Shown here piece after piece: positions 1 to 64,000 of a stretch of 64,000 nucleotides of DNA. A program made the position numbers and the translations under genes. Origin of the DNA: an uncultured Peptostreptococcaceae bacterium. Lineage in GTDB: Bacteria; Bacillota; Clostridia; Peptostreptococcales; BM714. The notes under the pieces were generated by a model. The model was not told where the DNA came from. It worked only from the letters and a program-made list of their open reading frames with translations, and made no database searches. Numbering within the stretch: position 1 is the stretch's first letter; the number at the start of each line of letters is the position of its first letter. The stretch is from the NCBI GenBank assembly GCA_964644525.1, contig CAZXWC010000001.1, positions 7,489 through 71,488 of the forward strand. Direction: 5' to 3'.

Positions 1-846
1 TTTGCCTATTCGGACAGACATATCCTTTTCAAGGTCTTCACTAAGCACAATAGACAATTTGTCTTTCTGGTCCAGTGCATCCAAAATACACTTCGCTTTT
101 TCGACATCGCTGAATTCAGGTGTGTGCAATACGTTCGATATGCCGCTCAAATATATCCTGCTGGCATAATTACTGTTCATATGCATCCCTATGGATTCAA
201 TCAAATTATCCACAAAACTCAAATGATTCTCAAAACCACTTTCAATTGCGAGAATTTTTTCCCTGTCCAAACGATTTGCATCCTTGCCCTTCAACCGGGA
301 TTTGAGCATGTTAGAAATTTTATCCAATTCTTCCTGGCTCAAATTGTTTGTCTTTATCACAAGATCCTTCACTATTCCCGATTCAGACACCAATACAAGC
401 AAAGCCCTTGTTTCACTCAACCTTATTATTTTTAGATTTCTCAAGCGGCTTGCCTTGAAATCCGGTGTCAAAATGAAGGATGTAAGGTCAGACATCTGGG
501 AAAGAATTTTTGAAGCATGCCTGATTATTTCTTCTGATTCAAGCATTCTGCTTACAAGTTGATCTCTTATGGATTTTTTTTGTATGTTTGCCATCTTATA
601 CAATCTCATAAGATTGTCAACGTAAAGCCTGTATCCTTCATCCGAAGGAATCCTGCCAGATGATGTGTAAAGCTGTTCAATAAACCCCAATTCCTCCAAA
701 TCAGACATCTCATTGCGGATTGTAGCTGAACTCACACCTAAATTGTATTTTCTCGAAAGAGTTCTGGAGCCGACCGGCTGAGCCGTTTGTATAAAATCAT
801 CGACAATAGCCTGGAAGATTCTCAATTGCCGCTCCGTCAATTGCAT
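1..846 (-). CDS. hrcA: Heat-inducible transcription repressor HrcA (C-terminal part runs off the window start)
   Basis: Own translation from ATG at 846: MQLTERQLRIFQAIVDDFIQTAQPVGSRTLSRKYNLGVSSATIRNEMSDLEELGFIEQ... The frame is open to position 1. A perfect CIRCE lies just upstream, and the lepA-hemW-hrcA synteny fits. It is absent from the ORF track because it is truncated. Confidence 0.9.
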   Translation of the reverse strand, partial: MQLTERQLRIFQAIVDDFIQTAQPVGSRTLSRKYNLGVSSATIRNEMSDLEELGFIEQLYTSSGRIPSDEGYRLYVDNLMRLYKMANIQKKSIRDQLVSRMLESEEIIRHASKILSQMSDLTSFILTPDFKASRLRNLKIIRLSETRALLVLVSESGIVKDLVIKTNNLSQEELDKISNMLKSRLKGKDANRLDREKILAIESGFENHLSFVDNLIESIGMHMNSNYASRIYLSGISNVLHTPEFSDVEKAKCILDALDQKDKLSIVLSEDLEKDMSVRIGK

Positions 847-863
847 GTGGCCACCTCCCGTTA

Positions 864-890
864 TTAGCACTCTGTCTTGTTGAGTGCTAA
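864..890 (-). promoter_or_regulatory. CIRCE operator (HrcA binding site)
   Basis: TTAGCACTC-N9-GAGTGCTAA is an exact match to the consensus inverted repeat. It lies about 17 nt upstream of the hrcA ATG. Confidence 0.9.
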
Positions 891-927
891 TACCATGACT
901 ATAAACTAACACTTAAAAAACAATTTG

Positions 928-2085
928 TCAATATTTTTGATTGATAACATTCAAAAATTCCAGAAATACAGAATTTGAAAGATCCATCCCCTTTCTAGTC
1001 AGAAAAAGTCTTTCGTTTTCAAAGGCAATAAGTCCGTTTATTTTTAAGTCAATAATGGTTTTTTTAAATGTTGTACCAAAATTTATTTGATGTCTTTCCC
1101 CTACCATATTCATATCAATGCCGCTTGTCATCCTGAGCCCAAGAAAAATTTCCTCAAACAAAGCATCTCTTTCAGTAAGCGCTTCACTTTCAACAACTGA
1201 TGATTTGCCCTGCTTGGCACATTTAACATAATCAACAACACTGCTTGTGTTTTGAAAACGTTTTTTTCCTACAAATGAATGTGCCGCAACCCCAAGTCCA
1301 AGATAGCTTCCGCGCTCCCAATAGTTTTTATTATGCAAGGACTCTCTGCCATTTTTTGCGTAATTTGAAATTTCATATTGATAATAACCTTTAGACTTAA
1401 GAAACTCTGTACAAAAATGATGCATTTCTCTTTCTTGCTCGTCTTTGGGAAATAATCCAGGATTTTTCTTCTGCATTTCCCTCATAGGAGTATTATTGTT
1501 TACAATGAGACCATAAGCGGATATATGCTCAGGCGATAATTCATCAACTGCAATTTTCAGGTCCCGCTTCCATATCTCCATATTCTGTCCCGGCAAACCG
1601 TAAATCATATCTATGTTTATGTTTTTAAAGCCACCCTTCCTTGCATTTTCGAATGCAAGAAGACTTTGCCTGCTTTCGTGCGCCCTTCCTATTGTCTTTA
1701 ATATATGATCGTCAAAACTCTGCATTCCTATACTTAATCGATTGTATCCCGCGCTTATCAGCCTCTTTACATCCCTTTGCAGAAGAGATTCCGGATTTGC
1801 TTCCATTGTGATTTCCGCATTCTTATCAATAGTCGCCTTTCTCTTGATTGCGGAAATAAGCTCTTCATGAAATTCCTCCTTCATAAGGCTGGGTGTTCCT
1901 CCCCCGACAAAAATACTTTTTATTTCAGAATCCGACAGTAAATCCGAATATATTTCAATTTCACTTAAGAGCGCTTTCTTGTATACATTTGCAGAATCAT
2001 AGTCATATTTGAAAGAAACAAAATCACAATATGCGCATTTTTTAATGCAAAACGGTATGTGGACATATACTGACAATTTTTTCAT
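928..2085 (-). CDS. hemW: Radical SAM family heme chaperone HemW / oxygen-independent coproporphyrinogen oxidase-like (HemN family)
   Basis: ORF track gives 928..2232. The conserved N-terminus MKKLSVYVHIPFCIKKCAYCDF (CxxxCxxC) begins at the internal ATG 2085, preceded by an AAAGGGGGGGG SD. The 49-aa upstream extension looks non-coding. The position between lepA and hrcA fits. Confidence 0.85.
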   Translation of the reverse strand: MKKLSVYVHIPFCIKKCAYCDFVSFKYDYDSANVYKKALLSEIEIYSDLLSDSEIKSIFVGGGTPSLMKEEFHEELISAIKRKATIDKNAEITMEANPESLLQRDVKRLISAGYNRLSIGMQSFDDHILKTIGRAHESRQSLLAFENARKGGFKNINIDMIYGLPGQNMEIWKRDLKIAVDELSPEHISAYGLIVNNNTPMREMQKKNPGLFPKDEQEREMHHFCTEFLKSKGYYQYEISNYAKNGRESLHNKNYWERGSYLGLGVAAHSFVGKKRFQNTSSVVDYVKCAKQGKSSVVESEALTERDALFEEIFLGLRMTSGIDMNMVGERHQINFGTTFKKTIIDLKINGLIAFENERLFLTRKGMDLSNSVFLEFLNVINQKY

Positions 2086-2169
2086 TGAACCCCCCCCTTT
2101 ACTACAGGCATGAACCCATTTTCGCGAAAAATAAAAGACCGATGCTAACACTGTTTGAACTACGCCTTT

Positions 2170-2209
2170 AAAAGCTTTCTGTGGCGAACAAACGCCCCGG
2201 AAAGCTTTT
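2170..2209 (-). terminator. Long hairpin between lepA and hemW (possible weak terminator or attenuator)
   Basis: 10-bp outer stem AAAAGCTTTC/GAAAGCTTTT enclosing an inner GGCG/CGCC stem. Only a short U run follows in the minus-strand sense. Confidence 0.35.
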
Positions 2210-2244
2210 TTCACATTAAACAGTACATTCACATCAGTCTTGGC

Positions 2245-4059
2245 TTATTTGTTTTCATTCAATTTCAAAACGGCCAGAAATGCGTCCTGCGGGACTTCCA
2301 CATTCCCAAGCATCCTCATTTTTTTCTTGCCTTCCTTTTGTTTCTCAAGCAATTTTCTCTTTCTTGATATGTCCCCACCATAACATTTTGCCAATACATC
2401 CTTTCTCATGGCCTTTATATTCTCACGTGCAATCACTTTATTTCCTATTGCCGCCTGAATCGGTATTACGAACATATGCCTGGGAATTACATCCTTCAAC
2501 TTTTCGCACATGGATCTTCCTCTCTGCACAGCCTTGCTTTCATGCGCAATCATTGAAAAGGCATCCACAACTTCTCTGTTTATCAAAATATCCAGTCTCA
2601 CCAAATCGGATTTTCTGTACTCCTTTATACTGTAGTCCAAAGAACCGTATCCTCTTGTCTTCGACTTCAATACATCAAAAAAATCATATATTACTTCATT
2701 TAGCGGAAGTTCATAATGAAGTATTACTCTATGCTCGTCTATATACTCCATATTCATCAAAGTTCCTCTGCGGTCCTGGCACAGCTCCATAATGTTTCCA
2801 ACATATTGATTTGGAAGCATTATGCTGGCATCGACAAGGGGTTCTTCCATGAAGTCGATTTCACTTTCCTTTGGCATATCTGTGGGATTCTGGATTTCAA
2901 TAATGCTCCCATCTGTTTTGATTATTTTGTAAATTACGCTTGGAAGTGTTGCTATCATGTTAAGACCGAATTCACGTTCCAACCTTTGCTGGATTATTTC
3001 CAAGTGGAGCAATCCGAGAAATCCACATCTATATCCAAAACCCAATGCTACGGAAACTTCCGGTTCATAAACCAACGAAGCGTCATTCAGTTGCAGCTTT
3101 TCCAATGCGTCTCCTATATTTTCATATTTCTCACCCTCAGCGGGATAAATGCCGCAATACACCATTGGGGTCACTTTCTTGTAGCCAGGCAATGCCTTTT
3201 CGCATGGGTTTTTATACAAGGTTATAGTATCTCCCACGCGACAATTTTCAACATTCTTAATACTCGCTGTAAGAAATCCCACATTTCCCGCTTTAAGCTC
3301 TTTTTTTGAAATCATATTTGGCGAAAAAACTCCCACATCTGTAACTTCAAAAGTTTCACCCGTTGAAACCATCATTATGATGTCCTTGGGAGCTACTTTT
3401 CCCTCAACAACCCTTATATTTGCAACAGCACCCTTGTAGCTATCGTAGTATGAATCGAAAATCAAAGCTTTAAGAGCTTCTTCTTCATCCCCACCAGGCG
3501 GAGGAATCTGCTCCACGATTGCCTTAAGCACTTCTTCAATATTTATACCGTTTTTTGCTGAAATCCTTGGGGCGCTGGATGCATCGATTCCAACTATCTC
3601 CTCAATTTCTTCAATTACCTCTTCAATCCTGGCGCTAGGCAAATCTATTTTATTTATTACAGGCAGTATTTCAAGGTCCTGGTCCACTGCCAAATAAACA
3701 TTTGCCAATGTTTGGGCCTCAACTCCCTGACTTGCATCAACAACCAAAATAGCCCCTTCGCATGCCGCCAGGCTCCTGGATACCTCATAATTGAAGTCTA
3801 CATGTCCAGGTGTATCTATCAGATTCAAGTAATACTCTTCCCCGTCCTCGTGCTTATAAATCAGTTGTATGCTCTGCAGCTTTATTGTAATTCCCCTTTC
3901 CCTTTCAAGCTCCATATTATCAAGCACCTGGTTCTTCATTTCCCTTTGAGAAATAAGTCCGGTCTTTTCGATCAACCTGTCCGCCAAAGTGGATTTGCCG
4001 TGGTCTATATGCGCTATTATGGAAAAATTCCTTGTTCTCTTTTTATAATCTTCAGCCAT
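2245..4059 (-). CDS. lepA: Translation elongation factor 4 (LepA)
   Basis: 604 aa. GTPase motifs AHIDHGKST and [16 protein letters not shown] upstream of the ATG. Confidence 0.97.
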
Positions 4060-4151
4060 GCCAATACCTCCTCAAATACTCTTGAAATTGCTCCATTCAT
4101 TATAACACAGGTCAACTTTAGCGTATAGTTTTAGAATCGCCAAAGTCTTTC

Positions 4152-4180
4152 TTGCATTATGTATTTTATCATGGTAAAAT
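4152..4180 (+). promoter_or_regulatory. Sigma-A type promoter of rpsT
   Basis: TTGCAT, 17-nt spacer, then TGgTAAAAT (extended -10), about 38 nt upstream of the rpsT start. Confidence 0.6.
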
Positions 4181-4217
4181 ATCCTTTGTCAGTTAGATTA
4201 CAAGGGGGTGAATGAAA

Positions 4218-4490
4218 ATGGCAAATATCAAATCAGCAAAGAAACGCATTACTGTCATTAAACGAAAATCTGTGGAAAACAAAAGCATCAGGTCAAGCGT
4301 AAAAACAGCAATCAGAAAATTTAACGAAGCTGTTGAATCAGGTGACGCTACTTTGGCAGCAAATGAATTCATTTCTGCCGAGAAAACCATTAATCAAGCG
4401 GCAAGTAAGAATGTTTTTCATAAAAACAACGCTTCAAGAAAAGTTTCAAGTCTCGAAAGAAAACTTAACAATCTTAAAAACGTTCAATAA
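4218..4490 (+). CDS. rpsT: 30S ribosomal protein S20
   Basis: MANIKSAKKRITVIKRKSVENKSIRSSVKTAIRKF... The GGGGGTG SD is 7-8 nt before ATG 4218. The ORF-track start at 4212 is too close to the SD. Confidence 0.93.
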   Translation: MANIKSAKKRITVIKRKSVENKSIRSSVKTAIRKFNEAVESGDATLAANEFISAEKTINQAASKNVFHKNNASRKVSSLERKLNNLKNVQ

Positions 4491-4538
4491 TTCGCGAAAA
4501 ACAATTTTCCCCATTGTAATTCGCTAAGCAAATAAAAA

Positions 4539-4566
4539 GCCTCTTCCATACGGAAGAGGCTTTTCT
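4539..4566. terminator. Rho-independent terminator (convergent rpsT / holA)
   Basis: GCCTCTTCC-ATAC-GGAAGAGGC followed by TTTTCT and preceded by an A-run. Confidence 0.85.
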
Positions 4567-4574
4567 GACAGTTT

Positions 4575-5615
4575 TTATGCATAATTTCTTTCATATATCA
4601 AATTGCCTATTTCGCAAACAAGCACTTCGATGGACATTCGCTTTTGACTTGAAAATGATTTGCATTTCAATTCCGTTTTCATGCACGAATCCATAATCTT
4701 TTCTATGGTTGCCATATCAAGTTTTTCACCTTGCCTCAGTGTTTTTTTATAAACAAAATCACTCTTTATTTTCAAAGTCTTCATGGTTTCGTTTTTTGAA
4801 AACCCGTTTCCCGTCATGCTCTTGACCTTCATTATTTGTCTAAAATGCCGACTGATCATAAAAAGTATTTTTATTTCGGATTCACCCATTTCACACAATA
4901 TTTCCAAATTTTTAAGAGCATATGCCGTTTTACCTTCAGAAATGCTATCCGTAAACTTGAATATGTTGGCTTCCTCTCTTATGTTTAATAATCCGGCAAA
5001 ATCATTATTTTCTATGACCGTCCTGCCATTAAGTCTGCCAATCAATTTTTTTATTTTGCTTTCCGAATCATACAGATTTCCCGGCCTTTCTTTATTAAAA
5101 TATCCCAATTGCTGAATCAACTTCCTCTTGTCGGCTTTTGAAATTGAAATTCCATTTGTATAAAAAAAATCTTCAAGCCATTCATCATACCTTTCATGTG
5201 AAAACCTCTTTGTTTCTATTACAAGCTTCATTTTTTTAAAATATTTGTAGACAAAACTTCTTTTGTCTACCCGTTCATTAAGCAAAAGCAGCATCGTCGA
5301 TTCAGGAACCTTTTCAATAAAATTATCCATATCTTCTTTACTTTTAAAGCTTTCAGAGGCAATTTTAATAAAATCCTCCACAACAACCACCCTATGTCCA
5401 CACATAAATGGAAGTGTGACTACCTTTTCCTCAATTTCCCTTATATTCGTTATTTGTTCAAGCTTATGAAAATTTAGCTCCATCACACATCCGTCCAAGT
5501 ATTTATTTGAAATATGTTCGACAAATTTATCTGCAATATATTTTTCATCTCCTTCTATAAAAAAAACTCTTTGTCCGAAAGAATCCGGCAATCCCGTTAA
5601 TTTATTCAAGTCCAT
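4575..5615 (-). CDS. holA: DNA polymerase III subunit delta
   Basis: About 346 aa, in the conserved comEC-holA-rpsT position. Internal ATG 5615 has an AGGAG SD, whereas the ORF-track start at 5678 would overlap comEC by 77 nt. The call rests mainly on synteny and size. Confidence 0.7.
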   Translation of the reverse strand: MDLNKLTGLPDSFGQRVFFIEGDEKYIADKFVEHISNKYLDGCVMELNFHKLEQITNIREIEEKVVTLPFMCGHRVVVVEDFIKIASESFKSKEDMDNFIEKVPESTMLLLLNERVDKRSFVYKYFKKMKLVIETKRFSHERYDEWLEDFFYTNGISISKADKRKLIQQLGYFNKERPGNLYDSESKIKKLIGRLNGRTVIENNDFAGLLNIREEANIFKFTDSISEGKTAYALKNLEILCEMGESEIKILFMISRHFRQIMKVKSMTGNGFSKNETMKTLKIKSDFVYKKTLRQGEKLDMATIEKIMDSCMKTELKCKSFSSQKRMSIEVLVCEIGNLIYERNYA

Positions 5616-7947
5616 ATTCTTCACTCCTGTTTGAAAAATGACTTTTGATAATATACTTTTCCAAGCCGTTTGTTTCAATTAAAATAGCCCCATCGTCGTC
5701 AGTTCTATATATGTCAATTCCATATCCTTTATATCTCTTTATAATACTTGGGGCCGGGTGTCCGAAAAAATTCTTGCCAACCTGCACAACTACTGTTTCC
5801 GGAGCAAAAGATTCCAAAAGAACTTCGGTATTCGATGTTTTGCTTCCATGGTGGCTTGCCTTAATTAAATCTATATCCTCTGTGTTATCAGATGCCAAAC
5901 GTTTTTCGGCTTCCTTTTCTATGTCTCCTGTCAGTAAAAGCTCAAAATCTCTGTAATCCACCAAAAGCACAATAGAATCGTCATTTTCCGTTACATGAAA
6001 ATCCGACTTTCCCAGAGCCTTACAAACATTTAAAACTTTTATTGTCAAGCCATCCATTTCAAGGGACTGCCCAGCTTTTGCAAAAATTACCGAATTCCCT
6101 TTCTCCTTCATTTTCATTACAATTTCATTTTTTATGTTTTCGTTTTCCCACGCAATTTCTTTCAATAGAATTGTATCAATCCGTCCCTTATCTACCAGTT
6201 CAACAAATCCACCGTAATGATCTTCATGATAATGCGTCAATACTGCAAGATCTATTCGCCCTATTCCATCTTTCAGTAAAATATCTTCAATATTTTTATC
6301 CCCACTTCCACTGTCGACTAAAATTTTTCTGTCGTCTTTGGTTCTAAGAAGTATGCAGTCGCCCTGCCCCACGTCGTAAAAGGTTATTTCAATCCGATCT
6401 TTTCCAACGGCAATTGAAGGAACAGCCGTTATTATCATAATTGCAACAAAAACAGACGCCACCCTTTTCATCCTGTCTGCCCTTATAATAAAATCTTTTC
6501 TCGATTGTAACACAAACAATATACAAATGCCGTAATAGAGTCCCATTGCACCTTTTCCCATAGACGGCAATTCTAAATATGCCCAGGAAAGTCCTGCCGA
6601 TGCCTCCGAAAACCAATCCAGCGCCCCCATAGCCAAGTCGACTGGAAATGCCAGTGCATAGGGAACAACCGGAATGGAAAAACGGACGGCTATTGCAAAA
6701 ATATACAGAAATGGCTGCCAAAGCCCCATCAATATAATTGCCGGCACATTCGCAATAATGGAAACAATAGATATGTAATTAAAATGCCATATTATGATTG
6801 GCGCGATGCCTATCTGCACTGCCAAAGATATAAGCAAAGCTTTGACAAACATGTTTTGCGAATTGTTCCATTTTCTGATTGCCGGATAAATGAAATGAAT
6901 TGACGCAACAGCTCCGAATGACAATTGAAAACCCGGCGAATAAAGCTGATACGGATTCAATGTCAAAACAATCAAAGCTGCAACAAGTAAAGAATTAAGC
7001 AAATCATATTTACGTATTGCAATCCTCGAAATGGCAAGTACGCAAATAAAAATAAAAGCTCTTACTGCAGAAACAGGAAAACCGGTTATAGAAATGAAGC
7101 CGAAAACAAGGACTATAACCGCAACTAATTTAAGCCAACGGTTTTTAAAATGTAGAAAATCAAACAATTTAATTAAAAATCCATATAATATGGCAATATG
7201 CAGACCCGAAACCGCAAAAAGGTGTGAGAGTCCAGACATACCAATATTTTTTTCCTGTTTTTCGCTTAAAAGACTTGTATCACCAAAAACCAACGATGCA
7301 AAATACGCCAAGCTTCTATCTCCAATGTATTCTTTTGATCCTGTAAGTATTTCGTCTTTAATTTCAACAGGATCAAAATTACCATCTGCCGGGACCACTT
7401 CAATAATGCTTGATTTGTCTAAAAAACTAACTTTTTCAAAACCCTTGTACAAGCCATACATTCTGTAATCGAAACCATTAGGATTCTTTGGTTTGCTTTC
7501 TTCATTAAGCCTGCCTTTATATTTTACATAGCTGTGCCTGTATTCCGAAAGGTCGGCATCCGCCAAAAGCAATATAGTCGCCTCTGCATCACGATATCCA
7601 TCTTTAGCATTTACACCTAATACTTTTAAAACCAACTTGCCCTTATTACCGTATTCAGGTCCGTATGTGTATCCATAAACCTCAACTTCACCATTGCCTA
7701 AAACCTGGTTCTGCATTTCTCCCGACACATAAAAGGACAATGCCATTCCCAATAACAGTCCCGCAAGAGCTATTGAAAGACGCTTGAGACTTTCTTTCGT
7801 CCACCCGAATACATATAAAAGACATAAAATCAGCAAAGTAAACCCGTTCATAAACACTGTTAAACTATCAAGCAAAACCAACATACCGATTAAATATGAA
7901 AATATGAATAAAGCCAATGGTCTTCTCAAAACGACACCCCGATTCAA
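5602..7947 (-). CDS. comEC: DNA internalization-related competence protein ComEC/Rec2
   Basis: 781 aa. Polytopic membrane N-terminal part plus a C-terminal metallo-beta-lactamase domain (LTHYHEDHYGG). The start is uncertain: TTG 7947, or TTG 7929 behind a GGGGTG SD. Confidence 0.9.
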   Translation of the reverse strand: MNRGVVLRRPLALFIFSYLIGMLVLLDSLTVFMNGFTLLILCLLYVFGWTKESLKRLSIALAGLLLGMALSFYVSGEMQNQVLGNGEVEVYGYTYGPEYGNKGKLVLKVLGVNAKDGYRDAEATILLLADADLSEYRHSYVKYKGRLNEESKPKNPNGFDYRMYGLYKGFEKVSFLDKSSIIEVVPADGNFDPVEIKDEILTGSKEYIGDRSLAYFASLVFGDTSLLSEKQEKNIGMSGLSHLFAVSGLHIAILYGFLIKLFDFLHFKNRWLKLVAVIVLVFGFISITGFPVSAVRAFIFICVLAISRIAIRKYDLLNSLLVAALIVLTLNPYQLYSPGFQLSFGAVASIHFIYPAIRKWNNSQNMFVKALLISLAVQIGIAPIIIWHFNYISIVSIIANVPAIILMGLWQPFLYIFAIAVRFSIPVVPYALAFPVDLAMGALDWFSEASAGLSWAYLELPSMGKGAMGLYYGICILFVLQSRKDFIIRADRMKRVASVFVAIMIITAVPSIAVGKDRIEITFYDVGQGDCILLRTKDDRKILVDSGSGDKNIEDILLKDGIGRIDLAVLTHYHEDHYGGFVELVDKGRIDTILLKEIAWENENIKNEIVMKMKEKGNSVIFAKAGQSLEMDGLTIKVLNVCKALGKSDFHVTENDDSIVLLVDYRDFELLLTGDIEKEAEKRLASDNTEDIDLIKASHHGSKTSNTEVLLESFAPETVVVQVGKNFFGHPAPSIIKRYKGYGIDIYRTDDDGAILIETNGLEKYIIKSHFSNRSEEYGLE

Positions 7948-7961
7948 AACATTTTTCTATT

Positions 7962-10013
7962 TCAATCTTTTTTCTTAAATGCTGATATTGCGGTTTTTTC
8001 CTTTCCTTGCAGTTTGTATAGGTTGCAGATAAAATCATCAATAATACTTTCGTCCCTTTCTCTGCAATCGTGCATAGAAGAAAGCCATTCAACCGATTGT
8101 TCCGTTAAATGGGGAATCGGTATCCTCATCAGAGGAGTATGATACAGTTCAAGCTGCCTGCCTTTTCTTTTGCCATTGTTCTTTAACCAAAAGTAAACAA
8201 CACTCGAATTCAATATACAACATAGCGCTTTCATGTGTTTTGAGTCCTTCTTTCCTTTTATGAAATATATGTCTGCGCTTCCGTAGCAATTTTTTTCAGT
8301 ATAAACGAAACGATTTTCAAAAGCCCTGTGTGGAACCATTATTTTTGATCCGATGAATATGTCTTCGTCTCTCGGCCATTGCAACTCGTACCAATGCCTT
8401 GCGCCGTTTATTACTTCCCTTCTCTTTGAAAGAATATCCTTGTAGGGGTCGAGGTGTTCAAGAACTGCATCAACATATCCTTTTTCTTCTTTACCCATTT
8501 TACCGCCTGTGACATACAGTAGCAGCCTTTTAGAATCTTTAAGTGAATACCTTCCTATGTCCGAATTCTTATAGAATGGCTTTAGGAATATCGAATTCCT
8601 AAGATTTTCCGGAACACTGCCCATTGATTCAAATACATACACGGGTTCATTCGATGATATTTTTCCTTTTGCCGCCTCAATGTTCCTTTTGTTTGTTCTG
8701 TCGCATCCCGATACAAGCCCCTGCCTCACTTGGCAAAAATCACCCAATGAAAACTTTGCATTTCGTCTTATGCTCATTGAGGCATCCTTGAAGATAACAT
8801 TTTCATACAATACTATGTTTCCGTCAAAATCGTATATGGATTCTCCATCTATATTTTGCATTTCTGCTTTTTCTATGGCTTGTTCAAAACAGTCCGTTTT
8901 CCCACTTGCAATTTTAAGCACTGTTTTTTCTCCATATGCCGGTTTCTTTTGAATTGTAAAAAGCATATTATGCTGACCTTTTGCCGAATTGAAAATTTCC
9001 ACATCGTCAAGCATACATATTTCTTTAAAAAAGGCATTATCTTTTAAGAATCTCCTGAGTTTTCTTGCTCCATCAGCAGTCGTAAAATAATTTGTAGTTA
9101 CATATGACACAACTCCCCCCGGCTTCAACATTTCAAGAGCTTTATAAATGAAATAGTAAAAATAATCCATTTTTGCTTCGTAGAAACGTTCGCCGAAATC
9201 CGACTTTCTCGCTTGCTTAAATATACCCATGTTGCCTTTCTCCCCAAGATATGGAGGATTGCCCAAAAACAGATCATAATCATCGCCAAGCCATGAATCC
9301 GAAACTGCATTTTCTGTGAAAATCCCGGGATTAATGCTTCCAATATCAAAACCATCCAAAAAACGATTCAAAAGCACAATCAGAAACAACTCTAGCCCCT
9401 GCTTGTGTAAATCGTTGGCAAAAAAACCTTTGTTGACTTGTTTCAACAATATTCCCTTTATTTCCTTTTCTGAAGAAATGCATGTTTTCAAAGCTCTTTC
9501 CATTACAGAGAGCATTTTTAGCAAAAAAAGCCCGGACCCTGCGGAAATATCCATGGTTCTTATGACTATATCACGGTTATCCTTCAATATACTCCCCAAG
9601 CCATCGTAGAATTTTCCACAGTCTGGTCCGTATACGCCTTTTTTTTCAAAGTCTTTTTCAAGAGCATAGAAAAGACCACTTTTAACCAAATAAGCCGCAA
9701 CAGGCTCCGGCGTATATACGCTGGCCGTTGAAATGCGCAAGGATTCATCCATGTATTCCTGCAATGCCAATCCATGCAGATATTCGCCCCTTTGCTTAAA
9801 GAATAAATCCGGGGCAATATTTTGAACTATGTCAAAGTCAAGCTTGCAAGCATAATCCCTTCCCAAGTGGGCGTGTATGAATTCTCTGTATTCTTCCCTG
9901 TCCACTCCAAATTCGCAAAGCAAGCGATTCCTGAGCCATCCCAGGTAGGCTTCTTCCGAATCAAAATTCATATATGCTTTTTCCTTTTTTTTATTCCTTT
10001 TCCTTTTGCCCAT
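7962..10013 (-). CDS. Solitary N6-adenine DNA methyltransferase, Eco57I/TaqI-like (gamma class) with C-terminal target-recognition domain
   Basis: 683 aa. Motifs: VYTPEPVAAYLV (motif X-like), DISAGSGLFLL (motif I), FLGNPPYLGEKG (motif IV NPPY), and WYELQWPR in the C-terminal TRD. AAGGAGA SD present. No nuclease domain or neighbouring endonuclease is recognisable. Confidence 0.85.
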   Translation of the reverse strand: MGKRKRNKKKEKAYMNFDSEEAYLGWLRNRLLCEFGVDREEYREFIHAHLGRDYACKLDFDIVQNIAPDLFFKQRGEYLHGLALQEYMDESLRISTASVYTPEPVAAYLVKSGLFYALEKDFEKKGVYGPDCGKFYDGLGSILKDNRDIVIRTMDISAGSGLFLLKMLSVMERALKTCISSEKEIKGILLKQVNKGFFANDLHKQGLELFLIVLLNRFLDGFDIGSINPGIFTENAVSDSWLGDDYDLFLGNPPYLGEKGNMGIFKQARKSDFGERFYEAKMDYFYYFIYKALEMLKPGGVVSYVTTNYFTTADGARKLRRFLKDNAFFKEICMLDDVEIFNSAKGQHNMLFTIQKKPAYGEKTVLKIASGKTDCFEQAIEKAEMQNIDGESIYDFDGNIVLYENVIFKDASMSIRRNAKFSLGDFCQVRQGLVSGCDRTNKRNIEAAKGKISSNEPVYVFESMGSVPENLRNSIFLKPFYKNSDIGRYSLKDSKRLLLYVTGGKMGKEEKGYVDAVLEHLDPYKDILSKRREVINGARHWYELQWPRDEDIFIGSKIMVPHRAFENRFVYTEKNCYGSADIYFIKGKKDSKHMKALCCILNSSVVYFWLKNNGKRKGRQLELYHTPLMRIPIPHLTEQSVEWLSSMHDCRERDESIIDDFICNLYKLQGKEKTAISAFKKKD

Positions 10014-10033
10014 AATTTCTCCTTGTTCAAATC

Positions 10034-10067
10034 AAAAAATCTTAGTATCGCAATACTAAGATTTTTT
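10034..10067 (-). terminator. Rho-independent terminator of the 128-aa gene, abutting the methyltransferase start
   Basis: AAAAAATCTTAGTAT-CGCA-ATACTAAGATTTTTT. The stop codon of the 128-aa ORF lies inside the stem. Confidence 0.8.
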
Positions 10068-10442
10068 TACAATATACATTCCAGGACCGACCTTGCTTAC
10101 TCCATCCATGCTTTCCACTGTGCGATTCACAAGCAAATCGATGTCTTTGATTTTTGTGTCGATGCCTTTTTTCTTCAAATACTTCATGATTGTAAGCAAT
10201 CTTATTGGGTAAGTGCAGGGATTTTTGAAATAAGGATGCTTTTTTATCAAATGCTCTATCTTTTCAGACTCTTTTTCGTAATAACTTATGGTTTCATAGC
10301 TCAACAGATTCTCAACCTCTTCTATATAAGCCTCAAGTTTGCCTTTGTCGTCTTTTTTAATCAATTCTTTTATATCTCTTAAAAGCTTTTCAAACTTGAC
10401 CGGCTTGGAACTATCGCTTTTATCCGCTAGCGGAACTTCCAT
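10056..10442 (-). CDS. Hypothetical protein (128 aa)
   Basis: AGGAG SD 9 nt upstream. Charged helical N-half. The C-half (IRLLTIMKYLKKKGIDTKIKDIDLLVNRTV...VSKVGPGMYIV) looks like a winged-helix by eye. No family recognised. Confidence 0.6.
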   Translation of the reverse strand: MEVPLADKSDSSKPVKFEKLLRDIKELIKKDDKGKLEAYIEEVENLLSYETISYYEKESEKIEHLIKKHPYFKNPCTYPIRLLTIMKYLKKKGIDTKIKDIDLLVNRTVESMDGVSKVGPGMYIVKKS

Positions 10443-10496
10443 TTAATCATACTCCTTTCACAATCAATACAATACTACACTCAAATATTATTTCTG

Positions 10497-10676
10497 TCAA
10501 TCACAAAGAGACCTTTTGAAAAACATTATTATTGTCCTCCCGTTCACGGTCGGCACTGCTTCTACAAGCTCCCAGCCTTCGCCTCCAAGCCTGTTCATTA
10601 AGTCTTGGTCATTTTTTGACATAACAAGATTTGTAGTTCCTGCGGTCTTTATATGTTCTACTTTATATTCCCACAT
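10497..10676 (-). CDS. Small DUF4177-like protein (59 aa)
   Basis: MWEYKVEHIKTAGTTNLVMSKNDQDLMNRLGGEGWELVEAVP... AGGAGG SD immediately before ATG 10676. The ORF-track start at 10787 would lie inside the upstream gene. Confidence 0.65.
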   Translation of the reverse strand: MWEYKVEHIKTAGTTNLVMSKNDQDLMNRLGGEGWELVEAVPTVNGRTIIMFFKRSLCD

Positions 10677-10677
10677 T

Positions 10678-11595
10678 TCAATCCTCCTCTTCCAACAATT
10701 CTTCAACATTCTTGATGTGCGATTTTGAAAACACCACTTCATTTTCAAAAAAACCTTCAACCATAATTTTTGATCTATCGAGCTCATCTAATGAATTGCC
10801 GTTAAGAACGATTTTGTCTTTATAAACTTCCATTTCGCACAACAAATCATTTCCGTCAAGCAAGAGGTAATATTCAATTCCATTATCTCTGTCATCCAAA
10901 ATCAATGACTCCGTCTTCATTAATTTTTTCTGAAAGCGCTTTCTATCCTTAATTACATAAACAGCCGAATGTACTTCTACAGTCCCTTCTTCCTGCTTCA
11001 AATCAATATCGTCTATAATTTCAATCATTTTGTAAAAAATCCATTGGTTATTTTCAGCATAATTCTTGAATGATACATAACCTTTTATATTGCAATAAGA
11101 TTCGTACGCCTCCCTAAGTTTTCCCTTGACCGTTTCTGCAATCTTTCGATCAACTACGGCCGACAGGTGTCCGCTTGCGTAAAAACCACCATCCATAGGA
11201 AATATGCGCCCTATTAAAATATCTCCTTTTTTTAAATTACCTCCCGACTTAAGCTCGATTTTTTGTCCGCTTATTATATCATTTAACACCGAGGCTTTAT
11301 CTATTGCGACATCGATTGCTTCACAAACTTTCATTTCGGAATGCATCCAGCCATTAAGTACAGCATCCTCATCTTCCGAAATATCCTTGTTTCCCTCAAG
11401 AAATACTTCCAGCAAGCTTTTTTCCCCCAGCCTGACATTGAATATGCTCCACTTGTCAAATCCTGACAGACTTCCTATATTCCTTTCATAAAGGCTTTGG
11501 AAATCAGCAATTTGACCCTTGCCAGCCTCAACACCGTAAACATACACATCGTCAAGCAATTTTTCTTCAATCTCAACTAATTTATAATAATCCAA
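10678..11595 (-). CDS. Hypothetical protein (305 aa)
   Basis: Long clean ORF, acidic, ends EELLEEED. Translationally coupled to the DUF4177-like gene. No recognisable motif. Confidence 0.6.
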   Translation of the reverse strand: MDYYKLVEIEEKLLDDVYVYGVEAGKGQIADFQSLYERNIGSLSGFDKWSIFNVRLGEKSLLEVFLEGNKDISEDEDAVLNGWMHSEMKVCEAIDVAIDKASVLNDIISGQKIELKSGGNLKKGDILIGRIFPMDGGFYASGHLSAVVDRKIAETVKGKLREAYESYCNIKGYVSFKNYAENNQWIFYKMIEIIDDIDLKQEEGTVEVHSAVYVIKDRKRFQKKLMKTESLILDDRDNGIEYYLLLDGNDLLCEMEVYKDKIVLNGNSLDELDRSKIMVEGFFENEVVFSKSHIKNVEELLEEED

Positions 11596-11647
11596 TATGA
11601 CACCTCTTTCTTTATTTATGTTATCATCTTCTTAAGGAGTGATACTT

Positions 11648-12886
11648 ATGACAACTTTAAAAATATATAATAAAAATCCTTACATAAAGGAATTTCAGGC
11701 AAATATAACAAAAATCGATCAAAAACCGGGCAAAGAAGTCCATATAAAACTGAATCAAACAGCCTTCTACCCTGAAGGCGGCGGACAGCCATGCGATCTT
11801 GGCTTCATTGGTAATTTTCAAGTAAAAAATGTTTTTGCGGAAAGTGGCGATATTTTCCACGTTATCGACGGAATTCCAAAGCAATTCGAAAATTTATCGT
11901 GCCGCATAGATTGGAAACGTCGTTTCGACTTCATGCAGCAACATCTCGGGCAACATATACTTTCCGCTTCTCTTGAAAAGCTTTTTGAAGCAAAAACAAT
12001 AGGCTTCCATCTTACAGAAGACAAGCTCACAATCGACACAGACAAACCATTGGACGCAGGCGATATTGGCCGTGTTGAATATTTTGCTAACCAGATAGTT
12101 TTCGGCAATCTATCCGTTAAAACGCACCATCCCTCAAGCGAATCGGAACTTTCCTCATTTCCTTTGAGAAAAGATACGGCAGGCTATTCTAATCCCCGTA
12201 TAGTTGAAATTGACCAATTCGATTTCTCACCATGCGGCGGCACGCATCCAAAACACACCGGTGAAGTTGGAATAATAAAGATAAAGAATTATTCCACGCA
12301 CCGGCAAGGGCTTCGTATTGAATTTGTTTGCGGAAACCGCGCTTTAAAAGATTATGCCGAAAAAACATCCTTGTTGTCAAGCCTAAAATCCGAACTCTCC
12401 TGCAATGAAAAGGATTTGCATTCCCGGTTTACAGGAATGAAAGACGAACTCAAGGAAATTTCCGCCAAAAATAAAAAAAGTTCTGAAAAGCTGCTTGATT
12501 ATCAGATTGAAGACTTGCTCGCAAAAAGCCGGTTCCACAATAAGCATCGTCTTGTTTCAAATATTTTTGAAACCAACAACTTGAAAGATGCAAGTGTTTT
12601 GACATCAAAAATACTAAAACGCGATCCTTCATCGATACTCATTCTTGCATGTCCAGACAAGGAGTTTACAACCCTTATTTTGGCATCTTCCCCATCAGAA
12701 AATCCATTGAACCTCAACATTGTATTAAACGGCCTTCTTGAAAAATACAAAGGAAGAGGAGGCGGAAAAGCCCACCATGCACAGGGAATAGTAGACCGCA
12801 CAATCCCTCCTGAGCAACTTCTTCACATCTTGCAAAGCAAAATAGCTTTGGAATTGGAAAAATTACAAAGCAAGCAAAGTCAATGA
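11648..12886 (+). CDS. alaX: Alanyl-tRNA editing protein AlaX-L type (tRNA_SAD plus DHHA1-like C-terminus)
   Basis: Zinc/editing motifs HLGQH and CGGTH. C-terminal GGGKAHHAQG. The AGGAG SD is 8 nt before ATG 11648 (ORF-track GTG 11639 overlaps the SD). Confidence 0.8.
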   Translation: MTTLKIYNKNPYIKEFQANITKIDQKPGKEVHIKLNQTAFYPEGGGQPCDLGFIGNFQVKNVFAESGDIFHVIDGIPKQFENLSCRIDWKRRFDFMQQHLGQHILSASLEKLFEAKTIGFHLTEDKLTIDTDKPLDAGDIGRVEYFANQIVFGNLSVKTHHPSSESELSSFPLRKDTAGYSNPRIVEIDQFDFSPCGGTHPKHTGEVGIIKIKNYSTHRQGLRIEFVCGNRALKDYAEKTSLLSSLKSELSCNEKDLHSRFTGMKDELKEISAKNKKSSEKLLDYQIEDLLAKSRFHNKHRLVSNIFETNNLKDASVLTSKILKRDPSSILILACPDKEFTTLILASSPSENPLNLNIVLNGLLEKYKGRGGGKAHHAQGIVDRTIPPEQLLHILQSKIALELEKLQSKQSQ

Positions 12887-12897
12887 CTTGAGCCAAA

Positions 12898-12930
12898 GCA
12901 ACCGGAAATGAAAACCGGTTGCTTTTTATT
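12898..12930. terminator. Bidirectional Rho-independent terminator
   Basis: GCAACCGG-N9-CCGGTTGC followed by TTTTTATTTT, between convergent genes. Confidence 0.8.
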
Positions 12931-13813
12931 TTATTCTGAAAAGCAGTCTATTTTTGTCCATTCTAGCGACAGCCATGCCCTGCTTGCACAAATGGCTAAG
13001 ATGTGCAGATATTGTCGTTCTATTCAAAAAATACTGTCCTATATTCATTGAGACGCCAAGGGTTTCCATGGATGATATCAACAGTTCCTCCAATGATGCC
13101 GGCTCGGCCATTGCATCAAGCAATATCAGATTGACCCTGTTTATCGCATTCCTGTTTTTTTCTATCAAATCTTTCAGCCCATCTCCTCCGCAAATATCTC
13201 CATGGCTTGGCACAAAATACTTGGAATTAGAATTTTCAAGAAAATCGAGTGTCTCCAGATGACCCGTTATATCCGATGAATACATCAGTTTGTATTTTTC
13301 AATTATCTTGTTGGAGAAAAAAGCATCTCCTGTAAAAAAAACTCCTTCCTCTGTTTTAAAACCAACCATTCCCGGGCTGTGTCCCTTCAAGTCAACAATT
13401 TCAACCCTTCTTCCTGCAAAATTCAGATGACTTGAATCAAAAATTTCGCAAGAACATTCCTTTGCCATTAAAAACTTATTCTTAAGAACATTCAGCGGCT
13501 CCGCGCCGTAAAGGTAGAAAGGTTCCATTATGTTGTTGTTTATCATGGCCGCCTCGATTTTAGACGATATTACCCGGCATCCGGTCTTTTTCTGCAAATA
13601 ATGGTTGCCTCCCCAATGATCTGCATGCGAATGGGTGTTGCAGATAGCTTTAATATTCAATCCTTCCCCTTCAAGCGCCTTGTAAATCTTTTTGGCCTTG
13701 TCAGTGTCGTTTCCGGAATCAATCAAAATCGCTTCTTTTCCTTCAATTAGAACGCCTATATTCGTAGGGCTTTTTAAATAATGGGCAAATCCACTTATCT
13801 TCTGAAGCTTCAT
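12926..13813 (-). CDS. MBL-fold metallo-hydrolase
   Basis: 295 aa with an HSHADHWGG metal-binding motif. ATGA overlap with the upstream dehydrogenase gene. Confidence 0.8.
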   Translation of the reverse strand: MKLQKISGFAHYLKSPTNIGVLIEGKEAILIDSGNDTDKAKKIYKALEGEGLNIKAICNTHSHADHWGGNHYLQKKTGCRVISSKIEAAMINNNIMEPFYLYGAEPLNVLKNKFLMAKECSCEIFDSSHLNFAGRRVEIVDLKGHSPGMVGFKTEEGVFFTGDAFFSNKIIEKYKLMYSSDITGHLETLDFLENSNSKYFVPSHGDICGGDGLKDLIEKNRNAINRVNLILLDAMAEPASLEELLISSMETLGVSMNIGQYFLNRTTISAHLSHLCKQGMAVARMDKNRLLFRIK

Positions 13814-14781
13814 TTCTTCACCCCGTTTATGCCTGTAAGCGGAAGTCCTCCATTTAATACAGAAATAATGTTTTCAGCTGCAATGTCAGCCATTCTGCTC
13901 CTTGTCTCACTGGTCGCGCTTCCCAGATGGGGACAAAGAACTGCGTTTTCGAGCAATGAAAGGCCATCTGCAAGCTTCGGCTCATCTTCATACACATCAA
14001 GGCCGGCGCCGGCTATAACAGCATTTTCAAGCGCTGCGACCAGTGCTTTCTCATCTACGACAGGTCCTCTTGATGTATTTATAAGTATGCTTGTTTTTTT
14101 CATTGATTCAAGCGCATCGCCGTCAATCATATGGTATGTTTCTTTTCCCAAAGGGACATGTACACTCACTATATCTGATTTGGCAAGTAATTTTTTAAAA
14201 GAAAGATATTTTGCCCCCAAATTTTCAACATCTCTCTTTCTGCTTCTGTTGTAATAGACAATATCCATTCCAAATCCAACAGCCCTTTTAACAACAGCTT
14301 TACCTATCCTTCCAGCCCCTATAATCCCCAAGGTTTTTCCCGAAACGCTTCTGCCCAGCATAAATTCGGGACCCCATCCCTTGTAAAGACCGTTTCTTGT
14401 GAGCCTATCCGCCTCGGGAATACGCCTGGCCACAGCAAGAATCAGTGCAAAGGCCATATCAGCCGTATCGTCTGTAAGCACATCGGGCGTATTGCTAAGG
14501 TATACACCCCTCTCAGTAGCAGCTTCTATATCCATATTGTTATATCCGACTGCATAATTTGCTATTATTTCAACTCCGCCCGCAGCATCCAAAAGATTTC
14601 CGTCAACCCTATCCGAAAGCATAGTTATTATTCCATGTTTCCCCTTTGCCTCTTCAAGCAACTCCTCATAGGTAAGATTCCTGTCCAAAGGGTTGTATGT
14701 AAAATCAAATTGTTCATTTAGCCTCTCCATTGACATTCCAGGTAATTTTCGACTTGAAAAAACTTTTTTTCTTTTATTCAA
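13810..14781 (-). CDS. D-isomer-specific 2-hydroxyacid dehydrogenase (glyoxylate/hydroxypyruvate reductase-like)
   Basis: GIIGAGRIGKAV NAD-binding fold and a family-typical C-terminus (PHLGSAT). Likely TTG start at 14781 behind GGAGGTGG; the ORF-track ATG 14796 overlaps that SD. Confidence 0.85.
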   Translation of the reverse strand: MNKRKKVFSSRKLPGMSMERLNEQFDFTYNPLDRNLTYEELLEEAKGKHGIITMLSDRVDGNLLDAAGGVEIIANYAVGYNNMDIEAATERGVYLSNTPDVLTDDTADMAFALILAVARRIPEADRLTRNGLYKGWGPEFMLGRSVSGKTLGIIGAGRIGKAVVKRAVGFGMDIVYYNRSRKRDVENLGAKYLSFKKLLAKSDIVSVHVPLGKETYHMIDGDALESMKKTSILINTSRGPVVDEKALVAALENAVIAGAGLDVYEDEPKLADGLSLLENAVLCPHLGSATSETRSRMADIAAENIISVLNGGLPLTGINGVKK

Positions 14782-14901
14782 ACAAACCACCTCCATAATA
14801 AAAATTATAGCACAAAGCTAGTATGCCCGATTACATTTTTAAATATTGCACTTGGTTAAAGGCGGGCAAACATGATAAAATAGTTTGGAAAGGGTGATAA
14901 A

Positions 14902-15480
14902 ATGACTATTTTTTATGCAATTGCAATAGGGTACGTCTTGGGCGCTATCCCATTTTCGTTTGTTGTCGGAAAATATTATGGGAAAATAGACATAAGAACT
15001 ACAGGAAGCGGAAACTCAGGGGCAACAAATGTATTCAGGTCCCTAGGTAAAAAAGCCGCGGCAATGGCTTTTGCCGGAGACTTCCTAAAAGGCGTTGCCG
15101 CAGTATTGGTTGGAATGGCTCTTTGGGACTACGATTATGGAATACTTGCAGGCGCAGGAGCCATATTGGGACATTGCTACCCTGCTACATTGAAATTCAA
15201 AGGCGGAAAAGGCGTTGCCACGTCGGCAGGTGTTTTGCTGGCATTGAATCCTATGCTAATTATCTATCTCTTCCCGGTTTATGTGATTCTTTTGAAGATT
15301 TCCAAGATTGTTTCGCTTTCCTCCATAATAATCGCGGCGGTTACCCCCATATTAAGCTACTTCATGGGAATGCCAGACAACTTCCTCAGGTTCGCGCTTG
15401 TAGCCTCTCTTTTTGTCATCTACAGGCACAAGTCGAACATACAAAGGCTTCTTGCAGGTGAAGAGAAAAAAACAATATAA
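14902..15480 (+). CDS. plsY: Glycerol-3-phosphate acyltransferase PlsY
   Basis: 192 aa membrane protein with GSGNSGATNVFR and KGGKGVAT motifs. Confidence 0.93.
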   Translation: MTIFYAIAIGYVLGAIPFSFVVGKYYGKIDIRTTGSGNSGATNVFRSLGKKAAAMAFAGDFLKGVAAVLVGMALWDYDYGILAGAGAILGHCYPATLKFKGGKGVATSAGVLLALNPMLIIYLFPVYVILLKISKIVSLSSIIIAAVTPILSYFMGMPDNFLRFALVASLFVIYRHKSNIQRLLAGEEKKTI

Positions 15481-15490
15481 AATGCGCATC

Positions 15491-15521
15491 AAAAAAGGAT
15501 TCCTTAGGGAATCCTTTTTTT
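15491..15521 (+). terminator. Rho-independent terminator of plsY
   Basis: AAAAAAGGATTCC-TTAG-GGAATCCTTTTTT. Confidence 0.85.
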
Positions 15522-15528
15522 AAACATA

Positions 15529-15626
15529 TGGCGGGAACGTGTGGGAATCGAACCCACCCAGCGTACTACTAATACGCCGCAACTGGTTTTGAAGACCAGA
15601 GGGCACACCAGCACCCATCCGCTCCC
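15529..15626 (-). tRNA. selC: tRNA-Sec (anticodon UCA), 98 nt with encoded CCA
   Basis: Hand fold of the reverse complement GGGAGCGG..CUGGU-CUUCAAA-ACCAG..GUGGGUUCGAUUCCCAC..CCA. It has a 6-bp D-stem with a 4-nt loop, a UCA anticodon in a 7-nt loop, a long variable arm and an extended acceptor. It lies directly downstream of selB. Confidence 0.9.
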
Positions 15627-15704
15627 GTATTCATGACTCGATTCAAAATTATATCACAAGTGGATCGCTTTTGGAATATTATTTTTCCCTTTCTATCCAT
15701 TTAA

Positions 15705-17600
15705 TCAAAAAGGAATTCTTCTATTTCCGTCCCTCTTGGTTATTTTAGAGTTGTCATAATGCTCAAGCAAGGCAATCGCATATTTTCGCGATAAATTAAA
15801 AGCTTCCTTGAATTCTTTAAGGCTTATGAACCCTTGTTCCGTAAGTATTTCACGAACCTTTTCAAGTATTCTGTCGTATGTAGCCTTCGAATAGTACAAT
15901 TCCTCATCAACCTTTACAATCGCACCTTCCTGAAGCAAGTATTCGAAAACGGGCATTTCCTTTTTGCCTATTCCCAACCTTGCCTTTATTGTCGTGAAAT
16001 TGTCTGGTGTAAGGCCCGCCCCATCATAGTATTCAATCAATTTCCCGGCTAATTTTGAATCCTTTTCCCCCAATACTATTTTGAAGTTTTTAAGCCTTAC
16101 AACATGCCCTTCAGCTACTAAAGACCCGCCTGCAGTCATTTTTGAAAGAAGATGTTCAAATATATATCCATTTCTACCACCCAACAACTTATTTTTAAAT
16201 TCCTCTTTTGGGATGCCATTCCTGTATGGATTTCCCCTATGGTATTCATTTGCTATCCTAAGAGCCTTTTCCTCAACGGCCTCGAAACTTTGAACATGCA
16301 TGTATGATTCATTCATGCGGTATATGCACCCTTCATCAAGCAGTTCATATATGAATGACTCAACTTCATCCTTTTGTAATCCGGTGGACTTTTGAATTTC
16401 CTGCATGTCAATAAAATGCTCCGGAACACTTCTTATCAGCTGCTCGATTATGTCCTTCTTATTTCCCCCGCTCTTTAATTCCAGGGCATCAATAGTATCT
16501 TCATTGAATCTTTTATGTTTTCGGGGATTGGCGTCTATTACTTCCCCTCCACCAACAGTTTCAAGCGGAGAATAATACCTTACAACAAAATGATCTCCAT
16601 ACTTGAAAGCGTGTGTCTTCTCAAGCCTGAGTTGCGCGAAACATGTTTCTCCCGGTTCAAGAACTTCCCGATCGAGCAATACAAGTCGGCAAAGTATTTC
16701 AGCCGATCCATGGTAGAGTCTCAATCTAGTCCAGTTTTCCAATCTTCTTTTTTCATCTTTTGTAAGAGAAAGCTTTACGTCGAGCATCATGGTGTTTTCC
16801 ATCGAATCGATTTCGGCAATTACCTCTCCCCTGTACAATTCGTTTTTCTTAAGGCCCGCGATATTGAGGGCCGCTCTCTGTCCGGCATATACCCTGTCCA
16901 CATCTTCCCCGTGAACTTGTATGTTTCTTACCTTTGCCTTTTTCATGCTTGGATAAACAACAAGCATATCACTTTTTTTTATTGAACCCTCCATTAGCGT
17001 GCCAGTTATTATAGTTCCATAACCTGTAAGACTGAAAACCCTGTCAATAGGTATTCTAGCCGGCTTAGCATAATCTCTTTCCCCCACATACTCACTCATT
17101 TCATCAAGCTTTTCAACAAGGTTTCCTATTCCCCTGCCGCTTATTGAATCAACTTCCATAATCTTAGAATCCTCAAGGAGTGTCCCCTCAACCTGACTTG
17201 ACACATCTTCCTTTACCAGTTCCAGCCATTCCTGATCTACCATGTCGCATTTTGTAAGCACAATAAACCCTTTAGGTATGTCCAAAAAGCTGAGTATGTC
17301 CATATGTTCCTTTGTCTGAGGCATTATTCCCTCGTCCGCTGCGACAACAAGAACCACTATGTCCATTCCTATTACACCTGCAAGCATGTTCTTAATAAAC
17401 TTTTCATGCCCTGGGACATCAATTATGCCAGCTCTTTTGCCTCCGGGCAAATCAAAGTAAGTGAATCCCAAATCAATAGTGATTCCTCTTTTTTTCTCTT
17501 CTTGAAGACGATCGGTGTCTCTTCCTGTCATAGCTTTTATAAGGGTGGTTTTACCATGATCAATATGACCTGCCGTCCCTATTATGACATGCTTCATCAT
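15705..17600 (-). CDS. selB: Selenocysteine-specific translation elongation factor SelB
   Basis: 631 aa. GTPase N-terminus ([20 protein letters not shown]) plus a long winged-helix C-terminal extension. 4-nt overlap with selA. Confidence 0.92.
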
Positions 17601-19015
17601 ACATCAATCCCTTCTTTCAAGTTTCCAAACGCCTCTGCCACGTAATCGAATTGACTGTCTAGGATGGTTCTCACATCCAAAACTACTTTTTCATCATTTA
17701 TCCTTGCAATTACAGGCGGACTGTTCTTTCTCAAACCGCTTTCAATCCTGGACGATGAAAGTTTCCCGCTTCTTACGGACACCAAATGCGCGGGCAAGCT
17801 CTCAAGTGGCATGGAACCTCCTCCAACCTGTGATTGACCCTCTTCAACATAAACTTCAAAATCCGGGGCACTTCTTTTTATCATTTCAGCCAAGCTGGAC
17901 GCCCTGGACTTTAAAGAATCCGCCGATGCGGTTAAAAACTTCAATGTCGGTATATTTTCAAGCGCCTCTTCCTGATCAAGATAATGCCTGAAAGTCGCCT
18001 CGAGCCCGGCCAAAGTCATTTTATCCACCCTGAAGGCTCTTGTAAAAGGATTCTTTTTCATTTCGTCAAGATATTTCTTCTTGCCCACTATTATCCCTGC
18101 CTGGGGTCCACCGAGCATTTTATCCCCGCTGAAAGTAACAACATCAGCATAACGCACCGCTTCCTGAACTGTAGGTTCTCCCACCATTCCATATTTTGAA
18201 AAATCTATCAAAGTTCCGCTTCCTATATCTTCCAAAACTGGTATACCCGTTTTTTCGCCTGTTCCAGCCAATTCCCATACAGGAACTTCCTCTGTAAATC
18301 CGAGTATTCTGTAATTGCTTGTATGGACCTTTAGCAATACTCCGGTATTTTCGTTTATGTTTTCTTCATAATCCCTCAAGTGGGTCTTGTTGGTCGTCCC
18401 GACTTCTCTCAGTATGGCGCCGCTCTGCCTCATAACATCTGGAACTCTGAAGGAACCTCCTATTTCCACCAACTGTCCCCGTGATACTATCGCTTCCTTT
18501 CCTTCAGACAAGGTATTCAACGCAAGCAAAACAGCGGCCGCATTGTTGTTTACAACAAAAGCCGACTCAGCCCCGGTAATTTTACAAATTATCTCCTCAA
18601 TATGGCTGTACCTCAAGCCTCTCTTTCCGCATTTCAAATCGTATTCGAGAGTGGAATAGTTTGCAGCCACCTGCTTTATCCTATCAACGGCTTTTTCGCT
18701 CAATAGCGCCCTTCCAAGATTTGTATGCAAAACAACGCCCGTGCAATTTATGACTGGACGCAAATTGTACTCGCTTTTCCTTGCAATATTTTCTACTGCA
18801 CAGGACAAAATCTTTTCCCTCAAATCTTTAGCATTCGATTCCTCGATATTTCCTTCAATTATGTTTTTTCTGGCATTTTCGATAGCTTCCCTTATGGATT
18901 CCAACACCAAGGTCCTTGAAGTCACTAAAAGCTTTTCCTTTATAGCATCATTCCCCAAAAGATCGTCAACCTTGGGAAGGTATCTCAACAATGCATTCCG
19001 GTTCAAATTTATCAC
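17597..19015 (-). CDS. selA: L-seryl-tRNA(Sec) selenium transferase SelA
   Basis: About 470 aa. N-terminus ...NRNALLRYLPKVDDLL resembles SelA N-termini, and the PLP-lysine region FSGDKMLGGPQAG is present. The start is either GTG 19015 or, more likely, TTG 19006 behind GGGGTGAT. Confidence 0.9.
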   Translation of the reverse strand: MINLNRNALLRYLPKVDDLLGNDAIKEKLLVTSRTLVLESIREAIENARKNIIEGNIEESNAKDLREKILSCAVENIARKSEYNLRPVINCTGVVLHTNLGRALLSEKAVDRIKQVAANYSTLEYDLKCGKRGLRYSHIEEIICKITGAESAFVVNNNAAAVLLALNTLSEGKEAIVSRGQLVEIGGSFRVPDVMRQSGAILREVGTTNKTHLRDYEENINENTGVLLKVHTSNYRILGFTEEVPVWELAGTGEKTGIPVLEDIGSGTLIDFSKYGMVGEPTVQEAVRYADVVTFSGDKMLGGPQAGIIVGKKKYLDEMKKNPFTRAFRVDKMTLAGLEATFRHYLDQEEALENIPTLKFLTASADSLKSRASSLAEMIKRSAPDFEVYVEEGQSQVGGGSMPLESLPAHLVSVRSGKLSSSRIESGLRKNSPPVIARINDEKVVLDVRTILDSQFDYVAEAFGNLKEGIDV

Positions 19016-19105
19016 CCCACATAAATTCTTTTCATTCTAGTAAATTATAACACAATACAACAATTTTTCTATTTTATCATTTTAAATTGTATTTTTAGAT
19101 TTGCC

Positions 19106-19133
19106 CGAAATTTTGAAATTATCCAAAATTTCG
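19106..19133. repeat. Perfect 10-bp inverted repeat CGAAATTTTG-N8-CAAAATTTCG in the selA / symporter divergent intergenic region
   Basis: Read directly from sequence. It lies about 20 nt upstream of the -35 box of the symporter promoter, so it may be an operator. Confidence 0.5.
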
Positions 19134-19152
19134 CATTTTTAAAAATAAATCC

Positions 19153-19181
19153 TTGAAAAATAATTGAATTATATCTATAAT
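19153..19181 (+). promoter_or_regulatory. Sigma-A type promoter of the AGCS symporter gene
   Basis: TTGAAA, 17-nt spacer, TATAAT. It predicts a 5' UTR of about 160 nt. Confidence 0.6.
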
Positions 19182-19282
19182 TTAATTGATACAGGGATTA
19201 TTTTGAAAATTCACACTTGTTGTTATTTTATTAGCAAACCTGTATACATTCAACGTAAAGGGGGAATAAATATTATTTGAGC

Positions 19283-19317
19283 ATCTTAAGTATTTTTTAG
19301 GTATTTAAGATTTTTTT
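19283..19317 (+). promoter_or_regulatory. Terminator-like AU-rich hairpin inside the symporter 5' UTR (candidate attenuator)
   Basis: ATCTTAAGTA-N9-TATTTAAGAT (10 bp including one G-U) followed by TTTTTT, 30 nt before the start codon. Confidence 0.3.
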
Positions 19318-19346
19318 ATTTCAACCAAAAAAGGGGGACTTATTTA

Positions 19347-20723
19347 ATGGAAGCTTTTAATGCTCTAATTGGTCAAATTGGCTCATTCGCATGGGGACCT
19401 GTAATGATCGTGTTCTTGGTAGGAACAGGATTTGTTCTCACAATTGGAACAAGGGTTGTTCAGTTCAGAAGAATGAAATTCGCATTTAAACTTTTATTTT
19501 CTAAAGAAGCAATGGGCGATGGAGACATAACTCCATTCCAAGCTCTTATGACTTCACTTGCTGCAACAATCGGTACTGGTAACATCGCAGGTGTTGCAAC
19601 AGCCTTGGCAGTCGGTGGACCCGGAGCCATATTCTGGATGTGGATAACTGCAGCTGTTGGTGGAGCAACAAAATACGGTGAAGCCGTACTTGCCATCAAA
19701 TACAGACAAACAAACGATAAAGGTGAAAAATCCGGTGGACCTATGTACTATGCATGGAAAGGCATGGAAGACAAGTTCGGTGGAAACTGGAAATGGCTCG
19801 GAGGAGCTTTCGCTGTATTCGGATTTATCGCTTCTTTCGGAATCGGCAACATGGTTCAATCGAATTCAGTTGCTGCAGCAATGGATGAAACAATCGGCTT
19901 AAGCCCTGTCATTTCAGGTGCCGTCATCGCTGTTCTTACTGCACTCGTTATACTAGGAGGAATCAAAAGTATTGGAAGAGTTACCGAAAAAATTGTTCCG
20001 GTAATGGCCATAATATATGTACTCGGATCGCTTTTCATACTTTTCACGAACGCTGGAAAAGTTGGAGTTGCATTCGGAATGATATTCTCTAACGCATTCA
20101 ACGCAAACGCTGTAAGCGGCGGATTCGTTGGAACCGTAATACGTATGGGTGTTGCTCGTGGTGTGTTCTCTAATGAAGCAGGACTAGGTTCAGCTCCTAT
20201 AGCACACGCAGCCTCCAAAAATGATAATCCTATAACTCAAGGAATTATTGCCTCTCTGGGTTCTTTCCTTGACACTATAGTAGTATGCTCAATGACTGCG
20301 CTGGTAATATTGGTTTCAGGACTCCTTACATTCGACGCGAACGGATTGATGTCTGTTACTGACGAACTCACAGGCGCGGCACTTACTTCAAGGGCCTTTG
20401 GTATCGCAATGCCTGGATTCGGATCCTTCATAGTGTCATTCGGCCTGATGTTCTTCGCTTTCTCGACCATCTTGGGTTGGTACTACTATGGATCTAAATG
20501 TGCTGAATTCCTCTTCGGCCTCAAAGCTGAAATGCCTTACAAATGGGCTTGGGTTATTCTCACATACGTAGGCGCCACTATTCCTCTTGGATTCGTTTGG
20601 AGTATTTCAGACGCATTTAACGGACTTATGGCTATGCCAAACCTTGTTGCTCTTCTCGCACTTAGCGGATCCATCTTCAAATGGACCAAAGAGTATGAGG
20701 AAAAGGAAAAGCTTAGCGCTTAG
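19347..20723 (+). CDS. Alanine/glycine:cation symporter (AGCS family)
   Basis: 458 aa polytopic membrane protein with AGCS-typical segments (ATIGTGNIAGVATA, GGPGAIFWMW, SNEAGLGSAPIAHAA). AGGGGGA SD. Confidence 0.9.
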   Translation: MEAFNALIGQIGSFAWGPVMIVFLVGTGFVLTIGTRVVQFRRMKFAFKLLFSKEAMGDGDITPFQALMTSLAATIGTGNIAGVATALAVGGPGAIFWMWITAAVGGATKYGEAVLAIKYRQTNDKGEKSGGPMYYAWKGMEDKFGGNWKWLGGAFAVFGFIASFGIGNMVQSNSVAAAMDETIGLSPVISGAVIAVLTALVILGGIKSIGRVTEKIVPVMAIIYVLGSLFILFTNAGKVGVAFGMIFSNAFNANAVSGGFVGTVIRMGVARGVFSNEAGLGSAPIAHAASKNDNPITQGIIASLGSFLDTIVVCSMTALVILVSGLLTFDANGLMSVTDELTGAALTSRAFGIAMPGFGSFIVSFGLMFFAFSTILGWYYYGSKCAEFLFGLKAEMPYKWAWVILTYVGATIPLGFVWSISDAFNGLMAMPNLVALLALSGSIFKWTKEYEEKEKLSA

Positions 20724-20732
20724 TTCAAATCC

Positions 20733-20765
20733 AAAAGCCTGCCGGAAATCCGGCAGGCTTTTTTA
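20733..20765. terminator. Bidirectional Rho-independent terminator (symporter / selD convergent)
   Basis: AAAAGCCTGCCGG-AAAT-CCGGCAGGCTTTT followed by TTTT. Confidence 0.85.
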
Positions 20766-20795
20766 ATTTGTTGCTTTTTCATTATTCATTCTTTT

Positions 20796-21842
20796 CTAAA
20801 AGACTTCTATGAATGTACTGCCTTTTTCCTTTACGTGTCCTATCAATGCGAATTCGAGGTTTAGGGTATACTTATACTTTTCCATCAACTTCTCAGCCTC
20901 TTTTTCCGGAAGACATATCAAAAGACCACCTGATGTCTGCGGATCATAAAGCACATTCTGTATGTCTATCGATACAGACTCGGCAAAAGACACCTCCCTG
21001 CCAACAAATCCCATGTTCTTGTAAGCACCTCCTGGTATGATTCCCATACTCGCCATTTCGAATGTCCCTTCAATTATGGGAACCTTTTTCGCCTCAATGA
21101 CAAAAGTAGTTCCGCTTCCCTTTGCCATTTCAAACACGTGACCCATAAGCCCGAATCCTGTAACATCAGTACACGCGTTTACTCCTACTTCCGCCATTCC
21201 TTCGGCTGCTTCACGATTCAGCGTATTCATGACCTTTATCGCCCTGTCCACTGCTTCCTTTTCAAGCAAATCAGCCTTTATGGCAGTTGAAAGTATTCCG
21301 CTCCCCAGGGGTTTTGTCAAAATCAATACGTCACCGGGCTTTGCCCCTGAATTTGTTATCACTTTTTCAGGATGTACGAATCCTGTAACTGAAAGACCAT
21401 ATTTGGGTTCGTCGTCTTCTACTGAATGCCCCCCTATCAAAAGCGCACCCGCCTCCTTGACCTTGTCCGCTCCACCTTTTAGTATTTCCCCCAATACTTT
21501 TATGTCAAGATATTTGGGAAAACCCACTATGTTCATAGCGATGACAGGTTTTCCTCCCATTGCATACACATCGCTCAGGGAATTTGTCGCCGCAATCTGT
21601 CCAAAAAGATACGGATCGTCAACAATCGGTGTAAAAAAATCCAGAGTCTGTATTATTGCATTGTCGTCGTTTATTCTATATACTGCAGCATCGTCTGATT
21701 TATCAAATCCGACTATGAGATTTTCATCATCAAACTTCGGCAAATCTCGCAGAACCTGCGATAAGGTCTCGGGACCTATTTTCGCCGCTCAGCCCGAACT
21801 TTTTGAAAGTTCCGTCAAACGCTTTACGCTTCTTTCGTCCAT
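20796..21842 (-). CDS. selD: Selenide, water dikinase SelD, selenoprotein form (in-frame UGA = Sec at codon 18)
   Basis: The ORF track shows only 20796..21743. The same frame continues upstream: ATG 21842 (GGAGG SD), [17 protein letters not shown][TGA 21791..21789][21 protein letters not shown]... The TGA aligns with the catalytic Cys of the SelD G-x-G-C/U-x-x-K-I motif. Confidence 0.85.
21747..21761 (-). promoter_or_regulatory. Candidate SECIS hairpin downstream of the selD UGA
   Basis: UCGCAG-GUU-CUGCGA is a perfect 6-bp stem starting 27 nt after the UGA. An alternative weaker hairpin, GGUC-CCGA-GACC, starts 12 nt after the UGA. Confidence 0.35.
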
Positions 21843-21854
21843 TTTCAATCCTCC

Positions 21855-22451
21855 TCAATAAATGCAAATAGATTCTTCCATGCCTAAATAGGTTTTTTCC
21901 CCTATCCCCTTAATCTCCATTAGTTCTTCCTTGCTTTTAAAACCCCCACATTCTTGCCTGTATGCAACTATGCGTTCCGCGTAAACAGGCCCTATGCCTG
22001 GGAGGTCCTCAAGCATAGACTTGCTTGCGGTATTAATATTTACAAGTCCGCCCCTTGTTTCTTCCTCTGTAAAGTCATCACCAAATGCAGGAATAATTAT
22101 CTTTTCCTGATCATATACCTTCTGAGCAAGGTTAATGCGCTTTTTGTCGGCATTTTCCAAAAGTCCGCCCGCCATTTCCACAACATCGAATACGCGTGAG
22201 TCAACTGGCAATTCATAAAAACCCTCTTCCACAACGGCTCCACATATGTCGACATATATAAATTCCGAAATTTCATCCTCGACATCCTCAAATGACTGTT
22301 CTGTCTGCTTTTCTGTTTCTTGCAAAAACTGCTGGCGAATCTTTGATTCCCGTTCCTTTTTCAATTTAAAGCCCCAGATTCCAACAATAATTATGGCTGC
22401 AGCCAATAAAATAATTGTTATTTTAAATCTGCTGTCTCTTCCGTCAAGCAT
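21855..22451 (-). CDS. comEA: Competence protein ComEA (helix-hairpin-helix DNA receptor)
   Basis: N-terminal TM segment and a C-terminal HhH region (INTASKSMLEDLPGIGPVYAERIVAYR). ATG 22451 has a GGAGG SD; the ORF-track start at 22502 is an extension. Confidence 0.85.
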   Translation of the reverse strand: MLDGRDSRFKITIILLAAAIIIVGIWGFKLKKERESKIRQQFLQETEKQTEQSFEDVEDEISEFIYVDICGAVVEEGFYELPVDSRVFDVVEMAGGLLENADKKRINLAQKVYDQEKIIIPAFGDDFTEEETRGGLVNINTASKSMLEDLPGIGPVYAERIVAYRQECGGFKSKEELMEIKGIGEKTYLGMEESICIY

Positions 22452-22581
22452 AGCAAATACCTCCGAAGTTAGTGACACAATAATGATACCACATATATCC
22501 AATCAAGTGTATATTGTCTTTGATGGAACAGCCGACCTTTTTCTGCTATAATTGTTAATTGTAAAAGAAAGAGGTGATCAG

Positions 22582-23901
22582 TTGGCAAATAAAAACACTC
22601 CATTAAAAAGGCTGCTTTTGACTTTCCCCCTGATGCTGTCTATTATGATTGCATTAACCCTTCCGTCTCATGCTTTGTCGTCATCCGAGATAGTCGGCGA
22701 ATCCGCAATAGTGATGGATTACGATTCAGGAGAAATACTTTTTTCCAAAAATCCGGACAAGAAGATGTACCCTGCCAGCACAACCAAAATAATGACCGCT
22801 CTGCTTTCCATAGAAGCCCTTGAGCTTGACACCAATGTTGTCATAGACGATGAAACACCCTTCACCGAAGGAAGTCGAATATATTTGTTTGCTGATGAAA
22901 TAATCTCAATAAAGGATCTTCTCCATGCCTTGCTTCTTGAGTCTGCAAACGATGCGGCAGTCGCTTTGGCCAAAGCTGTTTCAGGCGATGTTGAAAATTT
23001 TGTCGATCTTATGAACTCGCGTGCAAAGGAAATTGGCGCAATCAATACAAATTTTGCGAATCCCAACGGCCTTCCGGACAAAAGTCATGTTACAACTGTC
23101 CGCGACATGGCTCTGATTGCTCGCCAAGCTTACGAAAATGATGTATTTAAAGAGATTGTGCATACTGTCAACTATATTATAGATCCAAGTGAAAAACAGC
23201 CCGAATCCCGTTATTTGAAAAACGGAAACCGTTTCCTTTGGGGCCGGGGAAGCGGTAACCAAATTTACTATGACGGAAACTGGATAGACATAAAGTACCC
23301 AATTGTAGACGGAATAAAAACCGGATACACTATAGCAGCACAACAATGCCTTGTCACAACCGCCTCTAAGGGTGGTCGAAGAGTAATAACTGTTGTTTTC
23401 AAATCCAGGCAAAAGAACATTTACACTGACTCCCGCAAGCTGATAGACTTTGGGTTGGATTCTTTTGAAAACATTAACCTTTCAAACAAGGGTGAAAGAT
23501 TAATAACAGCTGATATATCCGGAGGCAAAGAAAAGACTCTTGAAGTTGTAAGTGGCGAAAATCTTATTCATACCCTCCCGGCAGGAACTCCCCCGGATGC
23601 CGTCAAAAGTGAAATCCATATTAACGAAAACCTAAACGCCCCTGTTGTAAAAGGCGACTTGGTAGGCAAAGTAACCTATTCAATAGACGAAAAACTCATA
23701 GGAACCATCCCTCTAATGGCCGAAAAGACCATACCCGAAAAAACATGGAAGGATACCTTGTCTAAACTGGCAGAAAGAATAAATTGGCTCGCAAGCATTT
23801 CAGTCCTTCTTTTTATCTATATCGCGCGTAGAACATATGTAACAGTAAAAAGACTTAAGCGGATTAAAGAAAGGAAGCAAAAAAACAAAAACTCCCGATG
23901 A
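22582..23901 (+). CDS. D-alanyl-D-alanine carboxypeptidase (S11 family, DacB/PBP5-like) with C-terminal membrane anchor
   Basis: Motifs SxxK (ASTTK), SxN (SAND) and KTG (KTGYT), plus a signal peptide. Likely TTG start at 22582 behind AGAGGTGAT. A TGcTATAAT -10 box lies at about 22545. Confidence 0.85.
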   Translation: MANKNTPLKRLLLTFPLMLSIMIALTLPSHALSSSEIVGESAIVMDYDSGEILFSKNPDKKMYPASTTKIMTALLSIEALELDTNVVIDDETPFTEGSRIYLFADEIISIKDLLHALLLESANDAAVALAKAVSGDVENFVDLMNSRAKEIGAINTNFANPNGLPDKSHVTTVRDMALIARQAYENDVFKEIVHTVNYIIDPSEKQPESRYLKNGNRFLWGRGSGNQIYYDGNWIDIKYPIVDGIKTGYTIAAQQCLVTTASKGGRRVITVVFKSRQKNIYTDSRKLIDFGLDSFENINLSNKGERLITADISGGKEKTLEVVSGENLIHTLPAGTPPDAVKSEIHINENLNAPVVKGDLVGKVTYSIDEKLIGTIPLMAEKTIPEKTWKDTLSKLAERINWLASISVLLFIYIARRTYVTVKRLKRIKERKQKNKNSR

Positions 23902-23923
23902 TATCCAACATCGGGAGTTTTCT
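23891..23923 (+). terminator. Rho-independent terminator
   Basis: ACTCCCGATG-N8-CATCGGGAGT followed by TTTCT. Confidence 0.8.
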
Positions 23924-23932
23924 CGGTTTACT

Positions 23933-24313
23933 CTATAAAGCCGCAATCACTTCAATTTCCACATTTACGCCCAATGGAAGCTTTGCAACTTCAACACAAG
24001 CCCTTGCAGGTTTATGTTGGCTGAAGTATGTTCCGTAGACAGTGTTTATTTTTCCAAAATCGTCCATATTCTTTATGAAAATTGTAGCTTTCACTACATT
24101 TTCAAGGCAACTTCCCGCGTCAATCAAGATAGTTTTCAAATTCTCGAGGCATTGCCTTGCCTCATCCTCAACTCCCGTCTTTACCAATTGACCCTTGCCT
24201 GGATCGAAAGGAACTTGACCGGACACATAAATCATTTCGCCGGCAATCACTGCATGTGAATAAGGTCCTACAGCCGCGGGCGCATTTTCAGTATTAAACA
24301 TTTTGATTTTCAT
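23933..24313 (-). CDS. ridA: RidA family reactive-intermediate deaminase
   Basis: MKIKMFNTENAPAAVGPYSHAV... with a family-typical C-terminus (PARACVEVAKLP). AGGAGG SD before ATG 24313. Confidence 0.9.
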   Translation of the reverse strand: MKIKMFNTENAPAAVGPYSHAVIAGEMIYVSGQVPFDPGKGQLVKTGVEDEARQCLENLKTILIDAGSCLENVVKATIFIKNMDDFGKINTVYGTYFSQHKPARACVEVAKLPLGVNVEIEVIAAL

Positions 24314-24342
24314 TTTTCTACCTCCTAATAGTCTTGTCAATA

Positions 24343-26799
24343 TTATTTTACTACAATATTGACAAGTTTCCCAGGAACGTAAATTAATTTCTTAATTTCC
24401 TTTCCTTCCAGCTCGGTCTTTATCTTGTCGCTTTCCATAACAAGTTTTTCAACCGCTTCTTTTTCCGTTTTTCTTTCAATTGTAAGCCTTTCTTTGACTT
24501 TTCCGTTTATTTGCACAACTATCTCAACAACATCGCGCACTGTCTTTGCCAAATCATATGAAGGCCAAGGCAAATCATGCACGCTGCCTTCATGCCCTGA
24601 TATTTCCCAAAGCTCTTCCATCATATGAGGTGCAAACGGAGCAAGCAGGGTCAATACAGTCTCAACAGCTTCCTTCATTGTTGCATGGTCGTATTCCATG
24701 TCCATATATTTGTAAGTTTCATTTACAAGCTCCATTACTGCGCTTATTGCCGTATTGAAATTGAAGCGTCCCTCAATATCGTCAGAAACCTTCTTTATTG
24801 TAGAATGTATGTGGTATTGCATTTCTTTTTCCATTGGGCCTTCAACAAGTCTCCCCTGCGCCGCTACATCTTCAAGCAAATAGTGGACAAGTCTCCAAAC
24901 CCTGTTTAGGAATCTGAATGAACCTTCAACTCCGGCATCGCTCCACTCAAGGTCTTTTTCAGGCGGTGATGCAAAAAGTATGAAAAGCCTTGCTGTGTCC
25001 GCACCGTATTTGTCAATTATCTCCTCGGGGCTCACTACATTGCCTTTGGACTTGGACATTTTTGATCCGTCTTTCAATACCATTCCCTGGGTTAAGAGGT
25101 TTTTGAAAGGCTCGGTCTCAGGTGACAATCCCTGGTCGTAAAGGAATTTATTAAAAAAACGAGCATAAAGCAAATGAAGTATGGCATGCTCCACACCACC
25201 AATGTATTGATCAACATTCATCCAGTATTTCGCATTTTCCCTGCTGAAGATTTCTTTGTCGTTTATCGCATCTGTATATCTCAAAAAATACCAGGAAGAA
25301 CATACAAATGTGTCCATTGTATCAACTTCCCTGCGGGCCTTGCCTCCGCATAGTGGACATGTGGTCTCAACAAAAGTCTCGCTTGTTCCAAGAGGCGAAT
25401 CCCCCTTGCCGCTGAAAGCGACATCAGTAGGCAGTTTTACAGGAAGGTCCTCTTCCGGAACTGCAACCTCTCCGCATTTTTCACAGAATACTATAGGTAT
25501 GGGTGCTCCCCAGTATCTTTGCCTTGAAATAAGCCAATCCCTAAGCCTGAAGTTTACTGTCCTGTTGCCTATGCCCGCCTCTTCCATATATTCGCTTACT
25601 TTGTCTATTGCCTCTCTGCTGTCAAGTCCATTGAATTTTCCAGAATTGATCATTTTTCCATTGCCTATATAAGCTTCTTCCATTTCTTCGGTCAGAAGCC
25701 TGTCTTCCGGAGTTATTACCGGAATTATTCTGAGTCCGTATTTCTTTGCGAATTCAAAGTCTCTTTCATCATGGGCGGGTACAGCCATTATTGCTCCGGT
25801 ACCGTAACCCATAAGAACGTAATTGGCTACATAAATAGGTATTCTTGCCCCATTTAAAGGATTTATGCAATATTTGCCGGTAAAAAATCCTTCTTTTTCG
25901 ATGTTTTCAGACGTCCTTTCAATTTCGCTTGAAGATCTTATCTTATCCATGAAAGCAGTGAAATCGGATTCGTATTCTGTTCCCTTTACCATCTCATAAA
26001 CCAATGGATGTTCCGGGGCAAAAACCATAAAAGTGACTCCGTATGTTGTATCGGGCCTTGTTGTAAAAACTTCCATGCTCTCTTCCATGCCCTCAATCTC
26101 AAAGGTCATTTCGGACCCGTAGCTTTTACCAATCCAGTTCTTTTGCATTGTCTTGACTTTTTCCGGCCAGCCTTCGAGCAGATTTAAATCATCCAGAAGC
26201 CTCTGTGCGTAATCTGTAATCTTGAAGTACCACTGATCAAGGTTTTTCTTTACAACTGTTGTTTCGCAACGTTCGCATTTTCCATTTACAACCTGTTCAT
26301 TGGCCAAAACTGTTTCACAAGACGGACACCAGTTGACTGCGGATTTTTTCTTGTAAGCAAGTCCGTTTTTATATAGTTGTACAAAAATCCATTGAGTCCA
26401 TTTGTAGTATTCCTCGCTGCATGTGGTAACTTCCCTGTCCCAGTCATAGCTCAGTCCCAATTGTTTCAGTTGTCGTTTCATCTCGGCAATATTCTGCTTG
26501 GTCCATATATCTGGATGTATGTTGTTTTTTATTGCCGCGTTTTCAGCAGGCAAGCCGAAAGCGTCCCATCCTATGGGATGAAGTATGTTGAAACCATTCA
26601 TCTTCTTGTAACGAGCCACTACATCGCCTATTGAATAATTCCTCACATGTCCCATGTGCAATTTTCCCGAAGGATAGGGAAACATCTCAAGCACATAGTA
26701 TTTTTCTTTTTCGACATCCTCGTGCACTTTAAAAATATTCTTATCTTCCCATTCCTTCTGCCATTTTTCCTCGATTTTATTAAAGTTGTATCTTTCCAT
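24343..26799 (-). CDS. leuS: Leucine--tRNA ligase
   Basis: 818 aa with HMGH (HIGH) and KMSKS motifs. Preceded by a T-box leader. Confidence 0.97.
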
Positions 26800-26811
26800 T
26801 AAGGTACTCCT

Positions 26812-27049
26812 CCCTCATTAAAATCTGCAATAAAAAAAGCACCACTAGAAACAATCGTTCCCCATAGGGACGAGGTTTTCTCGCGGTACCACCCTACTTG
26901 ACAATAAAGCCCTCTTGAAGCCTGATAAAGGAAGCCACTCCTGTTTCGATGGGGCGAGTTCGGATTATTTCTGTGCCTGCTTCCAGCAATCGCAGGTTCT
27001 CTCTGACAGAAGAATCTTCCTACTGCTCCCCTTGTTCCATATTCAGTTA
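26812..27049 (-). promoter_or_regulatory. T-box riboswitch leader of leuS (candidate specifier CUC, Leu)
   Basis: The reverse complement contains the AGAGA box, a stem I with a distal TGGAA loop, GAA-CUC-G in the specifier-loop position (CUC at 26958..26956), the T-box sequence AGGGTGGTACCGCGAG (26880-26895), and a terminator ending GTGCTTTTTTTATT. Confidence 0.85.
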
Positions 27050-27055
27050 CTATCC

Positions 27056-27084
27056 ATTTTAATTATTTTACAGCAAACTGTCAA
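27056..27084 (-). promoter_or_regulatory. Sigma-A type promoter of the leuS T-box leader
   Basis: TTGACA, 17-nt spacer, TAAAAT on the minus strand, overlapping the 3' end of rsfS. Confidence 0.65.
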
Positions 27085-27469
27085 CATCCAATCGTGTGGA
27101 ACCGCTCCAAAGCTTTTCCAAACTGTAAAATATGCGTTCCTCCGGTTTGAATATATGTACAACAACATCTCCATAGTCAAGAAGTATCCAGCTTCCGTTC
27201 CTGTATCCCTCTTTGTGAGACGGAAACATGTCCATCCTTTTAAGATTGTATTCCACTTCATCGGCTATCGCCATTGTGTTTCTATCGCTTCTTCCCGTCG
27301 CGATGATGAAAACTTCCATTTCACTTGTAAGTTTTGAAATATCCAAAACTTCTATATCTGTACCACTTTTAGAATCAATCGATTTCACTATTTCTCTTAT
27401 TTTTTTATTGTCTATCTTAGACGCCTCCTTTTTTAACTGTCCCTTTTTCACTTGCCGCCAACAAATCAT
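27068..27469 (-). CDS. rsfS: Ribosome silencing factor RsfS (start uncertain)
   Basis: Conserved core DIEVLDISKLTSEMEVFIIATGRSDRNTMAIADEV...WILLDYGDVVVHIFKPEERIFYSLEKLW. ORF-track ATG 27469 has no SD and overlaps yqeK by 53 nt. A strong AAGGAGG SD sits 8 nt before an ATA codon at 27415. Confidence 0.85.
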   Translation of the reverse strand: MICWRQVKKGQLKKEASKIDNKKIREIVKSIDSKSGTDIEVLDISKLTSEMEVFIIATGRSDRNTMAIADEVEYNLKRMDMFPSHKEGYRNGSWILLDYGDVVVHIFKPEERIFYSLEKLWSGSTRLDVDSLL

Positions 27470-28016
27470 TTCTTGCGCATATAGTATTTATGTTTATAGC
27501 CTCGCCTCTGCCTATGAGGTAAATGAGCGTTTTGTCTATTGCCACAATCATCGCCTTGTCCAAATCCAAGAAAGCTATTTTTCTTATTTCTTCCACACCT
27601 TCGAAATTTCTCGAAGCTTCCATCATGTCCGACAGATATATTATCTTCTCAAGCTTGGACATTCCGACTCTTCCAAATGTATGGTTAATTATGGCGTTCA
27701 GAATGTCGGAATCGTCTATTCCATATTCTTTCTCGGCAATTCTTGCCCCGACTATACCATGATAAAGATTTAAAGAATCGCATACAGAAAGATTATCATC
27801 ATACAGATTTTCATTTTCTATATGCGTTAGCATTTCTTCATCTGAAAAATTTTTAGCATAATCATGAAATAGTGCAGCAGTTTCTGCTTTTTCCTTCGAA
27901 ACTCCGTGGACTTCTGCCAGCTCAACAGCCACATTCAGAACACCCATAACATGGTCAAACCTGGTTTTTTTCAAATTCCCGCTTAACCATTTTACAACAT
28001 CTTTGCGCTTAAACAT
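27417..28016 (-). CDS. yqeK: Bis(5'-nucleosyl)-tetraphosphatase (symmetrical) YqeK, HD domain
   Basis: 199 aa with an HD motif (AALFHDYAK). In the conserved nadD-yqeK-rsfS order. Confidence 0.88.
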   Translation of the reverse strand: MFKRKDVVKWLSGNLKKTRFDHVMGVLNVAVELAEVHGVSKEKAETAALFHDYAKNFSDEEMLTHIENENLYDDNLSVCDSLNLYHGIVGARIAEKEYGIDDSDILNAIINHTFGRVGMSKLEKIIYLSDMMEASRNFEGVEEIRKIAFLDLDKAMIVAIDKTLIYLIGRGEAININTICARNDLLAASEKGTVKKGGV

Positions 28017-28668
28017 CCTTGCTCTCCGAATACAATCCGCTCTTCATTATATAGTGTTCCACCGCTTCAGGAAGCAAATATTTTATCGGCCTGTTGCAAG
28101 CGATTCTATTCCTTATGTCCGTGGATGAAATGTCCACAGCCGATACCGTCATGGTCTGAATATCGGCGGAATAGGTGTTTTTATAATACTCTATCATAAA
28201 AGACATGTTGCTATTTGTCACACCGGGTCTTGTGGCTGCTATGAATTTGCACATCTTAAGCAATTCAGCCGGTTCTTTCCATGATTCGATTGTATTTATT
28301 GCATCCGCCCCGATTATGAAATAAAACTCCACGTTTTTATCGATGTATTTTTTCTTTAGTTGCCTCATGGTCTCAATTGTATACGAAACTTCCTTCTTGT
28401 CTATCTCGAAGCGCGAAACATCCAAGTATGGATTGGTCATCGTGGCAAGCAAAATCATTAAATATCGATGTTCTCCCTTTGTTATTCTGAGTCCCCTCTT
28501 GTGTGGGGGTATCCCAACTGGAACGAAGATAACCTTGTCAAGATTATAGTTTTGCCTAATCTGTTCAGCTATAACAAGATGTCCATAATGAATGGGATCG
28601 AATGTGCCACCCATTATGCCTATTTTGTATTTTTTATCGTCCTCCAGCACCAATTGATTTTTAAACAT
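28009..28668 (-). CDS. nadD: Nicotinate-nucleotide adenylyltransferase
   Basis: GIMGGTFDPIHYGH motif. GGAGG SD. Confidence 0.93.
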   Translation of the reverse strand: MFKNQLVLEDDKKYKIGIMGGTFDPIHYGHLVIAEQIRQNYNLDKVIFVPVGIPPHKRGLRITKGEHRYLMILLATMTNPYLDVSRFEIDKKEVSYTIETMRQLKKKYIDKNVEFYFIIGADAINTIESWKEPAELLKMCKFIAATRPGVTNSNMSFMIEYYKNTYSADIQTMTVSAVDISSTDIRNRIACNRPIKYLLPEAVEHYIMKSGLYSESKDV

Positions 28669-28707
28669 TCAATCCTCCGCGAAAAATAAATTTTCTAATG
28701 AAAAAGT

Positions 28708-28995
28708 CTACGGCAGTTCAATGGTCTTATTATCTTTTGATTCTCTGTATATAACGAATTTCCTTCCTATCGACTGTACGAATTCCGCTTTCAATGCTTC
28801 TGCGGCTTCATTTGCAGCTTCCTTTGCCGATAATTGGCAATTTTCAAGCACATGCACTTTTACAATCTCTCTCGCTTCAAGAATTTGATCCAATTGAAGC
28901 AAAACCGCATCGCTTATCCCTTCTTTTCCTATCTGAGCTTTTGTCGCAAGCCCGTTGGCCATGGCTTTAAGATAACTTCTTTGTTTGCCAGTCAT
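28708..28995 (-). CDS. yhbY: RNA-binding protein YhbY (CRM domain)
   Basis: 95 aa: MTGKQRSYLKAMANGL...IGKEGISDAVLLQLDQILEAREIVKVHV. Sits between obg and nadD. Confidence 0.88.
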   Translation of the reverse strand: MTGKQRSYLKAMANGLATKAQIGKEGISDAVLLQLDQILEAREIVKVHVLENCQLSAKEAANEAAEALKAEFVQSIGRKFVIYRESKDNKTIELP

Positions 28996-29007
28996 TCATA
29001 CACCCCC

Positions 29008-30294
29008 TCAATCAATGTAATCGAATTCATATCCCTCTATTTCAATTGTCGAACCGTCTTCTGCTCCCATTTTTTTCAATTCTTCAAAAATGCCCTTGTT
29101 TTTTAATATTCCCTGAAATCTCTGTACCGAATCCCAATCTTCGAAATTGGTTGATTTCATAAGTTTTTCAACCGAATATCCCGTAATCCTGAATGTTTTA
29201 TTTGTTTTTTCTATTTTCCAGTCTTGTTCCCTCTTTTTATATCTGTAAACCTTGTGGTCTTCCTTGTCTTGCTGATCGTTCACCTTTTCCACAGTTTGAA
29301 TTTTGTCCAACATGCCGGTTACAGCTTTCATTAACCCATCCAAACCGTCACTCGAAGCAGCTGAAATGAAAAACACCTCGTATCCCCTGCTTTCCATTTC
29401 TTTTCGGAAAGTGTCCATGCAGGCCGGATCATCGGCCAAATCAGTCTTGTTGCCTACCACAATCTGTTTTTTGGCAGCCAAATCAATCGAATAGGACTTA
29501 AGTTCATCATTGATCATTTCGAAGTCATTTACGGGATTTCGCCCTTCAGAGCCCGATATGTCTACGACATGGACAAGGAGCCTGGTCCTTTCTATATGCC
29601 TTAAAAAATCATGCCCCAAGCCTGTGCCCTCATGGGCCCCTTCAATAAGCCCGGGTATGTCAGCCAATGCGAAACTTTTACCCTTCACAGCTTCTACAAC
29701 TCCCAAATTCGGATGAATCGTAGTAAAATGATAATTGGCTATTTTGGGTTTGGCTTTCGAGACCTTGGAAAGGATAGTCGATTTCCCTACATTTGGCAAA
29801 CCTATCAAGCCGACCTCTGCAAGAAGCTTAAGTTCTAGTAGAAGAATTTTTTCATCTCCAGGATCGCCTGCTTCGGCAAAATTTGGGGCTTGGCGTATCG
29901 AACTCTTGTATCTTGTATTACCGTTTCCGCCATTACCGCCTCTTGCTATTACTACAGATTGTCCTTTTTCCACAAGGTCTGCAATTATAAGATTCGTTTC
30001 CGCATCCTTGACCACTGTTCCTGGCGGAACATTCAAGGTTAAATGGCGGCCGTTCTTGCCGGACATTTTCTTTTTCCTGCCATCTTCTCCATTTTCCGCA
30101 CTGTACTTTGTCTTATAGCGAAAATCCATAAGCGTTTTCATTCCGTCGTCGACTTGAAATACTATATTTCCTCCATTTCCTCCATCTCCGCCGTCAGGTC
30201 CTCCGTCAGGAACATATTTTTCCCGCCTGAAAGAGACCGCTCCGTTTCCACCATTTCCTGCCCTTACCGAAATTTTTGCCTCATCTATAAACAT
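29008..30294 (-). CDS. obg: GTPase ObgE/CgtA
   Basis: MFIDEAKISVRAGNGGNGAVSFRREKY..., a G domain (GLPNVGKST) and a C-terminal TGS/OCT-like domain. ATG 30294 lies behind a GAGGGTGG SD. Confidence 0.95.
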   Translation of the reverse strand: MFIDEAKISVRAGNGGNGAVSFRREKYVPDGGPDGGDGGNGGNIVFQVDDGMKTLMDFRYKTKYSAENGEDGRKKKMSGKNGRHLTLNVPPGTVVKDAETNLIIADLVEKGQSVVIARGGNGGNGNTRYKSSIRQAPNFAEAGDPGDEKILLLELKLLAEVGLIGLPNVGKSTILSKVSKAKPKIANYHFTTIHPNLGVVEAVKGKSFALADIPGLIEGAHEGTGLGHDFLRHIERTRLLVHVVDISGSEGRNPVNDFEMINDELKSYSIDLAAKKQIVVGNKTDLADDPACMDTFRKEMESRGYEVFFISAASSDGLDGLMKAVTGMLDKIQTVEKVNDQQDKEDHKVYRYKKREQDWKIEKTNKTFRITGYSVEKLMKSTNFEDWDSVQRFQGILKNKGIFEELKKMGAEDGSTIEIEGYEFDYID

Positions 30295-30313
30295 ATTTCC
30301 ACCCTCTAACGAT

Positions 30314-30345
30314 AAAAAGCCCATACCTCATAAAGGGCATGGGCC
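30314..30345 (-). terminator. Hairpin with U-run between rpmA and obg (terminator or attenuator)
   Basis: Minus-strand sense: GCCCAT-N14-ATGGGC followed by TTTTT. Confidence 0.55.
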
Positions 30346-30351
30346 ATTTTT

Positions 30352-30648
30352 CTATTGAACGTCAACACTTGCCGGATAAACACTAGCCTGTTTTCGATCC
30401 TTGCCTTTTCGTTCGAACTTTATAATCCCGTCAGCCTTTGCAAATAGCGTATCATCCCCGCCTCTGCCGACATTCAAACCCGCATGGATTTTAGTGCCTC
30501 TCTGTCTGACCAGAATGCTTCCAGCGCTCACAAATTGTCCATCAGCCCTTTTGACGCCTAATCTCTTTGATTCACTGTCTCTACCGTTCTTCGAAGAACC
30601 GACACCCTTCTTACTTGAGAAAAGTTGGAGATTCATTTTAATCATCAT
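30352..30648 (-). CDS. rpmA: 50S ribosomal protein L27 with N-terminal propeptide
   Basis: M(M)[36 protein letters not shown]... The 9-10 aa extension before SKKG is typical of Firmicute L27 processed by Prp. The start is ATG 30648 or 30645. Confidence 0.95.
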
Positions 30649-30982
30649 AATCGTCGCACCTCCTTATACGAATATTTACATAATCGGGATAGCTTTCAGC
30701 AACGCTTTCATATCCCACATAAACTGTTTTCATTATTGTCGCCACTCTTTGCTTTTCATCAAGCGGCAACTTCTTCGGAACCATGCATCTAAGATAGCCT
30801 TCCGCCACATCGTATTCAAAATCAATGCCGGTAAGTTCTCCAAGAGCGTTTACCGCTGTCTGAGCGAGAACAGAAACGCTTGCGCAAACTATGTCCCTGC
30901 CGTATTCATCACTTTCAGCGTGTCCGGAAACTTCAAACCCCATGATTTCAGTATCTTTTCTAAAAACCATTATTTCTATCAT
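30638..30982 (-). CDS. prp: Ribosomal-processing cysteine protease Prp
   Basis: 114 aa with SGHAE...DIVCASVS (His/Cys dyad). Sits between rplU and rpmA. Confidence 0.88.
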
Positions 30983-31000
30983 GACGTTGTTCCAACTTCC

Positions 31001-31312
31001 TTACGCGTTGATTGCGTCAATTTTGACTTTTGTATACGGCTGTCTATGTCCTTGCTTCTTTCTATAATCCTTTTTGGCTTTATACTTGTAAACGATGACT
31101 TTCGGTCCCTTGCCTTGCTCAAGAACCGTTGCATCAACCGAAACTCCTTCAACATAAGGTTTTCCAAATGAAACTTCGCCTTCATTGGAAAAAGCGAGAA
31201 TTTTTTCGAAATTTATCTTTCCGCCTTCCAATTCATTGAGTTTTTCGATGAAAAGCGTATCGCCTTCCTGTACTCGGTATTGTTTTCCACCTGTTTCAAT
31301 AATTGCATACAT
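31001..31312 (-). CDS. rplU: 50S ribosomal protein L21
   Basis: [25 protein letters not shown]... AGGAGGTG SD before ATG 31312. Confidence 0.95.
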
Positions 31313-31430
31313 TCCTTGTACACCTCCTCTAAACAATCTCGCCGAAGTCAGGTGGCAAAAGCTCTTAATACCTGATCCGTGCGGTTCTCCGTGCTAATGC
31401 ATAATACCATACATTCAGCACATAATCAAC
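31313..31430 (-). promoter_or_regulatory. Structured 5' leader of rplU-prp-rpmA (candidate L21-leader type element)
   Basis: Hairpins read by eye: GTGCT(G)AATG...CATTAGCAC and TCAGGT...ACCTGA, followed by a CTTCGG loop. The location matches the known ribosomal-leader context in Firmicutes. No covariance-model search was done. Confidence 0.4.
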
Positions 31431-31436
31431 AAAACG

Positions 31437-31465
31437 ATTATATCACAAACTTCTCCATTTATAAA
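31437..31465 (-). promoter_or_regulatory. Promoter of the rplU operon
   Basis: TTTATA, 17-nt spacer, TGaTATAAT (extended -10), overlapping the rng stop codon. Confidence 0.55.
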
Positions 31466-32850
31466 TAGATGATTTCAAATTCTCCCGCCTTCATTTCCTT
31501 GTTTATTCTTATTTTAACACACTGTCCGTATCTTTCTCCAGCAATAGCTTCATAATCAATTTTCTCCAGCCATGAAGCCATTTGACAATCTGTGCAAAGC
31601 TCCAATTTTTTCATTGATGTTTCAGATTTTATTCTGGCCAGTTCCTTCTCTATTTTTCCCAAAGTATAGGCGGGTTTCTCAAACGTCTCTTCCCGCATAT
31701 GAAATCTTCTCGATGAAAGGCCCTTTTTCTCCCTGGACATTTCAAGAAGACCTGCTTTTGTAAATCCATAAATATCAAATTTGCGATTGTCGTATTTTTC
31801 AAAAATACCGACCATTATTTCACATATCTCTTCCTGAACTCTTTTGTCCGCATCCAAAAAATCGATAAGTATCATGCCCGAAAGATTTCTAAGCATTATT
31901 TGCCTCGCAGCTTCAACGGCAGCTTCACTATTTGTTATATTTACGAAGCCTCCACTTGCACTTTTTGCAGAATTCACATCTATAGATGTGAGGGCCTCGG
32001 TCTCTTCAATTATTATGTTTCCTCCACTTTCCAGCCATATTTTTTTCTTCACAGATTCTTCCAGCGCCTTGCCGGTAGAATAAAACGAAAAGGTGTCCCA
32101 TCCATCCGAGATATCCCGCAATTCGCAAATATCACCACTTATTCCCAAACACGACCCCAAAACATTTTCCATGTCATCAACACAATCGAAAACAATTTTG
32201 TCTATTCCCCTGTATGAATTGTTTATTACTTTTTCGACTGCAAAATCAGCACCCTTGTATATCCTTTTGGGGGCTCTTGCATAAGTCTTTTGTACACAAA
32301 CATCTTTCCATTTAGCTTGCAACTTTCTGTAATCTTTCTTTATGGCCTCATTCGAAAGTGTTTCCGCATGGGTCCTTATTATCATTCCGCAGGGTTCTTT
32401 ATGCATTTCATAAGCCAATTCCTTCAGCCGCCTTATTGATTTTGCCTTTACAACTTTATTTGAAACCGCAATCCTGTTCTTGTCATCGTCATAAAAAACC
32501 AATCCATCCCCCTGTACGCTTAGCTTTCCTGTCAATTTAGGGCCCTTTCCGCCTATAGCTCCTTTTTTTATCTGAACAGCTATTTCATCTCCTGATTTTA
32601 TCAACTCGGAAATTCTACCCTTGCCATAACCGCCCTTTATTTCGTCCTTTTGCAAATATCCGTTTCTGTTCAATCCAATATCCACAAATGCCGCCTGCAT
32701 AGAATCGAGAACCTTTTCAACCCTTCCCATATAAATATCGCCTATTCCACCCTCTTGCCCTTCTGAAATCTCCAATTTGTAAACCGTATCGTCAAAAATA
32801 ACTGCAGCTCTCTTCATGCTGCCAATTGTGTTGAAAACAATTACATTCAT
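31459..32850 (-). CDS. rng: Ribonuclease E/G family protein (Rng/CafA-like)
   Basis: 463 aa. S1 domain (GDIYMGRVEKVLDSMQAAFVDIG) and a catalytic region (TSIDVNS, ILIDFLD). Confidence 0.9.
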   Translation of the reverse strand: MNVIVFNTIGSMKRAAVIFDDTVYKLEISEGQEGGIGDIYMGRVEKVLDSMQAAFVDIGLNRNGYLQKDEIKGGYGKGRISELIKSGDEIAVQIKKGAIGGKGPKLTGKLSVQGDGLVFYDDDKNRIAVSNKVVKAKSIRRLKELAYEMHKEPCGMIIRTHAETLSNEAIKKDYRKLQAKWKDVCVQKTYARAPKRIYKGADFAVEKVINNSYRGIDKIVFDCVDDMENVLGSCLGISGDICELRDISDGWDTFSFYSTGKALEESVKKKIWLESGGNIIIEETEALTSIDVNSAKSASGGFVNITNSEAAVEAARQIMLRNLSGMILIDFLDADKRVQEEICEIMVGIFEKYDNRKFDIYGFTKAGLLEMSREKKGLSSRRFHMREETFEKPAYTLGKIEKELARIKSETSMKKLELCTDCQMASWLEKIDYEAIAGERYGQCVKIRINKEMKAGEFEIIYL

Positions 32851-33575
32851 TGAATCTCACCCTCTGAAGCCGTTTTTTCTAAAGAAATCGGTCCGCTTTC
32901 ATCATTTGACAAAAGATCTATCCTAAAAACATTCACCTTGCGAGGATCAATATCCCAACCTGTTTTCTCACCCAGCCCCTTCAGCAGAAAAAGAGGATTA
33001 AGATTTCCTCTACTCCCTGCGCTCAAAAGAACTTTGAGAACTATTTGATTGTTTTCAAAGTTCACTATTTCACAGTCATGTATATCATCTTTAAGGTTTT
33101 TTTCAACAATCTTGCCTGACTTTGTTCGCTTTTGCGCTGGAATCGGCCCCGATTCAAGTATTTTTCCAAGCTGTAAAATAGAATCTTTATTTTTGACTTC
33201 ATCAAACGGAAAATCAATTTTAAACTCCGAATAGTCAACCAGGCTCATCAGCGATTTGGCTTTTATATTCACATATCCTCCGGCAATTACATTGAGCCCG
33301 TCCGGGAGAGACAAATTGATCTTTTCTATAAATTCATCAATAGCAAGAGCTTCTGTCAATTCAACATCTATATACTCACCCATACTTGAAAAACCTACAG
33401 AAGAAGGCAGGGCAAAACTCATTTTAGGATGGGGGTTGAATCCCTCAGTGTATTTTAGGGGAATTTCGATTCTCCTGAACGCCCTTTCAAAAACCTTTAT
33501 CATTTCCAAATGCCCAAGGTACTTGACCCTGCCCTTTTTTTCATATCTCGCTCTTATCCTATACATTGCACGCAC
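32847..33575 (-). CDS. Radical-SAM-associated protein, TIGR03936/DUF2344-like
   Basis: About 240 aa: RIRARYEKKGRVKYLGHLEMIKVFERAFRR... Overlaps both neighbours (17 nt with the radical SAM gene, 4 nt with rng). Family assignment is from memory of the conserved N-terminus and synteny. Confidence 0.7.
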   Translation of the reverse strand: MRAMYRIRARYEKKGRVKYLGHLEMIKVFERAFRRIEIPLKYTEGFNPHPKMSFALPSSVGFSSMGEYIDVELTEALAIDEFIEKINLSLPDGLNVIAGGYVNIKAKSLMSLVDYSEFKIDFPFDEVKNKDSILQLGKILESGPIPAQKRTKSGKIVEKNLKDDIHDCEIVNFENNQIVLKVLLSAGSRGNLNPLFLLKGLGEKTGWDIDPRKVNVFRIDLLSNDESGPISLEKTASEGEIQ

Positions 33576-35391
33576 CCCTGTAATTTGTCAAAATGCCGCA
33601 GTTGCAGCATCCCTGCCTGCAATCCGGTGTCAATTGGCCGCTTTTGGCTTTTTCATTTTCAGATTCAAGAAATCCCTTGTCTATTCCCGCGCTTATATGG
33701 TCCCATGGCAGAGCTTGCCCGTAATCGGAAATCCTGTTTGCATATGCAAGCGGATCCAGCCCCGATTCCTTCATTGCTTTTATCCATTTGTCATAATCGA
33801 AGTAATCGCTCCAACTATCGAACTTGCATCCCGAAAGCCAAGCCCTGTGCAACACATCACAAAGCCTTCTGTCGCCTCTTGAGAAAACCGATTCCATGAA
33901 ACTGGTTTCGGAGTCGTGATAGTTGAATTGAATAGCCTTCTCGCGTTTGAACATTTTTTTCAAATGCATGTGCTTCTCGTTGAAGACTGAAGGCTGGTCC
34001 TGGCCTTCCCACTGGAAAGGCGTAAACGCTTTTGGCACAAAATTCGAAACGCTTACCGTTATCCTCGGCTTCCTTCTTCTTTTCTCCTTCGGCATTCTAT
34101 AATATGCCTCTACAACTTTTTTTGCCAGGTCATAAATTCCGTCCAGATCTTCCTTGGTCTCTGTAGGCAGTCCTATCATAAAATACAGTTTTACCGTATC
34201 CCATCCAAGGTCGAATGCGTTTACAACAGATTCCATAAGGTCCTTTTCGGCAATCCCCTTATTGATTACATCCCTCATCCTTTGGGTTCCGGCTTCAGGA
34301 GCAAAAGTCAATCCCGTTTTTCTGACCGATTGTATTCTTTCAAGGATTTCTATAGGAAAACTGTCAAGCCTCAAGGACGGAAGTGAAATCCCCACTTTTT
34401 CCCTTTCATAATGGTCAAGCAGCATTTCAACCAGAGGCCTTATTTGGGAGTGGTCGCTTGTGCTTAAAGAAGCGAGAGAAATCTCCTCGTATCCTGTGTT
34501 TTTAATGATATTTTCTGTTATTTCAGCGATTTTGCCTACACTTCTTTCCCTCACAGGCCGATATACCATTCCCGCATGGCAGAATCTGCATCCTCTTGTA
34601 CATCCCCTGAAAATCTCTACTACAGCCCTGTCGTGAACCGCGTCGGCATAAGGCATTATCTGCCTGTCCGGAAAATACGATTCGTCAAGATCCATCACCA
34701 TGTTCTTTTTTACGACAGAAGGAGCTTCTTTTTCAATCGGTTTCGTCTCCATATATATACCGTCTTTGTAAACAGGCTCATAAAAGGAAGGCAGGTATAT
34801 GCCGGGAATGTCTGTGATTTTTTTCAAGAAGTCTTTTTTTGATGTTTTTTCAGCCTTGTGGGTTTTAAACCTTTTTATGAATTCTGGCAGAATGTCCTCC
34901 GCATCGCCAATAAAAACAATATCAACAAAGTCGGCAACAGGCTCGGGATTGAAAGCGCATGGGCCTCCGGCTATTACGATGGGGTGGGAATCGTCCCTGT
35001 CTTTTGCAAAAACCGGCAAATTCGCCAAATCCATCATGTTTAGTATGTTTGAATAACTCATTTCATATTGCAAGGTGAATCCTATAATGTCCAATTCGCC
35101 GGCAGGAGTCCTCGATTCCATTGTAAACAATGGCGTTTTGCTTTCTTTCATAGCATTCTCCATGTCTGGCCATGGAGCAAAAAGCCGTTCACAATACACA
35201 TCTTCCATATCATTGAGCAAAAAATACAATATCTGAAGCCCCATGAAGGACATCCCCACTTCATACACGTCTGGAAAGGCAAACCCGAAACGTACTTGCC
35301 CTCCCGTTATTTCCTTGTTTACTGAATTGACTTCCCCGCCGATGTATCGGCTCGGCTTTTCAACCTGTTTCAATAGATAATCTATTTGCAT
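33559..35391 (-). CDS. B12-binding-domain radical SAM protein, TIGR03960-like
   Basis: About 610 aa with CTRGCRFC (CX3CX2C). ATG 35391 is 6 nt after a GGAGG SD; the ORF-track ATG 35397 abuts the SD. Confidence 0.8.
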   Translation of the reverse strand: MQIDYLLKQVEKPSRYIGGEVNSVNKEITGGQVRFGFAFPDVYEVGMSFMGLQILYFLLNDMEDVYCERLFAPWPDMENAMKESKTPLFTMESRTPAGELDIIGFTLQYEMSYSNILNMMDLANLPVFAKDRDDSHPIVIAGGPCAFNPEPVADFVDIVFIGDAEDILPEFIKRFKTHKAEKTSKKDFLKKITDIPGIYLPSFYEPVYKDGIYMETKPIEKEAPSVVKKNMVMDLDESYFPDRQIMPYADAVHDRAVVEIFRGCTRGCRFCHAGMVYRPVRERSVGKIAEITENIIKNTGYEEISLASLSTSDHSQIRPLVEMLLDHYEREKVGISLPSLRLDSFPIEILERIQSVRKTGLTFAPEAGTQRMRDVINKGIAEKDLMESVVNAFDLGWDTVKLYFMIGLPTETKEDLDGIYDLAKKVVEAYYRMPKEKRRRKPRITVSVSNFVPKAFTPFQWEGQDQPSVFNEKHMHLKKMFKREKAIQFNYHDSETSFMESVFSRGDRRLCDVLHRAWLSGCKFDSWSDYFDYDKWIKAMKESGLDPLAYANRISDYGQALPWDHISAGIDKGFLESENEKAKSGQLTPDCRQGCCNCGILTNYRGACNV

Positions 35392-35412
35392 TGCCATCCT
35401 CCATAATACTTT

Positions 35413-36519
35413 CTAAAATTTAATTTTCTTCCTTCTGACTGAAATTCCCAACACAATGCCAATCGCCGCCATGCTTATTATGAGAGAGCTTCCTCCGTAG
35501 CTCATGAAGGGAAGCGTAACACCTGTTACAGGCATCACTCCCATTGTCATTCCTATGTTTTGAATGATTTGATAAAGAAACATCGATATTACCCCGGACA
35601 CAACCAATGTGCCGTATACATCTTTTGAATTCTTTGCTACGCTGAACATTCTGTAAAGCAAAAGAAAATAAAGAATTATCAGGCAGGCTCCCCCAACAAA
35701 ACCAAGCTCCTCAACCAAAACCGCAAAGATGAAATCCGTTTCCTGCACGGGCAAAAAATCATATCTTGTCTGCGTTCCCATGAAAAGGCCTTTCCCTGAA
35801 AGCTGACCCGATCCTATTGTGATTTTGGATTGCCTGACTTGGTAATTTCCCGGCAAGTCCGTATTGGAAGGATTTAGAAAAGCGTCTATCCTTCTCTTTT
35901 GGTGGTCTCCCATAAACCTGTATGCAACAGGAACCATGGCAATTCCCAATGCACCTCCTGCAATGAAATATTTCCAAGGCATTCCGGCAATAAAGAGCAT
36001 GCCAAGCGTTATAACTACGAATACCAACGCTGTTCCCAAATCCGGTTGCAACAATATAATAAATATGAATGGAAGCGGAAAAAGAAGCGAAATCGCAATC
36101 TCCATTATATTGTCGATTTTACCATAACGGCTTTCAAGAAATTTTCCATAAGATAATATAAAACCTATCTTTGCAAGTTCGGACGTCTGTATATCTATGG
36201 GTCCTATGTCTATCCAACTCCTAGCTCCGCCTCTTACCGCGCCAAGACCGGGAATATAAACAAGGAGCAACATGAATATGGACAATACGTATACGACCTT
36301 GTACAAATCCCCTAAATAGTTGTAATCGATTATAAGCATAACTATCATTATTGCAATACCCAGGCAAAAAGCTATTGTCTGAATTTTTATTTGTCTGGTA
36401 AGCCCATTTTCAGCATAATGAGTCGCACTGGCAATCATTATGACTCCCAAGGCAATTATGGACACCATTGTCACAAAAAGAGTCCAATCGAAATGCTTTA
36501 GCATTTTTCTTTCAAGCAT
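35413..36519 (-). CDS. rodA: Peptidoglycan glycosyltransferase RodA (SEDS family)
   Basis: Polytopic FtsW/RodA/SpoVE-type sequence, downstream of mrdA. ATG 36519 lies behind a GGAG SD. Confidence 0.88.
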   Translation of the reverse strand: MLERKMLKHFDWTLFVTMVSIIALGVIMIASATHYAENGLTRQIKIQTIAFCLGIAIMIVMLIIDYNYLGDLYKVVYVLSIFMLLLVYIPGLGAVRGGARSWIDIGPIDIQTSELAKIGFILSYGKFLESRYGKIDNIMEIAISLLFPLPFIFIILLQPDLGTALVFVVITLGMLFIAGMPWKYFIAGGALGIAMVPVAYRFMGDHQKRRIDAFLNPSNTDLPGNYQVRQSKITIGSGQLSGKGLFMGTQTRYDFLPVQETDFIFAVLVEELGFVGGACLIILYFLLLYRMFSVAKNSKDVYGTLVVSGVISMFLYQIIQNIGMTMGVMPVTGVTLPFMSYGGSSLIISMAAIGIVLGISVRRKKIKF

Positions 36520-36523
36520 TAAA

Positions 36524-39388
36524 TCACTCCGTTCCTCTTGCATTGTCCAAAGCATCGGGGTTTTCTGAAACAGGTAAATCAACATCAAGGTATTCAGCTA
36601 TTATATCTCTTGCTACCGGAGCAGCGTATCCTCCGTGAGCCCCTTGGAAAAGCAATACCGTCACTGCAATTTGCGGATTTTCATAAGGTGCAAACGCCAC
36701 AAACCATGCAAAACTTTTGTAATCATCTTTGTATCTGTCAATTTCCTCATTATCAATGGCTCCGTTTGTATACTCGTCAAGTGAGTATCTCCATATGGAA
36801 CCTTTATCCAAGTAGCCTTGGCGGACTCTTTCAGCAATTTCACCCGTGTTTCCTGCTTTTTCTAAAGCCGTTATCTCCTCGTTGCGTTTTGTAGTGATTT
36901 CATTCACAAGAGACTCAATTCGCGCCAATTCTATTGAATCACCTTCGTATTTTCCTGAAGCCGAAAGCTTTTTAAGATATGAATTGTAGTCTTTCAGATG
37001 TTGCTTTAAATAGATGACTTCATCAATCGGAGGAATTTTCCCTTGCTTTTGAGCAGTCCCGGTTTTCGCTCCCACCTTTTCCGGAAAATCCGCAAAAATA
37101 GTTCTTGCCGTCCCTTGATCCCCTTGTGTAACTTCAAGCATACCTTCTCTTATATATGAAAGATTATCCTCATTCTTTAATTCTATGCTTTCTCCATAAC
37201 CTCTGTTTCCCTTGTCAAGTGTCAAGTCATAAAGCGTTCCCCCGTTGGCGATTGCAGAGATGTATCTTGCCATTTCAATCGCTGTATAGGTATGTCCTCC
37301 CTGCCCTATGGCAAGGTTGAAAGTATCACCGACGTCCCAAGCTATCTGGTTGAAGTAACTGTATTTTACAAGGTCGGCAAGAGACTCGACTTTTGAAATC
37401 CTTGAATTTTCAACCTTCTCATCCCTCACGCCAATTTGGGACAACCTTCTTATAATTTCGCCCCTTGACGGGTTTTCATCGGCCCATTTGGCAATTTCGT
37501 CAACAGTTTCATTCAATTTCTCTTCGTTATCGTAAATTGATTGTATGAAATAATACTCGGCAACACTTTTGAGTTTCAGCTTGAGGTAATATTTTTTATT
37601 TGCTATTTCTTTATCTGGATCAGGAACGCCATAAGCCGCCTCTTCAATTTCAATGCCGGTGTTCTCCCCCAAGCCGAATTTCTTAGCGTAATCGAGCATA
37701 GTCTCGACGTCCATTTCAAAATCCATAGGCTTGTCCCTGTAATAGTCATATCCGGATGAGATGCTGTAGAAATAATAATTGCAAGATACCTCTATAGCTT
37801 TTATCAGGTTGGTAAGCCCATGCTTGGCGCGATAATCGTTCCATATCCAGCATCCAAAATCACGGTCGGAAAGTTCTATCCTTCCGTCGGAATATATTTG
37901 CTTGTAAGGATCAAGCCCCTGTTCAAGAGCAGCAAGACCGGTTATCATCTTGAATGTCGACCCTGGTTGTACTGCTGTCAGCGCGGCTATATTGTACATT
38001 GGCCTTGCCGCCAATGGATTTCTTGAATTTTCAGGTTGCAAACTGTTCCAATCGCTTTGATTTATTCCCGTTGTAAAGAGATTTGGGTCGTATGAGGGAA
38101 AATTAGCCATAGCAAGTATTTCACCTGTGTTTACATCTACCGCAACAGCAGCCCCCGAATCAGCGTTTGGAGATTGTTCACCAAAGGAATAATCCCCCCA
38201 GGGACTTTCATAAACACCTTTGGTCTGTATTCTCTGCAATACTTTTTCAAGCGCATCTTCGGCTGTTTTTTGCAATTTGGAATCAATCGTCAGAACAATG
38301 TTTTCACCAGGGACCGGTTTCTCTTCGCTTATTTCAGATATCAATTGACCATATACATCGACTTCAACTTTTTTTAAACCGTCATTGCCTTTCAATTCAC
38401 TTTCATAGCTTTTTTCAATTCCTGTTTTCCCTATGAATGCGTTGGGTGAATACCCCATTCCACTTATATATTTTTCGATTTCGGATGTTGTGCTTATTTT
38501 ACCTAGATACCCAAGCACATGAGCCGCAAGTTTGCCCTCAGGATAATATCTTATCGGTTCAATCTGAACATCTATCCCCTGGAGATGCATTCCTTTTTCC
38601 TCAATCAATATGGCTGTTTCTTCTGAAATATCATCAGCCAATGTAATTGGCTGATATTTTCTGTAACCCTTGTTTTTTATTGCATTCCTCACCGCAAGAA
38701 TGTCCAGCGATTGGGAGATCGTGTATTCATTTCCGATTTCATAATATTCCCTTATTGCATAATAGGCTTTTTCTGAGCTTGAATCATAATCCAAGCCATA
38801 GGATTTCAAAAATTCCTCTTTTTTCATCTGTGAAATAAACTTCATGCTCTTGACTGAAATAGGAGGTGTTATCCCTTTATGGGCCAACAGATTCTGAGCC
38901 TCATAAACACTGAGATCCTCATCAATTTCCTCACGCATCCTAAGCATGGCGAAAGCTGTCCTGGCATCTTTCGCTTCATGCAATTGATTGTTCTCAAGCC
39001 ACTCTTCAATATCAATGTCGTATGAAAATTCAAAGTTGCCATTTTCGCCCAGCCCTATTGGAAATTCTATATGTTCCTCTCCCTTTAGGTCGAGTATGTC
39101 CATAAGGTCTACCGCCGTGTTCTCAAGGTTTTCTTTCGGTATTTCGCTTATTATAAGCTTTACGGTAAATGACGGTATGTTTCCTGCCAGTAAAAGGCCG
39201 TTTCTGTCGGTTATTTCACCACGCCATGCTGTTACGGGCAATTCCTTTATTCTTACATTCTCCGAAGTTTCAGCATAATCAGCACCATCTACTATTGTTA
39301 GGCTTGCCAGCCTAAAAAGCAATAAAATAAATATTGAAGCTACAATAATAAAAAGTTGATTGCTTCTATTCTTAATGAATTCATCCAT
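36524..39388 (-). CDS. mrdA: Penicillin-binding protein 2 (elongasome transpeptidase), 954 aa with large insertions
   Basis: TM anchor, RGEITDRNG, and SxxK (STFK), SxN (SCN), KTG (KTGTA) motifs. ATG 39388 is preferred over ORF-track TTG 39403. Confidence 0.88.
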   Translation of the reverse strand: MDEFIKNRSNQLFIIVASIFILLLFRLASLTIVDGADYAETSENVRIKELPVTAWRGEITDRNGLLLAGNIPSFTVKLIISEIPKENLENTAVDLMDILDLKGEEHIEFPIGLGENGNFEFSYDIDIEEWLENNQLHEAKDARTAFAMLRMREEIDEDLSVYEAQNLLAHKGITPPISVKSMKFISQMKKEEFLKSYGLDYDSSSEKAYYAIREYYEIGNEYTISQSLDILAVRNAIKNKGYRKYQPITLADDISEETAILIEEKGMHLQGIDVQIEPIRYYPEGKLAAHVLGYLGKISTTSEIEKYISGMGYSPNAFIGKTGIEKSYESELKGNDGLKKVEVDVYGQLISEISEEKPVPGENIVLTIDSKLQKTAEDALEKVLQRIQTKGVYESPWGDYSFGEQSPNADSGAAVAVDVNTGEILAMANFPSYDPNLFTTGINQSDWNSLQPENSRNPLAARPMYNIAALTAVQPGSTFKMITGLAALEQGLDPYKQIYSDGRIELSDRDFGCWIWNDYRAKHGLTNLIKAIEVSCNYYFYSISSGYDYYRDKPMDFEMDVETMLDYAKKFGLGENTGIEIEEAAYGVPDPDKEIANKKYYLKLKLKSVAEYYFIQSIYDNEEKLNETVDEIAKWADENPSRGEIIRRLSQIGVRDEKVENSRISKVESLADLVKYSYFNQIAWDVGDTFNLAIGQGGHTYTAIEMARYISAIANGGTLYDLTLDKGNRGYGESIELKNEDNLSYIREGMLEVTQGDQGTARTIFADFPEKVGAKTGTAQKQGKIPPIDEVIYLKQHLKDYNSYLKKLSASGKYEGDSIELARIESLVNEITTKRNEEITALEKAGNTGEIAERVRQGYLDKGSIWRYSLDEYTNGAIDNEEIDRYKDDYKSFAWFVAFAPYENPQIAVTVLLFQGAHGGYAAPVARDIIAEYLDVDLPVSENPDALDNARGTE

Positions 39389-39893
39389 TTGACCACCTGC
39401 CAATGTTTACAAAGCCCATTTTGCCAAGTACCCGACCGAAAATTTTATACAAAATCCAACAAAAGATTATATTCAAAAACAATTCAGGCAATATCATGCG
39501 CAAAAATATTGCCAATAAATTAAATCGCATACCAGCAAAATAATATATGACAATCATCATAAAATATTGGCAGATTGTTGCAAAAGCGACCATAACTACA
39601 GGCGTTGCTCCACTTTCTTTTAAAAAGCTTCCTTTAATTGCCGAAATGGAAAAAGCAACTGTTAAATAAATAAGTGTATACATTCCAAAAGCCGGGCTAA
39701 AGAAAAAATCCTGCAAGACTCCGCCAACAACAGCCGAAAAAATACCTACTGGCATTATACATCTGACCGAAAAAACGACAATCAGGACCAAAGCAAGATT
39801 GGACATAACCCCAAAAGCCCTTATGTGCTGTAATAGGGTTGTTTGAAGTATGAATCCCGCAAACATTGTAAAAGCGGTAATTCCGTATTTCAT
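39381..39893 (-). CDS. mreD: Rod shape-determining protein MreD
   Basis: 170 aa polytopic membrane protein. ATGA overlap with mreC; conserved position. Confidence 0.8.
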   Translation of the reverse strand: MKYGITAFTMFAGFILQTTLLQHIRAFGVMSNLALVLIVVFSVRCIMPVGIFSAVVGGVLQDFFFSPAFGMYTLIYLTVAFSISAIKGSFLKESGATPVVMVAFATICQYFMMIVIYYFAGMRFNLLAIFLRMILPELFLNIIFCWILYKIFGRVLGKMGFVNIGRWSNG

Positions 39894-40738
39894 TGCGCTT
39901 CCACCTCTTTTAATGGCAAAAGCACCATTACCCTGTTTATAGTTTTAAAATCAACCACTTCTTCGACTTTTATCCTCTTTAGCAACTCGTTTTTTTCAAT
40001 TATCACATCGCTTATTGTGCCTATAAGCAATCCTTCGGGATAAATTCCAATACCCGAAGTTATGATTTCCTGTCCTGCGTGTACTTCCGCTTTGGGATTG
40101 AAAAGATATCCGGACAATCCCCTTTCTGCTCCGCCTTCCACTATCCCTATAGAGAAATCCTTTTCATCCAGAAGCTTGAAACTGACAGAGCTTTTATTGT
40201 CTATTATTGAAACTACCTTTGCCCAGTCCTTTCCTGCCTCATAAACTATCCCTATCAGCCCATCTCCATTAATTACAGCCTGTTCTTGATAGACACCGTC
40301 GTTTGTCCCTTTGTTGATTATAAACATGTTAAACCATGTACCCGGATCTTTCGAAACAACATCACATGTCAAAAAATCATAGCCTTTAGATTGTGCATAG
40401 TTCAATGCTTTTTTCATTTGGGAAAGATCTTCCTTTTCTTTTTGGGAAAGAGTTGCCGCAATCAATTTTCTTCTAAGCTCCTGGTTTTCAATTTCAAGTT
40501 CTTTGTTGATTTTATCCAGACGCCAAATATTTGCCACAGGATTAAATATATTGCCAAAAAAATCTGCACCGACTGTAAACCCTCTTTGTATCAGAGCAAC
40601 ATTTTTGCCGGCGAAATTTTCTATCGGACTTATTTCGCCACCCCCGCCAAATGTTGCAATTATTAAAAATAAAAGCAAAAGAATTGCGATTCCCGCCATT
40701 ATTTTCTTTTTTTTAAATTCGTTCACTCTTATCACCAC
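39890..40738 (-). CDS. mreC: Rod shape-determining protein MreC
   Basis: N-terminal TM segment, coiled coil, and beta-rich C-terminal domains. The start is probably GTG 40726 behind GAGTGGTGAT; the ORF-track start is GTG 40738. Confidence 0.85.
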   Translation of the reverse strand: MVIRVNEFKKKKIMAGIAILLLLFLIIATFGGGGEISPIENFAGKNVALIQRGFTVGADFFGNIFNPVANIWRLDKINKELEIENQELRRKLIAATLSQKEKEDLSQMKKALNYAQSKGYDFLTCDVVSKDPGTWFNMFIINKGTNDGVYQEQAVINGDGLIGIVYEAGKDWAKVVSIIDNKSSVSFKLLDEKDFSIGIVEGGAERGLSGYLFNPKAEVHAGQEIITSGIGIYPEGLLIGTISDVIIEKNELLKRIKVEEVVDFKTINRVMVLLPLKEVEAQ

Positions 40739-40743
40739 TCATA

Positions 40744-41778
40744 TCAATAATTTCGCTTTGTTGAAACAAAAACACGCTTATGTTCATCCAGAGTTTCGAT
40801 TGCTTTTCCTGTTCCCAAAGCAACACAATCCAATGGATTTTCCGCAATATTTGCCGGCATTTCCGTTTCCCTTCTTATAAGCTCGTCCAAGCCGGACAAA
40901 AGGGCACCGCCCCCGGTCAACATTATTCCTGTCTCCATTATGTCTGAAGCCAGTTCCGGTGGAGTCCTCTCCAACGTATTCTTAATATTTTCTACTATTA
41001 CCTTAACCGGTTCATAAAGCGCATCTTTTATTTCCAGTTCATTTATGCACATTGTTTTCGGCAACCCCGTAACCAAATCCCGGCCGCTTATTTTCATTTC
41101 CTTTATATCGTTTCCCACATATGCTGAGCCTACTGTCATTTTTATTTTTTCAGCTGTACGCTCACCAATCATCAAGCTATATTTCTTTTTCATGAAATTT
41201 ATTATAGCGATATCCATCTCATCACCGCCTACTCTTACCGACCTGTTGCTCACAATTCCTCCCATGGATATTATTGCCATTTCAGTAGTTCCGCCGCCTA
41301 CATCAACAACCATGCTTCCCACCGGTTCTCCTACGGGAAGTCCAGAGCCTATCGCCGCTGCCATTGGCTCTTCTATAAGCAATGCTTTTTTTGCGCCGGC
41401 AGAAATAGCCGCATCAATTACAGCTCTTTTTTCCACTTCCGTCACTCCACATGGAACCCCTAGCAATATCCTCGGGGCAAATATAAAAGTATTTGTTGAA
41501 AATGCCTTTTTTATAAAATATCTTAGCATGATTTCCGTAGTGTCAAAATCGGCTATTACCCCATCCTTTAATGGCCTTATTGCTTTAATATTACCAGGTG
41601 TCCGGCCTATCATCAGTTTTGCTTCGCTCCCCACTGCAAGTATTTCATTAGTGACCGTATCAATTGCAACAACCGAAGGTTCTCTTATCACTATTCCCGA
41701 GCCCTTTACATAGACTAGGGTATTTGCTGTTCCCAAGTCTATCCCCATATCCTTGGCAAATAAATTTTTAAAACACAT
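40744..41778 (-). CDS. mreB: Rod shape-determining protein MreB
   Basis: 344 aa actin-like ATPase with [14 protein letters not shown] and [10 protein letters not shown]. Confidence 0.96.
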
Positions 41779-41798
41779 TTTTTATCCCCTTCCAATAC

Positions 41799-42488
41799 TT
41801 AAAATAAACCATTTTCCTTGAGGCTGTAATAATCTCCATCCCCTATCACTATATGATCCAGAACCTTTATTCCTATAAGGTCTCCTGCCTCAGAGAGCCG
41901 CTTTGTTATCTGTATGTCCTCTTGGCTTGGGTTAGAATTGCCGCTTGGATGATTATGCATTAGAATTACAGAATTGCTACTGTATACGATTGCAGGCTTG
42001 AACACTTCCCTCGGATGGACTATGGAAGCATTCAGGCTTCCTACTGAAATGTTTTCATCTCGCAATATCTCGTTTTTTGTATTAAGATAAATAACCTTGA
42101 AAACCTCCCTGTCAAGAAATCTCAATTCGCTCATATAGCAATTTGCAACACCCTTCGGAGAGTGCACATCCACTTTTTTTGTTGCCGTTAGCTTGTCCAT
42201 TCTTTTTCCCAGTTCCAAAGCCGCAAGAAGTTGGCATGCTTTCGCTTTACCTATTCCATCAATTTTAATCAACTCATCCACTCTGCATCTCCCGAGATAA
42301 GCCAATCCATTTCTATCCTCGCATAATATTTTTCTTGAAAGCTCGATTGCCGACAATCCCTTCTTTCCCGTTCTGAGCAAAATAGCCAACAATTCCGGGT
42401 TGGAAAGACTTGCCGCCCCATTTGATACAAGCTTTTCCCTTGGTCTTTCATCCTCCGGCAATTCCTTCATTACATATGAACTTTTCAT
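41799..42488 (-). CDS. radC: RadC-like JAB domain protein
   Basis: LPEDERPREKL N-terminus, an HhH segment, and the JAMM motif HNHPSG. Confidence 0.9.
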   Translation of the reverse strand: MKSSYVMKELPEDERPREKLVSNGAASLSNPELLAILLRTGKKGLSAIELSRKILCEDRNGLAYLGRCRVDELIKIDGIGKAKACQLLAALELGKRMDKLTATKKVDVHSPKGVANCYMSELRFLDREVFKVIYLNTKNEILRDENISVGSLNASIVHPREVFKPAIVYSSNSVILMHNHPSGNSNPSQEDIQITKRLSEAGDLIGIKVLDHIVIGDGDYYSLKENGLF

Positions 42489-42489
42489 G

Positions 42490-43050
42490 TCATCCCCCTA
42501 TTTTTTTAAGCTTATAGGCCAAGCTACCAACAGGAAGTCCGACCACATTGAAATAGTCTCCATTTACGGATTCCACCAGGGAAGCACCAAAACCTTGAAT
42601 GGCGTATCCACCAGCCTTCCCCATCGGCTCGCCCGTACCGACATAACGATCTATATCAGAACTGCTTAATTCTTTTATTTTTACGGAAGAATATTCGTAA
42701 TAAATCTCTTTTATGCCTTCGCTTATTATTGCCACTCCGGTATATACCCTGTGCGTCTTTCCGCTTATTCTTTCAAGCATTTCCATTGCATCAGACTCAT
42801 TCGAAGGCTTACCTAAAACCTTGTCAAGAAATACGACTGTATCGGCTCCTATTACAATACTTTCCGGTTTTTTAACAAATACATCCCATGCTTTTTCAAA
42901 AGCCAAAGACATTACCGTTGTTACCGGGTCCTCTTCTTTGATCTTTTCCGATATGTCACTCGGAATTGAAATGAATTCAATACCAAGCGACTTTAGAATA
43001 TCGATTCTTCTCTCCGATGCAGAAGCCAAAACTATTTGCTTTCTATTCAT
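42490..43050 (-). CDS. maf: Maf-like nucleoside triphosphate pyrophosphatase
   Basis: MNRKQIVLASASERRIDILKSLG...GKAGGYAIQG. AGGAGTGA SD before ATG 43050. Confidence 0.9.
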   Translation of the reverse strand: MNRKQIVLASASERRIDILKSLGIEFISIPSDISEKIKEEDPVTTVMSLAFEKAWDVFVKKPESIVIGADTVVFLDKVLGKPSNESDAMEMLERISGKTHRVYTGVAIISEGIKEIYYEYSSVKIKELSSSDIDRYVGTGEPMGKAGGYAIQGFGASLVESVNGDYFNVVGLPVGSLAYKLKKIGG

Positions 43051-43060
43051 AAAATCACTC

Positions 43061-43309
43061 CTACCGTCGAGTAACTGCCAAAAGTCCGGCCAGCCCTCCA
43101 ATAAGTCCCATTACATTTACATTGAAAAGCAGTCCTATATGAAAATCCAGAACATATAATTTTAAAGAAAAATTGTCCACTCCCAAAGGAATGACTTTGG
43201 AAAACAAAGGAACAATGCCAGACAGTGCATTCCCCGCCAAGTTACCGAGAATCATTCCTATGACAACAGCAACCGAAATTGCTAAAACTGACCTGCTTCC
43301 TCTTTTCAT
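43061..43309 (-). CDS. Small membrane protein, DUF4321-like
   Basis: 82 aa with two hydrophobic segments. GGGAGTGAG SD. The position upstream of maf is typical in Clostridia (from memory). Confidence 0.6.
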   Translation of the reverse strand: MKRGSRSVLAISVAVVIGMILGNLAGNALSGIVPLFSKVIPLGVDNFSLKLYVLDFHIGLLFNVNVMGLIGGLAGLLAVTRR

Positions 43310-43412
43310 TACACTCACTCCCAATCCTTGATAAATGTTGAAATTTCAATATTTTAAACTACAATAAGTGTAACATTTAGCATTTGTCATATCAAGCGAT
43401 TTTTAGGGCAAT

Positions 43413-43452
43413 AAAAAAAGCGGAAGCGCCTACTGAAGCGCTTCCGCTTTTT
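43413..43452 (-). terminator. Rho-independent terminator of the rnf operon
   Basis: GCGGAAGCGC-N8-GCGCTTCCGC flanked by A7 and T5. Confidence 0.88.
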
Positions 43453-43456
43453 AATT

Positions 43457-44446
43457 CTATTTGAGTTTTATAGCATCTTTGGGGCATTTTTCAACACAAG
43501 CTCCGCAACCGATGCATTTTTCCACATCAACCTTATGGGGTTTTTTTACTTCTCCCTCAATGGCGTCAACCGGGCAAACTTTAGTACACAGGGTACAGCC
43601 AATGCAAGTTTCCTCGTCAATCTCAGCTTTCTTTCTGTTGTCTATGTTTCCTGCGATGGCACCTGTGGGACATTTTTCAACACAAATCATGCATTCCTTG
43701 CATTTTGTATAGTCAATAACAGCTAAATTGTCTACAACATGTATGGCGTCGAAAGGACAATTTTTTTCGCAAATCTTGCAGCCGATACAACCTACATCAC
43801 AAGATACCTTTACATTCTTGCCTTTATCCTTGCTATTGCAGTCAACTATTACTTCCTGCCCGTAAGGAACAAGTGTTATTACATTTTTAGGGCATGCCTC
43901 AATGCAATTTCCACAGGCTGTGCATTTATCATCAATGACTTCGGCTATGCCTTTGTCATTAATAAAAATTGCATCGAATGGACATACATCAACACAAGTG
44001 CCGAGTCCAAGACATCCGAATGAACAACTTTTACTTCCGCCATTTACTATATTGGCGGCTTTACAATCCTGTATTCCTATATATTCGTATTTTTCTTTTG
44101 CATTGTCACATGTTCCATTGCAAATGACATGAGCAACCATTTTTGTGCTGTCTTCAACAACAAGACCCATGATTTCAGCAATTTTTTCTGCTGTTTCCGT
44201 TCCGCCTACAGGGCATCCGTTTACCTTGGCTTCGCCTTTTGCCACAGCATTGGCAAAACCATCACACCCCGGATATCCGCATCCACCACAATTTGCACCC
44301 GGAAGAACTTCCCTTACAGCAACTGCCTTTGGGTCTATTTCAACTGCAAATTTCTGTGAAGCATAAGCCAAACCGGCTCCAAAAATCAATCCCATTCCAC
44401 CAAGGCTCAAGGTAGAATAAATCAAACCATTAATATTCATATTCAT
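43457..44446 (-). CDS. rnfB: Rnf complex subunit B (polyferredoxin type)
   Basis: N-terminal TM segment, an Fe-S module CGGCGYPGC...C, and six CxxCxxCxxxCP motifs. ATG 44446 lies behind an AGGAGA SD. Confidence 0.9.
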   Translation of the reverse strand: MNMNINGLIYSTLSLGGMGLIFGAGLAYASQKFAVEIDPKAVAVREVLPGANCGGCGYPGCDGFANAVAKGEAKVNGCPVGGTETAEKIAEIMGLVVEDSTKMVAHVICNGTCDNAKEKYEYIGIQDCKAANIVNGGSKSCSFGCLGLGTCVDVCPFDAIFINDKGIAEVIDDKCTACGNCIEACPKNVITLVPYGQEVIVDCNSKDKGKNVKVSCDVGCIGCKICEKNCPFDAIHVVDNLAVIDYTKCKECMICVEKCPTGAIAGNIDNRKKAEIDEETCIGCTLCTKVCPVDAIEGEVKKPHKVDVEKCIGCGACVEKCPKDAIKLK

Positions 44447-44458
44447 CACCCTCTCCTT

Positions 44459-45040
44459 TTAAACTAGTCCCGCAAAGCCTAAAAATGCCATAGACATAAG
44501 GCCTGCAGTGATCAGAGCGATTGGGAAACCTTTAAACGGAGCGGGCACATCCGAAATTGCAAGTCTTTCACGAATTCCGGCAAACAAGATGATTGCCAGG
44601 GAAAAACCTACCGCAGCGCCAAAGGAATGAAAAATCGTCTGGACGAAATTCAATTTATATTGTATGTTCAATAGCGCCAAACCAAGAACAGCACAGTTTG
44701 TAGTTATAAGCGGAAGATATACTCCCAATGCCTGATACAAAACCGGGCTCAATTTTTGAAGCACTATTTCAACAAATTGCACAAGCGCCGCAATTACCAG
44801 TATGAATGCGACAGTCTGCAAATATTCGATATGAAAAAAAACTAAAATGTACTTTTGTACTAGGTATGTAATCATACCCGCCAATGTTATTACAAATGTA
44901 ACGGCCATTCCCATTCCAGTCGCAGTTTCAACCTGTTTTGAAACTCCAAGAAAAGGGCAGATTCCCAAAAATTTCGACATGACGAAGTTGTTTACGAGAA
45001 TCGAACTGACCAGGATAACGAAGATACTAGCGTTTTCCAT
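44459..45040 (-). CDS. rnfA: Rnf complex subunit A
   Basis: 193 aa polytopic protein with the RnfA/NqrE-like FLGICPFLG motif. Confidence 0.9.
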
Positions 45041-45052
45041 TTCAATCCCCCC

Positions 45053-45649
45053 TTATGACAAACTTTTTTTGGTTTTGACAACATTATAAAGAGCCAACAA
45101 AATACCAAGTGCGATGAAGGCTCCCGGAGGAAGTATCATCATCAGAGCCGGTTTGTATGCAAACGGAAGCTGCCATCCAAACAAACTTCCAGCTCCCAGC
45201 AATTCTCTCACAGCTCCCAATACTGTCAGTGCCAATGTAAATCCAAGTCCCATTCCCAAACCGTCGAAAATGGAATCGATTACTGTATTCTTTGATGCAA
45301 AAGCCTCGGCTCTTGCAAGTATTATGCAGTTAACCACAATAAGAGGAATAAAAAGACCCAAAGCCTTGAACAGTGATGGCAGATATCCTTCCATCAGCAT
45401 TCCGACAATCGTAACAAAACTGGCAATTACAACTATAAAGGCCGGTATTCTGATTTTACTCGGTATTATTTTCCTCATCATTGAAATAGCCGCATTGGAA
45501 GCAACCAATACCGCGGTGGCCGCCAAACCCATTCCAACTCCATTTATAGCCGATGTTGTAACCGCCAGAGTTGGACACATGCCTAATAATTGCACGAATA
45601 TAGGATTTTCATCCAATAGTCCATTCTTGAAAATTTTCATTAAATTCAA
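45053..45649 (-). CDS. rnfE: Rnf complex subunit E
   Basis: 198 aa polytopic protein with LLGMCPTLAVT. TTG start 6 nt after GGAGGTGA. Confidence 0.9.
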   Translation of the reverse strand: MNLMKIFKNGLLDENPIFVQLLGMCPTLAVTTSAINGVGMGLAATAVLVASNAAISMMRKIIPSKIRIPAFIVVIASFVTIVGMLMEGYLPSLFKALGLFIPLIVVNCIILARAEAFASKNTVIDSIFDGLGMGLGFTLALTVLGAVRELLGAGSLFGWQLPFAYKPALMMILPPGAFIALGILLALYNVVKTKKSLS

Positions 45650-45669
45650 TATAATTCACCTCCGGAAAG

Positions 45670-46245
45670 TTACAGGCCCGAAACGATCTTGTAAGCTTCA
45701 ACAGCCATGTTGACGCCTTCCGTGACCGCTTTGGACGTTATGGTAGCTCCGGAAATTGCCTGTATTTCATTTCCGGCGGCTCCCGCTTTGACAACCGTCA
45801 ATTCAGATTCAGTGCTTTTACCAGCATACTGCCCGTAAAATTCAGGCAATAGCGCATTGGCTCCCAGGCCCGGTGTCTCCTGATGGTTGCCTACTCTCAT
45901 TCCGGTAATAGTCCCATCCCCCGAGATTCCTGTAATAACCTCAACACTTCCGCCGAATCCGCCCGGCAAGGACTTGACTGTATAACCAACCAATGTGTCT
46001 CCTGAAAGTCCTTCGTAAATCTCGACAACCAGCTCATTTTCAGCCTTTACTTTGTCTATCATATCGGCTTCTATCATTTCAAAAGACTCCGCTTCAGGCA
46101 AGACTTCCTGTCTGGACAATTGGCTTGTCAGTTCCCTTTGCTCAACAATCTTGTCGATGGTGAAATCATAAACAAGAGAAAGCAATCCTGCCGCAACGGC
46201 GCATATTAAAAGTAGAATCAATCCTAATTTGCTGATTTCTTTCAT
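45670..46245 (-). CDS. rnfG: Rnf complex subunit G (FMN-binding)
   Basis: Signal anchor plus an FMN attachment motif (SGATITS). Confidence 0.88.
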   Translation of the reverse strand: MKEISKLGLILLLICAVAAGLLSLVYDFTIDKIVEQRELTSQLSRQEVLPEAESFEMIEADMIDKVKAENELVVEIYEGLSGDTLVGYTVKSLPGGFGGSVEVITGISGDGTITGMRVGNHQETPGLGANALLPEFYGQYAGKSTESELTVVKAGAAGNEIQAISGATITSKAVTEGVNMAVEAYKIVSGL

Positions 46246-47183
46246 TATTTTTTCACACCTCCGAACACATTGGATTTGACATACTTGTCAATCAAAGGCG
46301 TAACAACATTCATGAAGAGAATGGAGAAAGACACGCCTCCTGGGTATCCTCCAAACAATCTGATCACTACTGTGATCAAACCGCATCCAACAGCATATAT
46401 GATCTGCCCCTTTGCCGTCATTGGAGATGACACATAGTCAGTGGCCATGAAAATAGCTCCCAATACGAGTCCTCCGGCAAGCAGATGGAACATCATGTAA
46501 TTGAAATCAAACCCTCCGTAAAGCAATGTCAAAACAGCCACGGTCCCCATGTATGCAAGGGGGATTCTTGGGCTTATCACTCCGCGATATACAAGATAAA
46601 TTCCACCAATCAAAAGGGCCAGTGCCGAAACTTCACCTATGCATCCTCCAACTCTACCTATGAAAAGATTGAAAATGGAAACGCTTTCAGGCACAATCCT
46701 GCTACCCTTTATAAGTGCAAGTGGAGTTGCCTCTGTCACTGCATCGACAGGAAACTTCCATGTAGTCATCTCAACCGGCCATGAAGCTATTAGAAAAACC
46801 CTTGCTGCCAAAGCTGGATTGATAAAGTTGTGTCCCAAACCTCCGAAGGCCTGTTTAGCAATTGCAATTGCAAAAACCGAACCTACTACCGGCATCCAGA
46901 AAGGAACTTCTGGCGGAAGGTTAAGTGCCAGCAAGAGTCCTGTTACTGCCGCACTGTAATCCATTACGGTAATGGCTTGTTTCCTTATGTTTTGTATGAC
47001 TGCTTCCGTCGCCATAGCCGCCGCAACAGACAGCAATACGACAATCAAAGTCTGAAATCCGAAGTAATACATTCCTGCAAGAGTTGCGGGAATAAGAGCT
47101 ATTACAACATCTCTCATTGTTTTATCAGTCGCTTCCTTCGACCTTATATGAGGCGATGAAGTGACTATTAATTTTCTTTCCAT
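46245..47183 (-). CDS. rnfD: Rnf complex subunit D
   Basis: MERKLIVTSSPHIRS... polytopic NqrB/RnfD-like protein. ATG 47183 lies behind AGGAGGG; the ORF-track start at 47309 overlaps rnfC. Confidence 0.9.
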   Translation of the reverse strand: MERKLIVTSSPHIRSKEATDKTMRDVVIALIPATLAGMYYFGFQTLIVVLLSVAAAMATEAVIQNIRKQAITVMDYSAAVTGLLLALNLPPEVPFWMPVVGSVFAIAIAKQAFGGLGHNFINPALAARVFLIASWPVEMTTWKFPVDAVTEATPLALIKGSRIVPESVSIFNLFIGRVGGCIGEVSALALLIGGIYLVYRGVISPRIPLAYMGTVAVLTLLYGGFDFNYMMFHLLAGGLVLGAIFMATDYVSSPMTAKGQIIYAVGCGLITVVIRLFGGYPGGVSFSILFMNVVTPLIDKYVKSNVFGGVKK

Positions 47184-47197
47184 CTTTACCCTCCTGT

Positions 47198-48520
47198 TTA
47201 TTTTGTTTTCCTTCGTTTTGAAAGTATTTCCCTTTTGGCCATTCTTATAGAATGTAGCAATGGCCGTTTCGAAGGACAAATGAAAGAACACGAACCGCAC
47301 TCTATGCAATCCATGGCACTATTCTTTTCAGCCATATCAAACATTCCGTTCAATGAATATGCGCTGATTGCAAACGGTTGTATGAATGAAGGGCATATAT
47401 CTACGCACTTGCCACATCTTATGCAAGGATTAGGTTCAGGTAATCTTGCCTGTTCTTCCGTAAATACCAATACTCCTGAAGTAGTCTTGTTTGAGGGCAA
47501 GTCATCTGTGAATTGAGCAAAACCCATCATGGGACCTCCAAGAATCAGTTTGCCCGGTTCACCTTTGTATCCTCCAGCTTGAGCAATGATTTCACTGATT
47601 CTGGTTCCATTTTTTATCATTATGTTTTTGGGTTCTGAAATCCCGTCACCTGTAACGGTGCATATCCTTTCGATGAGCGGCATTCCAGTCTTGATTGCCT
47701 TTGATATAGCCGACATTGTTGCAACATTGCTCACAACTGCGCCTGCATCCATTGGAAGGGCTCCAGACGGAACTTCTCTTTTTGAACACGCGTAAATCAA
47801 TTGTTTCTCAGATCCTTGTGGATACTTGGTTTTTACAATCACAACCTGAATCCCGGGAAACTCCTTTGCAGCCTCTTTCATTGAAAGGACAGCATCCATC
47901 TTGTTGTTTTCAATGGCTATAAATGCTTTTTCAAGACCCAAAACTTTCATTACGGTTCTTAATCCATAAACAACATCTTCCGGATTCTCAAGCATCAGAC
48001 GATGGTCGGATGTCAAGTACGGCTCGCATTCCGCTCCATTTAAAATAAGTACGTCTATCTTCTTATCCGGAGGAGGCGATAATTTAACCCTGGTTGGGAA
48101 ACCTGCTCCTCCCATTCCGACAATTCCAGCTTCATTGATTATATCGAGTATTTCTTTAGCCTCAAGCGTCTCTATATCCCCCTTGGGAACAACGCTCTCA
48201 TGGACTTCATTCAATCCGTCGGATTCAATTACAATACAAGTCCCAGTCCCGTTAATAATCATCCTTTTTTCAATTTTCTTTACCGTACCGGAAATGCTGC
48301 TATGAACTGGCGCAGATACAAATCCGCCCGCTTCACCAATTTTCTGCCCAACCTTGACTTTTTCGCCAACTTCCACAATTGCCTTGCAAGGTGCGCCGAT
48401 GTGTTGCTGAAGGGGAATTACTACGATTTCAGGTTCCAAAGCTTTCTCCACCGGTAAATGTTCTGTCATTTCTTTACTGTGTGGAGGATGAATGCCTCCC
48501 CTGAATGATAAAAGATTCAT
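47198..48520 (-). CDS. rnfC: Rnf complex subunit C
   Basis: 440 aa: MNLLSFRGGIHPPH..., an NADH/FMN-binding GMGGAGFP motif, and two 4Fe-4S motifs (CIRCGKCVDICP, CIECGSCSFICP). Confidence 0.93.
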   Translation of the reverse strand: MNLLSFRGGIHPPHSKEMTEHLPVEKALEPEIVVIPLQQHIGAPCKAIVEVGEKVKVGQKIGEAGGFVSAPVHSSISGTVKKIEKRMIINGTGTCIVIESDGLNEVHESVVPKGDIETLEAKEILDIINEAGIVGMGGAGFPTRVKLSPPPDKKIDVLILNGAECEPYLTSDHRLMLENPEDVVYGLRTVMKVLGLEKAFIAIENNKMDAVLSMKEAAKEFPGIQVVIVKTKYPQGSEKQLIYACSKREVPSGALPMDAGAVVSNVATMSAISKAIKTGMPLIERICTVTGDGISEPKNIMIKNGTRISEIIAQAGGYKGEPGKLILGGPMMGFAQFTDDLPSNKTTSGVLVFTEEQARLPEPNPCIRCGKCVDICPSFIQPFAISAYSLNGMFDMAEKNSAMDCIECGSCSFICPSKRPLLHSIRMAKREILSKRRKTK

Positions 48521-48561
48521 TGTTACTCACCCCTTTATAAATAGTCGTCACATTTATATTC

Positions 48562-48567
48562 ATTATA
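48562..48567 (-). promoter_or_regulatory. Candidate -10 box (TATAAT) upstream of rnfC
   Basis: TATAAT on the minus strand about 40 nt upstream of the rnfC ATG. The -35 region is weak (TTATAT). Confidence 0.4.
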
Positions 48568-48712
48568 CCGCCAAACAAGTTGCAATATAACTAATACCAT
48601 GCGATCAAAAAAACACAAAAAAAAAACATATAGTCCATTAACATAGTATCTTTAAAGGATTTTAAAGTCAATCATTGTTAATTGCGTAACGAAAAACAAA
48701 AACAATTTTAAT

Positions 48713-49255
48713 TCACTGTTTTATTTTTTCTAGGCCTTCTTTTACGTGGTCTCTTATCCAACAAATAACATCGTTATTGTTCAAAGGTACATCGCCCAAT
48801 ACTTTTTTTATTTCCCTTGTGTCCAAAGTAAAGCATTTTTCGCCCACATTATGACTGTATATGAAATCGACGTTTATATCCGATATAACAACGGTAACCA
48901 CAGTATCTACAATATTGCCGAGAGGCGCGCGGTCTATATGGTCATATCTGAATGATGCTTCAAGTTCCGTTCCTTTTCCTGCTTCCGATCTCATGTTGAA
49001 CTTCCCATCACAATTTTCTGCTGCGGATTTAAGCATTGGAATCCCCAATCCGACTTTTCTTGTAGTCCTGCTGGTGTAAAAAGGATTAATCACTTTTTTC
49101 AGAGTTTCCTCATCCATGCCTTTTCCGTCATCTTTTATGCGTATTGAAAAAATATTCTTCTCTATGTTTTCACAAATCTCGATTTCAACCAGTTTTGAAT
49201 CGGCATGAACCGAATTTTGAGCTATATCCAATATATGCATCGACAATTCTTTCAT
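48713..49255 (-). CDS. GHKL-type ATP-binding protein (HATPase_c only, 180 aa), cassette gene 6
   Basis: N box HILDIAQNS, G1 DDGKGM and G2 GLGIPM. No HisKA, DHp or TM region. The start overlaps the PHP stop (TAATG). Confidence 0.8.
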   Translation of the reverse strand: MKELSMHILDIAQNSVHADSKLVEIEICENIEKNIFSIRIKDDGKGMDEETLKKVINPFYTSRTTRKVGLGIPMLKSAAENCDGKFNMRSEAGKGTELEASFRYDHIDRAPLGNIVDTVVTVVISDINVDFIYSHNVGEKCFTLDTREIKKVLGDVPLNNNDVICWIRDHVKEGLEKIKQ

Positions 49256-49983
49256 TATGATTCCCCCTCGTTGCTTTTTCTCAAAGCTTTGAATATGTTT
49301 TCAATGTTTTTTTCATCAACTTCCAAGTAATTGTCGCACTCCGAAATATCGTGAAGATAATGGGCATCCGAATTTAAAAGAAAGCGGTAGTTTTTATACA
49401 TCGGGTTCTTCTCTTTAAATTTCTCTTGACTTGTCTTTTTAGAAAGCTCCAATGCATCAACCTTCAAGTCGGGTGGCAAAAAGCCAAGATTGGCAATCAG
49501 GCTGAAGGCCTTTCTGTCGATGTGAGCTGGTACTGCAATCCCTTTGTGCCTATGCGCCAATTCAACCAATGCATAAATATTTAAATCTATCGAATGTATC
49601 AAGAGGCGTTTTTCCACACCTGTCAACTCGTCATTCTCGTCTAATATCAATTGCCTGCCCAAAAGTTCTTCGGAATTCGGAATCCATTCAAAGTGCCTCT
49701 TGAGTTCATCCTCAAACATTTTTACGCTATCAATCGTTTCAAACAAACAAAGGACATGCACTTCCTCTTTCGTCTGTACTTCCATTCCCGGAACCACTAT
49801 GATTCCATTTCTTCGGCCCAAGGTCATGCAGGCTTGGCAATTTGCAGCATTGTTGTGGTCTGTTACCGCAATCGCATCAAGCCCCTTCAAAAGAGACATA
49901 TTTATTATGTTGTTAGGAGTCATATCCTCGTCTCCACACGGTGACAAAGCAGAATGAATATGAAAATCATAATAAAGCTTCAT
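49255..49983 (-). CDS. PHP-domain phosphoesterase, cassette gene 5
   Basis: MKLYYDFHIHSALSPCGD...VTDHN...SDAHY (PHP metal-binding His/Asp pattern). ATG 49983 overlaps the upstream stop (TAATG); the ORF-track start at 50043 is an extension. Confidence 0.8.
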   Translation of the reverse strand: MKLYYDFHIHSALSPCGDEDMTPNNIINMSLLKGLDAIAVTDHNNAANCQACMTLGRRNGIIVVPGMEVQTKEEVHVLCLFETIDSVKMFEDELKRHFEWIPNSEELLGRQLILDENDELTGVEKRLLIHSIDLNIYALVELAHRHKGIAVPAHIDRKAFSLIANLGFLPPDLKVDALELSKKTSQEKFKEKNPMYKNYRFLLNSDAHYLHDISECDNYLEVDEKNIENIFKALRKSNEGES

Positions 49984-50315
49984 TACATTCCCAGCTCTTT
50001 GAGTTTGCATGCCAATGTAAAGCTGTCTAGTTCCGAAGTGCAAACAACAATATTTTCTTCGTCCGCTTTAGCCAAGGTATCCTCCTCCACTTCAATGGAT
50101 TCAGGCACTATTATCATGGGCATCTCAAGAAGCGATGCAACAGCAATTATGTTCAGGTGTGTCTGAACGGTAATCCAAATATCGCCTTTGCTGCCGTTAG
50201 CCATTACCCAACTCAAAAGATCGCAAATGTAAACTCCGTCAACGGTTTTTGTTGAATCTTTTTCACCACTGGCTTGCTCCAATTTCAATTCCTCAATAAT
50301 CTCATTGATGATCAT
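49983..50315 (-). CDS. DRTGG-domain protein B (110 aa), cassette gene 4
   Basis: Paralogous to the 118-aa protein at 52026..52382 (CDLLSWVMA vs CDLMSDVLA; LNIIAVASLLEMPMIIV vs LQVIRTAEMLDLSNIVF). 14-nt overlap with the upstream gene. Confidence 0.7.
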   Translation of the reverse strand: MIINEIIEELKLEQASGEKDSTKTVDGVYICDLLSWVMANGSKGDIWITVQTHLNIIAVASLLEMPMIIVPESIEVEEDTLAKADEENIVVCTSELDSFTLACKLKELGM

Positions 50316-51576
50316 TTTCAGCCTCCTGTCCTTTTCTTATTATGCAATCGTCTATTGAAGCCTCTCCGCGTACAATATCCTCCGCCAAAGCTCTGCAACT
50401 TGGGGCTCCACATGTTCCGCAATCTATTCCCGGCAATTGCTTGTATATCTTTTCTATCATATCCATCTTGTTGATTGCAACACGTATGTCCGAATCCAAT
50501 TTCATTACATTTTTGGGTTTGATGTCGTCTACCCAATCTTTCATTTCTAAATTGATTTTTTCAATTGCTTTTTCCTTATTTATCACTTCTATTTGACTCT
50601 CTCCGATTTCTTCAGAAATACGTCTGATTCTCGCTTTTGCAATAAATGAATTTTCCATTGTAAGCGGACCTCCTATGCACCCGTTTACACATGCATAGCC
50701 CTCGAAAAAATCAACATCGTTAAGCTTCCCGAGTTCCATTCCCTCCAAAACTTCAATTACATTTTCTATGCCGTCAACAGCAAGATAATTTTTGGCTTTT
50801 ATGCTGAAACTTTGTCCATTCGCTTTTGCCCACCCGATTCCAACACTTGATGAATTCTGTACCTGCTTTCTTATCTCGACATCAGGATAAATCTTCAAAA
50901 TCTTTGAGTACACCGATTCTATTGAAATGGCTTTGTCGACATATGACTTCCTTATTCCAACCGGATTCTTGATGCTTGTTATCTTGGCTGGGCACTCTGT
51001 TACGTAAAATGTCCCTATGTCCTCCATAGCAAGTCCGGTTTTTTCTACAGCTTCACGTTTTGCAAACCTTGCAGCTATTTCCATTGGCGTTTCAAGTTTG
51101 ATTATCCTATCTATCAGTGAAGGAAATCTTATTTGAATAAGCCTTATTATCGCAGGGCAGAGTGTCGAAATAAGCGGGCCGTCTTTTTCTTTTTTCTCCA
51201 ATCTGTCTTTCAATGCTATGGATAGATAGTCAGCGGCCTTTGCCACATCATAAACCTCATCGAAGCCCAAATCATAAAATGAATTAAATATTTTATTGAT
51301 TTTTTTGCTCAAATGAAACTGTCCATAAATAGGAATTGAAACCAGCGCTATATTGTATTTGTAGTTTTTCATATCCGACAATTCATCCGTCAGCGCCCTT
51401 TTCGCATGGTATGGGCATACTCTTATGCACTCACCACAATCTATGCAGCGTTCATTTATAATTTCCGCTTTCCCGTTTCGCAAACGTATTGCCTCTGTAG
51501 GACATCTTTTCAAACAATTAGTGCATCCGTTGCACTTTGTTATATCCAAATTGACTGAATGCCAATAATTTTCCAT
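50302..51576 (-). CDS. [FeFe]-hydrogenase-like Fe-S protein (2x4Fe-4S ferredoxin N-terminus, Fe_hyd_lg_C-like core, C-terminal RnfB-type Fe-S module), putative sensor, cassette gene 3
   Basis: CNGCTNCLKRCP and CIDCGECIRVCP at the N-terminus. H-cluster-like motifs STLCPAI, VTECPAK and ACVNGCIGGP. C-terminal CGTCGAPSC...C. ATG 51576 lies 7 nt after GGAGGGAA. Confidence 0.8.
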   Translation of the reverse strand: MENYWHSVNLDITKCNGCTNCLKRCPTEAIRLRNGKAEIINERCIDCGECIRVCPYHAKRALTDELSDMKNYKYNIALVSIPIYGQFHLSKKINKIFNSFYDLGFDEVYDVAKAADYLSIALKDRLEKKEKDGPLISTLCPAIIRLIQIRFPSLIDRIIKLETPMEIAARFAKREAVEKTGLAMEDIGTFYVTECPAKITSIKNPVGIRKSYVDKAISIESVYSKILKIYPDVEIRKQVQNSSSVGIGWAKANGQSFSIKAKNYLAVDGIENVIEVLEGMELGKLNDVDFFEGYACVNGCIGGPLTMENSFIAKARIRRISEEIGESQIEVINKEKAIEKINLEMKDWVDDIKPKNVMKLDSDIRVAINKMDMIEKIYKQLPGIDCGTCGAPSCRALAEDIVRGEASIDDCIIRKGQEAENDHQ

Positions 51577-51589
51577 CAAATTCCCTCCA

Positions 51590-52021
51590 TCAAATATTAA
51601 AAATCATTTCCACTTTCGTTTCCGCTCCCTTGGAAGATTCAATACTGAATTGGTCACTTGTTCTTTTCATGTTAGGCAATCCCATACCAGCTCCAAAACC
51701 CATTTCTCGCGCTTCATTGGAAGCCGTGGAAAATCCTTTCTTCATAGCCTTTTCAAGATTTTCAATTCCATTGCCATTATCATGGGCTATTACAATTATT
51801 TTATCGTGTGAGATTTCTGTTGTGATTTTACCTCCTTCAGAATGAATCACTATGTTTATTTCTGACTCGTAAGCCGCTATTGCAATCCTTCTTACCACAG
51901 ACGCTTCGATACCTATTTGATTTAGCACTTTTTTGATATTGCTTGAAGCAAGGCCTGCCTTGGAAAACTCCTCTTTACCCACCTCATATTCAAGTTTTAT
52001 AGTCTTTTCCGATTCAACCAT
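51590..52021 (-). CDS. RsbW/SpoIIAB-like anti-sigma-type serine kinase fold (GHKL ATPase, 143 aa), cassette gene 2
   Basis: ESEINIVIHS (N box-like), HDNGNGI (G1) and GFGAGMGLPN (G2). AAGGGGAA SD. Confidence 0.75.
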   Translation of the reverse strand: MVESEKTIKLEYEVGKEEFSKAGLASSNIKKVLNQIGIEASVVRRIAIAAYESEINIVIHSEGGKITTEISHDKIIVIAHDNGNGIENLEKAMKKGFSTASNEAREMGFGAGMGLPNMKRTSDQFSIESSKGAETKVEMIFNI

Positions 52022-52025
52022 ATGA

Positions 52026-52382
52026 TTATTCCCCTTCTATTTTTATTGCGCCAAGTCTGCTCTTGTAAAGTAAACCGCTTGCTTCAAATAAAGTATGCCT
52101 GACTCTCATTAAAACCATCTTCTTTTCTTTTGCCAATTTGCACACATCATCATCCGGATTTTTCCCTCTTACAAATACAATGTTGGACAAATCGAGCATT
52201 TCCGCAGTCCTTATTACCTGTAAATTAGTAAGGCCTGTCAGAAGAAGGACCTTTTCATCCACAAAAGCCAATACATCGCTCATCAAATCACATGAGAAAG
52301 CCGCTTCAACTTCCCTGTCCATATACTCTTCTCCTGCCAGTATTTCAGCATCAAGTATTTCTTTTACTTCTCTAAGTAACAT
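52026..52382 (-). CDS. DRTGG-domain protein A (118 aa), cassette gene 1
   Basis: VLLLTGLTNLQVIRTAEML core. Paralog of 49983..50315. AAAGGGGAA SD. Sits 12 nt after the upstream gene. Confidence 0.7.
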   Translation of the reverse strand: MLLREVKEILDAEILAGEEYMDREVEAAFSCDLMSDVLAFVDEKVLLLTGLTNLQVIRTAEMLDLSNIVFVRGKNPDDDVCKLAKEKKMVLMRVRHTLFEASGLLYKSRLGAIKIEGE

Positions 52383-52394
52383 CGCAATTCCCCT

Positions 52395-53303
52395 TTAACT
52401 AACATTTCTAATTCCATTTATAAAAATATCCGACAAGTCGTTAATGCCTTCTTGCTTTTCCATTTCTGGAATTTTAGCCAGAACTGCTATTGACGATTCA
52501 TACCAATCTATTAAACCTGGAAAAAACACGCCTCCCGAATCAAAATCCTCAAGCCTTTTTTTCATGCTTTCCAGCTCATTCAACTTCATTGAGCTTGTTT
52601 CAACCAGTTCTTCCCTAGACAAGTTTGATTTCAAATATGCCACATAATCAGATTGCGCTTCACCAATTATTGAAAGAGCCCTCTCGTAATCATTTATGCA
52701 TCCAATCGCTTTTTTCTCTTTTTCCGACTCGTAAGTAAATTCAGTTGTCTTTTCAACACTGTACAAAAAAGCGTCGTCTGCAATATTCTTTGCATCTTTT
52801 TTAAAATATTCCCCCAGAGTGCTGTCTGCGTAAACGAAATTCAAAACCTTGAAGTTTTTATCCTCTAAAATAGTACCGCGTTCTCCTTTTTTCTCCAATT
52901 CCAGCAAAAACTTTTCCGCGTTTTCCCTAGTCGAAAAACTGCCTAATTGATAGGCATATAAGTTTACACTGACTTGCTTGAACTTCACCTCAGACTGTTT
53001 GCTTACATCTTCAGAATCCGTTTGCAAGGGTTTCGCAGTATCAACTTCTTCAATTTCTTCAAATGGTTTTTTAATCATGTCCGAAACTTCCGTTGCTTGT
53101 TCTTCGTCATCTCCAGAATTTGTAATTTCTTCTCCTGTCTCTTCGGCTGGATTGAGATTTTCGCTTCCCAAAAGCATAAATTTAACTCCGTAAAAACCAA
53201 GCAATGCCGAAATTAAACATAAAAACAAAATTGAAAAAATAAACCTTCCTCTTCTGCTTCTTTTCTTTCTTTTGCTTGTTTTACTTTTATATCTTTGAGC
53301 CAT
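52395..53303 (-). CDS. Membrane-anchored protein with SPOR-like domain (302 aa)
   Basis: Basic N-terminus, one TM segment, an acidic linker, then YAYQLGSFSTRENAEKFLLELEKKG (SPOR-like signature). The C-terminal half is unassigned. Confidence 0.55.
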   Translation of the reverse strand: MAQRYKSKTSKRKKRSRRGRFIFSILFLCLISALLGFYGVKFMLLGSENLNPAEETGEEITNSGDDEEQATEVSDMIKKPFEEIEEVDTAKPLQTDSEDVSKQSEVKFKQVSVNLYAYQLGSFSTRENAEKFLLELEKKGERGTILEDKNFKVLNFVYADSTLGEYFKKDAKNIADDAFLYSVEKTTEFTYESEKEKKAIGCINDYERALSIIGEAQSDYVAYLKSNLSREELVETSSMKLNELESMKKRLEDFDSGGVFFPGLIDWYESSIAVLAKIPEMEKQEGINDLSDIFINGIRNVS

Positions 53304-53338
53304 AATATCATCTCCGCTTCGTTAATATTATATCATAT

Positions 53339-54820
53339 CTATATGTTTTTATAGTCCAGGATTTTTTTGGTTTTCATCTTTCTTTCCGCCATTTCAAGCG
53401 GTGAATCAATATAGTCCTTTGAATTCTTATAATTTGCTGCTCTCAGTATTCTGTTGTCTTCAAGCGATACAAATTTTGTCATCACTCCCGCTCCGAAAGC
53501 GATTACAGTTTGAAGATCGTTCATCATCCGCATGTTGTAGATGCATGCCTTTCCTGCTTTTGCATAGCCTATATTCTCCATATTTCCCAGCATATACTTT
53601 TGCCTGTACATATAATACGGCTCCATCCCAAGCAAAACTGCTCCTTTTTCCGCAAGCTTTATCATATGGGCAACAGAATTCTCATCAGGCAGCATTTTTA
53701 AAACCGAGCTCTTTCTCATTTCTGAATTCTTCTTCAAAGCCAGTGTATGGACCGTCAAGTTGTCGGGTTTTATTTTATATACATTTTCCATTGTCAATTC
53801 CATTTCACTGATGTTTTCTCCAGGGAGTCCAACTATCAGATCCATATTGACTGAATTAAAACCGTATTGCCTGACCATTTCCCAAACTTTATGGACATCC
53901 TCCGATGTATGCCCCCTTCTAACGATTTCGAGCGTCTTGTTGTTGAATGTTTGAGGATTTACGCTTATTCTATCCACCCCTGACTCCTTCAATACAGATA
54001 ACTTGTGTTTATCTATGGTGTCCGGCCTCCCGGCTTCAACGGTAAATTCCTTCAGTCTGCTTAAATCAAGTGTGCCATGCAAAACATCCATAACTTCCTT
54101 CAGATGGCTGGCTGAAAGTTCCGTTGGTGTTCCTCCGCCAATATAAACCGTTTCAATTTCATAAGGTTCAATTTCTTTTGCGTAGCTTCTTATTTCCAAA
54201 GCCAAAGCCTTAACGTATTTATCTTTTATTTCATTACCTGCATTCACCTGGGTTGGAAAAGAGCAATACAGGCATTTGCTGGGACAAAAAGGTATTCCTA
54301 TATAAACTGAAATTTTATTTGGATCGGGAGGATAAATAAAATTTTGCTCCAAACGTGCAACCCTCATTAGCAGATTTATTTTTTCTTTTGAAATCAAATA
54401 TTCGTTTTTCAATTTCCGCCTTATGTCTTCCCGCTTCATTCCGCTTTGAATCATTTCATGAACAAGTTTTGAAGGCTTTATTCCAGTAAGCGTACCCCAT
54501 GGAAGAATATTTGCGCTTTTGTCCCCCAAAATGGTCTTAATCATTAAATGCTTCAGCTTACTGCGAACTTGCCTTTTGTTTTCACGCTCGTCCCCTGACG
54601 ATTGCATGACTGTTTCGTGTTTTTCAAAAGTTTCGTTTTTGGGATCCCTCCATACCACCCTCATAGAAAATACATCGTCTTCTCTATTGTAGATAATTGC
54701 CAAAAAAGGACCGAATGCATCCAGGTCCCTTGTCTCTTCTAATTCTTCTGTTTTAAAAATAGCCTTTGCCAACGCTTCTATATCGTAGCGATATGTTGAA
54801 TCCGTCATATATATCTTCAT
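53339..54820 (-). CDS. hemZ: Coproporphyrinogen dehydrogenase HemZ-type radical SAM protein
   Basis: 493 aa with GIPFCPSKCLYCSF (CX3CX2C) after a roughly 160-aa N-terminal extension typical of HemZ. Confidence 0.8.
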   Translation of the reverse strand: MKIYMTDSTYRYDIEALAKAIFKTEELEETRDLDAFGPFLAIIYNREDDVFSMRVVWRDPKNETFEKHETVMQSSGDERENKRQVRSKLKHLMIKTILGDKSANILPWGTLTGIKPSKLVHEMIQSGMKREDIRRKLKNEYLISKEKINLLMRVARLEQNFIYPPDPNKISVYIGIPFCPSKCLYCSFPTQVNAGNEIKDKYVKALALEIRSYAKEIEPYEIETVYIGGGTPTELSASHLKEVMDVLHGTLDLSRLKEFTVEAGRPDTIDKHKLSVLKESGVDRISVNPQTFNNKTLEIVRRGHTSEDVHKVWEMVRQYGFNSVNMDLIVGLPGENISEMELTMENVYKIKPDNLTVHTLALKKNSEMRKSSVLKMLPDENSVAHMIKLAEKGAVLLGMEPYYMYRQKYMLGNMENIGYAKAGKACIYNMRMMNDLQTVIAFGAGVMTKFVSLEDNRILRAANYKNSKDYIDSPLEMAERKMKTKKILDYKNI

Positions 54821-54824
54821 TAAA

Positions 54825-55457
54825 TCATTTCCTCATCTGCAATATGAATGGATTGCTTTTTCTTTCAATTCCTATTGTTGTTTCAGGTCCATGGCCAGGA
54901 AATACCCTTGTATCATCCGAAAGTTTCATGAGTTTATCCATTATCGAAGACATCAATGCTCCCATCGAACCCTTATCTAAATCCGTTCTTCCAATTGAGC
55001 CTCTGAAAAGAGTGTCACCCGAAAAAAGAGCGTCCTCGACTTTTAAACATATTCCTCCCGCAGAGTGTCCGGGAGTATGAATTACTAGGGCATTTATTTC
55101 ATCTACCCTTACGGTATCGCCTTCTTTCAACAAACCGTCTTCATGGAAGCTTATGATATTGCCTCCAGACATTGCCGACATGTTTCTTTCGGCATCATGC
55201 AACATGTATGCGTCTTTTTTGTGAATCAGTATCTCTGCATTTGTTATTCGCCTTAGTTCTTCGGCTGCCCCAATATGATCCAGATGTCCGTGTGTCAAAA
55301 TTATTTTTTTAGCTTTAAGCTTACGCTTTTGTAAATATCGGACTATGTCTTTCACATTGCCACCCGGATCTACAATCATGGCTTCATTCAATTCCCCGCT
55401 ATTAACAATATAGCAATTTGCTGCATAAATTCCTGTTACAAAACGTTCAATGTTCAT
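54825..55457 (-). CDS. MBL-fold metallo-hydrolase (glyoxalase II-like)
   Basis: LTHGHLDHIG motif. ATG 55457 lies behind an AGGTGGTG SD; the ORF-track start at 55490 overlaps dtd. Confidence 0.85.
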   Translation of the reverse strand: MNIERFVTGIYAANCYIVNSGELNEAMIVDPGGNVKDIVRYLQKRKLKAKKIILTHGHLDHIGAAEELRRITNAEILIHKKDAYMLHDAERNMSAMSGGNIISFHEDGLLKEGDTVRVDEINALVIHTPGHSAGGICLKVEDALFSGDTLFRGSIGRTDLDKGSMGALMSSIMDKLMKLSDDTRVFPGHGPETTIGIERKSNPFILQMRK

Positions 55458-55467
55458 TTTGCACCAC

Positions 55468-55917
55468 CTAAAATTTTTTATTGCTGTCAACTAGAAGTGT
55501 GACAGGGCCATCATTTTGTATATCCACCATCATGTGCGTTTGAAAAACACCCGTTTCAACATGAATCCCAAGCATCTTAGCCTCTTCAACAAACATTTCG
55601 TAGAGATCGTTTGCCTTGTCTGGCTTTGCAGCATCAGTGAATCCCGGACGCCTTCCTTTCCTGCAATCTGCAAGCAATGTGAACTGAGATATTACAAGCA
55701 TTTCGCCTTTCGTATCCAAAAGCGAAAGATTCATTTTTTCATTCTCGTCTTCGAAAATCCTCAAATTTGCTATTTTTTCCACCATATATTTTGAATCCTT
55801 CGTCCCGTCGCCTTCCTCCACACCCAAAAGCACCGTGAGCCCTTTTTCTATTTCCCCTCTTGTATCTCCATCTACCGAAACGCTAGATCTAGAAACTCTT
55901 TGAACAACAGCTCTCAT
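55468..55917 (-). CDS. dtd: D-aminoacyl-tRNA deacylase
   Basis: [17 protein letters not shown]...SQFTLLAD...GRRP, 149 aa. Confidence 0.95.
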
Positions 55918-55927
55918 ATTTATCCTC

Positions 55928-58111
55928 CTACGAAGTCACACGCTTGACATCCATCACTTCAGGTTTGTTCTTCAATTTCATTATAAGTTTTTCCAATTGG
56001 CTTGTATCAAAAATCAGTATCGTCAAATTTATTATTGCCAATTTTTCTTTTGTTATCTTTGCATTAACTCCAACCACTTCCAAATTTACTTCCGCAATAA
56101 TATTTGTGATTTCGGAAAGCAGACCTTTTCTGTCAGGAGCCACAATCTGTATCCCTGTTTCATAAGAAGTATCCTTGTCTCTGTTCCATTCAACCTCTAT
56201 AAAGCGGTCAGCTGTCTTATCTTCGTTCTTAATATTGGGACAATCTTTGCGATGAATCGTTATTCCCCTGCCACGGGTTATGAAACCTATTATGTCGTCT
56301 CCCGGAACCGGGCTGCAGCATTTGGCAAAACGAACTAATATGCTGTCTATCCCCTTAACAGTTATTCCCTGGTCCTGTTTTCGTTTTTTCTTGTCCGCTT
56401 TATCCGTTTTCTTTTTTGTTTTTTCAGCCAATTCTTCTTCTACAGTCATTTTTTTGTCGTCTTTATGCTCAAACCTGAATTTTTCCTTCAGCTTTGGCAT
56501 GACCTGGTTGAGGGAAATGCCACCATATCCCAAAGATGCATATAAATCTTCAATAGCATTTAGGCTGAGTTTCTTTACTACCGAATTGAGCCAGTCAACC
56601 TGTAGAAGCTCTTTTGTGGAGTAGCCAAGCCTTTTGACTTCCTTTTCGAGCATGTCCTTACCCTTTAAGACATTTTCCTCTTTACGCTCTTTCTTATACC
56701 ATTGCTTTATTTTATTTTTTGCCTGGGTGCTTTTTACAAATTTTAGCCAATCTCTGCTTGGCCCGTTGGAATGGGCGCTGGTTATAACCTCTACTATATT
56801 CCCCGTTTTCAGCTTGTAATCCAAGGGAACGATTCTTCCATCCACTTTGCCTCCTATGCAACTGTTGCCGACTCCTGAATGAATCTTATAGGCAAAGTCA
56901 ACCGGTGTTGAACCCACCGGAAGCTCCACTACGTCCCCTTTTGGCGTAAAAACAAAAACCTGATTAGTAAACAAATCTATCTTGAGGGATTCTACAAATT
57001 CCTTGGGATCTTTTAAGTCTCTTTGCCACTCAAGCATTTGCCTCAGCCATGTGAGTTTCTTATCTATGTTCTCCTCTTCCACCCGGCCTTCCTTGTATTT
57101 CCAATGGGCAGCGATACCGTATTCAGCTATTTTATGCATGTCTTCGGTTCTTATCTGTATTTCAAATGGCTCGCCTTTCGGTCCTATTACCGTAGTATGG
57201 AGAGACTGATACATATTGGTCTTTGGCATTGCTATATAGTCCTTAAACCTGCCGGGTATTGGTTTCCAAAGAGTATGGGCCATACCCAACACTCCATAAC
57301 AATCTTTTATGTTGTCAACAATAACACGTATGGCAGTCAAATCGAATATTTCTTCGAAACTCTTTTTTTGGTAAACCATTTTTTTGTATATGCTGTAAAA
57401 ATGTTTTGGGCGTCCGGTAATTTCATACTTCATTCCCATATCGACCAATGATGCGTCAAGCATTTTTATTACAGTCTTAATGTATTCTTCCCTTTCCTCG
57501 CGTTTTTTATTTACTTTTTCGTTTAGTTCATAATATCCTTCCGGATCTATGAACCTGAGCGAAGTATCTTCAAGCTCCGATTTGATTTTCGATATCCCCA
57601 GCCTATCAGCGATTGGCGCATAAATTTCTATGGTTTCCATGGCCTTTTCTTTTTTCTTTTCTTCATTCATATACTCCAGGGTTCTCATATTGTGAAGCCT
57701 GTCCGCAAGCTTTATTATTATTACACGTATGTCCTTTGCCATAGCGAGGAACATTTTTCTAAGATTTTCTGCCTGCCTTTCTTCTTTTGACTCATATTTC
57801 AAACGCGTAAGTTTAGTAACCCCGTCAACCAGCCAGGCAACTTCCTCTCCGAATTCGGCCGCTATTTCATCATATTCATACTTTGTGTCCTCAAGTACAT
57901 CATGAAGCAAACCAGCAACTATTGTATCATCATCCATTTCAAGTTCTGCCAATATAAGAGCAACCTGCAAGGGGTGCGTAAAATATTTTTCTCCGGATTT
58001 GCGAAGCTGCCCCTCATGGGCACTTTCCGCAAAGTGATAGGCCTTGATAATATTGGTGTATTCAATATTAGGATTATGCTGTTGTATTTGTATAATAAAA
58101 TTCTCCAACAT
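55928..58111 (-). CDS. relA: Bifunctional (p)ppGpp synthetase/hydrolase RelA/SpoT (Rel)
   Basis: HD domain (LLHDVLEDT), synthetase domain, and TGS and ACT C-terminal domains. ATG 58111 lies behind AAGAGGGAAA. A promoter lies inside the ORF-track N-terminal extension. Confidence 0.95.
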
Positions 58112-58148
58112 TAATTTCCCTCTTTTCTCGCAGTGAAAATTTAAATTC

Positions 58149-58177
58149 ATTATATACCAAAGGGCATTTTAAAACAA
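58149..58177 (-). promoter_or_regulatory. Promoter of relA
   Basis: TTGTTT, 17-nt spacer, TATAAT on the minus strand. The -35 box overlaps the apt terminator arm. Confidence 0.5.
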
Positions 58178-58207
58178 TGCAGCGGATAAATCGCATCCGC
58201 TGCATTG
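58167..58207 (-). terminator. Rho-independent terminator of apt
   Basis: CAATGCAGCGGAT-N7-ATCCGCTGCATTG followed by TTTTAAAA in the minus-strand sense. Confidence 0.85.
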
Positions 58208-58258
58208 TTACGGTAAATGTCAAATGTTTCCTTATTAGCATTGCATGTGAGAAAAAAC

Positions 58259-58771
58259 TTAATATTTCAAAACAGATTCAATCCTGTAATTTCCAAGCAT
58301 TTCCCTTCCATTCAGAAATTCGAGTTCCATTAAGAATAGAATCCCGACAACTTGTCCACCCAATTTTTCAACCATTTTTACAACAGAAGCGATTGTCCCT
58401 CCAGTAGCAAGCAAATCATCGACAATCAAAACCCTCTGTCCTTTTTCTATGCCGTCAGTATGCATTTGCAAAACGTCCGTTCCATACTCCAGTTCATATC
58501 CATAATCCAGCGTTTCTGCCGGCAGTTTTCCGGGTTTTCTAACAGGGACAAAGCCTTTTTTCATTTTATAGGAAATCGGTGCACCTATCAGAAATCCTCT
58601 CGCTTCGGGAGCAACAACAACATCAAAAGAAATGTCCTTCACTTTTTCAATGCAGGAATCTATTGATTCTTTGTAAGCCTCTCCATCTTTCAAAAGCGTC
58701 GTTATATCCTTGAAACTGATTCCTTCCTTTGGAAAATCCTCAATAGCTCTTATTTTATCTTTCAATCCCAT
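58259..58771 (-). CDS. apt: Adenine phosphoribosyltransferase
   Basis: MGLKDKIRAIEDFPKEGISFKDIT...VLIVDDLLATGGT. AAGGAGGA SD before ATG 58771. Confidence 0.95.
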   Translation of the reverse strand: MGLKDKIRAIEDFPKEGISFKDITTLLKDGEAYKESIDSCIEKVKDISFDVVVAPEARGFLIGAPISYKMKKGFVPVRKPGKLPAETLDYGYELEYGTDVLQMHTDGIEKGQRVLIVDDLLATGGTIASVVKMVEKLGGQVVGILFLMELEFLNGREMLGNYRIESVLKY

Positions 58772-58799
58772 GTTTTCCTCCTTCAAATCATATTGTCTG

Positions 58800-61184
58800 C
58801 TAATATTCGTTCAGTTTTTTAAAGAGAGCATTTTCAAATATGTCTATTTTTTCTTCAGGCGTCTTGCAGACTCCATATTTTCCTTTTTTAAATTCGATGA
58901 GGCCGCAATCTTCCAATATCCAAAGAGACGCATTTAGCTTTAGGAATGGCGCGTCCACTTTTTTTTCTATTTCCCTTTGCCCTGCAAAACCATTTCCCAT
59001 AAGGGTCTTGTAAATATCGACAAGATGCTTTCTGTCCGGGATCATCTCTCTTACCATTCTTTCAAAAGATTCTTTGTCCGACAATTCGGAAACATCGATG
59101 CAGTCCATTTCACAAAGCATTTGGTGTCCGTCGAAATTAATAATTCTTTTGTAATTTCTTTGGGCGAAAAATTCTTTGTCGGGCAAAACCGCTATATGGA
59201 ATGCCTGTCCAAGCGGTTGCTCCTTTCCAAAACAAAAATTTTCAGATATATTGAACGCCTTGGGAAAATGTTCCTCCAAATATTCAACAAGTCTATGCAA
59301 TCCGTCCAGCGTGTATACCGCAACAACGGTTTCATCGTCACAAAACATATCCAAAATTGATTTTTTCTCTTTTTTATAACACTCTGCGCAGTTTATATAA
59401 TCCTTTTGAGACATATTTTTTAAAAAAGCCGGAAAAGCATTGAGATATCTTCTCCCCAAATAGCCTTCGGCGTAACATGCCGTTTCTTTTATTCTGACGT
59501 CCTTCAGATTAAGCTGTATTGACTGAACATTCCTGAACACATTTTTTTCCAGATTAAATGCAACATCCATTCTTTGGTTCTTTTTTAGAAAAGAGCTGTA
59601 TTTGTCCATATTAAAGCCTATTGCGTCGAAGACCCTGTTGCTTTCCGAAAAAGAAGCCTTAAGATGCTTTCCGTTCTTGCCAACATATCTAAAACTATCC
59701 AGTTTTAGATTTCTCAAAACAAACTTGGGTCGCGGATTGCCGCATCCGAACGGTGCCATAAGGCTTATTTCATCGATTGTTTTAAAATCGATTTTCTTTG
59801 CGTCAACTACTGAATCAATATTTATCTTTGCTTCAAGTTCCGCTTCCGTTATATCCTCCGCTGCCAAAGCCTCAATTTCATTTTTAAATAAACTTATATC
59901 CTTCTCGGCAATTGAAAAACCGGCGGCATATTTATGCCCTCCAAATTTGATAAAGCGCGATCTGCAGGAATCCAGCAACTCATAGATGTCAACCGCTCCA
60001 AAAGAACGGCACGAGGCTTTTCCAATCGATTCATCGATTGCAATAATAACAACCGGCCTGCAGTATTTTTCGCTTATTTTTGATGCAACAATTCCTATTA
60101 TTCCAGAATCCCAACCAGTCTTGGCTAAAACAATTATATTTTTCTCGTTTAATTTTTCTTCATTTATCAGGGCTTCAGCTTGGGCAAAGATATTTTCTTC
60201 TATGGACCGCCTTTGCACGTTCATATCGTTTAAGCAATTCGCCAACTTATACGCATTGGCAGAATCTTGCGATAAAAGTAGCTCTAAAGCGGTGTCCGCA
60301 CTGCCCAATCTTCCAGCCGCATTTATTCTAGGCGCCAACATGAATGCAATATGCCCTGCATCGACAAATCTGTCCGAAAGTCCTGAAACAGATTTTAAAG
60401 CAATCAAGCCCGGATTTCTGCTCCTTCTAAGCACTTCAAGGCCTTTTTTCACGATGATTCTGTTTTCATCCGTCAACGGAACCACGTCGGCAACTGTCCC
60501 TAACGCCGACAATTCCAAATAAGGACCCGGGTCATCCTTTTCATCAAGGAGGGCCTGGACCAGTTTGAAGGCTATGCCTGCCCCCGCCAGCTCACTGAAT
60601 CCGAATCCGCAATCATCCCTTTTGGGATTAACAACAGCACAGGCCTTCGGTAAATCCAAGGCAGGCTTGTGGTGGTCTGTAACTATAATATCCATTGCAA
60701 GCGTTTTCCCATATTCGATTTCATCAAAAGAGGATATCCCGCAATCCACAGTTATCATCAATCCGCATCCCTTTTCGGATATGGCTCGTACAGCTTCTTT
60801 GTTTAGGCCATATCCTTCTGTTTTCCTGTCCGGTATATGGTGGATAACACTATTGTATCCAATATTCCTAAAATACGACAGCAGTATGGCTGTTGATGTT
60901 ACCCCATCAACATCGTAATCTCCATAAACACAAATGGTTTCATTTCTGTTTATGGCTTTCTTTATTCTTTCAACCGCCTCATTCATATCCTTCAAATTAA
61001 AAGAATTCCTCATCCTGTCAAGTGAAGGATTTAAATAGACTTCCACATCTGTTGATTTCGCCATATTTCTATTGCAAAGCAGGGATGCTGTCATTTCACT
61101 TATTTTAAACTCCGTGACAAGCCTGCCTACATCAGCCGGATCAGCTTTCGGTTTAACGTCCCATCGATTGCTTTTGAATATCAT
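58800..61184 (-). CDS. recJ: Single-stranded-DNA-specific exonuclease RecJ
   Basis: 794 aa with DHH motifs (YGDYDVDGVTS, VTDHH), a DHHA1 domain (GGHKYAAG) and a long C-terminal extension as in Firmicute RecJ. Confidence 0.93.
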   Translation of the reverse strand: MIFKSNRWDVKPKADPADVGRLVTEFKISEMTASLLCNRNMAKSTDVEVYLNPSLDRMRNSFNLKDMNEAVERIKKAINRNETICVYGDYDVDGVTSTAILLSYFRNIGYNSVIHHIPDRKTEGYGLNKEAVRAISEKGCGLMITVDCGISSFDEIEYGKTLAMDIIVTDHHKPALDLPKACAVVNPKRDDCGFGFSELAGAGIAFKLVQALLDEKDDPGPYLELSALGTVADVVPLTDENRIIVKKGLEVLRRSRNPGLIALKSVSGLSDRFVDAGHIAFMLAPRINAAGRLGSADTALELLLSQDSANAYKLANCLNDMNVQRRSIEENIFAQAEALINEEKLNEKNIIVLAKTGWDSGIIGIVASKISEKYCRPVVIIAIDESIGKASCRSFGAVDIYELLDSCRSRFIKFGGHKYAAGFSIAEKDISLFKNEIEALAAEDITEAELEAKINIDSVVDAKKIDFKTIDEISLMAPFGCGNPRPKFVLRNLKLDSFRYVGKNGKHLKASFSESNRVFDAIGFNMDKYSSFLKKNQRMDVAFNLEKNVFRNVQSIQLNLKDVRIKETACYAEGYLGRRYLNAFPAFLKNMSQKDYINCAECYKKEKKSILDMFCDDETVVAVYTLDGLHRLVEYLEEHFPKAFNISENFCFGKEQPLGQAFHIAVLPDKEFFAQRNYKRIINFDGHQMLCEMDCIDVSELSDKESFERMVREMIPDRKHLVDIYKTLMGNGFAGQREIEKKVDAPFLKLNASLWILEDCGLIEFKKGKYGVCKTPEEKIDIFENALFKKLNEY

Positions 61185-61199
61185 TGCAACTCCTGACCT

Positions 61200-61571
61200 T
61201 TATTTTTTCTCTATAGCGTCTTCTCCAAGTTCATCTTTTGCTTTTTCAGCCCTTTTAGCCTCTTCTTCTTGCAATTTCGCCTTTTCTTCCGCAGCTTTGA
61301 TTTCGGCTTTTTTGTAGCCCTCTATTTCTTTTTCGAGAACTTTAATTTTGCCATTTAGCTTTCTTGCCTTTAGGCCACTCTTTAATTTGCTGAAAATTGC
61401 AAAGAGCCCCATTATAAGCGCACCAAATGCTGCCGAAACAAGTATTACGACTGATTGTGCAACTTCCACAGTCCCGATGAAATAGCTGATTTCTATCATT
61501 TCGGAATTAATAACTGCAAAAAGCGCAACTACTACCGCAAACAAAAGCGACAATATAAAATAGATTTGCAT
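61200..61571 (-). CDS. LapA/DUF1049-like membrane protein with charged coiled-coil tail
   Basis: Two TM helices, then KIKVLEKEIEGYKKAEIKAAEEKAKLQEEEAKRAEKAK. Confidence 0.6.
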   Translation of the reverse strand: MQIYFILSLLFAVVVALFAVINSEMIEISYFIGTVEVAQSVVILVSAAFGALIMGLFAIFSKLKSGLKARKLNGKIKVLEKEIEGYKKAEIKAAEEKAKLQEEEAKRAEKAKDELGEDAIEKK

Positions 61572-61666
61572 AGCATTCCCTCCAGTATTTGATAGTAATG
61601 GTTTCTATATTCATACCCCTATTCCTTCAACATCAATAAAATTTATTTAGGAGTCGATGTAAATTC

Positions 61667-61690
61667 AAATGGCGGCATAAGCCGCCATTT
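61667..61690 (-). terminator. Hairpin after secF (probable terminator)
   Basis: AAATGGCGGC-ATAA-GCCGCCATTT. The U-run is short. Confidence 0.55.
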
Positions 61691-61710
61691 GATCAATCCA
61701 ATTTTAACAT

Positions 61711-62598
61711 CTATACAGCTTTGTAACTGTGTTTCTTGCTTTCATGATTTTTCCAATTTGCCCAAACCGGGCTAGCTATGAAAATAGATGAATATGTCCC
61801 TGTAAGGACGCCCGCCAAAAGCGGCAGGGCAAATTCCTTTATTGACTCCACTCCCAGCACATAAAGACTTCCTATTACTAGCAAAGTTGTCAGGGAGGTG
61901 TTCAAAGACCTTCTGAGTGTCTGTTTAATACTTATGTCGGCAACTTCAAAGTGACTTTTTTTGTTCATATACTTTATATTTTCCCTGAGCCTGTCAAAAA
62001 CTACAATGGTATCATTTATGGAATACCCCACAATTGTAAGTATTGCAGCTATCACCGAACTGTTGACAGGTATTCTGAAAATGGAATATATAGCAATAAC
62101 TATAAGCACATCATGCATAAGAGCAATTATTGCCGAAACTCCAAACTTGTATTCAAAGCGGAAGGTTACATACATAAGCATTCCGATTGATGCAAGCAAT
62201 ATTGAAATCAAGGCCTTGTCCTTTATTTCGTCCCCTATTGTCGGGCCAAACTGCTCGGTTTGCCCGAATGCAGAATCATCTATTCCAAATGCCTCTTTCG
62301 CCGCATTGAAAATTTCTATTCTTTCCGCATTTGAAAGATTGACCTTGGTCTTTATTATAACCTCGTGATTTTCGGACCCCGCATGTATTATGTCCGCATC
62401 GAGTTCATACGGCACAAGAACCGCCTGTATTTCCTCTACATTGAACTCTCTCCCCATATCGAATTGCATCATAGTTCCACCAGTGAAATCAATCCCAAAA
62501 TTCAATCCTGATACAGTGGCTATTATCAAGCCCATAATAATAATTGCCGAAGAGATTCCAAACCATATTTTGTATCTTTCGCAAATTTTAAATTTCAT
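61711..62598 (-). CDS. secF: Protein translocase subunit SecF
   Basis: 295 aa. 4-nt overlap with secD. SecF-typical GIDFTGG motif and TM pattern. Confidence 0.93.
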   Translation of the reverse strand: MKFKICERYKIWFGISSAIIIMGLIIATVSGLNFGIDFTGGTMMQFDMGREFNVEEIQAVLVPYELDADIIHAGSENHEVIIKTKVNLSNAERIEIFNAAKEAFGIDDSAFGQTEQFGPTIGDEIKDKALISILLASIGMLMYVTFRFEYKFGVSAIIALMHDVLIVIAIYSIFRIPVNSSVIAAILTIVGYSINDTIVVFDRLRENIKYMNKKSHFEVADISIKQTLRRSLNTSLTTLLVIGSLYVLGVESIKEFALPLLAGVLTGTYSSIFIASPVWANWKNHESKKHSYKAV

Positions 62599-63866
62599 CT
62601 TTGCTCCCCTCCATACGCGCCATACATCTTGACATTCTTAGTCAAATTCATGCCCACAAAAATCCTAAGGAGCATTTTTGTCACTACAACAGCCGTAAAC
62701 ATACTAGCTACAATACCTATCATCAATGTGATTGCAAAACCTTTAATCGGGCCCAATCCGAAATAATACAGCACAATTGCAGCTATGAATGTAGTCACGT
62801 TGGCATCAACAATGGTTCGCAACGCCTTTGTAAAACCCGAATCCACAGATGCCCTTAGGGTCTTTCCGTTTCTGATTTCCTCTTTAATCCGTTCAAATAT
62901 TATTACGTTTGCATCCACAGCCATTCCTATGGACAAGACAAGCCCCGCCACTCCTGGAAGCGTCAATGTAGCATTCATGAATATAAGAGTATAAAGAACA
63001 GTCACAATATAAAGCATAAGTGCCATGCTCGCCACAAGTCCGGGTATCCTGTAATAAGAAATCATGAATACCAACACCATCAAAAGACCTATAAGCCCGG
63101 CCCTAACACTTGTGTTTAGCGAATTTATTCCCAAAGTTGCACCAATTGCCTTGGTTTGCACTTCCACCAAATCAACCGGCAATGCCCCTCCCCTTATCAG
63201 TGCGGCAAGATTCGAGGCTTCGTCAACAGTAAATTCGCCAACTATTATAGCTGTTCCGCCGGATATTTGACTGTCAACCCTCGGCGCAGAAATTATTTCA
63301 TCATCAAGAACTATGGGCATCATATTGTTCGGAGACGCTAATTGAGCAACTTCTTTGGTCCCAAGCCTGAAAGCCTCTGTCCCGTCTCCATTGAATTCCA
63401 AGGCTACTGCCGGCTTGTCCGTCTTTGGATCAAAAGTCAATTCCGCATTTTTTACCTGCTCGCCTGTCAGAATAACTGTTCCATCATACATTACAAATTG
63501 AAGCTGCGCGGTCTTGCCTATTGCCTCTATCGCGTCCTGGGCATCGCTTACACCCGGGAGTTCTACCCTTATCCTTTTACTTCCTTCACGAACTATATTC
63601 GGTTCGGTCAAACCCATCGCATCCACTCGCCTTCTGATAACTTCCTGGGTTTGATTCATTGTCTTAGCCAAAGCCTCTCCCGTTTCATCTGTGTCGGCTT
63701 CCAAAACCACGTACGCTCCACCCTCGATGTCAAGTCCAAGTTTCATTGAATCGCTGATGGAATCAACTTTAAGATTCCCCGCATCGATGCCATTTAAAGC
63801 TGTAAACACTGCTGCAATTACAACCAAGACTACGACTATGAAAAGTGTGATGTTCTTTGTTTTCAT
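62595..63866 (-). CDS. secD: Protein translocase subunit SecD
   Basis: 423 aa with LGLDIEGG and a C-terminal RND-like TM bundle. AAGGAGGAAAG SD. Confidence 0.93.
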   Translation of the reverse strand: MKTKNITLFIVVVLVVIAAVFTALNGIDAGNLKVDSISDSMKLGLDIEGGAYVVLEADTDETGEALAKTMNQTQEVIRRRVDAMGLTEPNIVREGSKRIRVELPGVSDAQDAIEAIGKTAQLQFVMYDGTVILTGEQVKNAELTFDPKTDKPAVALEFNGDGTEAFRLGTKEVAQLASPNNMMPIVLDDEIISAPRVDSQISGGTAIIVGEFTVDEASNLAALIRGGALPVDLVEVQTKAIGATLGINSLNTSVRAGLIGLLMVLVFMISYYRIPGLVASMALMLYIVTVLYTLIFMNATLTLPGVAGLVLSIGMAVDANVIIFERIKEEIRNGKTLRASVDSGFTKALRTIVDANVTTFIAAIVLYYFGLGPIKGFAITLMIGIVASMFTAVVVTKMLLRIFVGMNLTKNVKMYGAYGGEQR

Positions 63867-63887
63867 AGCATCTTTCCTCCTTGTGTT

Positions 63888-64000
63888 TTATTTATAATCC
63901 AACGCCAGTTCTACATAATTTCTAGCTGAAATTTCAAAATAATCCATTTCCTCTTTTGTCAATGAACGCACAACCTTGCCCGGTGTCCCCATAACCATCG
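63888..64000 (-). CDS. C-terminal end of a gamma-carbonic-anhydrase-like / hexapeptide-repeat protein (N-terminus outside window)
   Basis: Own translation: ...MVMGTPGKVVRSLTKEEMDYFEISARNYVELALDYK*. This resembles the C-terminal helix of the gamma-CA/YrdA family. Confidence 0.55.
   Translation of the reverse strand, partial: MVMGTPGKVVRSLTKEEMDYFEISARNYVELALDYK

What the first reader, a model, noticed from the sequence alone, without database searches (positions are those of the whole stretch)
48713..52382. Six-gene DRTGG / GHKL-ATPase / hydrogenase-like Fe-S / PHP cassette placed directly upstream of rnfCDGEAB: candidate redox or H2 sensing system with no recognisable output domain
Six minus-strand genes are packed with gaps of 4 and 13 nt and overlaps of 14, 1 and 1 nt, which implies translational coupling. 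In order they are: DRTGG-A (52026-52382), an RsbW-like GHKL protein (51590-52021), a [FeFe]-hydrogenase-like Fe-S protein (50302-51576), DRTGG-B (49983-50315), a PHP phosphoesterase (49255-49983) and a second HATPase-only protein (48713-49255). None of the six shows a HisKA/DHp, receiver, STAS, sigma-factor, HTH or transmembrane element, so neither the classic two-component nor the classic partner-switching scheme is complete. The cassette ends 192 nt before rnfC, on the same strand. From memory, similar gene sets are annotated next to multimeric [FeFe]-hydrogenase (NuoE/NuoF-type) operons in thermophilic Clostridia, and I know of no defined mechanism for them. Here the neighbouring energy-conservation module is Rnf, and no catalytic hydrogenase is in the window. 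I infer a ferredoxin/NADH or H2-responsive post-translational switch acting on Rnf or on redox metabolism.
Basis: partly seen in the sequence, partly recalled or inferred. Interest (0 to 1): 0.8.

Follow-up and report, generated by a model that had tools for sequence, protein, structure and literature searches.

The report
Hydrogen-sensor signalling cassette upstream of Rnf
Six tightly packed genes encode a putative hydrogen-sensing hydrogenase and five signalling partners; this set normally sits beside a hydrogen-producing enzyme but here, as in several related bacteria, sits directly in front of the Rnf energy-conserving complex.

Summary
In detail: coordinates, spacings and every domain call hold. 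The "hydrogenase-like Fe-S protein" is a Group D (M2e) putative sensory [FeFe]-hydrogenase. It is at least 44% identical to the characterised TamHydS and shares its diagnostic motifs. Its signalling route is an open question in the literature.

A census of about 170 loci shows a collinear core: DRTGG-A, RsbT/SpoIIAB-like GHKL, HydS, DRTGG-B, PHP. It is complete in 64 of 70 species loci with enough flank. DRTGG-B and PHP always co-occur. DRTGG-A is often fused to the GHKL protein (at least 120 clusters) and once to HydS.

The sixth gene (HATP2) has a MutL-like ATPase fold. It lies immediately upstream of hydD-hydB in 93 loci and of rnfC in 18, out of 129 informative loci. No transcription factor, sigma factor, receiver or STAS protein is co-conserved.

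The cassette-rnf layout recurs in Caminicella, Caloranaerobacter and Wukongibacter. In Crassaminicella and Natronincola it persists without HydS.

Best reading: a modular cytoplasmic kinase/phosphoesterase switch with H2 as an exchangeable input, acting on NuoF-type ferredoxin/NADH complexes, here Rnf. The mechanism is inferred. I class it as a new variant of a known kind.

The parts
52026..52382 (-). DrA: stand-alone DRTGG-domain protein (118 aa), partner of the GHKL kinase-like protein and of HydS
   Evidence: Pfam DRTGG 8.9e-7. The AF2 model (pLDDT 89.8) matches AF1212 2ioj at TM 0.82, the CBS-PPase DRTGG domain at 0.73 and the HPrK/P N-domain at 0.63, with no STAS hit. Invariant residues are D32, M34, S35, D36, G50, R58, T59, R72, G73, K74 and P76. 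Natural fusions exist to GHKL1 (P0333, P0361 and at least 120 clusters) and to HydS (P0286).
51590..52021 (-). GHKL1: RsbT/SpoIIAB-like HATPase_c_2 protein (143 aa), a putative Ser/Thr protein kinase
   Evidence: HATPase_c 2.4e-8 and HATPase_c_2 7.6e-8. NCBIfam SpoIIAB 6e-13 and RsbW 5e-5, both below cut-off. The N-box (E52, N56, H60), G1 (D81xGxG) and G2 (GFGAGMGL) motifs are invariant. It is adjacent to DrA in 110 loci. In HydS-less variants it is fused to a CBS pair.
50302..51576 (-). HydS: Group D (M2e) putative sensory [FeFe]-hydrogenase (424 aa)
   Evidence: Fer4 x2, Fe_hyd_lg_C and PF04060. The motifs are L1 TLCPA (C299 to Leu), L2 TECPAK (M353 to Thr), L3 EGYACVNGCIGGP, and a C-terminal Cx2Cx4Cx16C; all are conserved in 76 orthologues. 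It is at least 44% identical over its full length to TamHydS. No PAS domain was found. More than 8000 homologues exist.
49983..50315 (-). DrB: second stand-alone DRTGG-domain protein (110 aa), obligate neighbour of PHP
   Evidence: DRTGG 9.1e-5 and Hpr_kinase_N 1.8e-3. It falls in the same BLAST cluster as DrA. DrB and PHP co-occur in 70 of 70 loci, with none having only one of them, and the median gap is 11 nt. Conserved residues are D32, L33, L34, S35, T49 and N55.
49255..49983 (-). PHP-family metal-dependent phosphoesterase (242 aa)
   Evidence: PHP 1.2e-7. The metal ligands HxH (H28, H30), D62-H63, E88, H174 and D226xH228 are invariant. The nearest named relatives are the TrlF N-domain, CehA/McbA, pAp phosphatase and EndoQ. 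The substrate is unknown.
48713..49255 (-). HATP2: 180-aa ATP-binding GHKL protein with a C-terminal alpha/beta sub-domain; it travels with hydD-hydB or rnfC
   Evidence: HATPase_c 1.1e-13 and HATPase_c_3 3.7e-10. The AF2 model has pLDDT 89.8. The best PDB matches are MutL N-terminal domains (TMq 0.60 over about 200 columns); histidine-kinase CA domains align over only about 100 columns. The next gene is hydD in 93 loci, rnfC in 18 and something else in 18.
48521..48712 (-). Intergenic region with the rnf promoter (TTGACT-17-TACTAT, 48671-48643) and a Rex-operator-like box (48675-48692)
   Evidence: Promoter scan. The promoter and box are conserved in L001 and L081, and partly in Caminicella. 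No terminator-like site lies in the gap. The Rex-like box has 2 mismatches and is 1 of 3 matches in the window, against 0.87 expected.
43457..48520 (-). rnfCDGEAB operon (RnfC 47198-48520, D 46245-47309 or shorter, G 45670-46245, E 45053-45649, A 44459-45040, B 43457-44449), the candidate target
   Evidence: Pfam RnfC_N+Complex1_51K+SLBB, NQR2_RnfD_RnfE, FMN_bind, Rnf-Nqr x2, and FeS+Fer4 x6. A strong bidirectional terminator lies at 43415-43452.

Best explanation
The six genes encode a soluble, modular signalling device built around a Group D (M2e) putative H2-sensing [FeFe]-hydrogenase.

Shown by sequence and comparative evidence:
- HydS keeps all H-cluster ligands and the Group D signature.
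- DrA+GHKL1 form one unit and are frequently fused.
- DrA also contacts HydS, as shown by a fusion.
- DrB+PHP form a second obligate unit.
- HATP2, a small GHL-type ATPase, is almost always encoded directly in front of the gene for a NuoF-type NADH/FMN module: hydD-hydB of the bifurcating hydrogenase, or rnfC.
- No DNA-binding protein is co-conserved.

Inferred:
- HydS reports the H2 partial pressure, or the redox state coupled to it, to the RsbT/SpoIIAB-like kinase through DrA.
- The kinase and the PHP phosphoesterase act antagonistically. They are probably held together by a DrA-DrB DRTGG heterodimer and work on a protein or nucleotide substrate.
- HATP2 relays the state to the target enzyme complex post-translationally.
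- In this organism and its relatives the target is Rnf. High H2 would then shift reduced-ferredoxin oxidation from H2 production towards Rnf-dependent NAD+ reduction and ion pumping.
- HydS is an exchangeable input. It is absent in some rnf-linked cassettes and replaced by a CBS pair on the kinase in others.
For: Identity of HydS: with literature.

Block conservation: the five-gene core is present in 64 of 70 loci, and DrB-PHP co-occur 70 to 0.

Physical coupling: DrA-GHKL1 fusions occur in at least 120 clusters across several phyla, and one DrA-HydS fusion exists.

HATP2 linkage: 93 loci are followed by hydD and 18 by rnfC, out of 129 informative loci.

Rnf link:
- The same SPOR-cassette-rnf layout occurs in a MAG at 85% identity, Caminicella sporogenes (63%), Caloranaerobacter azorensis (56%) and Wukongibacter.
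- HydS-less cassettes still sit in front of rnf in Crassaminicella, Natronincola, L104 and L119.
- HATP2 alone sits in front of rnfC in L101 and L109.
- Two other arrangements were found: cassette-hyd-rnf (L052, L097) and rnf-3 genes-cassette in Acutalibacteraceae (L045, L064, L065).

No conserved transcription factor, sigma factor or response regulator: after the Hyd subunits, the next commonest neighbouring gene cluster occurs in only 9 of 80 loci and is groESL synteny.

Catalytic motifs are intact in GHKL1, HATP2 and PHP. A CBS-GHKL1 variant with an adjacent Rex gene shows an alternative input.
Against: - There is no experimental evidence for phosphorylation, for any complex, or for an effect on Rnf.
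- rnf has its own conserved promoter, and the HATP2-rnfC gap is always at least 185 nt. For hydD the median gap is 25 nt. The rnf linkage is therefore looser than the hyd linkage.
- Most rnf-adjacent cases share the flanking synteny (SPOR ... DUF4321-maf-radC-mreB), so part of the recurrence is common descent.
- 10 of 41 fully flanked loci have neither hyd nor rnf nearby.
- The PHP protein's nearest named relatives are nucleases or nucleotide phosphatases, not protein phosphatases.
- HATP2 looks like a MutL-type ATPase, so a kinase role for it is doubtful.
- In TamHydS the C-terminal cluster does not respond to H2 (PMC13104023), so how a signal leaves HydS is unknown.
- Whether this genome carries hydEFG maturases or hydABC elsewhere could not be checked.
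Confidence: 0.45

Rival explanations
1. The sensor module is the same, but the output is transcriptional through an unlinked factor. GHKL1 would act as an anti-sigma factor or kinase in a non-canonical partner switch: the DRTGG proteins replace STAS, and PHP replaces PP2C. It would control an alternative sigma factor, or Rex, encoded elsewhere, and that factor would regulate the hyd and rnf promoters.
For: GHKL1's best named relatives are SpoIIAB and RsbW/RsbT. rnf has its own promoter, overlapped by a Rex-operator-like box that is conserved in close relatives. A Rex gene lies directly upstream of a HydS-less cassette in L147. The literature proposes HydS to kinase/phosphatase to Rex for Group C systems.
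Against: No sigma factor, and no Rex apart from L147, is co-conserved in about 170 loci. No STAS fold was found. The Rex-like box is not statistically significant on its own: 3 matches against 0.87 expected, and 8 of 100 shuffles do as well. This model does not explain HATP2's embedding between hydC and hydD.
Confidence: 0.25
2. The position next to rnf is a relic of synteny. The cassette regulates a HydABC hydrogenase encoded elsewhere in the genome. hydCDBA was deleted or translocated from an ancestral cassette-hyd-rnf arrangement, leaving HATP2 behind.
For: L097 has cassette-hydC-HATP2-hydD-hydB-hydA-1.1 kb-rnf, and L052 has the same without hydA. In Helicovermis, L084 and Acidaminobacter the six-gene cassette lies a few genes from hydCDBA with no rnf nearby. 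Most rnf-adjacent loci share flanking synteny. HydABC is the majority partner, present in 28 of 41 loci.
Against: Cassettes that have lost HydS, and even HATP2 alone in a different upstream context (pdxS), are still kept directly in front of rnfC. rnf adjacency also arose in a different geometry in Acutalibacteraceae. HATP2-rnfC pairs fall into at least 7 clusters at 62% identity.
Confidence: 0.2
3. The proteins are not signalling parts. They are assembly, maturation or electron-input factors for NuoF-type Fe-S flavoprotein complexes. HATP2 would be an Hsp90/MutL-like ATP-driven chaperone, PHP a cofactor-processing phosphoesterase, and HydS a slow hydrogenase feeding electrons through its RnfB-like PF04060 domain.
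For: HATP2's fold is closest to the MutL, GRP94 and TopoVI-B ATPases. HydS's C-terminal domain is the same Pfam family as the RnfB N-terminus. HATP2 sits inside hyd structural operons.
Against: TamHydS has low turnover and sensor-like properties, and its C-terminal cluster is not reduced by H2. Purified and structurally solved HydABC enzymes do not need these proteins as subunits (from my own knowledge of the published HydABC structures; I did not check this in the papers read here). An RsbT/SpoIIAB-like kinase and CBS-input variants point to signalling.
Confidence: 0.08

Closest known systems
Group D (M2e) putative sensory [FeFe]-hydrogenase loci, e.g. Thermoanaerobacter mathranii TamHydS, C. 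thermocellum Cthe_0335, Caldicellulosiruptor Csac_1857/Athe_1292 (Land 2020 PMC8163306; Carere 2012 PMC3561251)
   Same: Same HydS architecture and motifs, at least 44% identity to TamHydS, and a neighbouring His/Ser-kinase-like ATPase. The same DRTGG/GHKL/PHP neighbours are found across Clostridia.
   Different: In the literature the cluster sits upstream of the trimeric bifurcating HydABC. Here the downstream operon is rnfCDGEAB and no hydrogenase is within 64 kb. The open-access papers I could search do not discuss the DRTGG and PHP partners, the fusions or the HydS-less forms.
Group C (M2f) HydS systems: T. maritima HydS, R. albus HydS, Thermoanaerobacterium hfsABCD
   Same: A hydrogenase-derived H2 sensor next to a bifurcating hydrogenase, with Ser/Thr kinase and phosphatase partners. 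There is genetic evidence for a regulatory role over fermentation products.
   Different: Group C proteins carry a PAS domain. As recalled from the literature rather than tested here, they use PP2C-type phosphatases. This cassette has no PAS domain, uses a PHP phosphoesterase and has two DRTGG proteins.
RsbW/RsbT/SpoIIAB partner-switching modules
   Same: A small HATPase_c_2 kinase-like protein with intact ATP-binding motifs, paired with a small alpha/beta partner protein and a phosphoesterase.
   Different: The partner has a DRTGG fold rather than STAS. The phosphoesterase is PHP rather than PP2C. No sigma factor is linked.
Regulatory region of CBS-domain family II pyrophosphatases (CBS-DRTGG-CBS, PDB 3l31/3l2b) and the HPr kinase/phosphorylase N-domain
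   Same: The DrA model superposes on these DRTGG domains at TM 0.73 and 0.63. In these proteins a DRTGG domain is joined to a phospho-transfer or hydrolysis enzyme and, in cassette variants, to CBS domains.
   Different: Here the DRTGG domains are free-standing and occur as two paralogues. The canonical DR and TGG residues are replaced: LTGLT and RGK in DrA, ITVQT and VPES in DrB.
[NiFe] regulatory hydrogenase HoxBC-HoxJ-HoxA of Cupriavidus necator
   Same: The concept of a low-activity hydrogenase used as an H2 sensor that controls hydrogen metabolism.
   Different: It is an unrelated protein family. Its output is a classical histidine kinase and response regulator acting on transcription.

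Membership tests
Group D (M2e) [FeFe]-hydrogenase (HydS) | N-terminal 2x[4Fe-4S] ferredoxin domain plus an H-domain with the four H-cluster cysteine ligands (CpI C300, C355, C499, C503) | tested here: met
   Fer4 families and Fe_hyd_lg_C 2.3e-27. C141, C196, C297 and C301 are invariant in 76 orthologues.
Group D (M2e) [FeFe]-hydrogenase (HydS) | Proton-relay Cys299 not conserved; Met353 replaced by Ser or Thr | tested here: met
   L1 is TLCPA (Leu) and L2 is TECPAK (Thr). The criterion comes from Land 2020.
Group D (M2e) [FeFe]-hydrogenase (HydS) | C-terminal Cx2Cx4Cx16C cluster motif and no PAS domain | tested here: met
   DCGTCGAPSCRALAEDIVRGEASIDDC; PF04060 5.8e-15; no PAS hit.
Group D (M2e) [FeFe]-hydrogenase (HydS) | Sequence relationship to the characterised member TamHydS | tested here: met
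   At least 44% identity across the full length against the OCR-damaged TamHydS coding sequence from the PMC13104023 supplement.
Group D (M2e) [FeFe]-hydrogenase (HydS) | Binds an H-cluster and reacts with H2 at low turnover | not testable with these tools
   This needs expression, maturation with [2Fe]adt or HydEFG, and FTIR/EPR. The presence of hydEFG in the source genome could not be checked.
Group D (M2e) [FeFe]-hydrogenase (HydS) | Typical genomic position upstream of a trimeric or tetrameric bifurcating HydABC | tested here: not met
   No NuoE, HydB or HydA homologue in the window. rnfCDGEAB follows instead.
Partner-switching module (RsbW/SpoIIAB type) | HATPase_c_2 kinase / anti-sigma protein | tested here: inconclusive
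   HATPase_c_2 7.6e-8 passes the Pfam cut-off. SpoIIAB (48.8 bits against 135) and RsbW (22.9 against 145) are far below the NCBIfam cut-offs.
Partner-switching module (RsbW/SpoIIAB type) | STAS-domain antagonist, PP2C phosphatase and a linked sigma factor | tested here: not met
   No STAS, PP2C or sigma hit. DrA has a DRTGG fold with no STAS match. No sigma-factor cluster appears in the 80 species loci whose genes were clustered.
Two-component system | HisKA/DHp phospho-acceptor histidine and a receiver domain | tested here: not met
   No HisKA or Response_reg hit. The H-box-like HIDRAPL of HATP2 has His in only 32 of 49 family members.
GHL ATPases (MutL / TopoVI-B / Hsp90 type), for HATP2 | Bergerat ATP-binding fold followed by a second (transducer-like) domain | tested here: inconclusive
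   N-box, G1 and G2 motifs are invariant. Foldseek's best hits are MutL N-terminal domains, but only at TMq 0.60 and rmsd about 5 A. No catalytic lysine was assigned.
DRTGG domain (PF07085) | DRTGG alpha/beta fold | tested here: met
   Pfam 8.9e-7 for DrA. The model matches 2ioj at TM 0.82. DrB at 22.7 bits is just below the 25.2 cut-off but is homologous to DrA.
Rnf complex | Six subunits, rnfC, D, G, E, A and B, in one operon | tested here: met
   There is a terminator after rnfB.

The most novel reading that the evidence does not exclude
DRTGG-A/GHKL1, DRTGG-B/PHP and HATP2 form a previously unrecognised and widespread post-translational control system for NuoF-type flavin/Fe-S ferredoxin-NAD(H) machines, namely the bifurcating HydABC and Rnf. 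Its sensor inputs are interchangeable: Group D HydS for H2, CBS pairs for adenylates, or none. In this architecture DRTGG domains take the place of STAS and PHP takes the place of PP2C. The window would be a case where H2 sensing is wired directly to Rnf, which would give the first concrete signalling route for Group D hydrogenases.
Probability: 0.3. Interest if true: 0.8.

Novelty: new variant of a known kind. Interest (0 to 1): 0.62.

Why it matters
How fermentative anaerobes sense H2 and re-route reduced ferredoxin and NADH is an acknowledged open question. Land et al. 2020 ask how signal transduction is achieved. A 2024 Cell paper still lists Group D as functionally undefined.

The comparative picture found here turns that question into specific experiments. 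Its elements are:
- a fixed set of partners;
- natural fusions that name the interacting pairs;
- a GHL-type ATPase tied to hydD-hydB or rnfC;
- cassettes that keep working partners but lose the sensor.

These define which proteins to co-purify, which residues to mutate (DrA/DrB Ser35, and the GHKL1 and HATP2 ATP sites), and which cultured organisms carry the Rnf-linked form: Caminicella sporogenes, Caloranaerobacter azorensis and Wukongibacter baidiensis.

If the module does control Rnf, it links H2 partial pressure to ion-gradient formation and product spectrum. That is relevant to syntrophy, gut and rumen H2 economy, and the engineering of ethanol- or H2-producing Clostridia.

Tried and rejected
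1. A hidden histidine-kinase H-box in HATP2 (H106-IDRAPL resembles HELRTPL). Rejected: His is present in only 32 of 49 family members.
2. DRTGG proteins as disguised STAS domains. Rejected: the fold search returns only DRTGG, HPrK-N and Mur-ligase N-domains.
3. A conserved transcription factor, sigma factor or response regulator in the neighbourhood. None found: clustering all ORFs of the 80 species loci gives only Hyd subunits and groESL synteny. Genes following truncated cassettes are unrelated: rotamase, CN-hydrolase, racemase, AP endonuclease, GyrB.
4. A riboswitch or known RNA between the cassette and rnf. Rfam shows nothing relevant.
5. A Rex operator at the rnf promoter. A 2-mismatch box overlaps the -35 and is conserved in close relatives, but it is not significant by itself. 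I keep it only as a lead.
6. HydABC remnants in the window. None found.
7. Solved structures of close relatives of any of the five non-hydrogenase proteins. None found by sequence.
8. Apparent DRTGG 'fusions' to Peptidase_M3, ArgJ and ABC_tran. These are single truncated predictions, probably chimeric calls, and I did not use them.
9. Literature on DRTGG or PHP with hydrogenases or rnf. Nothing relevant.
10. Modelling complexes. The structure tool returns no coordinates and accepts only restricted single chains, so interfaces could not be examined.

Full report
OBSERVATION.
- DrA: 52026-52382
- GHKL1: 51590-52021
- HydS: 50302-51576
- DrB: 49983-50315
- PHP: 49255-49983
- HATP2: 48713-49255

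The spacings are +4 and +13 nt, then overlaps of 14, 1 and 1 nt. A 192-nt gap separates HATP2 from rnfC (47198-48520). Each start has a Shine-Dalgarno-like motif. Pfam and NCBIfam confirm every domain call and find no HisKA, receiver, STAS, sigma, HTH or PAS domain. None of the six proteins has a transmembrane-like segment. rnfCDGEAB is complete. The window holds no NuoE, HydB or HydA homologue. The surrounding region is core housekeeping sequence: relA-dtd-MBL-hemZ upstream, then maf-radC-mreBC, PBP2, leuS and selAB downstream.

WHAT THE CENTRAL PROTEIN IS. The 424-aa Fe-S protein has two N-terminal [4Fe-4S] motifs and an H-domain with all four H-cluster cysteines. It lacks the proton-relay cysteine (TSCCP becomes TLCP). 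Met353 is replaced by Thr (TECPAK) and Met497 by Tyr. It has a C-terminal Cx2Cx4Cx16C motif (PF04060) and no PAS domain. This is the published signature of the M2e / Group D [FeFe]-hydrogenases (Land et al. 2020). A tblastn against the TamHydS coding sequence printed in the supplement of PMC13104023 gives at least 44% identity over the whole length, despite OCR frame errors.

The literature calls these enzymes putative H2 sensors. The reasons are their low turnover, CO tolerance and high H2 affinity, and their position upstream of bifurcating HydABC, often separated from it by a histidine/serine kinase. The literature also states that the signalling route is unknown. Group D is still listed as functionally undefined in 2024. 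The C-terminal cluster does not respond to H2.

CENSUS ANCHORED ON HydS. I examined 80 GTDB species-representative loci at 45-94% identity, mostly with 10-kb flanks.
- DrA is present in 73 of 74 loci with enough upstream flank, and GHKL1 in 72 of 74.
- DrB and PHP are each present in 70 of 76 loci with enough downstream flank. They always occur together (70 with both, 0 with one).
- The collinear five-gene core is complete in 64 of 70 loci.
- The usual continuation is hydC(NuoE)-HATP2-hydD-hydB-hydA, either directly downstream or divergently upstream. Of 41 fully flanked loci, 28 carry HydB, 4 carry rnf and 10 carry neither.
- After the Hyd subunits, the most frequent neighbouring gene cluster occurs in only 9 of 80 loci and is groESL synteny. 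No transcription factor, sigma factor or response regulator is co-conserved.

SUB-MODULES AND FUSIONS. An exhaustive profile-free search with DrA found longer proteins. Among them:
- P0333 and P0361 are clean DrA-GHKL1 fusions.
- P0286 is a DrA-HydS fusion.

Searching with P0333 shows that the DrA-GHKL1 fusion is common. All of the best 120 clusters are 261-289 aa. They come from Thermovenabulum, Thermosediminibacter, Caldanaerovirga, Thermoanaerobacterales, Aminicenantales and Desulfobacterota, and sources often name them RsbT or anti-sigma regulatory factor. I conclude that DrA, GHKL1 and HydS work in physical contact, and that DrB and PHP form a second obligate pair.

The DrA AF2 model (pLDDT 89.8) has a DRTGG fold. 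It matches AF1212 at TM 0.82, the CBS-pyrophosphatase regulatory region at 0.73 and the HPr kinase N-domain at 0.63. It is not STAS. Both DRTGG paralogues keep a D-L-[LM]-S35 motif. DrA additionally has invariant R58, R72, G73 and K74, which replace the canonical TGG. GHKL1, HATP2 and PHP all keep their nucleotide- or metal-binding residues.

HATP2. The AF2 model (pLDDT 89.8) shows a Bergerat fold followed by an alpha/beta sub-domain. The best PDB matches are MutL N-terminal domains, TopoVI-B and GRP94, aligned over about 200 columns. Histidine-kinase CA domains align over only about 100 columns. An H-box-like HIDRAPL motif is not conserved across the family. HATP2 is therefore more likely an ATP-driven switch or clamp than a kinase.

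A second census anchored on HATP2 used 80 metagenome loci plus the earlier ones. It covers 144 loci with HATP2. The next gene is hydD in 93, rnfC in 18, something else in 18, and the contig ends in 15. The gap to hydD has a median of 25 nt. The gap to rnfC is always at least 185 nt (median 236).

THE Rnf LINK. The window's exact layout is SPOR-like gene, six-gene cassette, rnfCDGEAB, DUF4321-maf-radC-mreB. It recurs in:
- MAGs at 94% and 85% identity (L001, L081);
- Caminicella sporogenes (63%);
- Caloranaerobacter azorensis (56%);
- Wukongibacter baidiensis.

The same layout occurs without HydS in Crassaminicella indica, Natronincola peptidivorans and two metagenome contigs. In L101 and L109, HATP2 alone precedes rnfC in a different upstream context (pdxS).

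Two other geometries exist. One is cassette-hydC-HATP2-hydD-hydB(-hydA)-rnf, in L097 and L052. The other is rnfCDGEAB-three genes-cassette, in Acutalibacteraceae (L045, L064, L065). HATP2-rnfC pairs fall into at least 7 clusters at 62% identity.

In other HydS-less cassettes the kinase carries an N-terminal CBS pair (L147, confirmed by Pfam). From the extra roughly 450-550 nt, I infer the same for L121, L135 and L144. In L147 a Rex gene lies directly upstream.

Together these results indicate that HydS is an exchangeable input. They also indicate that the remaining proteins have a function tied to HydABC or to Rnf. Both complexes contain a NuoF-type NADH/FMN subunit (HydB or RnfC).

TRANSCRIPTION SIGNALS. 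The 192-nt gap contains a sigma-70-type promoter, TTGACT-17-TACTAT (48671-48643). It is conserved in close relatives and recognisable in Caminicella. No terminator-like site separates HATP2 from rnfC. A strong terminator follows rnfB. A Rex-operator-like box (48675-48692, 2 mismatches) overlaps the -35. It is conserved in close relatives but is not significant on its own. Rfam finds nothing relevant. rnf is thus probably transcribed from its own promoter, with possible read-through from the cassette.

INTERPRETATION. Three things are shown:
- the identity of HydS as a Group D member;
- a conserved modular partner set with fusion-supported contacts;
- a non-random association of HATP2 and the cassette with hydD-hydB or rnfC.

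The rest is inferred. It is an H2-responsive (or, in variants, adenylate-responsive) kinase/phosphoesterase switch that acts post-translationally through HATP2 on the NuoF-type module. In this organism that would shift reduced-ferredoxin oxidation between H2 formation and Rnf. I give this composite reading a probability of about 0.45.

The main rivals are:
- transcriptional output through an unlinked sigma factor or Rex (0.25);
- a purely historical position next to rnf, with HydABC elsewhere as the real target (0.2);
- an assembly or electron-input role (0.08).

COMPARISON AND NOVELTY. The hydrogenase is an ordinary member of a known, biochemically sampled group, and its clustering with kinase-like genes next to HydABC is published. 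Four things were absent from the open-access literature I could search:
- the defined five-plus-one gene module with two DRTGG proteins and a PHP enzyme;
- the widespread DrA-GHKL fusion;
- the HydS-less and CBS variants;
- the recurrent wiring to rnf.

I therefore rate the finding a new variant of a known kind, with moderate-to-high interest. It makes the open question of Group D signal transduction experimentally approachable and suggests H2-dependent control of Rnf.

LIMITS. No expression, interaction or activity data exist. The two censuses are capped at 80 loci each and biased towards relatives of the query. Part of the rnf recurrence is shared ancestry. The rest of the source genome, including hydEFG and hydABC, could not be inspected.

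Noticed in passing
window 52395-53303 (-): A 302-aa single-pass membrane protein with a weak SPOR domain ends 12 nt before DrA. The same gene precedes the cassette in Caminicella, Caloranaerobacter, Wukongibacter, Crassaminicella, Natronincola and L119. One database protein (P0292, 389 aa) is a SPOR-DrA fusion or a merged gene call. It may belong to the same transcript.
   Followed up: partly
window 48675-48692: A Rex-operator-like inverted repeat (TTGTTAATTGCGTAACGA, 2 mismatches to TTGTTAAN4TTAACAA) overlaps the -35 of the rnf promoter and is conserved in L001, L081 and L089-L091. Only 3 such matches occur in the window, against 0.87 expected. Similar boxes are enriched in HATP2-rnfC spacers, but these are AT-rich and partly redundant.
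   Followed up: partly
L086 6120-8567 (Crassaminicella indica) and L088 5789-8546 (Natronincola peptidivorans): The cassette sits upstream of rnfCDGEAB without HydS. In L086 the GHKL1 and DrB genes abut. In L088 a 210-nt gap remains where HydS would be.
   Followed up: yes
L147 5762-9552; also L121, L135, L144: A HydS-less cassette in which the GHKL kinase-like protein carries an N-terminal CBS pair (289 aa). In L147 a Rex-family repressor gene lies directly upstream, and DUF4321-maf-radC follow HATP2 with no rnf in between.
   Followed up: partly
L052 11880-20589 and L097: L052 has cassette-hydC-HATP2-hydD-hydB followed after about 510 nt by rnfCDGEAB, with no hydA. L097 has the full hydCDBA and then rnf after 1.1 kb. 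These may be intermediates between the hyd-linked and rnf-linked layouts.
   Followed up: partly
L101 8992-11109 and L109 8992-11129: HATP2 alone lies directly upstream of rnfC and is preceded by pdxS and a GntR-aminotransferase gene. No DRTGG, GHKL1, PHP or HydS gene lies within 9 kb upstream.
   Followed up: partly
L015 7954-11037 and L023 12677-15796: A roughly 1030-aa 7TM-GAF-GGDEF-EAL protein is encoded immediately after PHP in two species. This could be a c-di-GMP link or simple coincidence.
   Followed up: no
window 15529-19015: tRNA-Sec (anticodon tca) lies next to selB (15705-17600) and selA (17597-19015), so the organism uses selenocysteine.
   Followed up: no
window 43415-43452: A strong bidirectional intrinsic terminator (15-bp stem, 8 GC pairs) lies 5 nt after rnfB. 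It marks the end of any transcript that starts at the cassette or at the rnf promoter.
   Followed up: no
window 48600-48630 (-): A long T-rich run (TTTTTTTTTTGTGTTTTTTT) sits in the rnf 5' leader downstream of the promoter and is conserved in L001. In Caloranaerobacter the equivalent position holds a GC hairpin followed by Ts (attenuator-like).
   Followed up: no
window 7962-10013 (-): An Eco57I-type restriction-modification methylase with a TaqI-like specificity domain lies in an otherwise housekeeping region.
   Followed up: no

Follow-up and report, generated by a model that had tools for sequence, protein, structure and literature searches.

[FeFe]-hydrogenases of Group D (M2e) have been described as proteins that lack a PAS domain, that have lost Cys299 as well as both methionines of the catalytic enzymes and whose genes are adjacent to kinase-like genes (PMC3561251, PMC8163306). 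TamHydS, the Group D member of Thermoanaerobacter mathranii, binds [2Fe]adt and is a slow catalyst of H2 turnover (PMC8163306, PMC11803613), and its C-terminal Cx2Cx4Cx16C motif is a hallmark of the M2e/M2f sensory types (PMC8163306). A proton pathway specific to Group D, consisting of Glu252, Glu289, Ser/Thr249 and Asp265, has been proposed, and the E252V and E252D mutants of TamHydS lose detectable H2 oxidation (PMC10407848). Spectroscopy on Group D has for several years centred on this one enzyme.

The window analysed here, a 64-kb stretch of DNA from an uncultured Peptostreptococcaceae bacterium, encodes a member of this group. All coordinates given below refer to the window and all features so located lie on its reverse strand, apart from one hairpin to which no strand is assigned. 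A contig search with the sensor protein recovered only five near-identical MAGs, all from uncultured Peptostreptococcaceae. The sensor gene occupies 50302..51579. Its open reading frame comprises 425 aa when counted from a TTG at 51579, and residues are numbered accordingly throughout; judged from the sequence, the ATG at 51576, with a GGAGGG 6 nt upstream, is the more likely start, and the protein thus has 424 or 425 aa depending on the start. The initial annotation had placed a hydrogenase-like protein at 50302-51576, which agrees with this reading frame and with the likely ATG.

Pfam recognised three regions: aa 10-59 with 4Fe-4S ferredoxin motifs, aa 91-305 as Fe_hyd_lg_C (PF02906, E 2.3e-27) and aa 382-413 as FeS (PF04060, E 5.8e-15). 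The N-terminal F-domain contains two CxxCxxCxxxCP motifs (C16/19/22/26-P27 and C45/48/51/55-P56; aa 16-56, 51412..51534), already noticed in the initial annotation and matched by Pfam Fer4 families, and the C-terminal region contains the Cx2Cx4Cx16C motif (C387/C390/C395/C412; 50344..50421). All 16 cysteines, including the eight of the ferredoxin motifs and those of the C-terminal cluster, are invariant among 64 clade relatives. A PAS domain, which in Group C (M2f) follows the four-Cys cluster, was not matched by Pfam in the sensor, and the protein ends 13 residues past the last cluster Cys. The order of N-terminal 2x[4Fe-4S], H-domain and C-terminal Cx2Cx4Cx16C without PAS is that of M2e.

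In BLASTP the sensor is 52% identical to TamHydS over 413 residues (E 3e-160), for which a reconstructed TamHydS sequence was used that agrees with all 23 residue numbers in print. Both proteins have the conserved interdomain residues R32, E400/D401 and D386/D411. A neighbour-joining tree rooted on group A HydA places the sensor within the Group D family, with weakly resolved deep nodes and no bootstrap values, and the NCBIfam models for group A and B1 score far below their cutoffs (79.7 against 406 bits and 125.7 against 450 bits). The H-domain was modelled by AlphaFold with a pLDDT of about 85-97, and its structural matches are exclusively [FeFe]-hydrogenases, with a Foldseek probability of 1.00 to CpI, CbA5H and HydABC; the N-terminal ferredoxin domain was poorly modelled (pLDDT 33-43). 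By these comparisons the protein is a homologue of the Group D (M2e) "putative sensory" [FeFe]-hydrogenases, a class that is already known.

Of the checks proposed in the initial annotation, alignment and structure prediction point to a hydrogenase fold and the tree to membership in Group D. Its suggestion of a sensor rather than a catalyst matches the proposal of the field for Group D, and the finding as it was stated there is not new, the basic class being already in the literature; the loss of Cys and Met by itself, however, is no argument against an H-cluster. It had also noted the absence of a PAS domain, in contrast to sensory hydrogenases of the HydS type, and an H-domain-like core shorter than in catalytic enzymes. 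Both observations hold, but the missing PAS domain is no puzzle because Group D members have none. Internal deletions make the H-domain several tens of residues shorter than in group A; this, too, does not by itself speak against an H-cluster, as the whole family shares the trait and its member TamHydS binds [2Fe]adt.

HMMER alignments to solved [FeFe]-hydrogenases pair the sensor segments "PLISTLCPAI" with "PMFTSCCPAW" (L1), "VTECPAK" with "VMPCTCK/VMPCIGK" (L2) and "FFEGYACVNGCIGGP" with "FVEVMTCPEGCISG" (L3), and since these pairings come from a homologous alignment the correspondences are not due to chance. In L1 (STLCPAI, 51148..51168) Leu140 takes the position of the proton-relay Cys299 and Cys141 that of a cubane ligand. 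In L2 (TECPAK, 50983..51000) Thr194 corresponds to Met353, Glu195 to Pro354 and Lys199 to Lys358, with Cys196 retained between them, and in L3 (EGYACVNGCIGGP, 50665..50703) Glu293 corresponds to Glu289 of TamHydS and Tyr295 to Met497, followed by Cys297 and the bridging Cys301. None of the three segments has the signature of catalytic group A enzymes, and all four cubane and bridging cysteines (C141, C196, C297, C301) are kept together with the Lys358 equivalent. The retention of the four H-cluster cysteines, the Leu in place of the proton-transfer Cys and the loss of the L3 Met beside an intact CxxxC had been read correctly from the sequence beforehand; in L2 the Cys and Lys are present as claimed, but the Met is replaced by Thr, and the Glu thought to replace it stands at the neighbouring Pro position.

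The loss of Cys299 and the replacement of Met353 by a hydroxyl residue agree with Group D, whereas Leu instead of the usual Ala at the former position is atypical for the TamHydS-like set. The Group D proton pathway is altered in two places, since Gln256 (50812..50814) stands at the position of the proposed relay Glu252 and Ala253 at that of Ser249, while Glu289 (E293) and Asp265 (D269) are kept. Neither a catalytic [FeFe]-hydrogenase nor hydEFG was found within the 64-kb window.

The substitution at the relay position is not peculiar to this genome. The neighbour-joining tree, which has no support values and very short deep branches and was used only for the clustering of the main Gln group, unites the Gln252 sequences including the window sensor in a single clade (48/48 Gln). 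Gln occupies this position in 120/120 of the nearest sensor homologues and Glu in 119/120 of the nearest TamHydS homologues. At the Cys299 position the former have Tyr in 55, Leu in 39, Phe in 24 and Ser in 2 cases (Tyr, Leu or Phe in 118/120) and the latter Ala in 115 and Ser in 5 (Ala or Ser in 120/120), and the Lys358 equivalent is Lys in all 120 sequences near TamHydS as against K92/T19/R4/A4/Q1 near the sensor. Of the 137 columns with a conservation of 80% or more in the Glu type, all but 5 keep their consensus in the Gln clade; these 5 include P80 (=Pro231), A137 (=Cys299) and E252 in TamHydS numbering. P80 and P192 (=Pro354) are the only columns that are invariant in the Glu type yet variable in the Gln clade, which is less variable overall (mean entropy 1.30 bits against 1.61 bits). 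In the same tree a separate clade combines Glu252 with Phe or Tyr at the Cys299 position, so a bulky residue at this site does not on its own prove [2Fe] loss. A branch that is Gln throughout and combines an altered diiron pocket with linkage to Rnf appears to be undescribed; the open-access literature, weak evidence of absence, yielded no description of an Rnf-linked or Gln252 variant of Group D.

The sensor gene is the third of a cassette of six genes with the conserved order DRTGG-GHKL-sensor-DRTGG-PHP-GHKL. The cassette begins with a DRTGG-domain protein of 118 aa (52026..52382; Pfam DRTGG PF07085, E 8.9e-7); most of the roughly 95 related loci with a sensor homologue have it in the corresponding upstream place. 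It is followed by a small GHKL ATPase of 143 aa (51590..52021; Pfam HATPase_c and HATPase_c_2), which resembles anti-sigma-factor Ser kinases, matches NCBIfam SpoIIAB below the family cutoff (E 6e-13), shows N-box, DxGxG and GxGxG motifs in its translation and is the immediate upstream neighbour of the sensor in almost every related locus. On the other side of the sensor there is a second DRTGG-domain protein of 110 aa (49983..50315; Pfam DRTGG E 9e-5, slightly short of the cutoff for the family, with Hpr_kinase_N as a further weak match), whose position is likewise conserved across related loci. Next comes a PHP-family phosphoesterase with the metal motif DFHIHS (49255..49983; Pfam PHP E 1.4e-7), of about 242 aa if counted from the ATG at 49983; the listed reading frame runs to 50043, and homologues have 235-241 aa. 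The last gene encodes a GHKL ATPase of 180 aa similar to histidine-kinase catalytic domains (48713..49255; Pfam HATPase_c E 1e-13), which in canonical loci lies between hydC and hydB and in the window directly before rnfC. No DNA-binding protein is encoded in the cassette. The flanking GHKL and DRTGG genes of the initial annotation are thus borne out by Pfam and joined by the PHP gene, and kinase-like, PHP and DRTGG genes are sensor neighbours of the Group D type.

A Group D gene is expected to precede a bifurcating, trimeric group A hydrogenase, with kinase-like genes in between; here an rnfC-D-G-E-A-B operon (43457..48520; Pfam match for RnfC and reading frames) lies immediately downstream of the cassette instead. 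The spacer of 192 nt between cassette and rnfC (48521..48712) contains promoter-like hexamers (TTGACT-17-TACTAT at 48671-48643). No terminator-like site was found in this gap, and an Rfam scan of 42000-56000 gave no match and hence no riboswitch or leader in the gap. Right after rnfB there is a strong 15-pair hairpin flanked on either side by T/A runs (43415..43452), where the transcription unit probably ends.

The cassette is followed by rnfCDGEAB in the loci L001-L005, L007 and L012 according to tblastn, and the cassette-then-rnf order is also seen in called genes with Pfam hits (L007, L092 and L095). This arrangement occurs in four lineages with 50-63% mutual identity, namely the group of the window, Caminicella, Brassicibacter and Dethiothermospora. 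Among the Glu-type loci rnf directly follows the cassette in 0/72 and HydC-GHKL2-Hyd121-HydB-HydA in 24/72, numbers which have to be read with regard to the phylogenetic non-independence of many related loci. Intermediate loci exist on both sides: HydCBA and then Rnf follow in the Glu-type locus L090, and HydC-GHKL2-Hyd121-HydB without HydA and then Rnf in the Gln-type loci L035, L039 and L047. Several members of the Gln clade (Fusibacter, Helicovermis, L008, L011 and L013) are located just downstream of HydABC, so that linkage to Rnf is not universal in the clade, and at L097 the cassette stands without hyd or rnf neighbours. In Thermoanaerobacter and Caminicella the wider gene order is polA-coaE-SLT-QRPT...cassette...[HydCBA or Rnf]...DUF4321-maf-radC-mreB-mreC, and the bifurcating HydABC of Thermoanaerobacter occupies the same chromosomal position as Rnf does here. 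The motif TSCSPGW of the neighbouring HydA proteins (29/29) was considered as an assembly oddity and rejected, the solved HydA1 of A. woodii (7q4v) having the same motif.

At close to an even chance, we tentatively favour the reading that the protein is a non-catalytic Fe-S sensor of a kinase/phosphatase cassette that now serves Rnf, with canonical H2 turnover probably lost and the [2Fe] subsite possibly lost as well. The sensor would carry four Fe-S clusters with Cys ligands, namely two cubanes at the N-terminus, one in the H-domain and one at the C-terminal Cx2Cx4Cx16C, and serve as the input module of a conserved six-gene cassette which in most relatives precedes the electron-bifurcating HydABC. 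It belongs to a derived clade with remodelled residues around the diiron site, Glu252 having become an invariant Gln and Cys299 a Leu, Tyr or Phe, with the Pro231 and Pro354 equivalents no longer conserved and the Lys358 equivalent sometimes lost. The redox state of the ferredoxin pool would then be reported through the cubane chain and passed on to the cassette's DRTGG, phosphatase and kinase-like proteins, and these would in turn tune Rnf as the ferredoxin:NAD+ module that took the place of HydABC. The idea of a plain [4Fe-4S] redox reporter is supported by the Gln at the relay position, the bulky Leu at the Cys299 site, the relaxed Pro231, Pro354 and Lys358 equivalents and the linkage to Rnf. 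That this branch of Group D gave up H2 chemistry, its [2Fe] site lost or non-functional, and was re-used with its cassette as a ferredoxin-pool redox sensor controlling Rnf seems to us plausible though short of probable. Control of Rnf by the cassette is suggested by their adjacency; the promoter-like sites that rnf has of its own and the lack of a DNA-binding protein in the cassette count against it.

Several observations count against a non-catalytic sensor. All four cubane ligands, the Lys358 equivalent, Glu293 and Asp269 are kept, an invariant Gln at the relay position points to a pocket that is functional and under constraint, not to decay, and a blocked proton exit could just yield a better H2 sensor. 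The protein may indeed bind a true H-cluster and sense H2, as has been suggested of TamHydS, with Gln256 and Leu140 doing no more than closing the proton exit, so that H2 would be bound or split once to give a reduced signalling state and H2 partial pressure would control Rnf, moving electrons from ferredoxin to NADH as H2 accumulates. This is a serious possibility, if not a probable one: its 52% identical relative TamHydS incorporates [2Fe]adt and is reactive towards H2 (PMC8163306), the bridging Cys301, Lys199, Glu293, Asp269 and Thr194 (Ser/Thr being typical of M2e) are present, HydABC still adjoins some members of the clade, and Cys299 and both methionines are already absent from known sensory types. 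It is harder to reconcile with the relaxation of constraint at exactly the Pro231, Pro354 and Lys358 equivalents, which in group A frame the CN/CO ligands, with Leu, Tyr or Phe at a site where Cys299 of CpI is about 3.5 A from the adt amine (distance quoted in PMC11803613), and with the missing hydA in the linked operon of Rnf-type loci. It is in our view very unlikely that the protein, rather than being a regulator, is a slow hydrogenase of physiological relevance or a subunit that passes electrons by direct contact to Rnf or HydB-like flavoproteins. TamHydS does interconvert H+ and H2 at low rates (PMC8163306), PF04060 is the Pfam family of both the C-terminal cluster domain of the sensor and the N-terminal cluster domain of RnfB, and the gene lies directly upstream of rnf; yet the sensor has neither the proton-relay Cys nor, with Gln in its place, the relay Glu of Group D, the gene is always found amid kinase-like, phosphatase and DRTGG genes and never among structural subunits, the cassette stands alone in some genomes (L097), and the solved Rnf complexes in the PDB search (7zc6, 8ahx, 9eri) were matched only through RnfB, with no hydrogenase-like Rnf chain among the hits. 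Coincidental motif matches in a different fold are refuted for practical purposes by the Fe_hyd_lg_C match (E 2.3e-27), the motifs in register in HMMER, the Foldseek probability of 1.00 and the 52% identity to TamHydS.

If the branch did give up H2 chemistry and was re-used to control Rnf, no dedicated regulator would have been proposed before it for Rnf, whose regulation is poorly understood in the amino-acid-fermenting Peptostreptococcaceae and Tissierellales, and it would be a natural "H-cluster-less" bacterial hydrogenase scaffold. The Gln branch is a natural variant in which the relay Glu is always Gln, the lining of the diiron site is altered and the operon has switched from HydABC to Rnf. 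It offers a comparison set for asking whether H2 or the ferredoxin/NADH redox state is what the sensor reads, whether the E252 pathway is important to signalling, and whether ferredoxin:NAD(H) balancing modules of anaerobic Firmicutes are generally controlled by the DRTGG/GHKL/PHP cassette.

With the group A enzymes (CpI, CrHydA1 and HydA of HydABC) the sensor shares the H-domain fold, the four H-cluster cysteines, Lys358 and the L3 Glu, but it lacks Cys299, Met353, Pro354 and Met497, has Ile as Pro231 equivalent and combines a shorter H-domain with an additional C-terminal cluster. A conceptual parallel to the favoured non-catalytic reading is provided by Nar1/NARFL (IOP1), eukaryotic hydrogenase-like proteins with cubane clusters only and no diiron site. 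These act in cytosolic Fe-S assembly, differ in the cluster motif at the N-terminus and have neither a C-terminal Cx2Cx4Cx16C nor a kinase/phosphatase cassette, and the bacterial context and C-terminal cluster domain of the sensor argue against its membership in that family. The cassette may be likened, by its genes, to partner-switching modules such as SpoIIAB/SpoIIAA/SpoIIE and RsbW/RsbV/RsbU, in that a small GHKL Ser-kinase-like protein (with a weak SpoIIAB match), small single-domain proteins and a phosphatase are found together; here, however, the putative partners are DRTGG instead of STAS proteins, the phosphatase is of the PHP instead of the PP2C type and there is no sigma factor nearby.

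TmHydS of Thermotoga maritima (Group C, M2f) resembles the sensor in its N-terminal 2x[4Fe-4S], H-domain and C-terminal four-Cys cluster, in the loss of Cys299 and both methionines and in a proposed sensory role beside kinase/phosphatase genes (PMC8163306, PMC13104023), but Group C has a C-terminal PAS domain, which the window sensor lacks. Closest is TamHydS, with the same three-part architecture, the C-terminal Cx2Cx4Cx16C and no PAS, the same loss of Cys299 and Met497, the replacement of Met353 by Ser/Thr, the kept Glu289 and Asp265 equivalents and the same DRTGG-GHKL-sensor-DRTGG-PHP-GHKL cassette in the same chromosomal neighbourhood. From TamHydS to the sensor of the window Glu252 changes to Gln256, Ser249 to Ala253, Ala137 to Leu140, Pro80 to Ile82, Pro192 to Glu195 and Leu291 to Tyr295, and whereas the cassette of TamHydS is followed by hydC-(GHKL)-hydD-hydB-hydA, that of the window is followed by rnfCDGEAB.

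The hydrogenase-like sensor is encoded on the minus strand at 50302..51579 (425 aa when counted from a TTG start), and an alternative ATG one codon further on, at 51576 with GGAGGG 6 nt upstream, is the more likely start and agrees with the boundary chosen in the initial annotation. Pfam scans placed two 4Fe-4S ferredoxin motifs (aa 10–59), the [FeFe]-hydrogenase large-subunit C-terminal domain PF02906 (aa 91–305, E 2.3e-27) and the 'FeS' cluster domain PF04060 (aa 382–413) in this protein and, as had been stated initially, revealed no PAS domain. When compared with PDB sequences by phmmer, the sensor aligned to HDCR HydA2, T. kivui HydA1, CbA5H and CpI with all three hydrogenase signatures in register: PLISTLCPAI pairs with PMFTSCCPAW (L1), VTECPAK with VMPCTCK (L2) and FFEGYACVNGCIGGP with FVEVMTCPEGCISG (L3). 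In addition, an AlphaFold model built from an alignment of 64 relatives reached a pLDDT of ~85–97 in the H-domain, and with this model [FeFe]-hydrogenases were the only Foldseek matches at probability 1.00. It is concluded from the register, the H-domain model and these matches that the motif correspondences proposed initially are real homology. The replacement of Cys299 by Leu (Leu140) and the loss of Met497 (Tyr295; group A numbering of CpI) had also been read correctly, whereas in L2 the loss of Met holds but its replacement by Glu was placed one residue off, Thr194 being the equivalent of Met353 and Glu195 that of Pro354. All 16 cluster cysteines are invariant in the Gln-type relatives, and the sensor is a Group D protein with four Fe-S clusters. 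The two-cluster ferredoxin domain (aa 1–56, window 51412–51579), the most conserved stretch of the protein, was poorly modelled (AlphaFold2 pLDDT just 33–43), whereas the published TamHydS model is reported to be confident over its whole length; this is probably a limit of cofactor-free modelling with a shallow alignment.

Group D [FeFe]-hydrogenases, the M2e subclass, are PAS-less proteins with a C-terminal Cx2Cx4Cx16C cluster, a non-conserved Cys299 and Ser/Thr at Met353, and have been classed as sensory because kinase-like genes and bifurcating hydrogenases adjoin them (PMC3561251, PMC8163306). The earliest description dates from a 2012 comparative-genomics paper or before, with biochemistry following since 2020. 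The missing PAS domain is thereby explained, and a PAS-less hydrogenase-like sensor without Cys299 and both methionines belongs to a class already known. Its model enzyme, TamHydS from Thermoanaerobacter mathranii, incorporates [2Fe]adt, and its H2 turnover is roughly a thousand times slower than that of group A enzymes; Cys299, Met353 and Met497 are replaced in it by A137, S191 and L291 (PMC11803613). For Group D, a proton path of its own has been put forward (E252-E289-S249-D265), and H2 oxidation was no longer detectable in E252 variants (PMC10407848). The short H-domain noted initially is likewise a family trait; it is no bar to an H-cluster, which TamHydS binds despite it.

In the window, the sensor is part of a six-gene cassette on the minus strand, which consists of a first DRTGG gene (52026–52382), a SpoIIAB-like GHKL ATPase (51590–52021), the sensor, a second DRTGG gene (49983–50315), a PHP phosphoesterase (49255–49983) and the HK-like GHKL ATPase GHKL2 (48713–49255). 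A SPOR-domain protein gene (52395–53303) lies directly upstream, as it does in Caminicella, Brassicibacter and Dethiothermospora, and in Thermoanaerobacter an unannotated 263-aa gene takes its place. The cassette is followed by a 192-nt spacer with promoter-like hexamers, in which no terminator was found, and then by rnfC-D-G-E-A-B (43457–48520), with a strong hairpin (43415–43452) after rnfB. Further downstream are maf, radC and ORFs that match MreB, MreC and MreD in size. The window also contains selB (15705–17600), selA (17597–19015) and an AIR-synthase-family SelD-like gene (20796–21743), a selenocysteine machinery which fits a Stickland-type, amino-acid-fermenting Peptostreptococcaceae host. 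Unrelated to the sensor, a 683-aa protein with an Eco57I-type restriction-modification methylase domain (7962–10013) adjoins a ComEC-like competence gene (5602–7947).

Related loci were taken from genomes and metagenomes; 91 were annotated by tblastn with the window proteins and the Thermoanaerobacter HydCBA set as queries, and six later ones (L092–L097) were read by means of gene calling and Pfam matches. The cassette is conserved in nearly all of them, and the downstream genes vary with the sensor type, defined by Glu or Gln at the proposed relay position 252 (TamHydS numbering, also below). Among 72 loci of the Glu252 type, 24 have HydC-GHKL2-Hyd121-HydB-HydA directly downstream (Hyd121 being a 121-aa protein), six have a divergent HydCBA upstream and one (L090) has HydCBA and then Rnf; the others are too short or without a hyd/rnf neighbour. 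In none of the 72, some of them short, does rnf directly follow the cassette. The order SPOR-cassette-rnfCDGEAB is found in a Gln252-type subgroup with Leu137, formed by the window lineage, Caminicella sporogenes, Brassicibacter mesophilus and Dethiothermospora (50–63% mutual identity). In another Gln252-type subgroup, with Tyr/Phe137 (Fusibacter, Helicovermis and others), HydC-Hyd121-HydB-HydA lies upstream with the cassette behind it.

A basal Gln252 subgroup of three metagenome loci (L035:5732-13861, L039:12668-20861, L047:12580-20997) shows cassette-HydC-GHKL2-Hyd121-HydB, a gap of 0.8–1.1 kb with one opposite-strand gene of ~177 aa, and rnfCDGEA; hydA is absent between HydB and rnf in all three. 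As HydC is NuoE-like and HydB NuoF-like here, this is an unusual combination of a NADH module and Rnf without a hydrogenase subunit, and the order looks like an evolutionary intermediate. Gene orders between the HydABC and Rnf arrangements are still present. The flanks, moreover, are syntenic: polA-coaE-SLT-QRPT ... cassette-HydCBA-DUF4321-maf-radC-mreBCD in Thermoanaerobacter and polA-coaE-SLT-QRPT-SLT-SPOR-cassette-rnf-DUF4321-maf-radC-mreBC in Caminicella, from which it follows that, downstream of an orthologous cassette, HydABC has given way to Rnf. In the Gln252-type locus L097 the cassette (7202–10834) is an orphan, with no hyd or rnf genes within 8 kb, and its sensor has Ser137 and, in place of Lys358, Gln. 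The cassette can thus occur without being linked to an evident target operon. As a separate observation, 29 of the 31 bifurcating-type HydA searched beside Group D cassettes (e.g. L010:15760-17505, Thermoanaerobacter) read TSCSPGW instead of TSCCPxW, with Ser at the second Cys of the pair. Since the solved A. woodii HydA1 (7q4v_A) has this motif too, an assembly error is ruled out, and TSCSPGW is a variant that occurs naturally in HydA of this type.

The functional-position changes are not private to the window protein, as a comparison of its 120 nearest homologues with the 120 nearest to TamHydS showed. Position 252 is Gln in 120/120 versus Glu in 119/120, position 137 Y55/L39/F24/S2 versus A115/S5, position 249 Val in 110 versus Ser in 102, position 192 Q80/P24/E15 versus Pro in all 120, and position 196 (Lys358) K92/T19/R4/A4/Q1 versus Lys in all 120. 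A neighbour-joining tree rooted with a group A HydA was calculated from 274 sequences, non-redundant at 80% identity, that comprised hits of the two homologue searches and of a further search among 50%-identity representatives, together with sequences of 90 fetched loci. In this tree, which has short deep branches and no support values, the window protein falls within one 48-sequence clade with Gln252 in 48/48. The Glu type has 137 columns with a conservation of 80% or more, and only five of these (P80, E108, A137, F189, E252) do not keep the consensus residue in the Gln clade. In a second test, exactly two columns, P80 and P192 (Pro354), were invariant in the Glu type yet variable in the Gln clade, although the latter is the less variable overall (mean column entropy 1.30 versus 1.61 bits). 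In the alignment, P80 coincides with Pro231 of CpI, the proline in the 'APAVR' segment of group A. The group A [2Fe] subsite is lined by Pro231/Ser232, Cys299, Met353/Pro354, Lys358 and Met497 (partly after PMC11803613 and PMC8163306), and since both conservation tests point at this pocket, the divergence of the Gln clade is concentrated on the diiron-site lining. A further Group D-like clade (including the representatives P0308, P0315, P0327, P0328, P0338, P0340 and P0347) retains Glu252 while Cys299 is replaced by Phe/Tyr and Met497 by Arg. The active site is thus more varied across the family than the TamHydS-centred literature would lead one to expect.

In the window lineage, a cassette with kinase-like, phosphatase and DRTGG genes adjoins Rnf, and the sensor would be a signalling protein instead of a catalyst. 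The GHKL, PHP and DRTGG proteins might receive its signal by a mechanism resembling partner switching, and the output may act on the ferredoxin/NAD(H) module next to the cassette. Reduced ferredoxin is coupled with the NAD(H) pool by HydABC as well as by Rnf, which makes a common controller reading the ferredoxin redox state or H2 physiologically sensible. We lean, with slightly less than even confidence, towards a loss of canonical H2 chemistry in the Gln252 clade, because constraint is relaxed at the equivalents of Pro231, Pro354 and Lys358, the relay position holds a non-protonatable Gln, hydA is gone from the linked operon, and bulky residues occupy the site of Cys299, whose distance to the adt amine in CpI is given as ~3.5 A in PMC11803613. 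The separate clade that combines Phe/Tyr137 with Glu252 calls for caution on this point. The main rival, a 'pure' H2 sensor in which the H-cluster would be kept and the proton exit closed, is a realistic possibility that falls clearly short of even; it fits with Gln256 being invariant, with Lys199 being kept and with some members of the Gln clade adjoining HydABC.

Full-text searches of an open-access library returned no description of the Gln252/bulky-137 clade, of the clade-specific relaxation of diiron-site residues or of a cassette behind which Rnf has replaced HydABC. The Group D sets published so far take in organisms such as Clostridiisalibacter and Alkaliphilus and probably already hold Gln252-type sequences, lumped with the rest. 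While every functional step is one that we infer, the Gln252 variant could help to settle what Group D proteins sense and to clarify the regulation of Rnf.

For direct comparison, the TamHydS protein was rebuilt from the codon-optimised DNA given as supplementary material of PMC13104023; the obtained sequence (435 aa) reproduced 23/23 residue numbers quoted in the papers and was 99% identical to one database protein. The sensor shares 52% identity with it over 413 residues (E 3e-160), including the conserved interdomain and cluster-flanking residues of Group D. In detail, K199, D269 and E293 correspond to the identical K196, D265 and E289, whereas L140 replaces A137, T194 S191, E195 P192, A253 S249, Q256 E252 and Y295 L291. 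The sensor thus has neither the proton relay of group A nor that of Group D.
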